The position numbers and the translations under genes were made by a program. Positions 1 through 64,000 of a stretch of 64,000 nucleotides of DNA are shown piece by piece (position 1 is the stretch's first letter; the number at the start of each line of letters is the position of its first letter). Origin of the DNA: an uncultured delta proteobacterium (GTDB lineage Bacteria > Myxococcota_A > Polyangia > Polyangiales > Polyangiaceae); NCBI GenBank assembly GCA_963841435.1, contig CAWJCS010000006.1, positions 544,001-608,000 of the forward strand, written 5' to 3'. Under the pieces are notes generated by a model. The model had not been told where the DNA came from and did no database searches. It saw only the letters and a list, made by a program, of their open reading frames with translations.

Positions 1-12
1 GATCTTGCACTC

Positions 13-1074
13 TTGCAGGGGCGCAACACCGAGGCGATCGCAGAGTACCGGCGCGCGCTCGAGCTCGACGGCGAGGATCTCGGGGCTCGCTTCCAGCTCG
101 GTATCGCCCTGCGGCGCAACCGTGGCTACGACGAGGCGACGAAAGTGCTCGACGAGGTCGCGAAGGAGGACCCCGACCACCCCGGGCTCGCCCTCGAGCG
201 CGGCCTGATCTTCGAGGCGACGGGGCAGGGCCAAAAGGCGCTCGATTCCTACGAGTCGGCGCTCGCCAAAGCGCCGACGGACCCCGATCTCATGCTCCGC
301 GTCGGCTGTGGCCGCGTCTCGGCCGGGCAACCTGAAAAAGCCGAGGAGCTTCTCAGGAAGGTGCTCGGGCTGAAGCCGAACTCCGCCGAGGTCAATCATT
401 GCCTCGGCCGTAGCCTGCTCGCGCGCGACAAAGTAGCGGACGCACAGCGCTTGCTCGACCGCGCCGTCGAGATCGACCCCAAGCGCGCGGAGTACCACCT
501 TTACGCAGGCTGGGCCGCGAACGAAGCCGGCAACGTGCCCAAGGCCGAGCGTGAGCTCGCTCGGGCGCTCGAGATCGACGGCTCCCTCGCCGACGCGTAC
601 TGGCAGCGGGGCGTCTTGAGGGCACGCCAAGGCGCCGTGAAGGACGCCGTGACCGACCTGACGCGTGCACTCACGCTGAGCCCCGGTCGCGTCGAGGCCC
701 ACGCCGCCCTCGCCGACGCGTACTACGATCTCGGCAAGGAGCGAGACGCGCTCGCGGAGTGGCAGAAGGCCGTCCAGGCCCAGCCCGACAACGCCGTCTG
801 GCACTTTCGCTACGGCAAGCTGCTCGTGACCAACCAGATGATGGACGTGGGGCGGGAGCACCTCGAGCGTGCGATCCGCGCGGGCGAAAAGTCGGAGGCG
901 CCGCCGCGCTGGCTCTGGGAGGCGCACCACATCATGGCGCGTTCGCTTGCGGGCCGCGCCGAGGCGGCCCCGCACTGGGAAGCCTTCTTGAGGCTCGGCC
1001 CGCGTGATTCACCCTACCGGACCGAAGCCAAGGCGGCGCTCGTCAAGCTCGGCAAGCCCTGGACGGGCGAATAG
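13..1074 (+). CDS. TPR-repeat protein, C-terminal part (probably truncated by the window edge)
   Basis: Tandem TPR-like repeats (AIAEYRRALELDGEDLGARFQLG, ALEIDGSLADAYWQRG). The frame runs to the window start with no convincing start codon. Confidence 0.85.
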   Translation: MQGRNTEAIAEYRRALELDGEDLGARFQLGIALRRNRGYDEATKVLDEVAKEDPDHPGLALERGLIFEATGQGQKALDSYESALAKAPTDPDLMLRVGCGRVSAGQPEKAEELLRKVLGLKPNSAEVNHCLGRSLLARDKVADAQRLLDRAVEIDPKRAEYHLYAGWAANEAGNVPKAERELARALEIDGSLADAYWQRGVLRARQGAVKDAVTDLTRALTLSPGRVEAHAALADAYYDLGKERDALAEWQKAVQAQPDNAVWHFRYGKLLVTNQMMDVGREHLERAIRAGEKSEAPPRWLWEAHHIMARSLAGRAEAAPHWEAFLRLGPRDSPYRTEAKAALVKLGKPWTGE

Positions 1075-1077
1075 GCC

Positions 1078-1116
1078 GACGTTCCGGCGCGCCGCGGGCG
1101 GCTCGCCGGAATCGTC
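1078..1116. terminator. GC-rich hairpin between convergent genes, possible bidirectional terminator
   Basis: TTCCGGCG (1082-1089) pairs with CGCCGGAA (1104-1111), with extended flanks. No clear U-tract. Confidence 0.35.
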
Positions 1117-1135
1117 GCATGCGCGTGAGTTGCGA

Positions 1136-1534
1136 TCAGCTGGCGGGCTGGGCAGCCGGCGCCATGGCGCTAAACTCGTAGACCCACGTGGCCATGCCGT
1201 CGCGCTTGTCGGGCGGCGCGAGAGCGAGACCGTCGACCGCGCTCGTCACGCAGGTTGCGAGCTCGGCGGGCGCCGTTGTGCCCGCGGGGTCAACCTTCAC
1301 GTCCTTGATCTTGCCGGTCTCGGCTTCGACCGTGAACATGACGGTGACGCGACCCTGGAGCTCCTGGTTGCCCTTGAGCGCGGTGTCGTAGCAGGTCTTG
1401 ATTTCCGGGGCCTTGGCGTCCAGAACCTTCTGCGTCTCGTCGCGATAGTCTTCCGGGCTCCTCGCGTAGAACGAGCAGCCCACCGTGCTCGCCATCAGGG
1501 CAACGAGGCTCAGCTTGATCGAGGCTTTGACCAT
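1136..1534 (-). CDS. Lipoprotein with TonB-C-like (AgmX/PglI C-terminal-type) domain
   Basis: AAGGAG RBS upstream of ATG 1534. Lipobox STVG|C. Pattern IKTCY...LQGRVTVMFTV...G...ELATCV...L.PP...WVYEF is typical of this myxobacterial domain. Confidence 0.75.
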   Translation of the reverse strand: MVKASIKLSLVALMASTVGCSFYARSPEDYRDETQKVLDAKAPEIKTCYDTALKGNQELQGRVTVMFTVEAETGKIKDVKVDPAGTTAPAELATCVTSAVDGLALAPPDKRDGMATWVYEFSAMAPAAQPAS

Positions 1535-1560
1535 GGTCGGTACTCCTTGTCCCATCGTCT

Positions 1561-2289
1561 TCATTTGGCCGGCTCTTCTTTGGGGGCAGCCTTCTTGATG
1601 GCGCCCTTCTTGGGGGGCTCCTTCGCGGCGTCCGTCGGTGCAGGGGGCAGGTCCTTTTTCACGGCCGAGGTTTTCTCCTCGAGGACCGTTTCTTTGCCCG
1701 TCTTGGTGTCGACCTCAACCTTCTTCTTGGTGACGTCCTGCTCGATGATGTTGAACTCGACGCGGCGGTTCTTTTCGCGGCCCTCTTCGTCGTCGTTGGT
1801 CGCGATCGGCTTGGACGAGCCGTAGCCCTTGGCGGTGAACGTCGTGGCGGGGATGCCGCCCTTCTCGACGAGGTACGCCATGACCGACTTGGCGCGCTCG
1901 TCGGAGAGCTTGAGGTTGCGCTTGGCATCACCCTCGGCGCTCGCGTGACCCTCGATCGCGATCTTCTTGATGTGCGGATTCTTTTTGATCGTGTCCGCGA
2001 TCTCGTTCAAGAGGTCGAACGACTGCGGCAGGATCACCGCCTTCGCCACCTCGAACTGAATCTTCTCGGTAATCTCGATCTTGTTGTCCTTGACGATCAC
2101 CTTCGGCGGCGGCTCGGGCGGCTTTTCCGGCGGCGGGGGAGGGGGCGGCGGGGGCGGCAACTCGCCCATGACCGCGACCGGCGCCTTGCCGGTGAATTCG
2201 ACGGCGCCACCGCAGCCGGCCAAAAGCGCGGCGGCAGAGACGAGGACGGTGAGAGAGGAGGGCTTCGCGCCCGCACGCAAGAGCGGCAT
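1561..2289 (-). CDS. OmpA-family peptidoglycan-binding lipoprotein with poly-Pro linker
   Basis: Lipobox LLAG|C, poly-Pro stretch, and OmpA-C motifs IEGH, NLKLSDERAKSV, GYG..KP, NRRVEF. Start chosen at ATG 2289. Confidence 0.9.
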   Translation of the reverse strand: MPLLRAGAKPSSLTVLVSAAALLAGCGGAVEFTGKAPVAVMGELPPPPPPPPPPEKPPEPPPKVIVKDNKIEITEKIQFEVAKAVILPQSFDLLNEIADTIKKNPHIKKIAIEGHASAEGDAKRNLKLSDERAKSVMAYLVEKGGIPATTFTAKGYGSSKPIATNDDEEGREKNRRVEFNIIEQDVTKKKVEVDTKTGKETVLEEKTSAVKKDLPPAPTDAAKEPPKKGAIKKAAPKEEPAK

Positions 2290-2488
2290 AGGTCGATTCC
2301 TTCGCTTGGGTAGGACGCGTTTTTCCCACCGCTTAGACCCCCACGTCAACGCCAAACACCGGCTCAGCCCTCGGCGCCATACCGAGCTTCGGCGATTATT
2401 TCGCGTGCAGACGGTTCGACCCTGCCACGAAGTAGCTGATTTGTAGGTGGATCCGCGCGCAGGCCGCGGGGTGGCTCGGGCGGACCGG

Positions 2489-2528
2489 CGCGCCCGTTCG
2501 GAGCGTCGCGAAACGTCCGACGGGCGCG
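2489..2528 (-). terminator. Stem-loop just downstream of rpoD
   Basis: CGCGCCCG-T-TCGGA ... TCCGA-CGGGCGCG inverted repeat about 25 nt after the rpoD stop. No U-tract. Confidence 0.4.
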
Positions 2529-2551
2529 GCACATGAGCGCCGAGCGAGGCG

Positions 2552-4501
<1,950 letters not shown>

Positions 4502-4510
4502 TACCTCGTC

Positions 4511-6418
4511 CTACGAGCCGTCGCGCTCACGCGCGCGGCGTGTTCTTTCGTGAAGTCGCCTGAGCAAAGCGGTTTGTTGCTCGAAGTCGCCCATCTTCTC
4601 GGCACGTTCCAACTCTTCGACGACCAGGGATTTTTCCCGTGACCACTCGAGCGACTCCAGTTTCTTCAAGTTTCCGACCAGCTCCGCCTTAGCATCGACC
4701 AAGCGTTCGTGCTTGGGGGCCGCCCAGCGAGCAAGGGCGAATGGATGGATCGGCGCCGGAAGCTTCGCAAGCAATTGTTCGGGCTCCGTGACGCCAGAGC
4801 GATGGTTATGACGCAGTGCGGCAAGCCCGGCAGCCAGGTCGCCTTCAAGTAAGGACCCCGCACGCAGGGCTTCCGGATCATCGAACAGCTCTGGAAAGTC
4901 CAGGAATGCGCCGACAACCTCGACGTCGATGTCCGCCTGGCGATCGCGGGAGCGGGCCCGGTGGGGCGGGGCAACCGCCACTTTTGAGCGCTGGGCGAGC
5001 GAGGGGGCGGGCCCCCCGGCGAGGCGTGCCGCGAGGTGCTGCAGCGTCCGGCCGTCGGCGTGTCCCAGGCCCAGGCGCCCCGCGAGCCGGTCCGCGGCGA
5101 GGGCCTGGGTGAGGTCACGCTGGTTCGGGTCGTCGATCTCGCCGATGAGGCGCATGACCTCTTTCACGGTGTGGGCCTGGGTGGGTCCGTCGTTCTTGGC
5201 GAAGTTTTCGTCCAAAAGCTCTCCGATGAGATGGAAGATGACGGGCTGAGCCGCGTCGATCACGCGTCCGAGCTGTTCGGTACCCGCTTGGCGCGAAAAG
5301 TCGTCGGGGTCGGCGCCCGGGGGAAGCGTAGCGACCCGGGCCGTCAAGCCAGCCTCGCGACAGACCTCGTGTGCGACGCGCACGGCGCGCCGCCCCGCGT
5401 CGTCGGGATCGAACAGCAGGATCACGTTCTGGCTGAGGCGGCGGAGCGCGCGCGCCTGCTCCACGGTGAAAGCCGTGCCGAGCGGCGCGACGACGTTCTG
5501 AAAGCCGCGTGCGTGCAAGCTCAAGACGTCGAAGTTGCCCTCGACGATCACCGCCTTGTCCGCGGCACGGATGGCCTGCCGCGCCTGGTAGATGCCGAAG
5601 ACGGCCTCGCGCTTGCGGTACACGGGCGACTCGGGCGAGTTCATGTACTTCGCGGGCGGGTCTCCGCCGCTCGTCGGCTCGAGCCCGAGGCTCCTGAGCC
5701 GCTCGGCAGGCGGCTCGGCGAGCGCGCGCCCGCTGAAGGCGATGACGCGTGCCTGCACGTCGAGCACGGCGAACATGAGCCGGTGCCGGAAGCGATCGTA
5801 GTAGCCCGAGCCCGAGCGCCGCGGCGCGATGAGGCCCACCTTTTCCGCCGCCGTCGAGCTCAGGCCCGCCTCGCGCAGATACGTGGCGAGCCCTTCCCAG
5901 CCGTACGGCGCGTAACCCACGCGAAACGCCTGAAGCGCGTCGCCGATGGGGTCCGTCGGCTGAGCGGGCACGAGCGCGCGGCGCGCGAGCTCCGCCTCCG
6001 CGATGTCGCGGAGGGGGTGCTCCCGCAGCATCCGCTCGAAGTAGCTCGCCGCCGCGCCGCCGATGTCGAAGAGCTCGTGCTGGCGGCGCCGGGCCTCGGT
6101 TTGCTGACGCCGCTCGGCATCGCTCGCCGTCTCGACGACGTCGATGCCGAGTCGCTCGGCGAGCCTGCGGATCGCCTCGACGAAGTCGAGGCCCTCGGTC
6201 TCCTGCATGAACTTGATGGCGTCCCCCGATGCGTGGCAGCCGAAGCAATGGTAAAAACCGCGCTCGGGGTTCACGTGAAAGCTCGGCGACTTCTCCTTGT
6301 GGAAGGGGCAAAGGCCGACGAAGCTCCGTCCGCGCTTGGTGAGCTTCACGCTCTCGCCCACGACCTCCACGATGCTCACGTCGCGTTTGACGCGGTCCAG
6401 GGTCTCCTGGGCGATCAC
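4511..6418 (-). CDS. dnaG: DNA primase
   Basis: CHC2 zinc finger CPFH.EKSPSF...CFGC, DRFRHRLMF, KYMNSPES, Toprim VEGNFDV...LGTA. Confidence 0.97.
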   Translation of the reverse strand: MIAQETLDRVKRDVSIVEVVGESVKLTKRGRSFVGLCPFHKEKSPSFHVNPERGFYHCFGCHASGDAIKFMQETEGLDFVEAIRRLAERLGIDVVETASDAERRQQTEARRRQHELFDIGGAAASYFERMLREHPLRDIAEAELARRALVPAQPTDPIGDALQAFRVGYAPYGWEGLATYLREAGLSSTAAEKVGLIAPRRSGSGYYDRFRHRLMFAVLDVQARVIAFSGRALAEPPAERLRSLGLEPTSGGDPPAKYMNSPESPVYRKREAVFGIYQARQAIRAADKAVIVEGNFDVLSLHARGFQNVVAPLGTAFTVEQARALRRLSQNVILLFDPDDAGRRAVRVAHEVCREAGLTARVATLPPGADPDDFSRQAGTEQLGRVIDAAQPVIFHLIGELLDENFAKNDGPTQAHTVKEVMRLIGEIDDPNQRDLTQALAADRLAGRLGLGHADGRTLQHLAARLAGGPAPSLAQRSKVAVAPPHRARSRDRQADIDVEVVGAFLDFPELFDDPEALRAGSLLEGDLAAGLAALRHNHRSGVTEPEQLLAKLPAPIHPFALARWAAPKHERLVDAKAELVGNLKKLESLEWSREKSLVVEELERAEKMGDFEQQTALLRRLHERTRRARERDGS

Positions 6419-6485
6419 AGCCCACGCCTAGCACTAGTCTCGGGCCGGGCGACGTCGCGGTCTCGCGCGGGTGCTCGATGCGCCA

Positions 6486-6513
6486 TTGACTGGACATCTG
6501 TTCAGCGTATGCT
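6486..6513 (+). promoter_or_regulatory. Sigma70-like promoter with a LexA-box-like operator in its spacer
   Basis: TTGACT (6486-6491), 16-nt spacer, TATGCT (6508-6513). CTGGAC-ATCT-GTTCAG-C occupies 6490-6506. Confidence 0.7.
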
Positions 6514-6520
6514 CCCGAGG

Positions 6521-7543
6521 GTGCGGCGGCTCGCTCTCTCCAATCCCCAGAGCCGCTTCGAGCGATTTAGCGTCGAGTACGCCGAGGGCCCGCCCGACGC
6601 CACGCTCGACCTCTACGACGATCAGAGCCAAACGATCCTCTCCGAAAACACGAGCCCCGACCTCGGCTTCCGGTACAGCGTGAACCCGTACCGAGGGTGC
6701 CTCCACGGTTGCGCCTACTGCTACGCGCGGCCGACGCACGAGTACCTGGGCTTCGGCGCGGGAAGCGACTTCGAGCGAAAGATCGTCGTCAAGCGTCGCG
6801 CGCCCGAGCTCCTCGAGAAGGCGTTCGCGCGGAGGAGCTGGCGGGGCGAGCTCGTCGTGTTCAGCGGCAATACGGATTGCTACCAGCCGCTCGAGCAAAA
6901 GCTCGCGATCACGCGCGGGTGTCTCGCCGTGTGCGCCGAGTTCAAGAATCCCGTGCACGTCATCACGAAGAGCGCGCTCGTCGAGCGCGATCTCGATCTT
7001 TTGACCACGCTCGCCCGCGAGGCCACGGCGGGTGTCACGCTCAGCGTGCCTTTCCTCGACGAGGCGGTGGCGCGCGCCATGGAGCCGTACGCGCCGCCCC
7101 CGAGCCGTCGCATCGAAGCCATCCGGCGCTTGAGCGAGGCGGGCTTGCGCGTGGGCGTCAACGTCGCGCCGCTCATTCCCGGCCTCAACGACCGGGATCT
7201 CGTGCCCATCCTCGCGGCCGCGCGCGAGGCGGGTGCGACGACCGCCGGCATGGTGCCACTCAGGCTGCCGGGCAGCGCGAAAGACGTGTTCGTCGAGCGC
7301 CTCCGGGCGGCGCTGCCGCTCGCCGCCGACAAGGTGCTCGCCCGCGTGCGGGAGATGCGTGGCGGCGCGCTCGACGACGCCCGTTTCGGCGAGCGCTTCG
7401 CCGGTGAAGGCCGGTACATCGAGACCATCCACCAGATCTTCGAGAAAACGACGCGGCGCCTCGGCTTTGCCACGCGCGAGATCACACCCGTCGCCGACAC
7501 GTTCCGGCGCCCCGCGCGCGGGCAGCTCGGCTTATTCGAGTAG
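6521..7543 (+). CDS. PA0069/SplB-like radical SAM protein
   Basis: YSVNPYRGCLHGCAYCYARPTHEYLG (CxxxCxxC), SGNTDCYQP, ITKSALVERD, C-terminal QLGLF. The upstream part of the 835-aa ORF is an antisense shadow of dnaG. Start is GTG 6521 (or ATG 6509). Confidence 0.92.
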   Translation: MRRLALSNPQSRFERFSVEYAEGPPDATLDLYDDQSQTILSENTSPDLGFRYSVNPYRGCLHGCAYCYARPTHEYLGFGAGSDFERKIVVKRRAPELLEKAFARRSWRGELVVFSGNTDCYQPLEQKLAITRGCLAVCAEFKNPVHVITKSALVERDLDLLTTLAREATAGVTLSVPFLDEAVARAMEPYAPPPSRRIEAIRRLSEAGLRVGVNVAPLIPGLNDRDLVPILAAAREAGATTAGMVPLRLPGSAKDVFVERLRAALPLAADKVLARVREMRGGALDDARFGERFAGEGRYIETIHQIFEKTTRRLGFATREITPVADTFRRPARGQLGLFE

Positions 7544-7566
7544 CAGGCCCGCGGGGAGAGTCGTGG

Positions 7567-8739
7567 TTAGTCGCGCATCGCCTCGATGGGCGAGATGCTC
7601 GCGGCGCGGAGCGCCGGAAAGAAGCCGCCGATCACGCCCATCAAGGCGCCGATCAACACGGCCGTCACGAGCAGGCCGGGGTCGGGGTCGAAGGCGAACG
7701 TGACCTCCTGCCAGGTCGCGAAATTCATCATCGAGATCTTCACCGTGCTGAGCGCGAGGGCAGCGAGCACGCCCACGACGCCGCCCGCCGCGGTGAGAAC
7801 GGCCGATTCGAGCACGAAGGAGGTCAGGATCGAGAGGCGGGAGAATCCGAGCGCGCGGAGCGTGCCGATCTCGCGCTGGCGCTGCGCGACGGCCGCCTGC
7901 ATCGTGATGACGGCGCCGATGATGCCGCCGAGCGCGAGGAACGACACGATCACGATGCCCATGATCTTGATGAACAGGCTCGTCCCGTTCGACTGCTTCT
8001 CGTAGTAGCCCGCCTCGGTCATCGTCTCGAGGCCCAGCTGCTTGTCCCCCTCCATGGTGGCCTTGAAGGCGTCGAACTTGCTTGCCGACTCGAGTTGCAC
8101 GGTGACGGACGAGACGAGCCCCTCACGCCCGAACGACGAGCGCGCCGTGTCGACGTCGGCCCACACCTCCGACTCGAAGCTCGAGCCGCCCGCGGAGAAG
8201 ATGCCGACGACCTTCACGGGTCGGTTCTTCTTGAGGTCGAAGCTGTCGCCGATTTGCATGCCGCGGAAGCGCCCCACGAGGCCTTGGCCGATCATCACCT
8301 CGTCGGTGCCGGGCTGCGGGGGCCGGCCCTCGATGAGCTTGACCTCCGGGCGGACTTCCTTCGCGATCTCGGGAACGCCGCGCACGAGCACGTTCGAGAC
8401 CTGCCCTTGTGTACTGCCGAGCTTGTCCTGGGCGATGACGATGACGACTTCCCCCGAGGACAGCGAGCGTCCCCGAGCGTCGCGCTTCACCCCGGGTGCC
8501 GCGGAGATGAGCCCGAGCGACTTGACCTCGATGCTGCTCGCCATCTCGGTGTCCGAGCCCTTGCGAAGGACGATGGCGTTGTCCTTCCGGCCCGCGCCGA
8601 CCATCGTCTTCTGGATGCCGAGGCCGAGCATGAACGCGGCCGCGAGCACGAACACCACGAGGGCGATGCCGAGGCCCGTGGCAAGGCTCGTGGTCTTGCG
8701 AACGAGCAGGCTGCGGACGTTGTAAGAGAGCGGGATCAT
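7567..8739 (-). CDS. ABC exporter permease (MacB/FtsX family)
   Basis: N-terminal TM, periplasmic domain, RQREIGTLRALGFS motif, C-terminal PALRAASISPIEAMR. Confidence 0.92.
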   Translation of the reverse strand: MIPLSYNVRSLLVRKTTSLATGLGIALVVFVLAAAFMLGLGIQKTMVGAGRKDNAIVLRKGSDTEMASSIEVKSLGLISAAPGVKRDARGRSLSSGEVVIVIAQDKLGSTQGQVSNVLVRGVPEIAKEVRPEVKLIEGRPPQPGTDEVMIGQGLVGRFRGMQIGDSFDLKKNRPVKVVGIFSAGGSSFESEVWADVDTARSSFGREGLVSSVTVQLESASKFDAFKATMEGDKQLGLETMTEAGYYEKQSNGTSLFIKIMGIVIVSFLALGGIIGAVITMQAAVAQRQREIGTLRALGFSRLSILTSFVLESAVLTAAGGVVGVLAALALSTVKISMMNFATWQEVTFAFDPDPGLLVTAVLIGALMGVIGGFFPALRAASISPIEAMRD

Positions 8740-8747
8740 CGTTTACC

Positions 8748-9914
8748 TCACCCGACGCGGCGCAGCGCGCTCACCACTTCGAGGCGCGCGGCCCCGCGCG
8801 CAGGGATCACGGCCGCGAGCACGCCGAGCAGCACGGCGAGCCCCAGCGCGAGGCCGGCGACGCTCGGGCTCACGCGGAAGAACGGGAAAAATGCCCCGAG
8901 GTTCTGCTCGAGCACCGGCCCGAGCGCCCCCTGCACGAAGGGGTAGCCGAGCGCGAGGCCGAGCACGCCGCCCAAGAGCCCGAGCACGAAGCCCTCACCG
9001 AGGATGAACATCACGATGTGGCGCGGCAAAAAACCGATGGCGCGAAGCACACCATACTCGTGGGTTCGCTCGCGGACGCCCATGGCGATGGTGTTCGCGA
9101 GGATGAGCCCCATGATCACCATGGTGACGTAGCTCACGATTTCGATGGCGCCGAGCACCGCCGAGATCATGCCGAGGAACGATGCCTGGAAAGCGCGCTC
9201 GCTCATGCTCAGCGTCTGCTCGTCGCGGTCCTCGAACTTCTTGTCGATGGTCTGCGCGATCTCCGCGGCGCGCGCGGGGTTGTCGACGCGCGCCATGATC
9301 CAGCCGATCTTGTCCTGCCGGCGCGGGGGCAGCGACTCGTTCAGGTATTTCCAATGAAACCACAAGGTCGAGCGATCGACGGTGGCGCGATCGGCCGTGT
9401 AGATGCCCCTGATGTGAAATTCCCAGTCGCCCGGGTAGATCGTGCCGGCCAGCACGATCTTCTGCCCGATCTTCCAGCCCTTCGAGTTCGCGAGCGCATC
9501 GCCGATGATCGCTCCCTGCCGGTCCTCCTCCCAGGCGGCCTTCTGGTCCGCAGGCAGCTTGATCTCGTCGTAGACCTTGAGGAAGTCCTCGGGCTCGACG
9601 GCGATCGTGCTGAAGAAATCCTGCTCGTGGTTGGGGTCCTTGGCGCCGAACCAGTTGGCGGCGGCGACCTCGGTGACACCCGGGACCTGCCGGATCTCCT
9701 CCACGTAGCGCGCGGGGAGCGGCATGATGAAGCTCACCTTGTGGCGCGTGCCGATGCGATCCTTGGCGGCTTGCTCGGCGCCGGCCGTCCACGACCAGAT
9801 CACGGTTCGTAGCATCACGAAGAACACGACGAACACGGTGACGCCCGCGAGCGTGAGGAACGTGCGCAGCTTGTTGCGCCCGATGTTGCGGATGGCGATC
9901 GTGAAGAGCTGCAT
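8748..9914 (-). CDS. ABC exporter permease (MacB/FtsX family)
   Basis: RNIGRNKLRTFLT start, VRERTHEYGVLRAIGF, PARGAARLEVVSALR. Start at ATG 9914. Confidence 0.92.
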   Translation of the reverse strand: MQLFTIAIRNIGRNKLRTFLTLAGVTVFVVFFVMLRTVIWSWTAGAEQAAKDRIGTRHKVSFIMPLPARYVEEIRQVPGVTEVAAANWFGAKDPNHEQDFFSTIAVEPEDFLKVYDEIKLPADQKAAWEEDRQGAIIGDALANSKGWKIGQKIVLAGTIYPGDWEFHIRGIYTADRATVDRSTLWFHWKYLNESLPPRRQDKIGWIMARVDNPARAAEIAQTIDKKFEDRDEQTLSMSERAFQASFLGMISAVLGAIEIVSYVTMVIMGLILANTIAMGVRERTHEYGVLRAIGFLPRHIVMFILGEGFVLGLLGGVLGLALGYPFVQGALGPVLEQNLGAFFPFFRVSPSVAGLALGLAVLLGVLAAVIPARGAARLEVVSALRRVG

Positions 9915-9937
9915 GAAAGAAGCTCCCGGGCGCCCGC

Positions 9938-10660
9938 TCAGGACGCGGCGGCCGCGCCCGCCTCGCGGTGGTTCTCGACGGCTTTGGCGAGTTCGCCCTT
10001 GTCGAGGTGGTGCACGATCTGGGCGCGCTCGGCTGCCGCAGGGTCGTGGGTCACCATGACGATCGTCTTCTTGAACTCGGACTGCAGCCGTTCGAGCAGT
10101 TTCAGAATGTCGTTCGCGCTGTCGCGGTCGAGATCGCCCGTGGGCTCGTCGGCGACGATGATCTTGGGGTCGGCCACGATGGCGCGCGCGATGGTCACGC
10201 GCTGCTCCTGCCCACCCGAAAGCTGGCTCGGCAGGTGCCCCGCACGATCTTCGAGGCCGACGACGCGCAGGGCGATCTCGGCGCGCTTGCGGCGCTCCTT
10301 CGCCGGGAGCTTCGCCAGCAAGAGCGGCAGCTCGACGTTCTCGACGGCCGAGAGCACCGGCATGAGGTTGTAGGTCTGGAAGACGAAGCCGATGTTCTGG
10401 GCGCGCCACGCCGCGCGTTGGCCCTCGCTCATGGCGCCGACGTTCGAGCCAGCGACGGTCACCGTGCCGGAGGTCGGCTGATCGAGCCCCGCGATCAGGT
10501 TCAGGAGCGTTGATTTCCCCGAGCCGGAGGGCCCCATGAGCGCTTCGAAGGCCCCTTCTTTGATTTCGAGGTTCAGCCCCTGGAGCACGTCGAGCTGCTC
10601 CTTGCCCCGCCAGAAGCTTTTCTTCACGTTGACCAGGCTGATGACCGCGTTGTCACTCAT
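9938..10660 (-). CDS. ABC transporter ATP-binding subunit (LolD/MacB-like)
   Basis: Walker A GPSGSGKST, signature LSGGQEQR, Walker B ADEPTG, VTHD. Confidence 0.96.
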   Translation of the reverse strand: MSDNAVISLVNVKKSFWRGKEQLDVLQGLNLEIKEGAFEALMGPSGSGKSTLLNLIAGLDQPTSGTVTVAGSNVGAMSEGQRAAWRAQNIGFVFQTYNLMPVLSAVENVELPLLLAKLPAKERRKRAEIALRVVGLEDRAGHLPSQLSGGQEQRVTIARAIVADPKIIVADEPTGDLDRDSANDILKLLERLQSEFKKTIVMVTHDPAAAERAQIVHHLDKGELAKAVENHREAGAAAAS

Positions 10661-10709
10661 GGCTCGCCCTTCAATAGTGCGGTGGGGTGAGGCCGCAAGG
10701 GTTTCGTCG

Positions 10710-11951
10710 TCAACCCCCCGCCTTCTCCTTCACGCTCTGCCCGTCTCGCAGCTCCGCCGGCGGGTTCTTGACGACTCGGGTGCCGGCCGGAGGGCCGCGC
10801 ACGAGCTCGAAGCCACTGCCGAACGCGGGGCCGAGCGCGACGGGCACGAGCCGCACGCGCCCGTCCTCGTAGCGGAACACGGCCTTGCTGCCGTCCAGGT
10901 TGGCGACCGCCGACCCCGGCACGATCGTCTTCGGCGGCGCCTTGAGCTCCTCCTTGTCGAGCTCGCTCGAAAGGAAGCTCACGCGGGCCGCCATGTCCGG
11001 CAGCACGTTCTCCCGGTCGTCAACGAAAGCCACCTTCACGGTGACCGTCGCCTTGGTTCGATTCACGCGTGGCGTGATCTCCATGGCCTTGCCGCGGTAG
11101 CGCTTGGACGGATACGCATCGAGCACGATCTCGGCGGGGCCGCCGATCTTCACCTGCGAGAGCCGCTGCTCGGGTACGTCCGTTTCCACCATCATCGTGG
11201 AAAAATCGGCGATCTCCACGCCACCCATGTCTGCAGCGATGCCGGCGGGCTGGGGGCCGACGACCTCGCCCACCTCCGGCGGCTTGTTGACGATCGTGCC
11301 CGAGATCGGCGCCCTCACGGTGAAGCCGTCGAGCGTCACGTTGAGCGCGCTCACGAGCGACCCTGCGGCGCGCGCCTCCGCGTCGGCCGCCTTCACGCCC
11401 TCCTCGAGCGATGCAACCCGCGCGCGCAGGTCCTCCGCCGTCGCCTTGGGCGAGATGCCTTCGTGGGCCAGCGTCTCGGCGCGCGTGAGCTGGACGCGCG
11501 CCTCGGAGAGCTGCGCCCGGGCCGTCTGGGCACGCGCGCGTGCGGCCGCCACTTGGCTCGCGGCCGTGGCGATACTCGCGCGCTGATCCGCGGGGTCGAT
11601 CTCGAACAGGACGTCCCCCGCCTTTACCTGGTTGCCTTCCTTGACGAAGGCTTTCTCGACCTTGCCGGCGACTTTGGGCGCTACCTTCGAGACGGACTGG
11701 GCGACGACATAACCCGTCGAGGTGAGCTCCACCGAGGCTTGGGCCGGCGACACGGTCGCAATCTCGGTGAGCTCGACCTCCGCCTTCATCACCTGGCTTC
11801 GGACGTAGGGGACCCCCACGGCGTACCCCGCGCCCAGGACGCCGAGGACGAGCGCCGCGACGACCAGCTTGCCGACCAGGCCCCCGCGCGGGGGTGGCGC
11901 GGCCCGCTCGATGCGCAGCGCGGCCAAATCCGAGCTTAGCTGGTCTGCCAT
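10710..11951 (-). CDS. Efflux periplasmic adaptor (MacA/HlyD-like)
   Basis: Single TM, lipoyl halves (VKEGNQVKAGDVL, VRAPISGTIV), coiled-coil hairpin, LPDMAARVSF. Confidence 0.92.
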   Translation of the reverse strand: MADQLSSDLAALRIERAAPPPRGGLVGKLVVAALVLGVLGAGYAVGVPYVRSQVMKAEVELTEIATVSPAQASVELTSTGYVVAQSVSKVAPKVAGKVEKAFVKEGNQVKAGDVLFEIDPADQRASIATAASQVAAARARAQTARAQLSEARVQLTRAETLAHEGISPKATAEDLRARVASLEEGVKAADAEARAAGSLVSALNVTLDGFTVRAPISGTIVNKPPEVGEVVGPQPAGIAADMGGVEIADFSTMMVETDVPEQRLSQVKIGGPAEIVLDAYPSKRYRGKAMEITPRVNRTKATVTVKVAFVDDRENVLPDMAARVSFLSSELDKEELKAPPKTIVPGSAVANLDGSKAVFRYEDGRVRLVPVALGPAFGSGFELVRGPPAGTRVVKNPPAELRDGQSVKEKAGG

Positions 11952-12097
11952 GGCGTGGGTTCCTGGCGCCCTTCCGCGGGGCTCCCTGGGGCCGTCCGCT
12001 AGCACGGCCGTAGAGTTTTGTCCTCCGACGCGGGACGTTTCGCCCCTCTCCGAATGTGGTATTTCCGTGGCGCGCTCGGACGAGAACGGCCGAAACG

Positions 12098-13642
12098 ATG
12101 CGAAATCCCCTCAACTGGCGCAACACACCGCCCGCAGCGTATCGCGACACCTACGTCGAAAATCGCTTCGCGAGCGAAAACTCGTTCTCGACCCGACCGC
12201 GGCGCAACGTGGACCCGTGGCCGACGTTCGCCGACGGTCGCGCGAGCCTCTTGCCGGTGCCGCACCTGCCGACGCAGCCGAGCGCCGTCAACTTTTATTA
12301 TCGCTGCTGGGAGATCGCGTTCAGCAACTTCAGGCGCGCGACCGGCGAGAACGGCTTCGTCTCGGACTACTCGTCGACGATGTACGATAACGCGCTCTTC
12401 ATCTGGGACTCGGTGTTCATCACCCTGTTCGGTCGCTACGGTGATCGAGCGTGGAAGTTCCAGAACACGCTCGACAACTTTTACGCGCGCCAGCACCCCG
12501 ACGGCGGCATCTGTCGCCAGCTGCGTGAGGAGGACGGCAGCGAGGTCTTCAGTCGCTTCGACCCGGCCGGCAGCGGGCCGAACCTGCTCGCCTGGAGCGA
12601 GTGGGAATACTACCGGTTTTTCGGCGATCGCAGCCGCCTGGTCGAGGTTTTCGCGCCCCTCGTCGCGCACGCCGATTGGCATCGGCACTACCGCACCTGG
12701 CCGAACGGCAGCTACTGGGGCACGGGCTGGGCGACGGGCATGGACAACCAGCCGCGCACGCCGGCGGGTGCGCACGTCTGGTTCGATCACGCGCACCGCA
12801 CCTGGGTCGATACGAACTTCCAGGCGGCGCTCAACAATCGTCTGCTCGCGCGCATCGGCGAGGAACTCGGTCGCGAGGAGGAGGTTCAGGACTCGACTGC
12901 CGAGAACGCGACGCTCGTCCCGTGGATCAACCAGCACCTCTGGGACGAGGGCACGAGCTTTTATCACGACCTTCGACGCGATCAGTCGCGCGTCACGGAG
13001 GTAAAAACGATCGGCGCCTACTGGGCGCTGCTCGCCCACGCCGTGCCGGAGGATCGTCTCGACCGCTTCGTGTCTCACCTCGATCGCGGGACGGAATTTC
13101 GGCGCGCCCATCGCGTGCCGAGCCTCTCGGCAGACACGCCCGGCTACGATCCCGACGGCGGGCACTGGCTCGGCGGCGTGTGGGCGCCCACGAATTACAT
13201 GGTTTTGCGCGGGCTCACCGAGCACGGCTACCACGACCTCGCCTACGCCATCGCCGACAATCATTACCAGAGTGTGCTCGCCTCGTTCGAGAAGACGGGG
13301 TCCATCTGGGAGCACCACGCCCCGGACGCCGTCGGAGCGGGCCGCGGTCGGCGCGACTTCGTCGGCTGGACGGGCATCACTCCGATCGCGGTGCTCTTCG
13401 AGTACGTGCTCGGATTGCGCCCGGACGTGTCGCGCAGCCTCCTGGTCTGGGACGTGCGGCGCCTCGACGAGCACGGCGTGCAACGCTACCCGTTCGGCGT
13501 CCACGGCTCGCTGGATCTCGTCGCGGGCGCGCGCGACAAGGCGAGCGAGCGTCCACGGCTGAGTATCAGCAGCAACGTACCGCTCAAGCTCGAGCTGCGC
13601 TGGGCGGCCGGGTCCGAGGTCATCGACGTGACGCCGACATGA
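12098..13642 (+). CDS. (alpha/alpha)6 glycoside hydrolase (GH63/MGH1/trehalase-like)
   Basis: FIWDSVF, TGMDNQPR, HWLGGVWAPTNYMV and IWEHHAP...DFVGWTG motifs. Confidence 0.85.
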   Translation: MRNPLNWRNTPPAAYRDTYVENRFASENSFSTRPRRNVDPWPTFADGRASLLPVPHLPTQPSAVNFYYRCWEIAFSNFRRATGENGFVSDYSSTMYDNALFIWDSVFITLFGRYGDRAWKFQNTLDNFYARQHPDGGICRQLREEDGSEVFSRFDPAGSGPNLLAWSEWEYYRFFGDRSRLVEVFAPLVAHADWHRHYRTWPNGSYWGTGWATGMDNQPRTPAGAHVWFDHAHRTWVDTNFQAALNNRLLARIGEELGREEEVQDSTAENATLVPWINQHLWDEGTSFYHDLRRDQSRVTEVKTIGAYWALLAHAVPEDRLDRFVSHLDRGTEFRRAHRVPSLSADTPGYDPDGGHWLGGVWAPTNYMVLRGLTEHGYHDLAYAIADNHYQSVLASFEKTGSIWEHHAPDAVGAGRGRRDFVGWTGITPIAVLFEYVLGLRPDVSRSLLVWDVRRLDEHGVQRYPFGVHGSLDLVAGARDKASERPRLSISSNVPLKLELRWAAGSEVIDVTPT

Positions 13643-14502
13643 AGCTTGCCGTCTCCGTCGATGGGAGGCTCGTGCCACCCGCGGAGGCCTCGGTGAGCGT
13701 GCTCGACCGAGGGTTCTTGTACGGCGATGCCGTGTTCGAGGTGCTTCGCACTTACGGGCGCGTGCCGTTCGCGCTCGAGCGCCACCTCGAGCGGCTCGCC
13801 GAGAGCGCGCGGCGTGCGCTGATGGCGCTGCCCGTCTCGCTCGCGGAGCTCCGGCGCGAGGTCGAGACCGCGATTTCGGCAGCCAATCAGCGCGAGTCGC
13901 TCGTGCGCTTGATGCTCACGCGCGGACGCGCCGAGACGCTGGGACTCGACCTGGAGCTCGCGGGCGCACCGCTGCGGGTCGTGCTCGTGATGGAGCTCGC
14001 CGAGCCTCCCGCCGAGCTCTACGAAGCCGGCATCGGCGCCATCACGTTTCCGACCGAGCGCGTCGGCGACGGCACGCGCGCCGCTGGTGCGAAGCTCGTC
14101 AACTACCTCGTCGCCGTGCTCGCGCTCGACGAGGCGAAGCGAAAAGGCGCGAAGGAAGCGCTCGTGCTCGACGCGCGGGGCAACGTCACCGAGGGCTGCA
14201 CGTCCAACGTGTTCGTCGTGCGCGACGGAGCGCTCGTGACGCCGCCCGAGTCTGCGGGGATTTTGCGGGGTATCACTCGCGACACGCTGCTCGAGCTCGC
14301 TTCGCGCGCGAGCCTTTCCGTCGAGGAGCGCGAGCTGCGAAGGGACGAGCTTTTCAGCGCCGATGAAGCGTTCATCAGCTCGAGCATCCGCGAGGTCGTG
14401 CCCGTCGTTTCGGTCGACGGGCACGCGATCGCGAACGGCCGCCCGGGACCGGTCACGCTGCGACTGCTCGCCGAGTACCGGCGCTTCACGCGCGTCGCCT
14501 GA
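13639..14502 (+). CDS. Class IV aminotransferase (IlvE/PabC/D-amino-acid type)
   Basis: SVLDRGFLYGDAVFE, HLERL, AK..NY, EGCTSNVF, ILRGITR. ATGA overlap with the upstream gene. Confidence 0.93.
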   Translation: MKLAVSVDGRLVPPAEASVSVLDRGFLYGDAVFEVLRTYGRVPFALERHLERLAESARRALMALPVSLAELRREVETAISAANQRESLVRLMLTRGRAETLGLDLELAGAPLRVVLVMELAEPPAELYEAGIGAITFPTERVGDGTRAAGAKLVNYLVAVLALDEAKRKGAKEALVLDARGNVTEGCTSNVFVVRDGALVTPPESAGILRGITRDTLLELASRASLSVEERELRRDELFSADEAFISSSIREVVPVVSVDGHAIANGRPGPVTLRLLAEYRRFTRVA

Positions 14503-14555
14503 GCGGCGGTGTGCATCGCGGTGCGCGGGCCCGGTGGGCCGCGGCGAAGGCAGGC

Positions 14556-15689
14556 TCAGGTCGTGGGGGCGGGAGCCTGAGCGGCCGCGCGGCGCGGGAT
14601 GCTGAGCTTGCCGCCGCCCTGGGCGAGCAGCACACCGATGGCCTTTTCGAAGAACGCTCGTAAGAACGGTATCTCGTGCGGCGGATCGGTGATGAGCCCG
14701 CAGCGCTCGATGCCCTTGATGGTGGCGACGAGTTCGAGCGCCTTGACTTCGCCGTCGCGGGCGAGCACGCCGAGCCCGCTGTCCTTCATCGAGAGCACGA
14801 GGTCGGCGCGTCGCTCCGGCGAAAAATAGCGATCCGTCGCCGCCAGCACCTCGTTCTTCAAGAGCTCTTCGACGACGCGGGGTTCCGGCTCCTCGCCGTC
14901 GGGCAGACCCTCGCCGACCTTGGCGAGCAGCTCGTCGATCGAAGGGCGGTTCGGTAGCCAACCACGAAACTCCGGCAGCTCGTGGAGCGAGCCGGACGCT
15001 TCGATGAGCGTCTTCTGATCTTCGTCGCCGAGCTCCAGCCCTTCCTCGTCGAACGGGTGAGGCAGCGTGGCGCTCGGCGGCTCGCCGAGCAGCCCCTCCG
15101 CCCCCGCGAAGCCGAGCGGCTCCGGCACGCCGCGCTCACGGTGTCGCGTTCGCGCCTCGGCGATGCGCGCCTGCGCCCACGCGACGGGGATCGAAACCGG
15201 CTTGTACTGAGCACCGCGCAGCGCCCCCTGAATCGACGCGCGGAGCTGCGACTGCGCGAGCTCGCTCGTGCGCGCGTCGATGACGCCCAGGGTGCGCGAC
15301 ACGAACGCAAAGAGCGCGCGATAGCGCGTCGTCGGCGTGCGCGAGGCGAGCACGAGCAGGCTCGTGCCCGTGCCGTCGGGGGGCAACAGCCAGGCCTCGA
15401 GCGATTCCTTCTCGCGCTCACCGCCGACCGTTGCCACGCGCGTTACCGGCGACGGCTTGATGCCGCGCGCCATGAGGACGTTCAGGGCACGTCGCGCGGT
15501 CTTGCGCAGGGCGCCTTGTGTGGCCTCGGCCACGGCGCCGACGGCGTCAGCGTTGCCCTCGCGCACCCAGGCGTCGATCAGCGCGTCGCCGCGCGCGCCT
15601 GCTTCACCGAGCTTGGCGAGCGCTTGCTCGCGGGACGCCTTCAGTAGCGCCGAGTCGAACACCTGCTCCTTGGCTTCCGTCTTCGTCAT
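14556..15689 (-). CDS. Hypothetical helical protein
   Basis: Long ORF with coding-like codon usage, co-oriented after the Rid gene. No recognised motif. Confidence 0.75.
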   Translation of the reverse strand: MTKTEAKEQVFDSALLKASREQALAKLGEAGARGDALIDAWVREGNADAVGAVAEATQGALRKTARRALNVLMARGIKPSPVTRVATVGGEREKESLEAWLLPPDGTGTSLLVLASRTPTTRYRALFAFVSRTLGVIDARTSELAQSQLRASIQGALRGAQYKPVSIPVAWAQARIAEARTRHRERGVPEPLGFAGAEGLLGEPPSATLPHPFDEEGLELGDEDQKTLIEASGSLHELPEFRGWLPNRPSIDELLAKVGEGLPDGEEPEPRVVEELLKNEVLAATDRYFSPERRADLVLSMKDSGLGVLARDGEVKALELVATIKGIERCGLITDPPHEIPFLRAFFEKAIGVLLAQGGGKLSIPRRAAAQAPAPTT

Positions 15690-15711
15690 GGTCTTTCCTG
15701 GTGGCGAGGTC

Positions 15712-16098
15712 TCAGCGGGGTGCGTGCGCGACGGCGTCGATCTCGACGCGGGCCCCGCGCGGCAGCCCCGCGACTTGCACCGTCGCACGCGCGGGGGCTC
15801 CCTCGGGGAAGTAGGCCGCGTAGGCTACGTCGAAAGCGGCGAAATCAGCGAGGTCCGCGAGAAACACGGTGCATTTGACGATATCGCCGTGCGTGAGCCC
15901 CGCAGCGCCGAGCACGGCTCCGAGGTTGTCGAGCACACGCTCGGTCTGGCGCTGGATGTCGCCCTCGACGAGCTCGTGCGTCGCCGGGTCGATCGGGATT
16001 TGGCCCGAACAGAAGACGAAGTCGCCCGCACGGACGGCCTGCGAGTAGCTCGCCACGGGTGCCGGCGCTGCGGCGGAGCGCAAGATCTGTTTGGTCAT
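15712..16098 (-). CDS. ridA: RidA/YjgF family enamine deaminase
   Basis: YSQAV..GDFVFCSGQIP, PARATVQVAGLP.GARVEIDAVA. Confidence 0.9.
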   Translation of the reverse strand: MTKQILRSAAAPAPVASYSQAVRAGDFVFCSGQIPIDPATHELVEGDIQRQTERVLDNLGAVLGAAGLTHGDIVKCTVFLADLADFAAFDVAYAAYFPEGAPARATVQVAGLPRGARVEIDAVAHAPR

Positions 16099-16144
16099 GT
16101 TGCGAGGGCAGGGATGATGGTCGGTCGCGCGGCGGCGTGCAAGC

Positions 16145-16756
16145 TCAGACCAGACGCCGCCCGTCGATGGCACGACCCAGCGTGATCTGGTCGGCGAACT
16201 CCAAGTCGCCTCCGTGGGGGACGCCGCTGGCGATGCGCGTCACGCGCAGACCTCGCCCCGCGAGCTCGCGCGCGAGCAACAGGGCGGTCGCCTCGCCGTC
16301 CACCGACGGCGGCGTCGCGAGGATTACTTCCTTGACGCCGTCGGCGGCGATGCGCGCCATGAGCGGGCCGAGCGGGAGCTCCTCGGGGCCGATGCCGTCG
16401 AGCGGCGAGAGCAGCTTCCCGAGCACGAAATACCGGCCGCGGACCGCACCGCTACGCTCGAGCGCGAGCAGATCCTGCACGCGCGCGACGATGCACAAGA
16501 CCTCCGCGTCCCGCCGCGAGTCGCGGCAGATCCCGCAGCGCGCTTGGCCGTGGTCGTCGAGCTCGGCGACATTGCCGCATGTCTCGCAGGGGCGCACGTG
16601 CGACTCGAGCTCGAGCAGCGCCTGGCCTAGCTCGCGCGCGACCTCGAGCTTGTCGCCCACGAGCCAGAGCACGAAACGCTGCGCCGTCTTCTCTCCGACG
16701 CCCGGCAAGCGCGCGAACAGCTCTGCGAGGCGCGTCACGCGCGAGGGCAGCATCAT
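16145..16756 (-). CDS. recR: Recombination protein RecR
   Basis: LPGVGEKTAQR, C4 zinc finger, LSPLDGIGPEEL, EVILAT..VDGEATA, RIASGVPHGGDLE. Confidence 0.97.
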   Translation of the reverse strand: MMLPSRVTRLAELFARLPGVGEKTAQRFVLWLVGDKLEVARELGQALLELESHVRPCETCGNVAELDDHGQARCGICRDSRRDAEVLCIVARVQDLLALERSGAVRGRYFVLGKLLSPLDGIGPEELPLGPLMARIAADGVKEVILATPPSVDGEATALLLARELAGRGLRVTRIASGVPHGGDLEFADQITLGRAIDGRRLV

Positions 16757-16765
16757 GCGCCGACT

Positions 16766-18766
16766 CTACCGCCCTGCGAGCTTGAGATCTTTCACGTGAC
16801 CACCGAGCACCTCGAGCGCCTCGACGACGCGCGGGTGGCTCTTCACTTTGGCGATCGCCGTGCGGCGCTTTCGCTCGGCCTCTGCGGAGTCGAGGTGGGC
16901 GAGCGTTGGCGCGCCGGGCGGAAGCTTGATGCCCGTTTCGATGCGGACGCTCGTGGGGGTACCGAAGTGGGCGCTCGCAGCGCGCTCGACGAGTGCGGCT
17001 TCGCGCGTCACCTCGTCGGTGATGAACGGTTCGTCCGAGCCGAAGCCGAGGCGTACGAGACCGGGCGCCGCGGTGAGCAGCGCTCCGCGCATGAGGAACG
17101 CGCCGAGCTCGGCGCGCTCATCGCCGACGCGCTCGACGATGGCGCGCCAGTCGTCGAGCGCGCCCGGGCCGAGCCCCGCCTCCGCGACGGCGCTCGCGGC
17201 GCGTGCGGGCTTCGCGTCCGAGGGCGGCGTGCTCGCGCGGGCTCGTTCGGGCCGCAGTGGCGCGACCGGCGCCGGCCCGGGCGGTGACGCCGCGGGCGGT
17301 GACGCCGCAGCCGGTGACGCCGCGGGCGGTGACGCCGCAGCCGGTGACGCCGCGGGCGGTGACGCCGCAGCCGGTGACGCCGCGGGCGGTGACGCCGCAG
17401 CCGGTGACGCCGCAGCCGGTGACGCCGCGGGAGATGGTGAGTCCGAGGAGCGCGGCGCGCTCGGCGGCGGGGCCGCAGCTGCCGAGCGCGGGGCCGGCCC
17501 CACCGCGCGCGGGCTCGCAGCGGCCGGTGTCTGGGCACTGCGCACGCGAGCCGGTTCGTCGCCTGCGCGGGCCGCGGGGGCCGACCCCCTGAGCCGCCGT
17601 TCGAGCGCTCCGAGCCGCCCCACGAGGTCGTCGATGGGCAAGAGCGGCGGGCGGCGCGCCAGCCGGACGAGCAGCATTTCGAGCGCCGCGCGCGCCTGGC
17701 CGCTGCGCACGATGTCGTCGAAGCCCTGCGCGAAGCCCTGGTGCAGTCGCAAGAGGTCGTCGGCGCTCGCGTCCTTGGCGAGCGCGACGACGCGCGCGAC
17801 CTCGTCGGCGGGCAGATCGATGAGCGGCGCGGGCTCGGCGCACACCTTGCCGACCACGAGATCGCGCAGTAGCGCCAAGAGGTCGCGCGAAACGTGCACG
17901 ACGTCGTGCCCCTCGGCGACGAGATCCGCCACGATGCGCAGGCATCCGGGTGCGTCGCCCGACAGCAACGCGGTCGCGATCTCGAACAGCACACGCTGGC
18001 TCGCGACGCCGAGCACGCGCGCCACGGCTTCGCCCTTGAGCTCGCCGCCCGCCCACGCGATCACCTGATCGAGCAAGCTCATCGCGTCGCGCATGCTGCC
18101 GGCCGCCTCGCGCGCGAGGATCGAGATGGCGGCGTCGTCCGCGCCGATGCCCTCGCTATCGAGCACGTGGCGCAGCCGGCCCGCGATGGCTTGCGCGGAG
18201 ATCAGCTTGAAGTCGAAACGCTGCACGCGGCTCAAGATCGTGACGGGAACCTTGTGCACTTCCGTCGTCGCGAAGATGAACTTCACGTGCGGTGGCGGCT
18301 CCTCGAGCGTCTTTAGGAACGCGTTCCACGCGTTCTGCGAGAGCATGTGGACCTCGTCAACGACGTAGATCTTGAAGCGATCGCGCTGGGGCCGGTACGG
18401 CAGCGAATCCTGCAGCTTTCGGACCTCGTCGACGCCGTTGTAGCTCGCGCCGTCGATCTCCCACACGTCAACATCGGTGCCCTGCGCGATCTCGCGACAA
18501 GCGGCGCACGCGAGGCAGGGTGTCACCGTGGGGCCGGGGTCGGTGCCGGGCGGAGTCGTCGCCGGATCACCGAGGCAATTGAGGGCCTTGGCGAGGATGC
18601 GCGCGCTCGTCGTCTTGCCCACGCCGCGGACGCCGGTGAACAGGAACGCGTGGGCCACGCGATTGGCCCGGATGGCGTTGCCCAGCGTTTGCGCCACGTG
18701 ATCTTGCCCGACCAGGTCCTCGAAGCGGAGTGGGCGCCATTTGCGCGCCAGGACGACGTAGCTCAC
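16766..18766 (-). CDS. dnaX: DNA polymerase III subunit gamma/tau
   Basis: SYVVLARKWRP, GVRGVGKTT, DEVHMLS, LKTLEEPP, GSMRDAMSLLDQ. Pro/Ala linker precedes the C-terminal domain. Confidence 0.97.
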   Translation of the reverse strand: MSYVVLARKWRPLRFEDLVGQDHVAQTLGNAIRANRVAHAFLFTGVRGVGKTTSARILAKALNCLGDPATTPPGTDPGPTVTPCLACAACREIAQGTDVDVWEIDGASYNGVDEVRKLQDSLPYRPQRDRFKIYVVDEVHMLSQNAWNAFLKTLEEPPPHVKFIFATTEVHKVPVTILSRVQRFDFKLISAQAIAGRLRHVLDSEGIGADDAAISILAREAAGSMRDAMSLLDQVIAWAGGELKGEAVARVLGVASQRVLFEIATALLSGDAPGCLRIVADLVAEGHDVVHVSRDLLALLRDLVVGKVCAEPAPLIDLPADEVARVVALAKDASADDLLRLHQGFAQGFDDIVRSGQARAALEMLLVRLARRPPLLPIDDLVGRLGALERRLRGSAPAARAGDEPARVRSAQTPAAASPRAVGPAPRSAAAAPPPSAPRSSDSPSPAASPAAASPAAASPPAASPAAASPPAASPAAASPPAASPAAASPPAASPPGPAPVAPLRPERARASTPPSDAKPARAASAVAEAGLGPGALDDWRAIVERVGDERAELGAFLMRGALLTAAPGLVRLGFGSDEPFITDEVTREAALVERAASAHFGTPTSVRIETGIKLPPGAPTLAHLDSAEAERKRRTAIAKVKSHPRVVEALEVLGGHVKDLKLAGR
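17283..17432. repeat. Coding tandem repeat of ten 15-bp units within the dnaX linker
   Basis: GGTGACGCCGCGGGC and GGTGACGCCGCAGCC alternate (30-bp period x4), plus two more units. Encodes SPAAA/SPPAA pentapeptides. Confidence 0.95.
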
Positions 18767-18884
18767 CCGTGGTCGCCTAGCAGATCGGCGCGCGAGGAGC
18801 GAGGGTCATCCCCAACGGCCGGCACCGGTGGTAACATCCGACCGTGCCGAACCCGCAAGCGACGAGCCCGTCGCGCCGTCGCCC

Positions 18885-20381
18885 ATGAGCGAAGTCTTCG
18901 CCGGGGTCGTCGCGGCCTGGTCGGTGTCGCACGCCGCGCTCGGGCTGTATTTCTTGCTGGCGTTCGTGGTCGGTGGGCGTGGGCGCGAATTCGCGCTGTT
19001 CGGCCTGCTCTGCTTCGCCTTCAGCGTCGCCAGCATCGGCATTTCGCTCGATTTCTTCTCGGCGAGCGCCGGCGAGCGCGATCGCTACGACGTCATCTCC
19101 CACGTCGGGTACGTCCTCGCCGGGGTCCTGAACCTTCATTTCGCCATCGAGTTTGCCGGCTATCCAGCGAAGCGCCGCGTGCTCGTCGCGCTCTATGCCG
19201 CGGCGGCGTTTTTCGAGGTCGCCACGTTGAACGAATGGCTATGGACCGAGCACCGCGCCGTCGTCGCGACGGTGCTCGGTCATACCGTTCACTACGGCGT
19301 GGGAACACCGAGCGCGCTCGGGTACGTTTTCTACGCGTTCGGGACGACCGAGACCGTCGTGGCTCTGCTCTTGCTCTTGCACGCTTACCGTGCGGGGCGA
19401 CCGGAAGCCCTGAGTGCCCTCATCGGCGCGGCGCTCGTGCTTCCCGCCCTCGGCAACGATCTCGGTATTGCGTTCGGTCTGCTCGAGAGCACGGTTTCCC
19501 TCTTGCCGCACTGCTTCTTGATCTACGCCTTCGGCGTGGCGGCCGCGCTCCTCGTGCGGTTTCGCATCACGTCGGGTGAAATCGAGGACGCGACGACGAG
19601 CTTGCGCCAGCGCACCGAGGAGCTCCTGCACTCGCACGAAGAGCTACGCCAGATGCAGGGAGAGCTCTCGAACCGGCGGCAGCTCGCCGTCGTGGGCGAG
19701 CTCGCCGCGGCCATCGCGCACGAGGTGCGAAATCCCCTGGCCGTGATCGTCAACGCGGTGGCAGGTCTCCGTCGCGGTGGCCTGCGCGATCAGGATCGAG
19801 CGACGCTGCTCGACATCGTCGACGAGGAGGCCGGTCGCCTGAACCGTCTGGTCGGCGACCTGCTCCGTTTCGCGCGGCCCATCAATGTGAACCGCTTGCC
19901 GGTATCGCTCGCGGAGCTCGCGCGCCGCTTCAAGGGCAGCATCGAGGGCCCTCCCGAGGTCGTGACCGAGATCGACGCCGTACCCGAGGCCGATACGGCG
20001 TGGGTCGACCCGAACCTGTTCCGCCTCGTGTTCGACAACCTCCTCGCGAACGCCCGTCAGGCCATGCGCGATGCCGGCGTGATCCGCGTGCGCATCCGGC
20101 CCGAGCGCGGCGGCGAGGAGCCGCGCGTGCGCATCGAGGTCGAGGACAGCGGGCAGGGCATGGACCCCGAGGTTCAGCGGCGCGCCCTCGATCCCTTTTT
20201 CACGACGCGGCCGAGTGGCACCGGGCTCGGCCTGCCCATCGTGCAGCGCATCGTCGAAGCGCACGGCGGCGAGCTCCGCATCGAAAGCGTCGGCGGCGCG
20301 GGCACGACCGTCACGGTGACGATTCCCGTGTCCCGCCCCGAGGAGCGGCCCTCCGAACGCCCACAGGAGCAGGCCTCGTGA
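18885..20381 (+). CDS. Membrane sensor histidine kinase (about 7 TM, NtrB-like HisKA)
   Basis: Multiple TM segments, H-box AHEVRNPL, N-box NLLANARQAM, DSGQG, PFFTT, GTGLGL. Confidence 0.94.
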   Translation: MSEVFAGVVAAWSVSHAALGLYFLLAFVVGGRGREFALFGLLCFAFSVASIGISLDFFSASAGERDRYDVISHVGYVLAGVLNLHFAIEFAGYPAKRRVLVALYAAAAFFEVATLNEWLWTEHRAVVATVLGHTVHYGVGTPSALGYVFYAFGTTETVVALLLLLHAYRAGRPEALSALIGAALVLPALGNDLGIAFGLLESTVSLLPHCFLIYAFGVAAALLVRFRITSGEIEDATTSLRQRTEELLHSHEELRQMQGELSNRRQLAVVGELAAAIAHEVRNPLAVIVNAVAGLRRGGLRDQDRATLLDIVDEEAGRLNRLVGDLLRFARPINVNRLPVSLAELARRFKGSIEGPPEVVTEIDAVPEADTAWVDPNLFRLVFDNLLANARQAMRDAGVIRVRIRPERGGEEPRVRIEVEDSGQGMDPEVQRRALDPFFTTRPSGTGLGLPIVQRIVEAHGGELRIESVGGAGTTVTVTIPVSRPEERPSERPQEQAS

Positions 20382-21673
20382 CACTGCCGCGCGAGCGCAT
20401 CGTCGAGCTCGACAAGCGCCACGTCTGGCACCCGTACACGCCGATGGGTCCGTACGTTGCCTCGACCGATCCCATCGTCGTCGTGAGCGCTCGGGGCGCG
20501 CGCTTTTCCGACGCCAATGGGCGCTCTTACCTCGACGCCAACTCGTCGTGGTGGTGCGCCGCGCTCGGTCACGGGCACCCGCGTCTCGTCGCCGCGCTCG
20601 CCGAGCAAGCCGAGCGCTTCGCTCACGTGGCGCTCGGGGGCATCACGCACGAGCCCGCGGCGCTGCTCGGCGCCGAGCTCACCCGCGTGGCGCCCCCGGG
20701 CCTTTCGCGCGTCTTTTACAGCGACGACGGGTCGACGGCCGTCGAGACGGCGCTCAAGCTCGCCGCACAATACTGGGCGCAAAACGGTCGCCCCGGTCGC
20801 AAGCGCTTCCTCGCGCTCGAGGGCGCCTTTCACGGCGAGACGCTCGGCGCGACGATGCTGGGCGGCGTCGAGGCCTTCCGCCGCGGCGTGGCCGGGCTCG
20901 TCGTCGATTGCCTGCGCGTCCCGCCGGGCGACACCGGTCACGTCCGCGCCCTCGACGCGATCGCGGACGCCGTGCACCGGCACGCCGACGAGCTCGCAGG
21001 TGTCGTGCTCGAGCCCGTCGTGCAGGCGGCGGGCGGCATGCGCATCTACGACCCGGCGCTCGTCGCCCGCGCGCGCGAGCTCACGTGCCAGCACGACACC
21101 TTCCTGATCCTCGACGAGGTGTTCACGGGCTACGGGCGCACGGGCCCGATGTGGGCGGCGGAGCACGCCGCCGTGTCCCCGGACCTCGTGTGCCTGGGCA
21201 AGGCCTTCACGGGAGGGCTCTTGCCCATGGCGGCGACGCTGGCGACCGAGCGCATTTTCGAGGGATTTTTGGGCGATCCGACGCGCGCGTTCTTTCACGG
21301 TCACACGTTCGCGGGCCATCCGCTCGGCGCGCGCGTTGCCCTCGAAGTGCTCGCCGTGTACCGCGAGGAGCGCGTCCTCGAGCGGGCGCGGGGCAAGGCC
21401 GAGCGCATCGCGCGCGCCTTCCAGGGCTTTGCCGAGCTCCCCGGCGTGACGACGACGCGCAGCCTCGGTATGGTCGCGGCGCTCGAGCTCGGCCAGGGCG
21501 GCTACTTCGACCAGGTGGGCCAACGCGTGTACGCCGAGGCCCTGCGTCGCGGCGCGTATCTCCGCCCGCTCGGCAGCACCGTGTACGTCACCCCGCCGCT
21601 CACGATCTCCGACGCCGATCTCGACGAGCTACTCGGCATCGTGGGCGAGTCGGTGCGCGCCGCGGTCGGCTGA
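20378..21673 (+). CDS. bioA: Adenosylmethionine-8-amino-7-oxononanoate aminotransferase
   Basis: HVWHPYT, SSWW...GHGHP, YSDDGSTAVE, FHGET, DEVFTGYGRTG, GKAFTGG, FFHGHTF, LRPLG. GTG start overlaps the kinase stop. Confidence 0.92.
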   Translation: MTLPRERIVELDKRHVWHPYTPMGPYVASTDPIVVVSARGARFSDANGRSYLDANSSWWCAALGHGHPRLVAALAEQAERFAHVALGGITHEPAALLGAELTRVAPPGLSRVFYSDDGSTAVETALKLAAQYWAQNGRPGRKRFLALEGAFHGETLGATMLGGVEAFRRGVAGLVVDCLRVPPGDTGHVRALDAIADAVHRHADELAGVVLEPVVQAAGGMRIYDPALVARARELTCQHDTFLILDEVFTGYGRTGPMWAAEHAAVSPDLVCLGKAFTGGLLPMAATLATERIFEGFLGDPTRAFFHGHTFAGHPLGARVALEVLAVYREERVLERARGKAERIARAFQGFAELPGVTTTRSLGMVAALELGQGGYFDQVGQRVYAEALRRGAYLRPLGSTVYVTPPLTISDADLDELLGIVGESVRAAVG

Positions 21674-21714
21674 CGCGCGGGGGCTCCCCTAGCAGGGGCG
21701 CGTCTTACCGAACG

Positions 21715-21732
21715 GTCGTGCCTCGGCACGAC
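21715..21732. terminator. Hairpin between convergent bioA and VWA genes
   Basis: GTCGTGC-CTCG-GCACGAC perfect stem. No U-tract. Confidence 0.3.
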
Positions 21733-21785
21733 GGACTGCTCGACGACGCGGCGCGACGCTGGCGCTCGGCAGCGCAACGCTCGAG

Positions 21786-23225
21786 TTAGCGTCGAACGGC
21801 GATCGGATTGCCGTTCGGGTCGCAAGGGAAGCTGATGTGCAGCTCGGCGCCGTCCTTGAAGGTTTCGCAAGCGGCGCCCTCGAGCGTCACGTTGTAGAGC
21901 GTCGTCATGTCGAGTGACCAGCCATTCGGATCCGAGTACGCTACGGGGCTGCCGCCGACCGAAACGGTGCCGAGCGAGGGATCGCCGGTCACCTTGGCGT
22001 CCATCTCGACGGTGCAGGAGATGACGTTGTTGAGCAGGCCCGTGAGCGTCGTGATGAGCGTCTGCGGGGCGTTGCCGGCGGTCGTGTCAACGGTGTAGGC
22101 GGTGCCGACGTTCGGCGCCGTCTCGACGTAGGTCGAGACGAGCGTGTTGTTGTTGCACTGCTCGTACTTGAATTTGCAGCCCGGGTCCGCGACGTCGGCG
22201 CAGCCGGGCGGCGCCTGCACCTCGGCCCCGACGCCGGCGTTCGCCAGGTCCTGCAGGTGGAGCAGGCCGCAGCGCGCCGTGGTGGAGCAGCCGGCGTTGG
22301 GGTTGACCACGATGTCACCGACACCGAGCACGTAGGTATCGATGCCCGCCGCGTGCGCGTCCTGCGCGGCCTTGATCGATAAGTCGTGCCCGCAGTTCGG
22401 ATCGAAATGCTCGCACGTGTCGGGATTGCCGTCGGTGACGAGCAGAATGTACTTCTTGCCGGGCGGGTCGCCCATGTAGGCCGTCAGGTCGGCCACGGCG
22501 GTGTCGATGGCGTAGTGCGTCGGCGTGTCCCACTTCGGATGCGAGGTCGGCCAGTCGATGGCGCCGTAGACCGCCTCGATGGCGTCGCGATTGGCGTACG
22601 CGGGGTCCACCTTGGCGAACTCCGCACACTCGGCGCTGGAGCTCGCCGTTCCCTTGTAGCTCTCGAAGCCGAAGCGCACCTTGTCTTGTAGGGCTTGCAG
22701 CACGCCCATGGTCGGATCCATCAGCGCGGTATGCAGGATGGGCCACGCCGCGGGCGTCGTTTCCCACATGCTCGAAGAGGTATCGACGACGAGCATCACC
22801 GTGGGCACCTGCGGCGTCGGCACGACGCTGAGCTCCTGACAGATGGTGGCCCCGCCGCTGCCGCCCGCGCCGCTCGCACCGCCGGCTCCGCCCGCCGCAC
22901 CGCCGTTGCCGCCCGCGCCGGAGACCGCGCCTGCACCCGCTGCGCTGCCGCCCGTTCCGGAGACGGCGCCCGCGCCAGCGTCACCGCCGCTCGAGCTTCC
23001 TGCCGCGGCGCTGCTGCCGCCCTGCCCCATGATGGTCCCACCCTGACCGTCGCCAGCGGTGGCTCCGGTACCGGTTCCGGAAGTCGCACCAGTGCTCGTT
23101 CCTCCCGTGGCCCCGCTGCCGACATCATCGGGTTGGGTGGTCGCGGGCTTGGACCCGCAGGCTACGAGGAGGGGCAGGGTGAAAGCGAAGGTCTGTCGCG
23201 CGCGCGCGGCGCGGTCCCACGTCAT
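21786..23225 (-). CDS. Cys-rich VWA-domain lipoprotein with Gly/Ser/Ala linker
   Basis: Lipobox LLVA|C, low-complexity Gly linker, MIDAS VDTSSSM, TPT, LVTDG, Cys-rich C-terminus. Confidence 0.85.
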   Translation of the reverse strand: MTWDRAARARQTFAFTLPLLVACGSKPATTQPDDVGSGATGGTSTGATSGTGTGATAGDGQGGTIMGQGGSSAAAGSSSGGDAGAGAVSGTGGSAAGAGAVSGAGGNGGAAGGAGGASGAGGSGGATICQELSVVPTPQVPTVMLVVDTSSSMWETTPAAWPILHTALMDPTMGVLQALQDKVRFGFESYKGTASSSAECAEFAKVDPAYANRDAIEAVYGAIDWPTSHPKWDTPTHYAIDTAVADLTAYMGDPPGKKYILLVTDGNPDTCEHFDPNCGHDLSIKAAQDAHAAGIDTYVLGVGDIVVNPNAGCSTTARCGLLHLQDLANAGVGAEVQAPPGCADVADPGCKFKYEQCNNNTLVSTYVETAPNVGTAYTVDTTAGNAPQTLITTLTGLLNNVISCTVEMDAKVTGDPSLGTVSVGGSPVAYSDPNGWSLDMTTLYNVTLEGAACETFKDGAELHISFPCDPNGNPIAVRR

Positions 23226-23321
23226 GGCAGACCAGCATACCATTTCCCCTTCGCCTGTCCCGGTGCGCAGCCCACCTCCACACGAGGCCGACGCCGGTCG
23301 GGCGAAAGCTTCATGCTCCCT

Positions 23322-23358
23322 TCAGTCGATAGGCCGAGAGTGGCGTCAGTCGATAGGC
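23322..23358. repeat. 13-bp direct repeat in a divergent intergenic region
   Basis: TCAGTCGATAGGC at 23322 and 23346; partial copy CAGTCGAT at 23446. Confidence 0.75.
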
Positions 23359-23558
23359 GGAGATGTGGGGCTGGCGCTTGGGTCTGACGCTGACGGTGTA
23401 CGGTTTTAGGGACCGCGGAAGTGGAGAGCGCCTGGCCGCCTTCGCCAGTCGATGACCTTCCTTCAGTGTGACGGCGGCGCGCGGCACGTCCGCGCCGCCG
23501 TCGCGTCCACCTGGCTGCCCGAGCCTGCTCGAAGATGGCGCGATGATATAGTCGGGGG

Positions 23559-25148
23559 ATGCCGTCGCTTCGTCTTCTCTTTGGGCTCGCTCTCCCGACT
23601 GCGGCCCTGCTGTCGTCGTTCGGGTGCAGTCCCTCGTCGGGCAAAGAGAGCAGCGGCGGCAACAACTTCGGCGCTTCAGGGGGCTCGGTCTCCGCGGGGG
23701 GCACGCCGGGCAGCGGCGGGGCAGGGATCCCCACGACGGGTGGCGTCGGCTCGGGCGGCCTGATGGTGACGGGTGGCGCGAGCGGCATGGGGGCCGGCGG
23801 CACCGGCGCGGTGCAGGAATGCGTGGGTGACAAGAGCACCGGCGAGCCCGTGCCGCTCGACGTGTACGTGATGCTCGACATCTCTGGCTCGATGCTCGAC
23901 GCGTCCGGAACCGGTACCAAGTGGGACGCCGTCAAGAGCGCCCTCGATCTGTTCTTCAATGATACGGGCTCCGCGGGCCTTTCCGTGGCGATTCAGTACT
24001 TTCCGCTGCGGCTGCCAGGAGTGCCGACCTCGTGCACGACCGACGCCGAATGCGGCGCCGGAGCGCCCTGCCTGCTCAACGTGTGCTCGCAGACGCCGGG
24101 CGCCCTGATCGGCTGCGACCCCGCCGTCGCCACGTTCTGCGACGATCCCATCCTCCGCGACGACGGCCCGTGCGACGCCGACATGACGTGCCACCTGAGC
24201 GGCGCCCCCTGCACCGATGCGACCTCCTGCCAGACGCGCGCGGGCAAGGTCGGCACCTGCGGGCAGCTCGGCGTGTGCGAGGACGACGCCACGTACTCGT
24301 GCCCCGCGGTCGGCGGGCCCGCCATGGCCGGCTGCGGCATGTGCCTGGCGGCGACGAGCTCCTTCTGCGTGCACGAGAACATCTGCGATCCGGCCTCGTA
24401 CCAGACGCCTGCCGTGGAATTCGGGGCGCTGCCCGGCGCAGCGGCGAGCCTGTCGTCGTCGATCGCTACGCAAGTGCCGCTCGGCGACACGCCGACGCGT
24501 CCCGCGCTACGCGGCGCGATCTCCCACGCGCGCGACTGGGCGGCGGCGAACGTCGGTCACTCGGTGGTCGTCGTGCTCGCGACGGATGGTTTCCCCACGG
24601 AGTGCACGGGCGGCACCTCGGCCTTCGGTGCCTCCGCCACCGCGCTCACGGACGTCGTCAACGTGGCGACCGAGGGGCTTGCCGGCGCGAGCCGCATTCA
24701 GACCTTCGTCATCGGCGTGTTCTCGAGCGACGAGGCGACGGCCCAGGCGAACCTCGACCAGATTGCCGTCGCGGGCGGCACGGAGCACGCCTACGTCATC
24801 GACACCTCCGGCAACGTGCAGCAGGGCTTCCTCGACGCCCTCAACGAGATCAGGGCGGCGCGTCTCGACTGCGAGTTCCAAATCCCGCAGCCGCCGAGCG
24901 GCAAGACGCTCAATTTCAACGAGGTAAACTTCCAGTACACGGACGCGAACCTGATGAGCACCTCGTACTATTACGTGGCCCCCGACGGCTGCACGGGTGC
25001 TCCCAACGAGTGGCACTACAACGTCGCGCCGGCCCCCGGCTCGACGCCGACGCGAATCATCGCTTGCCCCGCGACCTGCGACGCCCTAAAGACCGTCATC
25101 GGCGGCACGGTGCAGATCCAACTCGGGTGTACTACCGTGGTGCGCTGA
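23559..25148 (+). CDS. Cys-rich VWA-domain lipoprotein
   Basis: Lipobox-like SFG|C, Gly linker, MIDAS LDISGSM, a large Cys-rich insert, TPT, LATDG, Cys-containing C-terminal domain. Confidence 0.87.
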   Translation: MPSLRLLFGLALPTAALLSSFGCSPSSGKESSGGNNFGASGGSVSAGGTPGSGGAGIPTTGGVGSGGLMVTGGASGMGAGGTGAVQECVGDKSTGEPVPLDVYVMLDISGSMLDASGTGTKWDAVKSALDLFFNDTGSAGLSVAIQYFPLRLPGVPTSCTTDAECGAGAPCLLNVCSQTPGALIGCDPAVATFCDDPILRDDGPCDADMTCHLSGAPCTDATSCQTRAGKVGTCGQLGVCEDDATYSCPAVGGPAMAGCGMCLAATSSFCVHENICDPASYQTPAVEFGALPGAAASLSSSIATQVPLGDTPTRPALRGAISHARDWAAANVGHSVVVVLATDGFPTECTGGTSAFGASATALTDVVNVATEGLAGASRIQTFVIGVFSSDEATAQANLDQIAVAGGTEHAYVIDTSGNVQQGFLDALNEIRAARLDCEFQIPQPPSGKTLNFNEVNFQYTDANLMSTSYYYVAPDGCTGAPNEWHYNVAPAPGSTPTRIIACPATCDALKTVIGGTVQIQLGCTTVVR

Positions 25149-25183
25149 GGCGGCACCGGCCGCAACGAAACGATCCGTTTCAC

Positions 25184-25534
25184 GTGGCCAAACGCAAGCG
25201 CTACCTCTTCGTCTGCATCAATCGTCGCCCGGACGGTACGCCGAAGGGCTCGTGCGCTGCGCGGGGCTCCGTCGAGCTTCACACCCGGCTCAAAGATTTG
25301 CTCAAGGCGCGCGGTCTTGCCGAGACGGAAGTGCGCGCCTGCACGTCGAGCTGCCTCGACGTGTGCTGGGCGGGGCCGACGATCGCCGTCGAGCCCGATC
25401 ACTACTTTTACGGCCGCGTGCGCGACGCCGATCTCGAGCCCATCCTCGACGCGCTCGAGCGGGGCGAACGGGTCGAGCGTCTGGTCCTCGGGCCGGACGA
25501 TTTCGTGACCCCCAAGGAGCTCGCGCAGAAGTAG
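25184..25534 (+). CDS. Thioredoxin-like [2Fe-2S] ferredoxin
   Basis: YLFVCINRR...SCAARG...SSCLDVCWAGPTIAVEP..YFYGRV. GTG start. Confidence 0.9.
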   Translation: MAKRKRYLFVCINRRPDGTPKGSCAARGSVELHTRLKDLLKARGLAETEVRACTSSCLDVCWAGPTIAVEPDHYFYGRVRDADLEPILDALERGERVERLVLGPDDFVTPKELAQK

Positions 25535-25558
25535 CGATCCAGCTGGAATCCTGCTGGT

Positions 25559-25588
25559 TTGACAATTGGTCTTGGTCGATGTCATAAT
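25559..25588 (+). promoter_or_regulatory. Sigma70-like promoter of the enhancer-binding protein gene
   Basis: TTGACA (25559-25564), 18-nt spacer, CATAAT (25583-25588) with extended TG at 25580, inside an AT-rich island. Confidence 0.65.
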
Positions 25589-25596
25589 TTCGATCG

Positions 25597-27003
25597 TTGG
25601 ACATATTGTCTTCATCTGCTGACGAAGCGTCACAGTCGGACCATCCCGTGGTGGGGGAGGGGCCCACGGTGCTCGTCGTCGACGACGAGGCCTCGAACCT
25701 CGCCTCGCTGCAGAAGATCTTCGAGCGCGAGCACATGCGCGTGCTCGTCGCCGACGGTGCGAAGGCGGCGCTCGATCTCGTGCGGCGCCATCGCGTCGAG
25801 GTCGTGCTCACGGATCTCATGATGCCTGGCGTGAGCGGCGTCGAGCTCTTGCGCGCCATCAAGGAAGTCGCGCCCGATACCGAGGTCGTGGTCATGACCG
25901 CGTACGGCACGGTCGAGACGGCGGTGCAGGCGATGCGCGAGGGCGCCTACGACTTCGTCGAGAAGCCGCTCAAGCGCATGACGATCGTGAAGAGCGTGAG
26001 GAAAGCCGCCGAGCGTCACTCGCTCGTCGTCGAGAACCGCTCGCTCCGCCAGGAGCTCAAGCTGCTCACTGCGCGCGAGATCATCGGCCAGAGCGCGGCG
26101 CTGCGTCGCGTGCTCGACGTCGCCACACAGGCGGCGCCGTCGAGCGCCACTTTGCTCGTTCTGGGTGAGAGCGGAACGGGCAAGGAGCTCCTGGCGCGCT
26201 ACGTCCACGGCAAGAGCTCGCGCGCCGCGGGGCCGTTCGTCGCCGTGAACTGTGCGGCCATCCCCGAGAGCATCCTCGAGGCCGAGTTGTTCGGTCACGA
26301 GCGTGGTGCCTTCACGGGGGCGGTCGGCCGGCGCGAGGGGCGCTTCGCGCGCGCCAAGGGTGGCACGCTGTTCCTCGACGAGATCGGCGAGCTGAGCCCG
26401 GCGGTTCAGGTGAAGATCCTGCGGGTGCTGCAGGAGGGCGAGTACGAGCCCGTGGGCGGGCACACCGTGAAGAGCGACGCGCGCATCATCGCCGCGACCA
26501 ACCGGGACCTCGGCGCCGAGGTCGAGGCGGGGCGCTTTCGCGAGGACCTCTACTACCGGCTGAACGTGATCGCCCTCACGGCGCCGCCGCTCCGCGACCG
26601 GCGCGAGGACGTGCCGCTCCTCGTCGATCATTTTCTCGGCGTGTACTGCAAGAAGAACGGCAGGCCGCGTCTCGCGGTCGCGCGCGAAGTCGTTTCGCGG
26701 CTCACCGACTATGGTTGGCCGGGCAACGTGCGCGAGCTCGAGAACGTCATCGAGCGCGCAGCCGTGCTCTGCCGCGGCGACGTGCTACGGCTCGAGGACC
26801 TGCCCGACGCGGTGGCGCAGGCGAGTGCCCCAGCGCCGGCCGCGCTGACATTTCCGATTGGCACGCCGCTCGACGAGGTCGAGATGCGCATGATCCGCGA
26901 GACCCTCAAACACACGCAGGGCGACAAGCCGCTGGCGGCGCAGCTCTTGCGCATCTCGGCGCGCACGATCTATCGAAAGCTCGGCGAGAGCGACGGGTCG
27001 TGA
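25597..27003 (+). CDS. Sigma54-dependent response regulator (NtrC-type REC-AAA+-HTH)
   Basis: VLVVDDE, TDLMMPG, GESGTGKE, GAFTGA, LFLDEIGE, FREDLYYRLNV, WPGNVRELEN, Fis-type HTH. True start is uncertain (TTG 25597 or GTG 25648). Confidence 0.96.
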   Translation: MDILSSSADEASQSDHPVVGEGPTVLVVDDEASNLASLQKIFEREHMRVLVADGAKAALDLVRRHRVEVVLTDLMMPGVSGVELLRAIKEVAPDTEVVVMTAYGTVETAVQAMREGAYDFVEKPLKRMTIVKSVRKAAERHSLVVENRSLRQELKLLTAREIIGQSAALRRVLDVATQAAPSSATLLVLGESGTGKELLARYVHGKSSRAAGPFVAVNCAAIPESILEAELFGHERGAFTGAVGRREGRFARAKGGTLFLDEIGELSPAVQVKILRVLQEGEYEPVGGHTVKSDARIIAATNRDLGAEVEAGRFREDLYYRLNVIALTAPPLRDRREDVPLLVDHFLGVYCKKNGRPRLAVAREVVSRLTDYGWPGNVRELENVIERAAVLCRGDVLRLEDLPDAVAQASAPAPAALTFPIGTPLDEVEMRMIRETLKHTQGDKPLAAQLLRISARTIYRKLGESDGS

Positions 27004-27051
27004 GACGATTTTCGGGGGCCGTGCACCGGCCCGCCGCCGGGCTGATCGAAC

Positions 27052-27104
27052 TGACAAACTGTCATGACCGGGCGTTCAGGGGGGGGTCCCTCGGTCAGCT
27101 TGTC
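27052..27104. promoter_or_regulatory. Putative upstream activator sequence (paired GACA-N3-TGTC boxes)
   Basis: TGACA-AAC-TGTCA at 27052-27064 and GTCA-GCT-TGTC at 27094-27104, about 80-130 bp upstream of the sigma54 site. Confidence 0.6.
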
Positions 27105-27181
27105 GGATAACGCCGGGCCGCCAAGCGGCAGTGGGGGAGAAAGCGCTGGAATTTCTGAGGCTTGATGCGGTAGCTAGCGGC

Positions 27182-27197
27182 TGGCACGCGGCTCGCT
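27182..27197 (+). promoter_or_regulatory. Sigma54 (-24/-12) promoter of the gsp operon
   Basis: TGGCACG-CGGC-TCGCT with GG (27183) and GC (27195) at canonical spacing, 16 nt before gspC. Confidence 0.8.
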
Positions 27198-27213
27198 TAC
27201 TCCGCTTGGACCC

Positions 27214-28197
27214 TTGTCTCTCGACCCCCTCATCCGGAAGTATTTCCCGGCGCTCATCGTGGCCCTGGTGGCGCTGGCCGCTTACTTTCAGGCGGGTGGC
27301 GCGACGCAGCTCATCGGCGCCGCGCTGATCGCGCCCGTGCCGAGCGCGAGCGCCGCCGTGCTCTCCCAGCACGCGGCAGCGAGCCGCCCCGAGCCTCGCT
27401 CGGCGCTGCCCATCATCGAGCGCAACCCCTTCGACTCCGTGACCGGCCCGCTCAACGCCAAGCCCATCGAAACACCCGTTCCGAAGCCCGAAGATCTCCA
27501 GACCCACGACCCGCTCGCGGCGGTGCCGTGCGAGGGCGTCGCGGCGTTCATCATCACCGAGTCGACGGACCCGCTCTGGTCCGTCGCGGCGCTCCAAGGC
27601 TCGGGCGAGCCGCGGCCGCGCATGCGGCGCGTCGGCGACGACGTTGCCGGCCAGACCGTCGAGTTCATCGGCTACAACCCCCTCGAAGACAGCCCCTCGG
27701 TCTGGCTCTCGGGGACCGGGAAGCTCTGCCAGGTGCTGCTGTTCCGCGCACAGCAGACGCCCGCGCCGGCCGCGCCGGCCGGAGCCCCTGCGGCCGAGGC
27801 TCCGCCGCCCCCGCCGCCGTCGCGCGGGGCCCCCCCCGTGCCGCCCGAGATTGCTTCGAAGATCCAGAAGCTCAGCGACACGGAGTTTCAGATCGATCGC
27901 ACCGTGGTCGACAACATTCTCGAGCGCCAGGCCGAGCTCATGAAGTCGGCGCGCATCGTTCCCGAGCAGAAGGACGGCAAGGTGGTCGGTGTCCGGCTCT
28001 TCGGCATCCGGCCCGACACGCTGCTCGGGGCGCTCGGGCTCCAGAACGGCGATCGCCTCGAGACCATCAACGGCTTCAACATGGCAAGCCCCGAGAAAGC
28101 GCTCGAGGCTTATGCGCGGCTTCGTACCGCGAGCAATCTGAACGTGAAGGTGAGCCGGCGTGGGCAGCCCGTCAGCATCGATTACCGGATCAAATGA
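27214..28197 (+). CDS. gspC: T2SS protein GspC with PDZ domain
   Basis: N-terminal TM, RNPFDS, C-terminal ARIVP...GVRLFGIRPDTLL..LGLQNGD PDZ. First gene of the gsp cluster. Confidence 0.9.
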   Translation: MSLDPLIRKYFPALIVALVALAAYFQAGGATQLIGAALIAPVPSASAAVLSQHAAASRPEPRSALPIIERNPFDSVTGPLNAKPIETPVPKPEDLQTHDPLAAVPCEGVAAFIITESTDPLWSVAALQGSGEPRPRMRRVGDDVAGQTVEFIGYNPLEDSPSVWLSGTGKLCQVLLFRAQQTPAPAAPAGAPAAEAPPPPPPSRGAPPVPPEIASKIQKLSDTEFQIDRTVVDNILERQAELMKSARIVPEQKDGKVVGVRLFGIRPDTLLGALGLQNGDRLETINGFNMASPEKALEAYARLRTASNLNVKVSRRGQPVSIDYRIK

Positions 28198-30728
28198 GAC
28201 CCCCCATCGTCTTCCGTCGCGGCCTCGGCGCCGCTCTCTCGCTTGTCTTTTTCCTTCAGCCGGCGCTCGCCCAGACTCCGCCCAAGAAGGAAAAGCCGAA
28301 CCGGGTGCTCACGCGCCGCACGCGCGAGAAGCCCAAGAAGGCCAAGCCCGCCACGGTGGCGCCGCCGGCTACGCCCGCGCCTCCCGCCGCGGGTCTCGAT
28401 CGGGAGCCGCCCGGTGCGGCGGGCCCGCTGCCCACGACGATGGAGAAGATCGCCCAGGCGACGGACGTGCCGTACCGGCCCAAGCCCGGCGGTCACCTCG
28501 TGAAGTTCAACCTGCAGGACGCCGACCTCGCCGAGCTCGTCAACCACATCAGCGGTCTCACGGGGCGCCGCTTCATCTACGGCGCCAAGGTCCGGCAGAT
28601 CAAGGCGACCGTGGTCTCGCCCGAGCCGGTGACGCTCGAGGAGGCCTACCAGGCCTTCCTCTCGATCCTCGAGGCCAACGGGATGACCGTCGTGCCGCAC
28701 GGGCGGTTCCTCAAGATCATCGACAGTGGCGGCGTCGTGTCGCAGCCGACACCGATCGTTTCGCGCGGCGAGCCGATTCCCGACGCCGATCGCTTCATCA
28801 CGCGGCTGTACCGGCTCGAGAACGCCTCGCCCGACGAGCTCGTACCGATCCTCAGCAAGTTCAAGAGCAAGGATGGTGACATCACGCCCTACACGCCGGG
28901 GCGCCTGCTCATCATCACCGACACCGCGACGCAAGTGCGCCGCCTGATCCGCATCATCGAGGAAGTGGACATCGGCGGCGCCGGACAGCACATGTGGATC
29001 GAGCCCGTGCGTCACGGCGCGGCGGCCGACATGGCCAAGCGCATGAACGAGCTGTTCGAGATCGGCACGCCGGGCGCGCCGCCCGGCTCCCCTGGCGCCA
29101 AAGGGGGCTCCGGGCTCTCGCGCGTCGTGGCGGACGACGCGTCGAACTCGCTGATCGTCGTTGGCACGGAGGACTCGTACCTCCGCATGCTGGAGCTTTT
29201 GAATCGGCTCGACACACAGGGCACGGACGCGGGCCGCGTGCACGTCTTACCGCTGCAGCACGCCATCGCCGAGGAGCTGTCACAGACGCTCACGCAGATG
29301 CTCGCGGGCCAAGCGCCGAAGGGTCAGCCGGCGCCGGCCGGGACGGGCGGCGGCATGTTCGAGAGCGACGTGCGTGTCACGCCCGACAAGAGCACGAACT
29401 CGCTGCTCGTGACGTCGTCGGGCCGTGACTACGCAACGCTCCGGCTGGTCGTCGACAAGCTCGATCGGCCGCGGCGGCAGGTCTTCATCGAGGCCGTCAT
29501 CATGGATCTGGCCGTCTCCGACACGCTCGACATGGGTCTGTCCTCGCACGGTGGCTACAGCTTCGGCGGCGGGGCGAACGATCCGCTCCTGCTCACGGGT
29601 TTCAACGCCGCCCACTCGCTGGCGTTCCCCACCGATCCGAACCTGCTGCAGGGCTTTGCGGCGGGCGTCCGCGGCACGCCACTGCCGGGCACGCAGGATC
29701 TGCTCGGACCCGGCATCAGCATCCCGGCCTTCGGCGTCGTCTTGAACGCGCTCGCGACGAGCGGCAAATCGAACGTGCTCGCGACGCCGCACATCATCGC
29801 CACCGACAACGTCTCCGCCGAGATCAACATCGGCGAGAACATCCCCCTGCAGACCAACGTCGGCGCGTCGCCGCTCAGCGCGCTCGCGGGGGCGTCCGGC
29901 GCGAACCAGGCGCAGCTCGCCGCGGTGTCGCCGCTCATCGGTCTGAGCGGCGGATTCAATGCGCCTCGCCAGGACGTCGGCAACAAGATCAAGGTGACGC
30001 CGCACATCAACGAGTCGAACCAGGTAAGACTCGAGATCGAGCAGGAATCGAGCGCTCCGGGCGCCGCCGTCGGGCAGCTCGGCGCCGTGCCCATCACCAA
30101 GCGCACGGCCAACACCACCGTGGTCGTCGCCGACCAGCAGACGGTCGTGATCGGCGGCCTCATGCGCGACGAGTACGTGACTTCGCGCGAGAAGGTGCCA
30201 ATCCTCGGCGATTTGCCGGTGCTCGGTGCGCTCTTTCGCCACACGAGCACCACGAAGCGAAAAGCGAACCTGTTGCTCGTGCTGACCCCGCACGTGATCC
30301 GCGACCAGAGCGATCTGCGCCGCATCTTCGAGCGCAAGATGCAGGAGCGGCAGGAGTTCATCGATCGCTACTTCGTGTTCACCGATTCCGACTGGCAACC
30401 GCCGCACGACTGGACGCGGACGAACGGTCTCGTCGAGGACACGCGCCAGGCCTTCGCCGAGATCGAGGAGCAGACGCGCCTCGAGGACGAGAGCAAACCG
30501 CTCGAGGACACGGAGCGCGCGCCGAGCCAGCCCATCGAGCTGCCGAGCGCCGTGCGCGAAGGCTCGGGGCCGGCTCTCTCGCCGGCCAAGAAGGCAGCCC
30601 CGGCGCCTGCCAAGAAGAAGGCGGCGCCGAAGCGGCCGAGCAAGCGCAGCGGCAAGAAGAGCGAGCTCGAGTCGCCCATCATCATCAATCCCATCGCCCG
30701 TAGCGTGAACGTGGAGCGTCTCGAATGA
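28194..30728 (+). CDS. gspD: T2SS secretin GspD
   Basis: Signal peptide, N0 (NLQDADL), N-domain repeats, LDRPRRQVFIEAVI, SNVLATPHI, KVPILGDLPVLGALFR. ATG at 28194. Confidence 0.96.
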   Translation: MRPPIVFRRGLGAALSLVFFLQPALAQTPPKKEKPNRVLTRRTREKPKKAKPATVAPPATPAPPAAGLDREPPGAAGPLPTTMEKIAQATDVPYRPKPGGHLVKFNLQDADLAELVNHISGLTGRRFIYGAKVRQIKATVVSPEPVTLEEAYQAFLSILEANGMTVVPHGRFLKIIDSGGVVSQPTPIVSRGEPIPDADRFITRLYRLENASPDELVPILSKFKSKDGDITPYTPGRLLIITDTATQVRRLIRIIEEVDIGGAGQHMWIEPVRHGAAADMAKRMNELFEIGTPGAPPGSPGAKGGSGLSRVVADDASNSLIVVGTEDSYLRMLELLNRLDTQGTDAGRVHVLPLQHAIAEELSQTLTQMLAGQAPKGQPAPAGTGGGMFESDVRVTPDKSTNSLLVTSSGRDYATLRLVVDKLDRPRRQVFIEAVIMDLAVSDTLDMGLSSHGGYSFGGGANDPLLLTGFNAAHSLAFPTDPNLLQGFAAGVRGTPLPGTQDLLGPGISIPAFGVVLNALATSGKSNVLATPHIIATDNVSAEINIGENIPLQTNVGASPLSALAGASGANQAQLAAVSPLIGLSGGFNAPRQDVGNKIKVTPHINESNQVRLEIEQESSAPGAAVGQLGAVPITKRTANTTVVVADQQTVVIGGLMRDEYVTSREKVPILGDLPVLGALFRHTSTTKRKANLLLVLTPHVIRDQSDLRRIFERKMQERQEFIDRYFVFTDSDWQPPHDWTRTNGLVEDTRQAFAEIEEQTRLEDESKPLEDTERAPSQPIELPSAVREGSGPALSPAKKAAPAPAKKKAAPKRPSKRSGKKSELESPIIINPIARSVNVERLE

Positions 30729-32494
30729 TGCCGCAGCGCGCGCTCGGGCAGGTCCTGGTGCGCCGCGGCGCCGTCGATGCCGAAGCGCTCGAGCCGCTCT
30801 ACCTGGCGCAGCTCGAAAAGCCGCGCCGCCTCGTCGAGCTCGTGCTCGAGGCGAAGCTCGCGACGGCGAGCGACGTGGCGCGCGCGCTCGCGGCGGAGTG
30901 CGGCCTACCCTACGTGGAGCGTATCGACCTTGCCGCCGTGGCCACGGAGGCCGCGACGCGGCTGCCCATCACGTACGCGAAGGTGCACGGCGTGCTCGCG
31001 ACGGCCGAATCGGCCGACGAGGTCCAGGTGATCTGCTCGGACCCCCTCGATACGAGCGCCCTCGACGACGTGCGCGCAACGTTCCAGAAGCCGCTCGCGA
31101 TCTCGGTGGCGCCCGTCGAGGTCGTCGTCAACGCCATCAATCGCGTCTACGAGCGCGGCACGCCGATGAGCGAGCTCGAGCCCACGGAGAAGAGCGACGA
31201 CGACGAGGAGATCGACATCCTCGACTCGGACGAGGACGCGCCCATCATTCGTTGGGTCAACGGCCTCTTGTCCCAGGCCGTCAAGGAGCGAGCGAGCGAC
31301 ATCCACATCGAGCCCGAGGAGCGCGAGGTGCTCGTGCGCTACCGCGTCGACGGGCAGCTTTACGTGGCGCGTCGCGCGAGTCGCCAGTTCATGAGCGCCG
31401 TCATCGCGCGCGTGAAGATCATGGCGGGGCTCAACATCGCCGAGAAACGCCTGCCGCAGGACGGCCGCATCTCACGCAAGATCGGCGGGCGCAGCATCGA
31501 CGTGCGCGTTTCCACCATCCCCACCAGCCGCGATCACGAGCGCGTCGTGATGCGTCTTTTGCACAAGTCAACGGTGCTGCTCGATCTCGCGGAGCTCGGC
31601 TTTTCGAGCCGCGATTTTGCGCTGATGGATCAGATGATTCGGCGCCCCGACGGCATCATGCTCGTGACGGGCCCCACGGGTAGCGGCAAGACCACGACGC
31701 TCTACGCGTGCCTCAATCGCATCAACACTCAGGACATCAACATCCTCACGGCGGAAGATCCGGTCGAGTACGAGATTGGCGGGATCCACCAGGTGCACGT
31801 GCAGCCGAAAATCGGGCTCACCTTCGCGAATGCCCTGCGCGCCTTCTTGCGTCAGGATCCGGACGTGATTCTGGTGGGTGAGATCCGCGACAAGGAAACC
31901 GCCGAGATCGCCATCCACGCGTCGATGACGGGCCATCTGGTGCTTTCCACCCTGCACACCAACGACGCGGCGTCCGCCGTCACGCGCCTCGTCGAGATGG
32001 ATATCGAGCCCTTTTTGGTGCGCTCGACCGTTGCGGCCATTCTCGCGCAGCGCCTCGTGCGGCGGCTGTGCGACGACTGCAAGGAGGCCTACACGGCGAC
32101 GCCCTACGAGCTCGAGCAGATCGGCATCGATCCGGAGCGCACGCGGCGGCGGGACGAGCGGCGGCTGTCTCCGCGCTACGTCGCGCACGGTAGCGAATAC
32201 TTCCCAGTCGGGTGGCGCCAGCCGGGGTTGCCCACCTTTTACCGGCCGAAGGGCTGCGACAGTTGTGACGGCAAGGGATTCATCGGGCGGTTCGGCATCT
32301 ACGAGCTCTTGGTGGCAGACAACGTCGTGGGTCGCCTCGTGCTCGACAACTCGGATGCGCGCACGATCAAGCGAGCCGCCCAGACCCAGGGCATGGACAC
32401 GCTGCGTGACGACGGCGCCCGCAAGGTGCTCGAAGGGCGCACGACGGTCGAGGAAATCGTCGCCGCGACGCAGGACGACGTCGTCGTCGACTAG
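30725..32494 (+). CDS. gspE: T2SS ATPase GspE
   Basis: ASDIHIEP, AEKRLPQDGR, GPTGSGKTTTLY, LRQDPDVILVGEIRD, TGHLVLSTLHTND, CxxC...CxxC. Confidence 0.97.
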   Translation: MMPQRALGQVLVRRGAVDAEALEPLYLAQLEKPRRLVELVLEAKLATASDVARALAAECGLPYVERIDLAAVATEAATRLPITYAKVHGVLATAESADEVQVICSDPLDTSALDDVRATFQKPLAISVAPVEVVVNAINRVYERGTPMSELEPTEKSDDDEEIDILDSDEDAPIIRWVNGLLSQAVKERASDIHIEPEEREVLVRYRVDGQLYVARRASRQFMSAVIARVKIMAGLNIAEKRLPQDGRISRKIGGRSIDVRVSTIPTSRDHERVVMRLLHKSTVLLDLAELGFSSRDFALMDQMIRRPDGIMLVTGPTGSGKTTTLYACLNRINTQDINILTAEDPVEYEIGGIHQVHVQPKIGLTFANALRAFLRQDPDVILVGEIRDKETAEIAIHASMTGHLVLSTLHTNDAASAVTRLVEMDIEPFLVRSTVAAILAQRLVRRLCDDCKEAYTATPYELEQIGIDPERTRRRDERRLSPRYVAHGSEYFPVGWRQPGLPTFYRPKGCDSCDGKGFIGRFGIYELLVADNVVGRLVLDNSDARTIKRAAQTQGMDTLRDDGARKVLEGRTTVEEIVAATQDDVVVD

Positions 32495-32505
32495 GACCAT
32501 GAGCC

Positions 32506-33732
32506 GTGGCGGTCTTCGAGTTCCGCGGAGTCGAGGTAGCGAGCGGGAAGTCCGTCAAGGGCTTCCGCGACGCGGAGAACCCGAGAGGGCTGCGCGCGAT
32601 GCTGCGCCGCGAGGGCATCTTGCTCACGCAGGCGACGGAAGAGAGCGAGCGCGAGGCACGGGCGAAGCGAAACGTCGACCCTCTGGCGGTGTTTCGACGG
32701 CCGAGCGGCTCGGACGTCGCCGTGATGACGCGGCAGCTCGCGACGCTCGTGCGCGCCGGCGTGCCGCTCGTGGAGTCGATCCAGGCGCTCACCGAGCAGG
32801 TGGAAAACGAGCAGCTCGTGCGCATTCTCACGAACGTGCGCGAGAGTCTCAACGAGGGCACGAGCTTCGCGAAGAGCCTCGAGGCACACCCACGCGTGTT
32901 CCAGGCGCTCTACGTCAACATGGTGGCTGCGGGCGAGGCGTCGGGCACGCTCGAGGCCGTGCTCGAACGGCTCGCAGACTTCATGGAGGGCCAGGCGCGG
33001 CTGCGCGGCAAGGTGGCGGGCGCGCTCGCCTATCCAGTTTTGATGGCGGTGATCGGCTCGGGGCTCGTGGGCTTTCTGATGGTGGCCGTCGTTCCCAAGG
33101 TGACGAGCGTGTTCGACAGCCTCGGCCAGGCGCTCCCCTGGTACACGCAGCTTCTGATCACGGTCTCGAGCGTCGTGGCCGGCTACTGGTGGCTGTTGCT
33201 CGGCACGCTCGCCCTGTCGATCTACCTGTTCCGGCGCTGGAAGCGCACGCCGAAGGGAAAGATGCGCTGGGACGCGTTTCGGCTGCGGGCGCCGCTTTTC
33301 GGCCGGCTCACGCAGCTCGTGGCCGTGGCGCGCTTCGCGCGAACGCTCTCGACGCTCTTGTCGAGCGGCGTGCAGCTCTTGCAGGCGATGGAGATCGGGC
33401 GGCACGTGCTCGAAAATGCCCGCCTCGAGGCCGTCATCGCGGAGGCGATTGGCTCGATCCGGGGCGGCGAGAGCATCGCGGAGCCGCTCAAGCGCAGCAA
33501 GGCGTTCCCCCCGATGGTCACGCACATGATCGCCGTCGGCGAGAAGACCGGCCAGCTCGAGGCCATGCTCGAAAACGTGAGCCGCTCGTACGAGGCCGAC
33601 GTCGAGACGCGCGTCACGGCGCTCACGAGTCTGCTCGAGCCGATCATGATCGTCTTGCTCGGCGGCGCGGTGGGCTTCATCGCCATGGCCATCCTCATGC
33701 CGCTCATCCAGATGAATCAGCTGGTGGAGTGA
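32506..33732 (+). CDS. gspF: T2SS inner-membrane platform protein GspF
   Basis: TRQLATLVRAGVPL, AGEASGTL, ALAYP, VGEKTGQL, LLEPIMI. Confidence 0.96.
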   Translation: MAVFEFRGVEVASGKSVKGFRDAENPRGLRAMLRREGILLTQATEESEREARAKRNVDPLAVFRRPSGSDVAVMTRQLATLVRAGVPLVESIQALTEQVENEQLVRILTNVRESLNEGTSFAKSLEAHPRVFQALYVNMVAAGEASGTLEAVLERLADFMEGQARLRGKVAGALAYPVLMAVIGSGLVGFLMVAVVPKVTSVFDSLGQALPWYTQLLITVSSVVAGYWWLLLGTLALSIYLFRRWKRTPKGKMRWDAFRLRAPLFGRLTQLVAVARFARTLSTLLSSGVQLLQAMEIGRHVLENARLEAVIAEAIGSIRGGESIAEPLKRSKAFPPMVTHMIAVGEKTGQLEAMLENVSRSYEADVETRVTALTSLLEPIMIVLLGGAVGFIAMAILMPLIQMNQLVE

Positions 33733-33735
33733 ACG

Positions 33736-34146
33736 ATGGCGAGCTCTTCCCGCGTGCCGCGCCTGTTCTTCCCGTGGGAGGGGAGGCGCGGCCTCAGGCG
33801 CTTTTTCCGCTTCGGACCGCTCAGGCCGTTCCTGTTCGTCGCCCTGGTCACCGCTTTCGTGATGCTCGTCGGGGCTCGCGAGCGGCGCGCCGCCGGCGTG
33901 CGACAGACCCGCGCGACGCTGCTCGGCGCGCGGCGCTCGGTCGAGGCGTACGTCGCCGACCACGACGGGGGGTGCCCGCCGTCGCTGGAGGCGGTCACGG
34001 AGCCGCTCAAGGGCGAAGGGCCGCCGCGCGACGCGTGGGGGCGTCCCCTGCGCCTGCGCTGCCCGGGCCGCTTCGATGGGGCAACCTACGAGCTCATGAG
34101 TGATGGACCGGACGGGGAACCCGGCGGTCTCGATCGAATCGAATGA
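33736..34146 (+). CDS. Atypical GspG-like pseudopilin without a clear prepilin motif
   Basis: C-terminal T2SSG-like DAWGRP...CPG...YELMSDGPDG..G..D and a hydrophobic segment, but no G|FxxxE. Confidence 0.75.
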   Translation: MASSSRVPRLFFPWEGRRGLRRFFRFGPLRPFLFVALVTAFVMLVGARERRAAGVRQTRATLLGARRSVEAYVADHDGGCPPSLEAVTEPLKGEGPPRDAWGRPLRLRCPGRFDGATYELMSDGPDGEPGGLDRIE

Positions 34147-34159
34147 ACACGAGGAACCG

Positions 34160-34600
34160 ATGATGAGTGTTTTCCGAGTTTCCAATTCCATGCTGGCCCG
34201 CGCGCTCCGTGTGAGGCGGCGTCGCGGCGTGACGCTGTTCGAGGTGCTGATCGTCGTGGCCATCCTGGCGATGGTCGCGGGCGGCGTCGCCTTCTTCGCG
34301 CTCCCGAAGTTCAAGGAAGCGCAAGTGAAGACCGCGGAGGGCGCGGCGCGCGTGATCCGCCAGGCCGCGCAGTCCTGGCAGGCCACGAACAACGAGAGCA
34401 GCTGCCCGACCGTGAGCCAGCTCGTGCAGGACAAACTGCTCGACCCCGGCCAGAACACGGCCGATCCTTGGGGGCAGGCCTTCTCGCTGAGCTGCAGTGA
34501 CGACGACGTCACGGTCACGTCGAGCGGCCCCGACAAGAAGAAGGGCACCAAGGACGACGTGATGGTGCCGAAGGGCGCCACGCCGACCGGCGGAGAGTGA
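34160..34600 (+). CDS. gspG: Major pseudopilin GspG-like
   Basis: RRRG|VTLFEVLIVVAIL, DPWGQ, SSGPDKKKGTKDD. GAGG RBS before ATG 34160. Confidence 0.85.
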   Translation: MMSVFRVSNSMLARALRVRRRRGVTLFEVLIVVAILAMVAGGVAFFALPKFKEAQVKTAEGAARVIRQAAQSWQATNNESSCPTVSQLVQDKLLDPGQNTADPWGQAFSLSCSDDDVTVTSSGPDKKKGTKDDVMVPKGATPTGGE

Positions 34601-34603
34601 CGA

Positions 34604-35296
34604 GTGCGCTTTGCCCGAGCCCGAGCCCGCCTGCGCGGGGTGACGCTGGTCGAGGTGCTGATCGTGGTCGCCTTGATCGCGATCCTCTCGGGCGCGGTGG
34701 CGTTCGGGTCCGGCATGTTGAAGTCCACGCGGCTCAAGAGCGCGAGCACGTTGATTGCGAGCGCCGTGCGGCTCGGGCTCGCGCGCGCCAACAATTCCGG
34801 CCACCCGACCCGCCTCGTGCTCGACCTCGAGCATCAGCGCGTCCTGCTCGAGGAAGCGACCGGCTCGCGCATGTTGCGCGAGAACGAGGCCCCCGCGGCG
34901 GGGGCCGAGGCCGCGACGGAGGCGGAGCAAGCCGCCAAGGCCGAGAGCGATCGCATCCTGGACGGCCCTCACGCGCCGCGCGCGAGCTTCTATCCCGTGC
35001 GGCAGTTCTCCGACACACCCGATGGGCGTGACCTCGGCAGCGGCGTCGCGATCGCGTCCGTGCAGACGGAGCACGACGACGAGCCCGTCACGGCGGGCAC
35101 GGGTTACGTCTACTTCTGGCCCGGCGGAATCACCGAGCGAGCGTACATCCAGCTCAAGCGTTCCGGGGCCGACGAGGCGCTCACCGTGATCGTCAGCGCG
35201 CTCACGGGGCGCACGCGCATCGAGCGCGGGCTCGTCGAGATGCCCGAGCCGCGCACCGACGAAGAGAAGGACCAAGGCGAGCGAGCGGAGCCATGA
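34604..35296 (+). CDS. gspH: Minor pseudopilin GspH/FimT-like
   Basis: LRG|VTLVEVLIVV, YFWPGG..E, C-terminal LTGR. Position in the cluster fits. Confidence 0.85.
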   Translation: MRFARARARLRGVTLVEVLIVVALIAILSGAVAFGSGMLKSTRLKSASTLIASAVRLGLARANNSGHPTRLVLDLEHQRVLLEEATGSRMLRENEAPAAGAEAATEAEQAAKAESDRILDGPHAPRASFYPVRQFSDTPDGRDLGSGVAIASVQTEHDDEPVTAGTGYVYFWPGGITERAYIQLKRSGADEALTVIVSALTGRTRIERGLVEMPEPRTDEEKDQGERAEP

Positions 35297-36007
35297 AGCG
35301 CGGCTTTACCCTGCTCGAAGTGCTGATGGCCATCGCGATCCTCGGCCTCGGTTTGTCGGTCTTGCTCGGCGCCCAGACGGGGCTGTTCGCCAACGCGAAC
35401 CGCGCCGAGCACATCAGCATTGCGACGGGGCTTGCGCGCTGCAAGATGAGCGAGGTCGAGCTCGAGTTGCTCCAGAAGGGCTATCCGCTCGTCGACGACG
35501 ACGGCGAGGGCGATTGCTGCCTGGGCGAAGCCCAGGAGGGCTTTCAGTGCCGGTGGAAGGTGTTGCGCGTGGAGCTGCCGGAGCCGCCGCCCGCCGACCT
35601 CGAAGGGGACGGTGGTCTCGACACCGAGTTCGACGGGCCCGCTCGGCGCGCTCGCTTCGCTCGAGCAGAATCGCGGGCAAGCGCTCGGAGAGAACCCCGA
35701 CATCGGCGCGCTCGCTTCGGAGCTCGGCGGCGCCGTCGGCGGCGGCGATGGGCTCGCCAGCATGGTGATGGGTTTCGTCTACCCGAGCCTCAAGCCCGTG
35801 CTCGAGGCGAGCATACGTAAGGTCATCGTGACCGTCGAATGGCACGAGGGGTCGCGCGAGCGGACGCTCGACGTGACCCAGTACCTCACGAATCCACAAC
35901 TCCCGACGGAAGAGGAGCTCGACGGCGGCGTCGGGGCGCTCGGCGGACTCGGCGCTTCACCGACGACGGGTGGCGCGACGACCGGGACACCGGCGGGGAC
36001 TGAATGA
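35293..36007 (+). CDS. gspI: Minor pseudopilin GspI with one +1 frameshift near 35620-35641 (probable sequence error)
   Basis: MKRG|FTLLEVLMA N-terminus. The C-terminus (SIRKVIVTVEW..G......VTQYL) is in the 35612..36007 frame. Span is 715 nt = 3n+1, and ATGA overlaps gspJ. Confidence 0.8.
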
Positions 36008-36718
36008 AGCGTCGAAGAAGCCCGGGAACACTCGCTTTCACGCTCGTCGAGCTGCTCGTCGCCGTGTCCGTGCTCGCGTTCATCACCATGCTGCTCTACG
36101 GCGCCTTCTCCGGCATGAAGCGCACGCGCGACGGCCTCGCGCGCACGCAAGCGCGTTACCGCGAGGGTCGCATCGCGCTGACGCGTTTCGTGCGCGATCT
36201 CGAGAGTGCCTACATCTCCGCGCATGCGCCGCTCAATGAACAGCTCGCTGTGCAGAAGACGGCCTTCATGGGCCATCTCGGCAATCCTGCGGATCGCATC
36301 GACTTCAACGCCTTCTCCAACGTGCGCCGCGATCGCGACTCGCACGTGACCGACCAGCTCGAAGTCTCCTATTTCGGCGGCGAGAGCCTCGACGAGCCGG
36401 GCACCACCGATCTGCTCCGAAGGAGCAGCACGACCCTCGACGACAAGCCCGACGAGGGGGGTCGCGTTCAACGTGATCGCCACCGACATCGACCTGTTCG
36501 ACCTTTCCTACCTCGACCCCACGACGAGCCTGTGGTCCGACACCTGGGACACGACGCAGGCGGCCGGGCAACCGAACCGGTTGCCACTCCAGGTTCGCGT
36601 CACGCTCGTCTTGAACGGTGGTCGCCGTAGCTCGTCGGACCGAGGGCGAGGGAAGCTGAAGTTCACGACGACGGTGCTCCTTCCCATCCAGCAGCCCCTG
36701 AGCTTCGCCACGCAATGA
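36004..36718 (+). CDS. gspJ: Minor pseudopilin GspJ with one +1 frameshift near 36468 (probable sequence error)
   Basis: LA|FTLVELLVA N-terminus. The C-terminus (WSDTWDT...RLPLQVRVTL) is in the 36473..36718 frame. Span is 715 nt = 3n+1, and ATGA overlaps gspK. Confidence 0.8.
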
Positions 36719-38121
36719 TCCGTGCCCAGAACCACTACCGAGCCTATCGCCGACGCGGCCCGCGCCGTGGCGTGGCGCTCATCCTCGTGCTCGGCGCGCT
36801 CACGATCCTCACGGTGATGCTCACGGAAAGTCAGGACGAGAGCTCGTCCGATTTCGCGGGCGCGCTCTCGACGCGTGACCAGCTCATTGCCGAGTATGCT
36901 GCCAAGAGCGCCGTCAACCTCTCGCGGCTGCTAATTGCGGCCGAGCCGACGATCCGCTTGTCCGTGGGGCCAATCATGATGATGCTCATGCCGGGCGGCC
37001 CGCCGCCGCAGATCCCCGTGTGGGCCCACGCTGATCGCGCGCTCGGCGCCTTCAACGATCCAGAAGGGCTCAAGGGCTTCGCGTCCCTCGCCGGTGTCAA
37101 CACCAAGCTCGGCAAGAACCTCGGATTCGACGGCGCCGGCTTCGAGATCGTGATCGTCGACGAGGATTCGAAGATCAACGTCAACGCGTCGGCGCGCGGC
37201 GAGGCGTTCTCGAAGGCCCGGCTCGGAGCGCAGCTGGCGGGCCTGATGGGAGGGCCCCAGTACGATCCGCTCTTTTCGAACCGCGACGCGGACGGTCAGT
37301 TCTCGGATCGGGCGACCATCTGCGCCGCCATCATCGACTGGGCCGATCCGGATCAAGATCAGGACAGTGCCTTCTGCGACCTCACCTCGGCGACCGCGCA
37401 AGCCACGGCGCCGGAGGACTCGTTTTACACGCGCCTGCCGCAACCCTACGAGCGCAAGAACGCCGCCTTCGACAGCCTCGAGGAGCTCCGTCGCGTGCGC
37501 GGCATGAGCGAGGACTTCTGGTCGACTTTCGTCGACCCCAGTCCCGACGATCCGGAAAAACGGGTGCTCACGGTGTGGGGGCAGGGTGCCGTCAACGTGA
37601 ACACGGCCAACGCCCAGACGATTCTCGCGCTCATCTGCTCCCAGGTGGATCTAGACCAGACGCCGATGTGCGCCGACCCAGCCGAGGCGTCGAAATTCCT
37701 GATGGCTCTCACGATGGTGCGCGGCTTCACGCGCGGCGCGCCCCTGTTCGGCTCGCCGAAGGTGTTCATCAACGCCCTCAAGGGCAAAGGCATGTTCGGA
37801 GGGATCATCGCCTCCCTCGGCGTCCAGCCGGTCCGTCTCAAGTCGGACGCGGAGTTCGAGAAGCTCGTGAGCACCGAGAGCAAGGTCTTCAGCATCTACG
37901 CCACGGGGCACGTCGGCTCGGGGACCCGGGAAACCCGGCTTTCCCTGCACGTCGTCGTCGATTTTCGCAACGCGCCTCCACCCGGCATCGACCCCCGCGC
38001 CGTCGCCCTCGCCAAGGGCCTCGCCGAGGCGACCGATCCCACGGGCGCCCAGGAACAGGCCATCGACGCGGTGCTCAAGCCCCAGTCCGGGGGCTCCATC
38101 GTGTACTTTAGGCAGAACTAG
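36715..38121 (+). CDS. gspK: Minor pseudopilin GspK
   Basis: RRG|VALILVL, DEDSKINVN, AIIDWADPD, KNAAFDSLEELRRVRGM, VNVNTA. Confidence 0.93.
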   Translation: MIRAQNHYRAYRRRGPRRGVALILVLGALTILTVMLTESQDESSSDFAGALSTRDQLIAEYAAKSAVNLSRLLIAAEPTIRLSVGPIMMMLMPGGPPPQIPVWAHADRALGAFNDPEGLKGFASLAGVNTKLGKNLGFDGAGFEIVIVDEDSKINVNASARGEAFSKARLGAQLAGLMGGPQYDPLFSNRDADGQFSDRATICAAIIDWADPDQDQDSAFCDLTSATAQATAPEDSFYTRLPQPYERKNAAFDSLEELRRVRGMSEDFWSTFVDPSPDDPEKRVLTVWGQGAVNVNTANAQTILALICSQVDLDQTPMCADPAEASKFLMALTMVRGFTRGAPLFGSPKVFINALKGKGMFGGIIASLGVQPVRLKSDAEFEKLVSTESKVFSIYATGHVGSGTRETRLSLHVVVDFRNAPPPGIDPRAVALAKGLAEATDPTGAQEQAIDAVLKPQSGGSIVYFRQN

Positions 38122-38136
38122 AAGAGAGCACCGGTC

Positions 38137-39639
38137 ATGGGACGTTTTCTCGGCATCGACATCGGCTCGCGCGTCGTCAACGTGGCGCTGCTCGACGTGG
38201 GCTACCGTCGGCTATCCGTCGTGGCGCTCGCCGAGGCGGGCGTCGAGGGCGCGCCGTCGCTCGAGGACGTGCTCCGCGCCGTGGCCGGGCCGCTCATGGA
38301 GCACGTGGACGCGATCGGCGTGGCGATCGACGGCGATCTCACGTTCACGCACCGTCTGACGCTGCCGCCCACGGCGCTTCGGCAGATCGACGAGATCCTC
38401 GCGTTCGAGCTCGAGAGCGCGTTACCCGTCGAGCTCGAGGACATCGTGTTCGGCTACCGTGTGCTCAGGCGCAAGGGCCCAAAGGACCCGCTGGTCGTTC
38501 TTGCGGGGGCCGCGCGCACCGAGCACGTGCGCGCCCGCATCGATCTCGTGAAGAAGGCGCTCGGGCGAGAGCCGGACCGTGTCGGGCACGGCGGTATCGC
38601 GCTCTCGAACCTCGCGGGCGTGACGCCCGAGCTAAGGACGACGGAGCCCGTGGCGCTCGTCGACCTCGGCGGCCACCGCACGGAGGTCACCGTGCTCGTC
38701 GACGGGGAAGCCGTGTCTGCGCGCACGCTGTCGCGCGGCGTGAGCAGCCTGCCCGCGGGCGCCCCCCAGCTGGCTGCCGAGCTCCGCCAGTCGCTGCTCG
38801 GCTGGGTTGCCGAGGGTGGCGCCGAGGTGCGCTCGGTGTACCTCGTGGGCGGCGGTGCCCAGGCGAGCGGCGCCGAAACCTACTTCGCGTACGAGCTCGG
38901 CGTCCCCGTGGTGGCCCTGCCGCGGCCGGCGCTCGAGGGCGTCAACCCCGACCAAGTGTCCTCGCTGCCGCGCTTCGCGAAAGCTATCGCGCTCGCGCTC
39001 GGCGCGGCGGGGCGTGGTCACGACATCGACCTCAGGAAGGGGCCGCTCTCCTTCCAGCGGGGCTTCTCGTTTCTCAAGGAGAAGGCCCCGCTTCTCATCG
39101 GGCTCGGCGGCGCGGTGGCGGTGAGCTTCCTGTTCGCGGTGTGGGCGGAGCTTCGCGCCATCGGCAAGGATCTGGACGCCGCGTCGAGTGACCTCGAGCG
39201 GGTCACGGAGCTTGCCTTCGAGCGCCCCACGCGCGACGCGCTCGAAGCGCTCGACATGCTCGAACAGGCCAAAAATCCGCCGGAGAGCGACCCCATGCCG
39301 CGCCTCGACGCCTTCGACGTCATGGTCGAGCTCTCGAAGGCGATCCCGGTTTCCGTCACGAGCGACATCGAAGAGCTCGACATGCAGCGCGGGCACGTGC
39401 GCGTGCAAGGCGTCGTGGGCTCGACCGCCGACGCGTCGCTCGTGCGCGACAAGATCGCCGAAAGCCAATGCGTCGTCGATGCCAAGATCGGCAAGGTCAC
39501 TCAGGTGATCAACGGCACGCGGCAAAAATACGTGCTCGAATACGATTTGAAGTGCCCCGGTGAAGGCGGCACCAAGAAGAAGACGACGGACAAGGCCGGC
39601 GAAGGCACCTCCGAAGACCAGGACAAGGGCGAGCCATGA
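38137..39639 (+). CDS. gspL: GspL (PilM-like actin-fold cytoplasmic domain, TM, periplasmic domain)
   Basis: LGIDIGS, LVDLGG, VYLVGGGA actin-like motifs; TM near residue 320. Follows gspK. Confidence 0.85.
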   Translation: MGRFLGIDIGSRVVNVALLDVGYRRLSVVALAEAGVEGAPSLEDVLRAVAGPLMEHVDAIGVAIDGDLTFTHRLTLPPTALRQIDEILAFELESALPVELEDIVFGYRVLRRKGPKDPLVVLAGAARTEHVRARIDLVKKALGREPDRVGHGGIALSNLAGVTPELRTTEPVALVDLGGHRTEVTVLVDGEAVSARTLSRGVSSLPAGAPQLAAELRQSLLGWVAEGGAEVRSVYLVGGGAQASGAETYFAYELGVPVVALPRPALEGVNPDQVSSLPRFAKAIALALGAAGRGHDIDLRKGPLSFQRGFSFLKEKAPLLIGLGGAVAVSFLFAVWAELRAIGKDLDAASSDLERVTELAFERPTRDALEALDMLEQAKNPPESDPMPRLDAFDVMVELSKAIPVSVTSDIEELDMQRGHVRVQGVVGSTADASLVRDKIAESQCVVDAKIGKVTQVINGTRQKYVLEYDLKCPGEGGTKKKTTDKAGEGTSEDQDKGEP

Positions 39640-40256
39640 CGTTGCGCGAGCGTCTCGAACGACTGGAAGACCGCGAGCGTCGCCTGCTCGGGCTTGCGCT
39701 CGGCGTCGCCCTGCTCGGTGCCGTGCTGATCCCGCCGGCGGCGTTGCTCGCCGTGGTGCACGGGCGTCGCACGGACGTCAACGCCATCCGCGACGCCATC
39801 ACGGCGATCAACGACGACGCAGCGGCCGTCGAGCAGGCCCGCGCGGAAAAAGAAGCGATCACTCAGCGGTACGCACGCCCGGCGCCACAGCTCCAGGCCT
39901 TCCTGGCAAAGCTCGCGGGCGAGTCGGAGGTCGAGATCCCCGAAAGCCAGGACCGACAATCGGTGCCGCGTGGCAAACGTTTCGAGGAGCGGTCAACCAA
40001 GGTGACCTTGCGCAAGATCGGCATGCTCAAGCTCGTGAAGTTCCTCGAGCGCATCGAGCAATCCGGCTACCCCGTCAAGATCTCGCAGATCGACGTGCGC
40101 AAACGCGGCACCGAGCCCGACTCGTACGACGTCGACATGATCGTGAGCGCCTTCGATCGCAAAGCCGAACCCAAGGCCAAGGACGCGCTCGACGGCGGGG
40201 TCGCCACCTCGGGGAGCGCGACCGCGAAGGACGACTCGAGCGAGGACGAAAAGTGA
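39636..40256 (+). CDS. gspM: T2SS protein GspM
   Basis: L.RLEDRERRLL followed by a TM, and LVKFLERIE. Follows gspL. Confidence 0.82.
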   Translation: MTLRERLERLEDRERRLLGLALGVALLGAVLIPPAALLAVVHGRRTDVNAIRDAITAINDDAAAVEQARAEKEAITQRYARPAPQLQAFLAKLAGESEVEIPESQDRQSVPRGKRFEERSTKVTLRKIGMLKLVKFLERIEQSGYPVKISQIDVRKRGTEPDSYDVDMIVSAFDRKAEPKAKDALDGGVATSGSATAKDDSSEDEK

Positions 40257-41230
40257 CCCCGCGCCTGCGCAAGATATTGATCGGGGCCGGGTACGTGGTC
40301 GGATACCTCGTGCTCCTCATGATGTTCTTCTACCTGACGTTTCCGTACGATCGTTTGCGGGAACGCATCGTGAGGGACTTCAACGCACGCCAGACGGGTC
40401 CCGAGCCGATGCGGCTCGAGATCGACTCCATCAGCTCCTACTTTCTGAGTGGCGTGGAAGCGGAGGGGGTGCGGCTCGTCTCGAAGGCCGACGATTCGGC
40501 GCCGAAGGGCCAGAAAACCAAGGTGACGGGCATCGAGCAGGCCCACGCGCGGCTGTCGATCCTGGCGCTCCTCGTGGGGCGCCGCAAAGTGAGCTTCGGC
40601 GCGGACGCGTTCGGGGGCAGCGTCGACGGGACGATGGTCGACTCGGACGAGGAGCGCAACATCGACGTCGAGATCGACGCGGTCGACTTCGGTCAGACCC
40701 CGTTCCTCGCGGGCCTGCTCGGCATCCCGCTCGCGGGCGCGCTTTCCGGGACGATCCACCTCGTGGCGCCCGAGGCGCGGCTGAGTCGCGCCGAGGGCAA
40801 GCTTTCGCTCAAGGTGGCTGGTGTCACCGTGGGTGACGGCAAGGCCAAGATCCGCGACATCATCGCGCTGCCGAAGCTCGAAGCGGGTAACCTCGTCCTC
40901 GAAGCTGAGGTTACGAAAGGCCAGGTCAAGGTCACGGAGCTCAGCGCTCACGGTCCCGATCTCGATCTAACGGCCGACGGTACCATCCGCCTGCGTGATC
41001 AGCCCGATCAGAGCTTTCTGAACCTCTCGGCGGAGTTCAAGTTCACCGATCGCTTCACGAACAAGGATGACATCACGCGCGCCCTGTTCGGAAAATCCGG
41101 CGCTTTCGACCTCGATCCGAAGAACCGGCGCGCCAAGCGTCCCGACGGGTACTACGGCTGGCGCGTCACGGGGTCGCTGTCACGGGCGAACTTCACGCCG
41201 AACCCCGTGGCGCTGCCGAAGAAGAAGTGA
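40253..41230 (+). CDS. gspN: T2SS protein GspN
   Basis: FFYLTFPYDRL N-terminal anchor and beta-rich body. GTGA overlap with gspM; last gene of the cluster. Confidence 0.85.
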   Translation: MTPRLRKILIGAGYVVGYLVLLMMFFYLTFPYDRLRERIVRDFNARQTGPEPMRLEIDSISSYFLSGVEAEGVRLVSKADDSAPKGQKTKVTGIEQAHARLSILALLVGRRKVSFGADAFGGSVDGTMVDSDEERNIDVEIDAVDFGQTPFLAGLLGIPLAGALSGTIHLVAPEARLSRAEGKLSLKVAGVTVGDGKAKIRDIIALPKLEAGNLVLEAEVTKGQVKVTELSAHGPDLDLTADGTIRLRDQPDQSFLNLSAEFKFTDRFTNKDDITRALFGKSGAFDLDPKNRRAKRPDGYYGWRVTGSLSRANFTPNPVALPKKK

Positions 41231-41297
41231 GGCCGAGAACCGCGGCTTGGCCGTCTCCGGCGCGCGTGGCGACGCAGGGCCTGCTCGCCCCGCCGGC

Positions 41298-44200
41298 TCA
41301 CGAATCGACGGCAATCTGCAGCTGTTGCCGCAAGTCGAAGTACGCCGGGCTCACGCTGAACAGCACGAGCTCCTGGAAGCGTTCCTGCTGAGACACGGCC
41401 GCCGACGCCTCGTCCGTCGCGCGGATGACGGCGACGGCCTGTTCGAGGTCGTGGCAGAGCAAGAAACCAGCGCGGTCCGCCGTCAGATCGATGCCGCCGC
41501 TCCAGCGTTTGAGGTCGAGTGCCGTGCCGGACTGCAAGAGCTTGGAGACCACGCGCGTCAGCTGGTCGCGCGCCGGGCCCTGGATGCCGGCGTCGAGCGC
41601 CCGCATCGCTTCGGCCACGGCCCCCGCGAGCTCGGCCGCGACGGGGAAGTGCGGCGCCGTGAGCTTGATCGCGGCGAAAAGCCAGGACTTTAGCGCCGTG
41701 CCCGTCGCGAGTACGTGGCGTACGTAGCTTCCGGGTCGCATGAACGCAAGCTTCTGTCCGGCGATGAATGCCGCGGGGCGTAGCGGAACGTCGGAGCGTA
41801 GCGCGGTCGCGCCCAGCGTGAGGGCGGGCTCGCGCGCGAACAAGAAGCCGAGCCCACCGGGGTCGTTCGGGTTCTCGAACACGGGCGGCGGTTGCATGCC
41901 GAACACGCCCGCCGCGTAGAACAGGCTCTGGCACACGGGCGCCGGGTGCGTCGCGAGCTCCACGGTGAAACGCGCGTCGTAGCCGAGCTCGCCGAGGTCC
42001 TGACCACGCTTGGCGACGACGGCCGGCTCGATCAGAGCGAACACGGCCGTGAGCAGCGGATCCGCGTCGGGGTGCATGAGCAAGCTCAGCCAGTCGTCGT
42101 CGCTCAGCACGGCCTGGGCGGCGGCGGCCGTTTCCGAGCGCATGCGCTTGTAGAAACGCTCCTCGTCGGGCTCGGCGAGCTTGAGCACGGTGAGCGCCTG
42201 GCACAGGCACCATGCGGCGTCGGCGCGCCGCGTTTCCGTGTAGAGGCGCCGGAGCGTCCGGTACGACTCGTGGCGGAACGGATTCTGCTTGAGCAGGATG
42301 GCCTGGGTCGCGACGGCCTTGTCGAGGTAGCGCTCGGGCGCCGTGGCGTAGAGCGTGCTCAGACGTTCGGCTCGCTCGCGGTTCTCCGGGTCGAGTGTCT
42401 GTGCAGCCTCGTAGGCGTCGATCGCCTTGTCGACCCAGCCGAGCTTGTGCTCGTAGAGCTCGCCGAGACGGTTGAAGGCGCTCAGCATCGCGGCCTGGTC
42501 GTCGTTCTGCGTGGCGCGCTCGAGCATCTTCTGCACGAGCTTTTCGACCCCCTCGTGATCACCACGGTCCGAGTAAAGGTCCGCCGCCTCGTTCATGGCG
42601 CGCTCGAAGCCGGGGTCGAGCGCGAGCACCTGCTCGTAGAACTCGAGCGCGCGGCCCGTGTCGCCTATCTGCATGGCCGTGACGATGGCGGCCGTGTGCA
42701 GGTATTTGACGCGTTGCTTCGGGTCCTCGACGAAGTCGGCGAGCCGCACGACGACGTCGACGAGCTTGTTCCAGTCCTTCTCCTCGCTGTAAAGCTGCAT
42801 CAGCTTGGCGAGGATGCGGCGGTCGTCGGGGCGCTCCTCCAGCGCGGCGACGAAGCTCTTGGCGGCCTGCGTGCGGTCGTTGAGGTTGGTCGAGGCGATC
42901 TCGCCGACATCCAGCAGGAGCTGCACGCGCGCATCGCCCTCGGCGATATCGAGGTGCCGCGTCTTGACCCGGATGGCGTCCTCCCAGAGCTCGAGCGTCG
43001 TGTAGACCTGCTCGAGGGCCGAGAGTGGCTCGGCACTCTGCGGGTCGAGGTCCGCGGCTTCCTCGAGCGGTGGTATGGCGGCTCGGAGATTGCCCGAGCG
43101 CCTGAGCGCCTCGCCACTGCGATAGTGCGCGAGGAAACGGTCCTTGATCTCGAGCGACCCGCCGAAACGCGAAAGCAGCGTCTCGTAGAGCTCCGCCGCG
43201 CGCGCGGGCGAGCCGTGCTCGAAGGTGACCTGGGCCACGCGAGCGAGCGCTTGCGGGTCGTCCGGCGCGAGGCGGAGCAGCGTGTCCATCGGGACGAGCG
43301 CCTGCTCGGTGGAGCCCGAGAGCGCGAGCGCGTCGACGTAATTGATCAACATGCGCGCGGCCTGGGCCTTGTCGAGGGACTCCGCTCGACCGGCGATGAC
43401 CTCGTAGTGTTTGGCCGCTTCGAGGTAGCGCTTGTCCTCGAGCGCAAGGTCGCCGAGCACGAGTAGCGCGTCGAGGTTCGTCGGGTCGAGCTTTGCGGCG
43501 CGCTTCGCGGCCTCCTCGGCGCGCTTTGGGTCCTTGAGGTTGGAGGCGTACAGCGTGGCGCTCTGACCGATGAGCTTCGCCTTGGCGATGTCGCCCTCGG
43601 TGTGCTCGACCGCACGCTCGAGCAGCTGGATGGCGGCGTTGACGTCGCCGCGCGCGACGTAAGCCTCGCGCAGGGCTGCTGCCGTGCCGAGGTCGCGTGG
43701 GTTGGCGTCGAGCGCTTGTTTGTAGCGTTCGACTGCCGCGTCGCGGTCGCCACGCGACTCGAGCAAGCGAGCGGCGCGCACGAACTGCTCGGCGCGCGCC
43801 TCGGGCGTCGTTGCCTTGGCCGCGAGCGCGTCGATCGCCGAAAGCGCGGCGTCGGCGTCGCCGGCCGATTCACGCAGCCGAGCGAGCGCTTCGAGCGCTT
43901 GCGGGTGCTGGGGTTCGAGCGCCAGCGCTTCCTCGTACGCACGGAGCGCGCGATCGGGTGACGCGAGGCGCTCGGCGAGCAGGCGCGCGCGTTGCAGGAT
44001 CAGCGCGAGGCGCCGCAGCGGCTCGGCGATCAGCCGCTCGTGCTTCTCGTAGAGCTCGACGGCATCCTCCCAGCGCTCGAGCGCGCGGTAGTGACGTGCG
44101 AGGCCCGAGAGCGCGCCCTCGTGAGTCGGATCGAGCGACAGCACCTGCTCGAGCGCGTGAGCCGCCCTGTCGTGGTCGAGGAACTCTTCCTCGTGGATCG

Positions 44201-46598
44201 CCGCGATGCGCTCCCACAGCGCGATCTTCTGCCGCGGCGTTGCGGCCGCGGCGATCTGCAGGTCCAGGTTGACGAGCAGATCCTGGAAGCGGCCCGCCTT
44301 GCTATAGAGCCGATCGAGTCCGCGTAGCGCGTCAAGGCTTCGCGGATCGATGTCGAGCGCAGCCTGTAGACGGCGCTCGGCCTCGGCGTCGTCGCCCAGC
44401 TTGAGCTCGAACAGCTCGGCGATACGGCAGAGCGTCTTGACCTTGTCCTCACCGCGCTGCGCATCGGCGCGCCGCTCGAGGATCTTGACGAGCGCGCCGT
44501 GGTCGCCGGCCCGTTCGCAGAGCCGGACGAGCTGATTGCTCGCCGCGACGTGGCCCGGGTCCTCCGCGAGGATCGCCTCGACCATCGAGCGCGATGCCGC
44601 GGGGTCTCCGAGGTAGAGCTCGAGCAGCTCGGCGGCCTCGGCGCGGTAGTCGCGCGCAAGCGCGGGGCTCGGCGAAGCGTCGGCCCGTCGCGTGAGCACG
44701 CCGCCGAGCTCCGCCCACTGCTGAGCCTTCTGGTAGATTTTCGCCATGCCTTCTAGCGCGGCGTCGTTGGCGGGGTCGGCGGCAACGACGGCCTGGTAGC
44801 AGGGCAGGGCGAGATCGAGACGATTCAGCCGCTCGGCGTACCAGCGGCCCGCACGGAGAAAGAGCGCGGCGCGCTCCTCGGCCGAAAGCTCCACGTTCTG
44901 CGCGGACTCGGTGGCGCTCGAGAGCACCTCGGCCCACGCCTCCTCGCGCGAGCCGGCGAGCCGCTCGATCTCGGACGCTATCGAGTCTTGCTGCGGATCC
45001 TCGCAGATGGCCTGCGTGAACGCAACGAGCGCCTGGTCGCGGTCCTTGATGTCCTGCGCGTAGATGCGGCCGATCTCCGCGTACACGCGCGCACGCTCGA
45101 CACGCGTGGGGGCTCGCTCGCTGCGCCCGAGCAAGGTCTCGATGAGCTCCTCGAACTTGCCTTGCCGGCGTCGCACGTCCTCGAGGCCACCGAACGCGAT
45201 CCGATCCTCGGGATCGAGCTCGATCAGCTCCTCGTAGAGCGCTTCGGCGGCAGGCAGCGTATCGCGCCGCGCGGCCAGAACGCGGGCGGCGCGAAACAGC
45301 AGCGATTTTCGCGTGGCGAGCTCCTCGGGCGGCAACCCCCGCGCGATCTCGAGGAACGCCTGCGAGATGCGCTCGGGGGCGCCCTCGGCGGCCGACTCGA
45401 GCTGCAGCGCGCAGCTCTCGTCCGCAGGGTCCGCCGCGAGCCGCTGCAGCAGGGCATCGACCTCTTCCCCCGACATCGGGGGCATGATGCTCATCGTGCG
45501 TTGCGCGTGGTCGAGGGTGTCGAGCACGGTCCGCGCGTCCGCTGGTCGCATGCCCGGGTCCTTGTGGAGCAGGTTGCTCAAGAGGTCGTCGAGCTCGGGG
45601 GGGACCCAGCCGCGCGGGGCCACGGAGCTCGCGAGGGGCGGTTCGCGCGTGAGGTGCCCGAAGGCCGTGTCGAGTGCCGACCCGTTGAACGGCGGCACGC
45701 CCGTCAAGAGCTCGAAGGCCATGGCCCCGAAGGAATAGACGTCACTCTTGGGGTCGGATTCGAGGCCGCGGATCTGCTCCGGGGCCGCCGTTTTCACGGA
45801 CGCCGAGGTCGAGAACAGCTCCGCGCGATCGTTGCCGATGCGCGGGCGAACGCGCAGCCGGTCGGAGCCGGCGTCGAGTAGGACGACGCGCAGCGCGCCC
45901 TCTGCGGTGCGGAGCGCGACCACGTTCTCGAGCCGGAGGTCGCCGTGCGCGATACGCCGCGCGTGGAGGGCAGCGAGGCCCTCGAGCACCGCGCGCAACA
46001 GGGGCCGAGCGTCGTTCACGTGCAGCGGTCCCGTGCGCGCGATGCGCTCGGCCAGCGTCTCGCCTTCGACGAGCTCGTGGGCGACGTAGTACCGCCCGTC
46101 GATGGTTCCCGACTCGAGCTCGTGGGGGAGGTAGTCGTGCTCGATCTGGCCGATCAGGCGGTTGGCCGTGAGAAAACGCTGGAGCCCGCGACGATCGCGG
46201 GCCGCTTCGTGGCGTAAGAGGCGCACGCGGAAGGTCTGGTGCCCGCGCGTGGCGGCGTAGACGATGGCCGAGCGGCCTTCGCCGAGCTTTTCGGTGAGGG
46301 CGAACGGGCCGAGCTGCGCGCCGACGGGCAGGGCATCTTCGCGAGTCACTCCTCGGGTGCGAAGCTCGGCAATCTCCGGGCTCGAGTCGGGCCGCAGCGC
46401 GAGGAGCACGTCACAGAGCGCCTCGACGGCGTCCTGCTCCGCCGCGTAGCTCGATAGGGCGCCTGCAAAGGAAGCCTTGGCGGCCGTGCCGCCCACGACG
46501 TCCGGGTCGAAGCCCAGAAGGTCACGGCATAGGTGTAAGAGTTCCTCTAGCTCGAAGGACCTTTCGAGCTCCGCCCGCAGGAGTTCCGTCTCGATCAT
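41298..46598 (-). CDS. Giant multidomain protein: EAD-like N-terminus, Ser/Thr kinase-like (probable pseudokinase) domain, long TPR array, myxobacterial C-terminal domain
   Basis: Kinase subdomains LGEG..AIVY, HGDLRLENV, LLDAG, APEQ, SDVYSFG...ELLTG.PPF, RP. Many TPR-like repeats. C-terminal DL.RW....DLTADRAG.LLC.DL motif. Confidence 0.88.
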   Translation of the reverse strand: MIETELLRAELERSFELEELLHLCRDLLGFDPDVVGGTAAKASFAGALSSYAAEQDAVEALCDVLLALRPDSSPEIAELRTRGVTREDALPVGAQLGPFALTEKLGEGRSAIVYAATRGHQTFRVRLLRHEAARDRRGLQRFLTANRLIGQIEHDYLPHELESGTIDGRYYVAHELVEGETLAERIARTGPLHVNDARPLLRAVLEGLAALHARRIAHGDLRLENVVALRTAEGALRVVLLDAGSDRLRVRPRIGNDRAELFSTSASVKTAAPEQIRGLESDPKSDVYSFGAMAFELLTGVPPFNGSALDTAFGHLTREPPLASSVAPRGWVPPELDDLLSNLLHKDPGMRPADARTVLDTLDHAQRTMSIMPPMSGEEVDALLQRLAADPADESCALQLESAAEGAPERISQAFLEIARGLPPEELATRKSLLFRAARVLAARRDTLPAAEALYEELIELDPEDRIAFGGLEDVRRRQGKFEELIETLLGRSERAPTRVERARVYAEIGRIYAQDIKDRDQALVAFTQAICEDPQQDSIASEIERLAGSREEAWAEVLSSATESAQNVELSAEERAALFLRAGRWYAERLNRLDLALPCYQAVVAADPANDAALEGMAKIYQKAQQWAELGGVLTRRADASPSPALARDYRAEAAELLELYLGDPAASRSMVEAILAEDPGHVAASNQLVRLCERAGDHGALVKILERRADAQRGEDKVKTLCRIAELFELKLGDDAEAERRLQAALDIDPRSLDALRGLDRLYSKAGRFQDLLVNLDLQIAAAATPRQKIALWERIAAIHEEEFLDHDRAAHALEQVLSLDPTHEGALSGLARHYRALERWEDAVELYEKHERLIAEPLRRLALILQRARLLAERLASPDRALRAYEEALALEPQHPQALEALARLRESAGDADAALSAIDALAAKATTPEARAEQFVRAARLLESRGDRDAAVERYKQALDANPRDLGTAAALREAYVARGDVNAAIQLLERAVEHTEGDIAKAKLIGQSATLYASNLKDPKRAEEAAKRAAKLDPTNLDALLVLGDLALEDKRYLEAAKHYEVIAGRAESLDKAQAARMLINYVDALALSGSTEQALVPMDTLLRLAPDDPQALARVAQVTFEHGSPARAAELYETLLSRFGGSLEIKDRFLAHYRSGEALRRSGNLRAAIPPLEEAADLDPQSAEPLSALEQVYTTLELWEDAIRVKTRHLDIAEGDARVQLLLDVGEIASTNLNDRTQAAKSFVAALEERPDDRRILAKLMQLYSEEKDWNKLVDVVVRLADFVEDPKQRVKYLHTAAIVTAMQIGDTGRALEFYEQVLALDPGFERAMNEAADLYSDRGDHEGVEKLVQKMLERATQNDDQAAMLSAFNRLGELYEHKLGWVDKAIDAYEAAQTLDPENRERAERLSTLYATAPERYLDKAVATQAILLKQNPFRHESYRTLRRLYTETRRADAAWCLCQALTVLKLAEPDEERFYKRMRSETAAAAQAVLSDDDWLSLLMHPDADPLLTAVFALIEPAVVAKRGQDLGELGYDARFTVELATHPAPVCQSLFYAAGVFGMQPPPVFENPNDPGGLGFLFAREPALTLGATALRSDVPLRPAAFIAGQKLAFMRPGSYVRHVLATGTALKSWLFAAIKLTAPHFPVAAELAGAVAEAMRALDAGIQGPARDQLTRVVSKLLQSGTALDLKRWSGGIDLTADRAGFLLCHDLEQAVAVIRATDEASAAVSQQERFQELVLFSVSPAYFDLRQQLQIAVDS

Positions 46599-46833
46599 CG
46601 CTCGCCGTCGTCCGTCTTCGCCGTGGCCGCCCCCGGCTGCCGGGCAGGGGGCCGGCCGCTCGGCAGGGAGTAGGACGATAGCCGGCTCCCCGCTCCGCCG
46701 CTGCAAAAATCCTCCCAAGTCCGCGAAAGTCTGGACGAAATTTTGGAGCCAGACAGGACCTCCGGCCGCGACGCAAAGGGACGCAACGGATGGTCCTTTG
46801 GCCAGCCCACGGGGCCCGTGCGAAGGTCGCCCC

Positions 46834-47133
46834 GTGCCGCGCCCCCGCGCCGCTCTCTACCAACGGGCCCTTCCGCTCCTCGTGATCGCGACGGCGGCGG
46901 TGGCGGTTCCGGTGATGATTGTCTCGCCACGGGGGCTCGACCGGCTGAACGCGCTCCGCGAAGAGCGGTCGCGAGCCGACGGCGAGGTGCGGCGGCTCAC
47001 GCGGGAGATCGACCGGCTGCGCGCCGAGGTGGCCCGGATCAAGGACGATCCCGCGGCGATCGAGCGTGTGGCGCGCGACGAGATCGGGCTCGTGCGGCAG
47101 ACCGAGGTCGTGTTCCAGTTCCGGCCGCAATAG
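46834..47133 (+). CDS. ftsB: FtsB/DivIC septum formation initiator
   Basis: TM plus coiled coil and DPAAIERVARDEIGLVRQTEVVFQF. GTG start at 46834. Confidence 0.88.
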   Translation: MPRPRAALYQRALPLLVIATAAVAVPVMIVSPRGLDRLNALREERSRADGEVRRLTREIDRLRAEVARIKDDPAAIERVARDEIGLVRQTEVVFQFRPQ

Positions 47134-47217
47134 GCCCGGATGGGTCGGGACCGCGGGCGCCCGGGCCCGGGGTCGCGCGCGCCGCCAAGTTAGCTTCGCC
47201 CGAGATTCGCGGGTACG

Positions 47218-48276
47218 ATGAAGCTCGTGTCGGCCGAGACGGTGTGCGCGCTTTTGCGTGCCGGAGTGCCCGAGGCGGAGCTCGAGCGCGTGCTCGCGCT
47301 GGCGGTCGGCCAGGGCCGGCCCCTGAACAGCGTCCTTTTGGACGCGAGCAGTGAGCTTCTCGATGCCGTCGCGCGCGAGCACCTCCGCCGCGAGGTCGAC
47401 TCCGTCGAAATGGTGCGGCCGGCCGCGAGCCTCGTCGAGCTCCTGCCGGCCGGGCTCTGCGAGCGCCTCGGCGCCGTGCCGGTGCAACGCGATGCCCGGT
47501 CGGGGCGTGTCGACATAGCGGCGGTTGACCCGTTCGATCCCCACGTGGAGAGAGAGCTCGGGTTTCACCTCGAGGCTCCCGTGCGCGTGCTGCGAGCGCG
47601 GCCGGAGGCCATGGCGGCGGCGCTCGCCGGCTTCGGCCCCGCGCGCGTGCCGAGCGGGCCACCACTGCCGCTCGTTCGCAAGGCGCCTCAGGCTGTGTCG
47701 CCCGCGCCCGGGGACGACGAGCCCGTTCTCAGCCTCTCGCGTCCGAAGATCGAGCGCACCGCTTCGTCGCCGACGGCGGGCACGGTGCCGCCTCCCGTCA
47801 CCGAGCCCATGCCCTCACTGCTCGGTGACTTCGAGAACGCGACGAGCGCGGAGGAGATTGTCGCGCTCCTGTTGCGCGGTATGGCGCCTGCTCCCACGCT
47901 GGTGCTCTCCGTGCGGAGCGGTGTCTACTCGGGTCGCGCTGGGAGCCCTTCGCTCGAGGTCGACGCGGTGCGTCGTGTCCGGCTTGCCGTGGGCACGGCG
48001 AGTGTGGTCGAAACCGCCGTCCGCTCGGGTTTTTACCTCGGAGTCTTGCCGATGACGCCGGCGCACGCGCCTCTGCGCGAGCTCTTCGGCGGCGCTGCCG
48101 AGCACGAGGTTTACGTGGTCCCAGTGATGGTCTCGGGCCATGCGAGCCTCATCGTCGCGAGCGAGATCAGCCCGCTCGGCGCAAGCGTGGAGGCGACGCG
48201 ACGCGCGGACCAGCTCGCCGTCGTGAGCGCCCACGCACTCGAACGTATCGTCGTCACGAAGAAGCGCGGCCACTGA
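47218..48276 (+). CDS. Stand-alone GspE/PilB N-terminal-domain protein with Pro linker and GAF-like C-terminus, no ATPase
   Basis: LPAGLCERLGAVPV...VDIAAVDPFD...ELGFHL..PVRVL matches the T2SSE N-domain pattern. No Walker motifs. Confidence 0.7.
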   Translation: MKLVSAETVCALLRAGVPEAELERVLALAVGQGRPLNSVLLDASSELLDAVAREHLRREVDSVEMVRPAASLVELLPAGLCERLGAVPVQRDARSGRVDIAAVDPFDPHVERELGFHLEAPVRVLRARPEAMAAALAGFGPARVPSGPPLPLVRKAPQAVSPAPGDDEPVLSLSRPKIERTASSPTAGTVPPPVTEPMPSLLGDFENATSAEEIVALLLRGMAPAPTLVLSVRSGVYSGRAGSPSLEVDAVRRVRLAVGTASVVETAVRSGFYLGVLPMTPAHAPLRELFGGAAEHEVYVVPVMVSGHASLIVASEISPLGASVEATRRADQLAVVSAHALERIVVTKKRGH

Positions 48277-48321
48277 GCGTTTCGATGCCCAAGCAGCCTC
48301 GAACCCGGACCCGAGCTCACG

Positions 48322-50472
48322 ATGGGAGGTGAGCGCGATCCGCGCGAGACGTTCCGCGCGCTCGCCGCCGAGGAGCTCGGTGGTCGCGACCCTTCGACCC
48401 TGAAGGTCGAGAGCGCCGAGGGCGTGACGCTCGAACCCGTCTACCTGCCGTCCGATCTCGCCGACCTTCCGTTCGCGCCCTCGGTGCCCGGCGAGTTTCC
48501 CTTCGTGCGTGGCGTTCGCGCGACGATGTACAAGAAGCGTCCGTGGACGATCCGGCAGTATGCCGGCTTTTCGACGGCCGAGGAGACGAACGCCTTTTTT
48601 CGGCGGGCGCTCGCCGCGGGTCAGACGGGCCTCAGCGTGGCCTTCGATCTCGCGACCCACCGCGGGTACGATAGTGACCACCCGCGCGTACGCGGCGACG
48701 TCGGCAAGGCGGGCGTCGCCGTCGATTCCGCCGAGGACATGCGTCTGCTCTTCGACGGCATTCCGCTCGACGGTGTGAGCGTCTCGATGACGATGAACGG
48801 CGCGGTCTTGCCCGTGCTGGGCGCCTTCATCGTCGCGGCCGAGGAGTCCGGCGTCGCCGCCGAGAAGCTCACGGGCACGATCCAGAACGACATTCTCAAG
48901 GAGTTCCTGGTGCGGAACACCTTCATCTACCCGCCCGAGCCCTCGCTCCGCATCGTGGCGGACATCGTCGAGCATCTCGGGAGCATCGCGCCACGCTACA
49001 ACTCGCTGTCGATCTCGGGCTATCACATGCAGGAGGCGGGTGCGACCGCCGACCTCGAGCTCGGCTACACTATCGCCGACGGTCTCGAGTACGTGCGCGC
49101 GCTGCTCGCACGGGGCCTCGCGATCGACGACTTCGCGCCGAGATTCTCGTTCTTTTTCGGCATCGGGATGAGCTTCTTCGTCGAGGTGGCGAAGCTGCGC
49201 GCGGCCCGCGCCCTCTGGGCGACGTTGCTTCGCGAGCGGTACGCTCCCAAGGACCCACGCTCGTTGCGCCTGCGCATGCACACGCAAACGTCTGGCGTGA
49301 GCTTGCAGGCGAGCGACCCGCTCAACAACGTCGTTCGCACCACGCTCGAGGCGCTCGCCGGTGTCCTCGGCGGAACGCAGAGTCTGCACACGAATGCCTA
49401 CGACGAAGCGCTTGCGCTGCCGAGCGACGGCGCGGCACGGGTCGCGCTCGCGACGCAGCTCGTCCTCGCACACGAGGCCGGGCTCACCGACGTCGTCGAT
49501 CCACTGGGCGGCTCCTACTACGTCGAGCGGCTCACCGGCGAGCTCTTCGAACGCGCGCGGCTCGTGATCGACGACGTGGAAGCAGCGGGTGGCATGGCCC
49601 GCGCGATCCAGTCGGGTCTGCCCCGCCGGCGCATCGAGGCGGCTGCGGCGCGTCGCCAGGCGCGCGTCGATTCGGGGGCCGACGTGATCGTCGGGGTGAA
49701 CGCTTTCGTGCCGGAGCGCGAGGAGCGCACGCCGGTGCGGCTCATCGAGGGCAGCGAGGTCGAACGGGTGCAGGCCGAACGGCTCGCCCGCCTGCGCGCG
49801 ACGCGCGACGCGGGCGCCGTCGGGGCCGCGCTCGCCGCGCTGCGCTCGGCGGCCGAGGGTGGAGAAAATCTGCTCGCCGCGAGCGTCGTTGCCATGCGGG
49901 CCCGCGCGACCGTCGGGGAGGTGAGCGAGGCGCTTGCGGACGTGTTCGGGCGCTACGAAGCTTCACCCACGGTCGTGACGGGCGTGTACCAAAAGCACAT
50001 GGGCGACGACGCGCGCTTCGACGCCGTGCGCGAGCGTGCGCTCGCGTTTGCGGCGAGGCACGGACGCCCGCCGCGCATCCTCATCGCAAAGCTCGGTCAG
50101 GACGGCCACGATCGTGGTCAGAAGGTCGTCGCCGCCGGCCTGTCGGATCTCGGCTTCGACGTCGATCTGGGCCCTCTATTTTCGACTCCCGACGAGGTCG
50201 CGCGCCAGGCGATCGAGAACGACGTTCACGTCGTGGGTGTCTCCACGCAAGCGGGGGCGCACAAAGAGCTGCTCCCCGAGCTCGTCAGGGCCCTCGCGCG
50301 TGGGGGCGCAGGCGACGTGCGCGTGGTGTGTGGTGGCATCGTGCCGCCGGAGGACCGTGCGGCGCTCGACGGCGCGGGCGTCTCGCTCGTGTTCGGCCCA
50401 GGGTCGCGCGTCACCGATGTCGCGTCACGGATCCTCGATTGCATCGAAGGCGACGGTGGCAGAGGACGTTGA
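48322..50472 (+). CDS. scpA: Methylmalonyl-CoA mutase (B12-dependent)
   Basis: [43 protein letters not shown], and B12 motif GQDGHDRG. Confidence 0.96.
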
Positions 50473-51424
50473 AGCGCTCGTCCGCGACGTCGTGTCCGGC
50501 GAACGCCGCGCGCTCGCCCGAGCGATCACGCTGCTCGAGAGCTCGCGACCGGAGGACCGGCGCGCGGCAGGGGCGCTTTTCGAAGGGCTGCTACCGCACG
50601 CCGGGCGGAGCGTTCGCCTCGGCGTGAGCGGCCCACCCGGTGCCGGCAAAAGCACGCTCGTCGACGCGCTCGGCACCCATGCGACGACGCGCGGCGAGCG
50701 CGTCGCCGTCCTGGCCGTCGACCCATCGAGCGCCTTGCACGGTGGCAGCCTGCTCGGCGACAAGACGCGCATGGTGGGGCTCTCACGCACGAGCTCGAGC
50801 TTCATCCGTCCGAGCCCCGCACGGAGCGCCTCGGGTGGGGTCGGCGCCCGAACGCAGGAGACCATCTCGCTCTGCGAGGCCGCCGGGTATTCGCTGATCA
50901 TCGTCGAAACGCTGGGCGTGGGGCAGGGGGAGCACGTCGTCGCCGACATGGTCGATTGTCTCGTGCTCGTGCTGGTTCCCGGTACGGGCGACGACGTGCA
51001 GGGCATGAAGCGCGGCATCCTCGATCTTTGCGACCTCGTGGCGATCAACAAGGCGGATGGGCCGGATGCGGCACGCGCCGAGCACGCGAAAAGCGAGCTC
51101 GAAGGCGCGCTCGCGCTGTTTCACCACGCCGGCGGCGCGGCGGGCCCACCGGTGCTCCTCACGAGCGCCCTCGAGCGTCGCGGCATCGATGCGCTCTGGC
51201 TCGGTGTGGTCGAGCACGTGTCGCGCGCCGAGCGCGAGGGGCAGTTCGAGCGGCGTCGTGCGCGCGGCCGCGTGGCCGCGCTCGAGCGTGAGCTCCGGGC
51301 CGAGCTCACCGAACGGTTTCTTTCGAAAAGCGGCGCTCGCGACCGGCTGGCCGAGCTCACCGAGCGGGTGCGTGCGGGCGGTCTCTCTCCGCGCCGAGCG
51401 CTCGAGGAGCTGCTCGGCGACTGA
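50456..51424 (+). CDS. meaB: MCM-associated GTPase chaperone
   Basis: [16 protein letters not shown]...[28 protein letters not shown]. Confidence 0.95.
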
Positions 51425-51462
51425 CTCGTTCCGCGCTGCGGTCGAGCCGCACGCGCGCCGCG

Positions 51463-51933
51463 TCAGGCGCCGCGGCGTGCAACGAGCTCGGGCGGTGCCT
51501 GAACGAGCTCGATGAGCACGCCCTCCCCGCCGTGCGGCGATTCGTCGTTGCCGCGGGGATGGATGAAGCAGACGGGGTGGCCGCTCGCACCCTTGCGGAT
51601 GCCACCGGGCGTGAAGCGCACGCCTCGCGCCGCGAGCCACGCCTGGGCGCGCGCCAGATCGTCAACCCACAGACCGAGGTGATGCAGCGGCGGTTCGTGC
51701 ACGCGTGGCCGCCGCGCGGGATCGACGGGTTGCATGAGATCGATCTCCACGCGGCCGTCCCCGACGCCGACGCTGAGCACGTCCTCGTCAACGTTCTCGG
51801 CCTCGCTCCGGTAGGTGCCCTCGGAGGTGAGACCCAAAAGATCGACCCAGAGCCGCCGCAGCGGCGCCTTGTCCGCGCCGCCGATTGCGATCTGCTGCAC
51901 GCCTAGCACGCGAAATGGACGCTCGTCACTCAC
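51463..51933 (-). CDS. VOC/glyoxalase family protein (methylmalonyl-CoA epimerase-like)
   Basis: [33 protein letters not shown]...[13 protein letters not shown] start at 51933; converges on meaB. Confidence 0.85.
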
Positions 51934-52719
51934 GGAAAGCGACCCTGCACGCCGAGCGCGAGGTCGAGCGAGGTGTGCAGCGCGCGAATGACGCCCGTGG
52001 TGACGCCGCCCGTCAGGTAGGCGCCGAAGTTCTGCGTGGAAATCGATCTGTGGTCCCGCCGCGAGGTGGAACACGATGTCCCGGGAATACTGGGGATTGT
52101 TGGTTTGCCACTCGGGCGTGCCTCGGCCGCCCTCGGTCTCGTAGGCGACGGCCGGCTCGATGAAGATTTTGAACGCGGCGTCGCTCATCGTGTAGAGCCG
52201 CGCACCGATGCCGAACACCTTGATCGGCTCGGTGTCGGTTGCTTCCTCCGCGCTGAGGCCGAGCTTCACCCAGAAGTACGGCTCGAAGAAATCGAGCAGC
52301 GCAAAGCTCAGTCCGAGGTCCACCGCGAGCGGCGCCCCGTGCCCACAGAACTTGAGCTGGTCACCGGGACCCTTCAGCGGATCCGGCGTTGCACAATAGG
52401 GCGACGCGTCGTAGCGAAGCACCATCCGGTAGCCGCCGACGAGCCCCACGCGCACGCCGATCTGGCCCATGTGGCCGAAATCGTCGTTGCCCTCGTCGGA
52501 CGCTTCGCCTTCGTCCGAAGCTTTCTTTTTGTTCTTGTCGCTCTTGTCGCTCGCCGCCGTGTCACTGTTCGCGTCGTCGTCGTGAGAGGCGGCGGTGCCC
52601 TCGGCACCTTCGGCATCGCCCTTCGCGTCGTCCGCGCGCGCCGGTCCCGCGACACAGACGAGAGCGATGATGAGGGACGTTGTGCTCGAGAGCGCGCGCA
52701 GAAGGGAGGGCGAAGGCAT
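51930..52719 (-). CDS. Outer-membrane beta-barrel protein with one +1 frameshift near 52035-52040
   Basis: Signal peptide ending ARA|D, acidic linker, amphipathic beta strands. The shifted frame ends [33 protein letters not shown], and its TGA overlaps the VOC GTG. Confidence 0.72.
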
Positions 52720-52799
52720 CGGTGGGCCGAACGATACACCCGTTTTTGGCCGACCGGATGGGTCGCGATGGGGCCGATTTCGGCGCGGTTCTGGCAGGA

Positions 52800-53528
52800 T
52801 CAGGAGAGCCCGCGAATCACCGCGCTCACGCCGCCGAGCGCCGAGAGCAACAGCACGGCGTACCGGGTCTTGCCCCGGTCGAGCCACGCGCCGAGGTGCC
52901 GCGAGAGCCAGAACCCGAGCGCCATGCCGGGAACGAGGCCGACCGCAAGAAGAAGCTCGGGCGCGCCGAGCCGACCGATCAGCGCGAGCGCGCTCAGCGA
53001 CATGAACGCCCCAATCAAGAAATAGACGGCGAGCGTCGAGCGGACCATCGCACCCTTCTCGTCTTGGTACAGGATGGCGACAGCGGGTCCACCGAGCGCC
53101 GCCGTGGTGCCCATCAGGCCGGAAATCACGCCTGCCACGCTCAGCATCCATGGCGTGCGGGGCAGGGTGAGCTTCGACAGAGAAATGCCCACGGCGAGCA
53201 GCACGAGTAGTCCGAGGCTGACCGTGAGCGAGCGAGCGCTGAGGGCGCCGAGCGACAGCGCGCCGAGCGCCGTCCCGGGCACGCGCCCGAGCAAGATCCA
53301 CCCAACCCCGCGGATGTCGATCGAATCGCGCTCGCGCAGCGCCGTGAGCGCCAAGAGTAGCGTCACGGCTACGATCAGCGGGCCGGGCACGAGGCGCGGC
53401 TCGACCCACTCGAGCAGGGGCGCCGTGAGCAAGGCGAGTCCGAAGCCGATGCTGGCCTGAACGGCCGAGCCAAGCGCGATGACGAGGACGACGAGGCCGA
53501 GCGCCAGAGGAGACGAGAAGCCGAGCAC
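52800..53528 (-). CDS. TauE/SafE (TSUP) family transporter
   Basis: [32 protein letters not shown]; about 8 TM segments. Confidence 0.9.
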
Positions 53529-53559
53529 GGCACTCCGCGTACCATGGAGCCCGGTCTCG

Positions 53560-54173
53560 TCACAGCGCGAGACAGTGCCGATCGAGGAAGCTGGCGATGG
53601 CGGTGGTGACGGCTTTTTGGACGGCGGCGAGCGTCGAGCCGCGAGCCGCGAGCTCGCGCTTTCGTGGTTCGAGCGAGTGGTCGCCGTCTTCGACGACGAA
53701 GAGCTCGTTCGGCGCCCGCATCCGCTCGCGGACGCCGGCCAGGCGGTCGAGCGGGCACAGTGGGTCGCGCGTGCCCTGCACGAAGAGGATGGGCGTCGAA
53801 AGCTCGAGCAGCACGCCCTCGCGTTCGGGTCCCCGTCCACTGAGCGGATAGCCGAGGCAAACCAGGGCCTGCGGGCCGTCGGCCGCCTCGACCGCAACGT
53901 GGCACCCGATGCGGCTGCCCATGCTCTTTCCCACGAGAGCGAAGGGTAGCCCTGGATGCCGCGAGCGCGCCTCGGCGAGGGCTTCGGCGTGGGCCATCAC
54001 GAGGACCTCGCGACGATCGGGCGCGCGGCGCTTTGCCCGCTGGTACGGGTAGTCGAACGCTTCGACGCTGCCGAGCGGCGCGAGCCGCGTCGCGAGCGCG
54101 CGCATCCACGACGAGCTCGAGGGCGCCCCCGCGCCGGGTGCGAGCAGGATGAGAACGTTCCGGGAGCGGCCAC
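53560..54173 (-). CDS. Alpha/beta hydrolase; start uncertain, possible -1 indel near 54160
   Basis: LAPGAGA, FDYPY, GKSMG nucleophile elbow, LGYP, QGTRD, GDH. Confidence 0.85.
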
Positions 54174-54181
54174 GCCGCGCC

Positions 54182-55966
54182 TCAGCGCCGCGGTTGTTGG
54201 GCGGGGGGTGGTGCGCTCTTCGCGCTGCCCGCAGCCGTCCAGTCGCGCTCCGCGCCGATCGCGAGCAACGTGAGCTCGACGGCCTTGCCGCCCACGGAAG
54301 CGCTGATGGTACCCGTGCCGTTCCACTCGGGCGGTGCAGGCAGAGCCAGCGACGGCTGCGCCTGTAGCGCCCGGATCGCCTCCGGATCGGCGCGCAGCGC
54401 CAGGATGCCGGCACCGGCGAGCAGCGCGACGGCGCCCGCGGGGATATGCGCCGCGATCACCGCACGCACCGAGCCGGCGAGCTCGGGGGCACGCCGCACG
54501 ATCCAGCGCACGTCGTCGAGCGAATCGAGCACGAGGGCGCTCGGCTGGTCGGGCGCTGCGCGTCGCGACGATAGCGGCAGCGTGCGCGCGCCCTGCCAGC
54601 CATGGACCGGCGCGGCCTCGAGCGCCGGCCCTTTCGCGCCGTCGCCGTCCTTCCCCTTGCCCTTCACTTTGCGCACGATCAGAACGTCGTCGGTCGGGAG
54701 CGTGCGCGGAACCGTGACGCGCACCGGGCGCTTGAAGGAGCGAGGGTCGCCCACGGTGCCCGTGGCGACTGCATAGGCGAGCGTCTCGGCGGACGCGATG
54801 AGTGCCGGGGTCGGAGGCTGGTCGGGCTCGGGGTCGAAGGTGCGCATCGAGACGCCGCCGCTCGGGGGCGGGTAGAGCTCGCCGGTGAGGATGCGGGGGT
54901 CGGCTTCCAGCAGGCGCGCACCGGTGGCGATGAGGTCGACGAGCGCGCCCGATTGCGCCAGCACCTCGAGCGCCTGGCGCGACGAGGGCGCGACCAAGAA
55001 GTCGAGCCTCGGCGGGACGCGCTTGCTCTTCAAGAGAGCTGCCGCCGCGAGCAGATCGCGCAGCGACGCACCCGAGTCACCACCGAGGATGACCTGCGAA
55101 ACGGGGTTGCCGGCGAGCTCCCGCACTTGCCTGACGACGCCCGCCTCGTCGAGGATGAGCGGATCGACCGCCGAGAGGTCGACGCTGATGGCGTCCTCGC
55201 AGGGCGCGCCGGGGTCGGGCAAAAGGCCGCGGTGCGCCTTGGATCGGCGCTGATCGCGGAGATAGACCTCCGTCTTCTCGTCGCTCACGAACACCGCGGC
55301 GGCGGCACCGAGCTGCGGCGCCATGGCGGCGAGCACCGCGCGTTCCGCGACGGAAAGGAGCCGCGCGCTCGGTCCGGCGAACTCGATCACGACGGGCGCC
55401 CCGTGCTCCGCGTCGACGCGATGCACGGACTCGCGCAGCCCCCGGCGCAACAACTCGAGCCCCACGTCGCGGACGCAAACGAACGGGCGCACACGACCCG
55501 AGAGCAACACCTGGATGCTGCGCGGCCGGCGAACCCACACGGCGCCCGTCACGAGCGCCTCGGCGAGCTGGGCTGGCGGGGCGACGAGCGCGAGCATGCC
55601 GGCGCCGCCCACGGCCGCGAGGCGCGGCTCGTCCGTCACCGCGAGGCGCGCGGGGCTGCCGAAACGCTCGAGGTGAACCGCGGCCGGGAATCCGATGCCG
55701 GGTCGGGCGAGCAGGAGCCCGAGGCCGAGCGCGTCCCGGTAGGCGCGCTGCGCGCCCGGGCTCGTCACGTCTCCGGCCCGCGTGATGCATCGCGTGTCGT
55801 AGGCAACCGCGACCTCGACCGAGAATTTCTTGGCGCCCGAGAGCAACGCCTCGGAAAGCGACCGCTCGGGCTCGCGCGACAGCACGACCTGATCGATCTT
55901 CACCCGGACGAGATCACTCGACGGGGTTACCTCCTCCGCCCGGCCGGCGAGGATCTTCTGTGTCAT
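54182..55966 (-). CDS. Aconitase-family homologue lacking Fe-S ligands and catalytic residues
   Basis: Collinear with single-chain aconitases: TQKIL, RVKIDQ, RPG.G...VHLERFG.P, DV.LELLRR, LSV.ER, SDE.T..YL..Q, VDLS..PLI, SRQ, GAR.LE, S.RTF, DPR. Confidence 0.85.
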   Translation of the reverse strand: MTQKILAGRAEEVTPSSDLVRVKIDQVVLSREPERSLSEALLSGAKKFSVEVAVAYDTRCITRAGDVTSPGAQRAYRDALGLGLLLARPGIGFPAAVHLERFGSPARLAVTDEPRLAAVGGAGMLALVAPPAQLAEALVTGAVWVRRPRSIQVLLSGRVRPFVCVRDVGLELLRRGLRESVHRVDAEHGAPVVIEFAGPSARLLSVAERAVLAAMAPQLGAAAAVFVSDEKTEVYLRDQRRSKAHRGLLPDPGAPCEDAISVDLSAVDPLILDEAGVVRQVRELAGNPVSQVILGGDSGASLRDLLAAAALLKSKRVPPRLDFLVAPSSRQALEVLAQSGALVDLIATGARLLEADPRILTGELYPPPSGGVSMRTFDPEPDQPPTPALIASAETLAYAVATGTVGDPRSFKRPVRVTVPRTLPTDDVLIVRKVKGKGKDGDGAKGPALEAAPVHGWQGARTLPLSSRRAAPDQPSALVLDSLDDVRWIVRRAPELAGSVRAVIAAHIPAGAVALLAGAGILALRADPEAIRALQAQPSLALPAPPEWNGTGTISASVGGKAVELTLLAIGAERDWTAAGSAKSAPPPAQQPRR

Positions 55967-56248
55967 TGTGCGGGGTGGGTCCCCGGCGCGCGCGCGCATC
56001 GGCTACGCTTCCTCGAAGCTATTTCCGCCCGGGGAAAGCGGGCGGGAGCGGGAAGGTACCTGCTCGGGTAGAGGAGGGTCAAGGACCCCCGGTCGGCCCC
56101 CAAGGACAGGCCATCGCTCAGCCGTCGCGCGGCCGCAAGCCCGACTCGCTCGGCGGAAGTCCCTGAACGGATCGGCCCGTCTGGCCGGTCCGGCGCAAGA
56201 TTCGACTGGAATTCACCCCGTAGTGAAAACCGAGTAACCTTCCGCCCC

Positions 56249-56611
56249 ATGTTCAAAGAGGCCCTCCAGGGCGTCGTCGAAGGCACGGACGGGGGCATTG
56301 CCGGCCTGCTCATGGACTTCGAGGGCATCCCCGTCGAAAGCTTCACACGGCCAGGCGCTACCGTCGACATCGAAACGGTGGGTGCCGAGGTGAGCGTCGT
56401 GGTCAAGTCCATCCAGCGCGCCAGCGAGATGCTCGAGGCGGGCGAGACGCGGGAGGTCGCATTTCGCAGCGATCGCATGACGACCTTGATCCGGGTCATC
56501 AACAAGGGGTACTTCGTGGCCGTGGCGCTGGAGCCCGATGGCAACCTCGGAAAAGGTCGCTACCTGCTCCGCGTTCTCGCGCCCAAGCTTGCCGAGGAGC
56601 TCGCGACCTAG
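56249..56611 (+). CDS. mglC: Roadblock/LC7 protein, MglC-like
   Basis: 120 aa, MDFEGI (FDGI-like) and GNLGKGRYLLR. Lies directly upstream of accB-accC. Confidence 0.78.
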   Translation: MFKEALQGVVEGTDGGIAGLLMDFEGIPVESFTRPGATVDIETVGAEVSVVVKSIQRASEMLEAGETREVAFRSDRMTTLIRVINKGYFVAVALEPDGNLGKGRYLLRVLAPKLAEELAT

Positions 56612-56659
56612 CGGGATTCGGCGGGTACCCGCGCCGACGGCGCTCCCACTCGTTACACC

Positions 56660-57097
<438 letters not shown>

Positions 57098-57107
57098 GCG
57101 GGCCAGG

Positions 57108-58466
57108 GTGTTCAAGAAAGTCCTGATCGCGAACCGCGGCGAGATCGCCATCAGGGTGATCCGCGCTTGCCGCGAGCTCGGCATCGCCACCGTGGCCGTG
57201 CACTCGGAGGCGGATGCGGGGGCGCTGCACGTCCGCTTCGCCGACGAAGCCGTGTGCATCGGCCCGCCCCCGTCGTCGCAGAGCTACCTCAACATCCCCG
57301 CGCTCATCAGCGCCGCCGAGATCACGGCGGCCGATGCGATCCACCCTGGCTACGGGTTCTTGTCCGAAAGCGTCGAATTCGCGCGCATCGTCGAGGGCTG
57401 CAGCCTCGGTTTCATCGGGCCCCGCTCGGACGTCATGGCGCTCTGGGGCGACAAGCTGCGTGCGCGTGAAACGGCGCGTCGCTTCGGGCTGCCCCTGCTC
57501 ACGGGCAGCGAAGCCTTGCGCGACCCCATGCACGCCGAACAGGAGGCGGCCCGCGTCGGCTTTCCGGTGATGATCAAGGCTCGCGGCGGCGGCGGCGGGC
57601 GCGGCATGCGCATCGTGCGCGGAGTCGACGAGGTGCGGCGCGCCTTCGAATCCGCCACGGCCGAGTCGATGAACGCATTCAAGAACCCCGAGCTCTACCT
57701 CGAGCGCTTCATCGAGCGCCCGAGGCACATCGAGTTCCAGGCGCTCGCCGACCACCACGGGCAGGTCTGGACGCTCGGCGAGCGTGAATGCTCGCTGCAG
57801 CGCAGGAACCAGAAGCTCGTCGAGGAGGCCCCGAGCCCCAACATGAGCGACGAGCTCCGGGCCGAGATGGCGGACCTCATCCGACACGCCGTGTCCGAGA
57901 CCGGCTACACCTCGCTCGGTACGCTCGAGTTCTTGATGGACGACGACGGCAAGCTCTACTTCATGGAGATGAACACACGCGTCCAGGTCGAGCACCCCGT
58001 CACGGAGATGACCACGGGTGTCGACCTCGTCGTCGAGCAGATCCGCGCCGCTGCCGGCGAAAAGCTCGACCTTCCCGACACGCGCCCGTGGCGCTTTCGC
58101 GGGCACGCCATCGAATGTCGCGTGCTCGCCGAGGACCCGGTCACCTTCGCGCCCTGGCCCGGCAAGATCACCGAGTACCACCCCCCGGGCGGCATCGGCG
58201 TGCGCGTCGATTCAGGCATTTTCGGTGGCTGGACGGTGCCCTCGAACTACGATTCCCTGCTCGCCAAGGTTATCACCCACGCGCCCACGCGCGACCTCGC
58301 GCTTTCGCGCATGCGGCGCGCCCTCGACGAATTCATCATCGGCGGCATCCGGACGAACCTCGATCTCCACAAGCGACTGCTCGACTTGCCAGAAGTGCGC
58401 GAGGGCCGCATGACGACGCGCACCGTCGAGAACATGATGGCCGCTGCGAAGCGCGCCTCGGTCTAG
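57108..58466 (+). CDS. accC: Biotin carboxylase
   Basis: FKKVLIANRGEIA, HPGYGFLSE, GGGGRGMR, RECSLQRRNQK, EMNTRVQVEHPVTE, YDSLLAK. Confidence 0.97.
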   Translation: MFKKVLIANRGEIAIRVIRACRELGIATVAVHSEADAGALHVRFADEAVCIGPPPSSQSYLNIPALISAAEITAADAIHPGYGFLSESVEFARIVEGCSLGFIGPRSDVMALWGDKLRARETARRFGLPLLTGSEALRDPMHAEQEAARVGFPVMIKARGGGGGRGMRIVRGVDEVRRAFESATAESMNAFKNPELYLERFIERPRHIEFQALADHHGQVWTLGERECSLQRRNQKLVEEAPSPNMSDELRAEMADLIRHAVSETGYTSLGTLEFLMDDDGKLYFMEMNTRVQVEHPVTEMTTGVDLVVEQIRAAAGEKLDLPDTRPWRFRGHAIECRVLAEDPVTFAPWPGKITEYHPPGGIGVRVDSGIFGGWTVPSNYDSLLAKVITHAPTRDLALSRMRRALDEFIIGGIRTNLDLHKRLLDLPEVREGRMTTRTVENMMAAAKRASV

Positions 58467-58478
58467 GAACCGCGTGCG

Positions 58479-59354
58479 TCACGGTGCGGCGCGGGCAGCC
58501 GACGCTTCGCCGTCGCGCGCGAACGTCGCCACTCGATAGCCAATCGCCCCGGATGCGAGCGACCGTCTGAGCGCGTCGCCTCCATCCCACGACCGCAGGT
58601 ACTCGCTGTCCAGGCCGAGCCTACGACCCAGCCAGCCCCCGAAGCGGATGCCGAGCTGCCTCAAATCGCTCGGTTCGAGGTATCCCGTCAGATCGAGACT
58701 GCGGAGCAGCGAAAAGCCGTGGTTCTTTGCCTGAACGCTCGCACGCTCGAGCGAGACCAGGGTGCCGACGCGCCAGCCTTCACGGAACCGCTCGACGAGA
58801 CGTGCCTCGTTTTGGCTGAGCGTCCGCTCCGCGAGAAAGTCGTCGCACACGACGAGGCGCCCGCCGGGGCGGAGCACGCGCGATACGGATTCGAAGAACA
58901 GCTCGCCGCTCGAGCTGTGCGCGAACGATTCGATGGCAAACGCAACGTCAACCGGTGGCGCGATGGGCGGGAGCGCCAAGAAGCTCGTCTGGACGCAGCT
59001 GAGCCTCTCGGAAAGCCCCGCCCGGGCAAAGCGCTCGCGTGCGTGGGCCACCTGAACGCCGCTCAGCGTGACGCCGATGCCGCGAACGGCGCTCTGCTTG
59101 GCGATGTAGACGAGGCTTTCACCGACGCCGCAGCCGAGATCGAGGACGGTCGTCGACGGCGACGCCTCGCCAATCTCCTTCAGGACCAGATTCTCGACCC
59201 ACGAAAACGCGGCGTCTCGTGAGGTGACGCCCGGCGCCCAGACGGCGCGGTGCATGAAGGCGCCCCCGTATCCGCGCCGCACGAAGCGCGGCGTGTTCTC
59301 GTCGTAGTAGCGGCGCACGACGCTTTCGTGCGCGTCAGGATGCCCTCCGGACAC
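58479..59354 (-). CDS. Class I SAM-dependent methyltransferase
   Basis: VLDLGCGVG, GVTLSGVQ, AIESFAH, RVLRPGGRLVVCD. Confidence 0.92.
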   Translation of the reverse strand: MSGGHPDAHESVVRRYYDENTPRFVRRGYGGAFMHRAVWAPGVTSRDAAFSWVENLVLKEIGEASPSTTVLDLGCGVGESLVYIAKQSAVRGIGVTLSGVQVAHARERFARAGLSERLSCVQTSFLALPPIAPPVDVAFAIESFAHSSSGELFFESVSRVLRPGGRLVVCDDFLAERTLSQNEARLVERFREGWRVGTLVSLERASVQAKNHGFSLLRSLDLTGYLEPSDLRQLGIRFGGWLGRRLGLDSEYLRSWDGGDALRRSLASGAIGYRVATFARDGEASAARAAP

Positions 59355-59426
59355 GAGAACGTCAATACACCGGCGGCCAGGCTCGTGTCGAAGTCCGCGG
59401 CGCCACCCGCCCGCATGCCCCGACGC

Positions 59427-60185
59427 TCAGCGGGAGCGCTCGCGTACCGGCTTCCTCCCGACCTTCACGGCGGCGAAGGCGTTCGGGCAGCGAGTCGAGA
59501 CGGGGCACGCCGCGCAGGCGGGGCAGAGCGCCGTGCAGATGCGCCGGCCGTGGAAGATGAGGACGTGGCCGACGGCGTCCCAGTCCTTCGGCGCGAAGAT
59601 CCGCAGCAAATCTTGCTCGATTTCGCCGGGCTCCGTGTGGCTCGTCCAGCCGAGGCGCTGGCTGATGCGTTGCACGTGCGTGTCGACGACGACGCCCTCC
59701 GGCGCACCGAACGCCACGCCGAGCACGACGTTCGCCGTCTTGCGACCGACGCCTGGCAGCTTTACGAGCTCCGCGAGGGTGCGCGGCACTTCTCCAGCGT
59801 GCTCGGCAACGAGCTTTTGCGACAGCCCGACGATCGATTTCGTCTTCTGCCGAAAGAAGCCGAGCCGTCCGATGGCGCGCTCGACTTCGTCGGTCGCGGC
59901 GGCGGAGAGCTTGGCCGCGGTCGGCCAGCGCCGGAAGAGCTCGGGCGTCACTTTGTTCACCATCACGTCGGTGCTTTGCGCAGACAGCACCGTCGCCACG
60001 AGGAGCTGGAACGGCGAAGTGTACTCGAGCTCACAGTGAGCGTCGGCGTGCCGCGCGCGGAGCAGCTCGAAGGTGTGGCGCGCCTGGACGGGGTCGACGT
60101 TCGCCTTGCTCGTCGTCCTCGTCTTTTTGCCACCTGCTTTCGCGCGCGCGGCGCCGCGCGTCTTTCGCGGCCCGGGGCCGCGCAC
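59427..60185 (-). CDS. nth: Endonuclease III
   Basis: LLVATVLSAQSTD, HhH LPGVGRKTANVV, VDTHV.R, and Fe-S motif C-x6-C-x2-C-x5-C. Confidence 0.96.
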   Translation of the reverse strand: MRGPGPRKTRGAARAKAGGKKTRTTSKANVDPVQARHTFELLRARHADAHCELEYTSPFQLLVATVLSAQSTDVMVNKVTPELFRRWPTAAKLSAAATDEVERAIGRLGFFRQKTKSIVGLSQKLVAEHAGEVPRTLAELVKLPGVGRKTANVVLGVAFGAPEGVVVDTHVQRISQRLGWTSHTEPGEIEQDLLRIFAPKDWDAVGHVLIFHGRRICTALCPACAACPVSTRCPNAFAAVKVGRKPVRERSR

Positions 60186-60248
60186 GCCAGCGGCGGCCTT
60201 CTGTCGCCCGGCCCGGCGGTGGGCGCCTTCGGTGCGGGCTTTTTCGGC

Positions 60249-63116
<2,868 letters not shown>

Positions 63117-63488
63117 TTAGCGCAGGAGCTCCAGGGCGCGCCACGTGACGGCGAGGCCGACGAGGAAAAGTAGCCAAAACCACCAGGGTGTCGCCCGCCC
63201 GCCACCCAGCGAATCGCGCGAGCGTTCCGCGAGCGTGAGTCGCGTCTCGAGCGCCGAGAGGCGGTCTTCGAGCTCTCCGACCCGCGTCTCGAGGGGCATG
63301 TCCCCGCGAGGTGTCGGGCGAGGTAGGGACATGAGGGTGTCCGGATCCCGGCCCGAAGGCTCCGTGATCGACAGATCGGTGTCGCCCGGATCTCCCTCGG
63401 TCCGCGTGCCGCTCACGGGGCCCTCGATGCTGGGGCGGATCGCCGGGGGCGGCGTCGTCGGGGCAGCGTCTCGCTCGGGGTCCACCAT
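63117..63488 (-). CDS. Small hypothetical protein with coiled coil and C-terminal TM anchor
   Basis: Pro/acidic N-terminus, LETRVGELEDRLSALE coiled coil, WWFWLLFLVGLAV TM. Confidence 0.6.
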   Translation of the reverse strand: MVDPERDAAPTTPPPAIRPSIEGPVSGTRTEGDPGDTDLSITEPSGRDPDTLMSLPRPTPRGDMPLETRVGELEDRLSALETRLTLAERSRDSLGGGRATPWWFWLLFLVGLAVTWRALELLR

Positions 63489-63549
63489 GGTCCACTCCGG
63501 GCCGCCCATCTTACGCGCGACCCGGAACAAAAGATTCCCGGAACCTTTC

Positions 63550-64000
63550 TTAGAAGAAGTTTCCGATGGTGAACTCGAAAACGCTCGGTTCTTCGTAGGG
63601 GAGCGGTTTGAACGGAAAGCCCCACTCGAAACGCAGCGGCCCGAGTGGCGAAAACCAGCGAAAGCCGAAGCCCCAGGACGTTCTCAGCGTCGTGAGCGAG
63701 CTCAGTCCGTGGAAGCACGGGCTGACGGCGGGGTAGCGGATGGCGATGCCGCCAGCGTCGCAGTAATTTTGCTCGAGGTTCCAGGCGTTGCCGGCGTCGG
63801 TGAAGATCACGCCGCGGAGCCCCACGGCTTCGACGATCGGCACCTCGATCTCGAGGTTCTGGAAGTACTGCATGTTGCCGCCGATGTTGGCGCCGTTCGG
63901 GATCGGGACGCTGTTGGGATCGGTCGAGTTCGTGAGCCCGACGCGCGGACCGATCGAGCGGTATTGGAACCCGCGCACGTCGAAAATCCCGCCCAGGAAG
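63550..64000 (-). CDS. bamA: BamA, C-terminal part (truncated by the window end)
   Basis: VRGF motif, GGN, FTDAGN, SWGFGFRWFSPLGPLRFEWG, FEFTIGNFF. Confidence 0.95.
   Translation of the reverse strand, partial: FLGGIFDVRGFQYRSIGPRVGLTNSTDPNSVPIPNGANIGGNMQYFQNLEIEVPIVEAVGLRGVIFTDAGNAWNLEQNYCDAGGIAIRYPAVSPCFHGLSSLTTLRTSWGFGFRWFSPLGPLRFEWGFPFKPLPYEEPSVFEFTIGNFF

Follow-up and report, generated by a model that had tools for sequence, protein, structure and literature searches.

A conserved myxobacterial protein with an EAD7-like N-terminus and a kinase-like domain on a TPR and putatively zincin-like chassis

Introduction

In animals, the IRAK and Pelle kinases carry a Death domain ahead of a kinase or pseudokinase. 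Among bacterial proteins, the SIR2_2 domain is typical of defence effectors, and proteins of the ThsA/DSR type are SIR2-headed repeat proteins of defence systems. Fusions of bDLD3 to S/T kinases were reported in bacteria in the part of Kaur et al. 2021 drawn on here. Effector-associated domains (EADs) were described mainly from conflict systems in the sections of PMC7159879 and PMC8195603 cited here; the components listed there for such systems include EADs, S/T kinases, repeats that form super-structures and inactive zincin-like domains. Profile-profile comparisons in supplement file 2 of Kaur et al. 2021 tie EAD7 to EAD6, EAD1, bDLD1, Pyrin and DED, and the same year's supplement tabulates 27 EAD7 architectures, 20 of them with the domain at the N-terminus.

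Large TPR proteins are also known from gliding motility. In the relevant section of PMC11761067, GltI is presented as a cytoplasmic scaffold on which sites for FHA binding are predicted, and the gltD-J cluster of Myxococcus xanthus, as given in Table 1 of PMC3169522, has an order comparable to that of a cluster described below. Here we describe a protein that combines elements of both groups, encoded in the window, by which we mean the whole 64-kb stretch of DNA that was analysed. No paper describing its Death-like, kinase-like and TPR architecture was found in a literature search.

Results

The gene occupies positions 41298..46598 on the minus strand, within an open frame spanning 41298..46718 (-), and encodes 1766 amino acids plus a stop. 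The protein starts with MIETELLRAELERSF from the ATG at 46598, as quoted in a first-pass annotation made from the sequence letters, and this start is common to most of the 120 listed relatives, some of which are printed with longer N-termini. The open reading frame claimed by that annotation is real. More than 1000 relatives were found at E<=0.001. The best 120 are 59-100% identical to the window protein, and 119 of them have 1763-1820 aa, the remaining one being a 1517-aa fragment; such numbers at near-constant length place the family far beyond chance. Conservation is even along the protein (0.54-0.91 per 50-aa window, highest in the N- and C-terminal domains), and no hypervariable stretch was seen along its length. 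Of 23 sampled genomes from the host's own taxonomic family, 18 contain the protein family, and the names given to relatives are those of Polyangiaceae or Myxococcales. NCBIfam gave no over-threshold name for the window protein, its giant homolog or a 505-aa carrier.

Residues 1-72 (46383..46598, minus strand) form an N-terminal domain for which the first-pass annotation had suggested an EAD-like adaptor. In the Pfam check proposed for residues 1-80, the family EAD7 (PF19960) matched residues 7-70 over positions 1-62 of its 62-position profile. The score was 14.9 bits in the whole protein and 22.4-23.2 bits for the isolated domain, under the curated Pfam cut-off of 32 bits. EAD7 was matched by 19 of 27 family members at E<=0.01, and competing Pfam families gave one single-member match at most among these 27. 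Across 301 Myxococcota genomes, EAD7 had nine matches at E<=0.001, all of them N-termini of 1754-2063-aa frames of the window protein's family, and two family relatives in these genomes scored above the cut-off (32.9 and 32.2 bits). None of 14 control genomes contained a match.

The AF2 model of the domain was confident and all-helical, with five helices. In the structural check, VIA-align listed CARD, PYD, DD or DED by title in 36 of the 50 best rows. Foldseek against the PDB returned nothing for this domain at E<=0.001. Residues 1-72 look like an EAD in being a small, non-enzymatic, all-alpha terminal domain related to the Death-like superfamily. The full-profile, sub-threshold EAD7 match and a model nearest to CARD, PYD, DD and DED together uphold the EAD7-like, Death-fold-like character proposed for the N-terminus. 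With a profile of the N-terminal family, 272 proteins were found at E<=0.001 among 1.84 billion representatives. The 150 listed of these were either full-length family members or short proteins, below about 1250 aa and probably fragmentary, in which the domain lies at the N-terminus or close to it, and no other EAD7 architecture occurred among these 150, to which the reach of the search extends.

We then considered the copies of this domain in the genome, which is 95% complete. The family profile detected exactly two, both on proteins of about 1770 aa. No second copy lies in the window, and the other belongs to a full-length paralog elsewhere in the genome that is 41% identical to the window protein end to end. 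The first-pass annotation had expected any partner to be encoded elsewhere and had proposed a genome search for the same N-terminus, and this search gave exactly one further copy. Complex prediction for the N-terminal domains of the window protein and the paralog, run without controls, reached a score of 0.06 where the mark is 0.32, a value that counts neither for nor against their pairing. EADs of six Pfam types were present on no other architecture in this genome: searches for EAD1, 2, 4, 5 and 6 gave nothing at E<=0.01, and no EAD was found on any NTPase core. The coupling pattern of EADs, in which one copy sits on a VMAP, iSTAND, GAP1 or STAND NTPase core and others on effectors, often within one operon, was absent: the two copies found share a single kinase-TPR architecture. 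No gene for a VMAP, iSTAND, GAP1 or STAND core stands beside either copy or in 11 scanned related loci, and STAND, vWA, MoxR, caspase and TIR neighbours were missing from the window, the paralog locus and 11 other loci examined. The neighbours are housekeeping genes at the window, at the paralog locus and at the loci of relatives. With no EAD on another architecture, housekeeping neighbours and even conservation, the conflict-system reading of the first-pass annotation was not sustained.

A Hanks-type kinase-like domain with degenerate motifs follows at residues 101-353 (45540..46298, minus strand), where Pkinase (PF00069) scored 91.6 bits against a cut-off of 31.7; the kinase-like span of about 46330-45515 proposed earlier fits this match. 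Among proteins of solved structure, its best relatives are kinases of the PknB type (E 2.8e-21, in an alignment that includes PknB 4eqm). PADLOC matches to PD-T4-6 and mad6 were rejected as generic kinase similarity, an ordinary kinase reaching 299 bits where this domain reached 147. The window protein retains the Gly-rich loop, the catalytic Asp, the catalytic-loop Asn, the Asp of DxG (DAG) and APE, and it has HGD, DLRLEN and DAG as catalytic-loop and activation motifs. At the likely beta3 Lys position, where the phmmer and family alignments differ in register by two residues, it has Arg; Lys is found there in 109 of 163 relatives. The alphaC Glu was present in none of 22 family copies. The window protein therefore does not hold the full Hanks catalytic set of beta3 Lys, alphaC Glu, HRD Asp, Asn and DFG Asp, and this degeneracy does not bear out an evidently active kinase. 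The catalytic Asp is kept in 137 of 163 relatives and gone in 7 of the 22 copies, among them three best-matching copies of other genomes and all four second copies; the paralog in the window protein's own genome lacks it. Because the catalytic Asp, Asn and DxG Asp are retained, the window protein may still phosphorylate, and because the Asp is lost in three best-matching copies of other genomes, catalysis is not conserved in the lineage.

The TPR scaffold described earlier behind the kinase-like domain was recovered as a solenoid of about 970 aa (residues about 441-1410; 42369..45278, minus strand) matched by many TPR Pfam families. Residues 455-1764 of the window protein are colinear with 2474-3784 of a 3786-aa TPR protein that the same genome encodes, the alignment having 29% identity across 1321 aa (E 3e-155). 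The gene of this giant is preceded by TPR genes and by a 669-aa gene with an N-terminal FHA domain, and its place in a glt-like cluster agrees with the earlier suggestion that the C-terminal module is of a kind found in AgmK-like giants. The best 120 homologs of the giant's C-terminus included no named Myxococcus protein, only Polyangiaceae, Sorangiineae, Myxococcales or generic names, and a GltE model gave no over-threshold match in the genome. In three of seven other carriers examined, from other Polyangia families, the same 1300-aa chassis bears a SIR2_2 head. A SIR2-headed relative is colinear with the window chassis at 29% identity over 1309 aa, and these sisters match ThsA models at about 45-50 bits.

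The protein ends in a conserved 347-aa domain (residues 1420-1766; 41301..42341, minus strand). The C-terminal motif noted earlier, LDLKRW...IDLTADRAG in the window protein, was conserved in 22 of 22 aligned sequences, and the same domain ends giant TPR frames of 3300-4200 aa in 163 of 301 Myxococcota genomes. The domain is more than a bearer of this motif: its confident model resembles M48/M56 zincin peptidases and lacks HExxH. This signature is missing from all 22 aligned C-terminal domains (the window protein reads AGQKLAF there), while it is invariant in 15 of 15 M48 domains from related genomes. Comparison of the C-terminal profile with M48 by hhalign gave a probability of 7% only. Foldseek against the PDB found nothing for the domain at E<=0.001, the profile found TPR-type noise only among PDB sequences, and a protein atlas search found only unnamed or TPR Myxococcota clusters. 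Judging from these residues, the domain is presumably non-catalytic.

Inspection of the flanking genes showed that the window gene lies tail-to-tail with a gspK/gspL/gspN-like operon, whose last gene, a weak T2SSN match (39560..41230, plus strand), ends at 41230. The convergence on a type II secretion (T2SS) operon noted in the first-pass annotation is thus real, while the wiring to T2SS that it drew from this comes down to a convergent adjacency that 6 of 17 related loci retain. Divergently placed is a small ftsB/DivIC-like gene (46840..47133, plus strand), with its true start inside the ORF 46477..47133, and its counterpart in one related locus (L063) matches Pfam DivIC. The next gene upstream (47218..48276, plus strand) encodes a 352-aa protein with an MshEN domain (Pfam MshEN E 9.4e-12) and is kept in 6 of 17 related loci. 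When the linkage proposed for checking was followed in relatives, the gspN side was retained in 6 of the 17 loci and ftsB was adjacent in 8; T2SS adjacency was lost in 11 of the 17 and in all four second-copy loci. A T2SS component would be encoded in, and conserved with, the gsp operon, and this gene is convergent to it and beside it in 6 of 17 loci.

Discussion

The explanation that we favour, tentatively, is that the protein serves as an assembly scaffold in the cytoplasm, is inherited vertically, is restricted to a single myxobacterial order and bears an IRAK-like head. The back 1300 residues, comprising the TPR solenoid and the catalytically dead zincin-like domain, would be a copy of the chassis found at the end of the giant GltI/AgmK-like protein, and this chassis most likely holds client peptides or domains. 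Through its Death-fold (EAD7-like) domain the protein probably associates homotypically with itself or pairs with its single full-length paralog. From its motifs, the kinase-like domain, having lost conserved catalytic features, is probably a docking or switch module dependent on nucleotide or conformation and not an efficient enzyme. The analysis directly shows the domain anatomy, homologies, copy number, distribution and conservation; oligomerisation by the N-terminal domain, pseudokinase status, peptide binding by the C-terminal domain and the cellular process served are proposals built on them. Points against this explanation are the sub-threshold EAD7 score, the hhalign probability of 7% to M48 and the catalytic Asp, Asn and DxG Asp kept in the window protein, together with the description of EADs mainly from conflict systems and the SIR2_2-headed sisters on the same chassis.

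It is possible, although rather unlikely, that the window protein is instead an active, atypical (non-RD) Ser/Thr kinase hub, which would phosphorylate clients on its TPR and C-terminal scaffold and create, for example, phospho-Thr sites for FHA-domain proteins, with the Asp-less paralog as a regulatory pseudokinase partner through the shared Death-fold, as in IRAK4/IRAK-M. The retained HGD, catalytic-loop Asn, DAG Asp, Gly-rich loop and APE agree with this, as do the frequencies of Asp and of beta3 Lys among the 163 relatives (137 and 109), the loss of Asp in the paralog, the FHA protein encoded beside the giant homolog and the FHA binding predicted for GltI-type TPR scaffolds in the section of PMC11761067 cited above. 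The Arg at beta3, the alphaC Glu found in 0 of 22 copies and the Asp lost in three best-matching copies of other genomes speak against it, and no substrate or phosphatase partner was found nearby in the window or the loci of relatives.

We regard as doubtful a role as a conflict protein, anti-invader or kin-discriminating, of the type described by Kaur et al. In that case an invader molecule would be sensed or decoyed by the TPR and dead-protease part, the EAD7-like domain would multimerise or recruit an effector, and the kinase head would be the effector, like the SIR2 head of the sisters. The EAD7 similarity and Death-like fold of the N-terminus fit such a role, as do the SIR2_2 heads in 3 of 7 other carriers with ThsA scores of about 45-50 bits and the occurrence of EADs, S/T kinases, repeats and inactive zincin-like domains in the systems covered by the cited sections of PMC7159879 and PMC8195603. 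What counts against it is that neither of the two copies, on one architecture, is a core NTPase or VMAP copy, that EAD1, 2, 4, 5 and 6 were not found, that the window, the paralog locus and 11 other loci have no STAND, vWA, MoxR, caspase or TIR neighbours, that conservation is even and high with near-constant length in the best 120 relatives and retained synteny, and that the PADLOC kinase matches are generic (147 bits against 299 for an ordinary kinase). An accessory or regulatory role for the neighbouring type II secretion system seems very improbable. The gene converges on the gspK/L/N-like genes, its stop 67 bases from theirs, an arrangement kept in 6 of 17 related loci with the MshEN-domain gene on the other side, but convergent orientation rules out co-transcription, and 11 of the 17 loci and all four second-copy loci have lost the adjacency. 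The retained block also includes ftsB and a methylmalonyl-CoA mutase gene, which suggests inherited gene order among close genera. Both the 'conflict hub' and the T2SS readings are weak, because there is no EAD on an NTPase core, no defence neighbour and no hypervariable stretch, and lengths are near-constant.

The preferred scaffold reading can be extended, at some risk, to a more speculative one that is unlikely as it stands: a Polyangiales IRAK-like pair, Death-fold then kinase or pseudokinase, would build a Myddosome-like assembly by homotypic Death-fold contacts on a GltI-type TPR and dead-protease scaffold, the chassis being an exchangeable platform for kinase-like, SIR2 or more-TPR heads that signal or kill. 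If true, this would be a bacterial counterpart of animal supramolecular organising centres, acting in cell-biological signalling and not in defence alone. An EAD7/Death-like domain in a vertically inherited, conserved protein without signs of conflict widens the known contexts of such adaptors and offers a testable bacterial architecture of Death-fold and (pseudo)kinase. Going by the model, a dead M48-like zincin may account for the 'substantial helical C-terminal domain' of gliding scaffolds of the GltI type, which suggests a peptide-holding role for that domain. The 1300-aa TPR and dead-zincin chassis carries at least three heads (Death-fold plus kinase-like, SIR2 and long TPR), and this modularity ties a motility scaffold family to effector-like proteins. 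The family is one among many large uncharacterised myxobacterial proteins, and the functions given here are proposed ones.

Compared with known systems, the C-terminal domain differs from the M48/M56 zincins (Ste24/ZMPSTE24, BepA, HtpX-like, BlaR1) in having neither HExxH nor membrane helices, and its profile match to them is weak (hhalign 7%). As in EAD7 systems, the window protein has a small all-helical domain at its N-terminus and a paralogous copy in the same genome; unlike in those systems, the domain is on no VMAP, iSTAND or STAND core, has no operon partner or defence context, and belongs to a vertically inherited, highly conserved family. With GltI (AgmK, MXAN_4863) it shares the stretch 455-1764, colinear with the C-terminal third of the 3786-aa glt-cluster protein, which is called GltI/AgmK-like by cluster and description. 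The window protein is less than half the size of GltI (1766 aa versus about 3800-4100 aa), has a Death-fold and kinase-like head instead of some 2470 aa of TPR, and is encoded outside the glt cluster, among T2SS, ftsB, MshEN and mutase genes. In the SIR2-headed sisters, SIR2_2 stands on the shared chassis where the window protein has its Death-fold and kinase head; a SIR2 domain is absent from the window protein, whose relation to SIR2-headed defence proteins is limited to that chassis. The resemblance to IRAK/Pelle is one of architecture only: the kinase domain is PknB-like by sequence, the protein has no known MyD88-like or receptor partner, and it runs on into 1400 residues of TPR and zincin-like domain. 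What the two have in common is the same domain order, Death-fold then kinase-like, and paralogs that differ in their retention of catalytic residues.

Architecture and conservation of the protein

Inspection of the reverse strand revealed an open frame from 46718 to 41298, in which the ATG at 46598 yields a 1766-aa protein whose N-terminus is exactly the one quoted in the first-pass annotation. This start position is common to most of the 120 listed relatives, some of which are printed with longer N-termini. Pfam detected EAD7 (PF19960) at residues 7-70, as a weak match over the entire 62-position profile, Pkinase at residues 101-353 (91.6 bits) and TPR families at about 440-1410, and no family in the last 347 residues even at E<=10. 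Open frame and Pfam agree, and therefore the anatomy noticed at first pass (EAD-like N-terminus, kinase-like domain, TPR, end domain) is real as written. Literature searches found no published description of this four-part architecture.

A homolog search gave 1024 homologs at E<=0.001, named, where the sources give names, as Polyangiaceae, Myxococcales or 'Pseudomonadota' bacterium. Full-length identity is 59-100% for the best 120. Apart from one 1517-aa fragment these proteins measure 1763-1820 aa (119 of 120), and six of the 120 carry a precomputed PF19960 match. The 75-aa N-terminus was matched in 27 of 301 sampled Myxococcota genomes, in 18/23 genomes of the window's own family and, elsewhere in that order, in 5/20 genomes from two further families (3/18 and 2/2). 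Of these matches, 30 reach E<=3.6e-6, each within an open frame of 1754-2098 aa; four weaker ones (E 3e-4 to 6e-3) fall in short frames and resemble noise. In several genomes the domain occurs two or three times. Among 40 relatives, column conservation was even (0.54-0.91 per 50-aa window) and highest in the domains at either terminus (0.80 N-terminal, 0.81 C-terminal), and no hypervariable TPR patch was seen.

The N-terminal domain

Scanned alone, the N-terminal domain matched EAD7 with 22.4-23.2 bits (E about 1e-4), below the cut-off of 32. In an alignment of 27 such domains from related genomes, 19 members matched EAD7 at E<=0.01, the best of them at 3.1e-8; one other Pfam family was listed, for a single member. 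Across the 301 genomes, the EAD7 model gave matches at E<=0.001 in nine, all N-terminal in 1754-2063-aa frames of this protein family; two of these, at 32.9 and 32.2 bits, exceeded the cut-off, and none of 14 control genomes was matched. AlphaFold2 on the alignment predicted a confident five-helix bundle (pLDDT 90.6, pTM 0.80), with which Foldseek found nothing significant. The supplement of Kaur et al. 2021 (files 2 and 4) links EAD7 by profile comparison to EAD6, EAD1, bDLD1, Pyrin and DED, and places it N-terminally in 20 of 27 architectures, as in the window protein. These results identify it, most probably, as a divergent EAD7 branch with a Death-like fold; as far as the domain itself goes, the first pass was correct in calling it EAD- or Death-like.

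The kinase-like domain

By sequence this domain is PknB-like, with its best solved relatives at E 2.8e-21. Motifs were counted in 163 full-length relatives and in a second set of 22 copies from 18 genomes. The Gly-rich loop reads GEGR[LS]A..Y in the 163 relatives (GEGRSAIVY in the window protein), and the likely beta3 Lys position is K in 109 and R in 50, the window protein having Arg. The alphaC Glu is present neither in the window protein nor in any of the 163, in which this stretch is R-F-L-T-x-x-R, both Arg being invariant. The HRD motif is H-G-D (Asp in 137/163), the catalytic-loop Asn occurs in 156/163, and DFG is D-A-G (Asp in 159/163); the window protein has HGD, the Asn and DAG. In the second set the alphaC Glu was missing from 22/22 copies and the catalytic Asp from seven: all four second copies, the paralog in the window's own genome among them, and three of the best-matching copies. 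Catalysis is thus not a shared property of the family. Since the Asp-Asn-Asp set is retained in the window protein, its kinase-like domain may still have residual activity.

The TPR and C-terminal chassis

The 347-aa end domain occurs in 163/301 Myxococcota genomes, where it mostly terminates frames of 3300-4200 aa, and six times in the window's own genome. One protein there, of 505 aa (L057:2030-3547, minus strand, contig 6), has little beyond this domain and no Pfam or NCBIfam match. AlphaFold2 on 22 aligned end domains was very confident (pLDDT 93.7, pTM 0.92), and Foldseek with the model returned nothing at E<=0.001. Where the active-site helix of a zincin would carry HExxH, the window protein reads AFIAGQKLAF and the family consensus AF.AARHL.Y; HExxH was found in 0/22 end domains, whereas it is invariant in M48 domains of related genomes (15/15). 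The conserved VDLTADRAG of the end domain (VELTACRAG in a giant TPR protein of the same genome) resembles the invariant E..AD of M48, and hhalign placed two helices in register at only 7% probability. With moderate confidence, the end domain is probably a catalytically dead M48/M56-like domain.

Residues 455-1764 of the window protein are colinear with 2474-3784 of that 3786-aa giant protein (29% identity over 1321 aa, E 3e-155), which shares the C-terminal domain and is encoded at L056:2397-13757 (+) on contig 6. Directly upstream (locus L102) lie TPR genes and one encoding 669 aa that has FHA at residues 27-91. PMC3169522 (Table 1) describes M. xanthus GltG as a 640-aa protein with FHA at 26-90, within the gltD-J cluster with gltI (agmK). 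Synteny and architecture therefore support the first-pass proposal of an AgmK-like C-terminus; the matches listed from the giant's C-terminus include no named Myxococcus protein.

We surveyed the heads, the parts preceding this chassis, in seven other carriers of the C-terminal module from other families. Three (1614-1694 aa), from other Polyangia families, have N-terminal SIR2_2 above the cut-off (34-44 bits) and weak matches to ThsA models (L105:363-5237, minus; L106:1346-6190, plus; L108:61-5145, minus), and one of these is colinear with residues 480-1766 of the window protein (29% identity over 1309 aa). Another, of 2163 aa, gives a weak match to kinase, and three have TPR only. The chassis therefore occurs with at least three different heads. 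The SIR2_2-headed carriers could be defence-type proteins on a motility-scaffold chassis.

Genomic neighbourhood

The gene is convergent with gspK/L/N-like genes. On its divergent side are an ftsB/DivIC-like gene (46840-47133, plus; transmembrane helix and coiled coil), a gene for a 352-aa MshEN-only protein (47218-48276, plus; the N-terminal domain of GspE/MshE ATPases) without PADLOC match, and methylmalonyl-CoA mutase with MeaB. The listed ORF 46477..47133 overextends the ftsB/DivIC-like start into the large gene. In the 1066-aa secretin ORF (27528-30728, plus) the GspD N0 domain starts only at residue 328, suggesting either a long N-terminal extension or a miscalled start. The 648-aa ORF 51463-53409 (minus) matches Glyoxalase_4 at residues 505-615 only; given its position beside the mutase and MeaB, the true gene may be epimerase-like and much shorter than this overextended ORF. 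Minus-strand ORFs at about 32500-36700, between gspE and the gspK-like gene, had no Pfam match.

Conflict hub or scaffold

The first-pass annotation proposed a candidate signalling or conflict hub converging on the T2SS operon. For synteny we took the best-matching copy from 17 of 22 other strong-match genomes (all but G070, G190, G195, G225 and G265). The gsp and MshEN genes were adjacent in 6/17 loci and ftsB in 8/17, all among the closest relatives, and none of them in the four second-copy loci, which argues against a functional T2SS tie. The flanks of eight non-syntenic and three second-copy loci held SecA, PNPase, NADH dehydrogenase subunits, UDP-glucose dehydrogenase, antiporters and similar genes, and no STAND, vWA, MoxR, caspase or TIR genes. 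PADLOC matches to PD-T4-6 (147 bits) and mad6 (121 bits) were rejected as generic; against these models an ordinary kinase of a related genome reaches 299 bits.

Kaur et al. define EADs by coupling, with one copy on a core component (VMAP, iSTAND, STAND NTPase) and further copies on effectors, often within the same operon. In the window's genome the Pfam EAD7 model found only the window gene and one noise match (E 0.5); the family profile, which is more sensitive, detected exactly two copies (E<=1). The second copy (L033:6662-12004, minus) is 41% identical over its whole length with the same four parts, has the catalytic Asp replaced (HGALHLAN) and neighbours an OmpA-family protein, a Na/H exchanger and a histidine kinase. 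A second gene with the N-terminal domain is thus encoded elsewhere, on contig 3, as anticipated, in the form of another protein with this architecture. In the genome, which is 95% complete, the EAD1 and EAD2 models had no match at E<=0.01; neither had those of EAD4, EAD5 and EAD6, whose blanks are weak because their controls matched nowhere either. The coupling pattern of Kaur et al. was not found in this genome; together with the neighbours, the even conservation and the generic PADLOC matches, this points away from a conflict system.

Comparison with known systems

The evidence points towards a conserved, predicted cytoplasmic scaffold, of a family with one or few paralogous copies per genome, built on a GltI-type chassis of TPR and a probable dead zincin. 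The giant gene, with its TPR genes and FHA-headed gene, is laid out like the Myxococcus gltD-J gliding cluster, and the head of the window protein would be IRAK-like, a predicted Death fold followed by a (pseudo)kinase.
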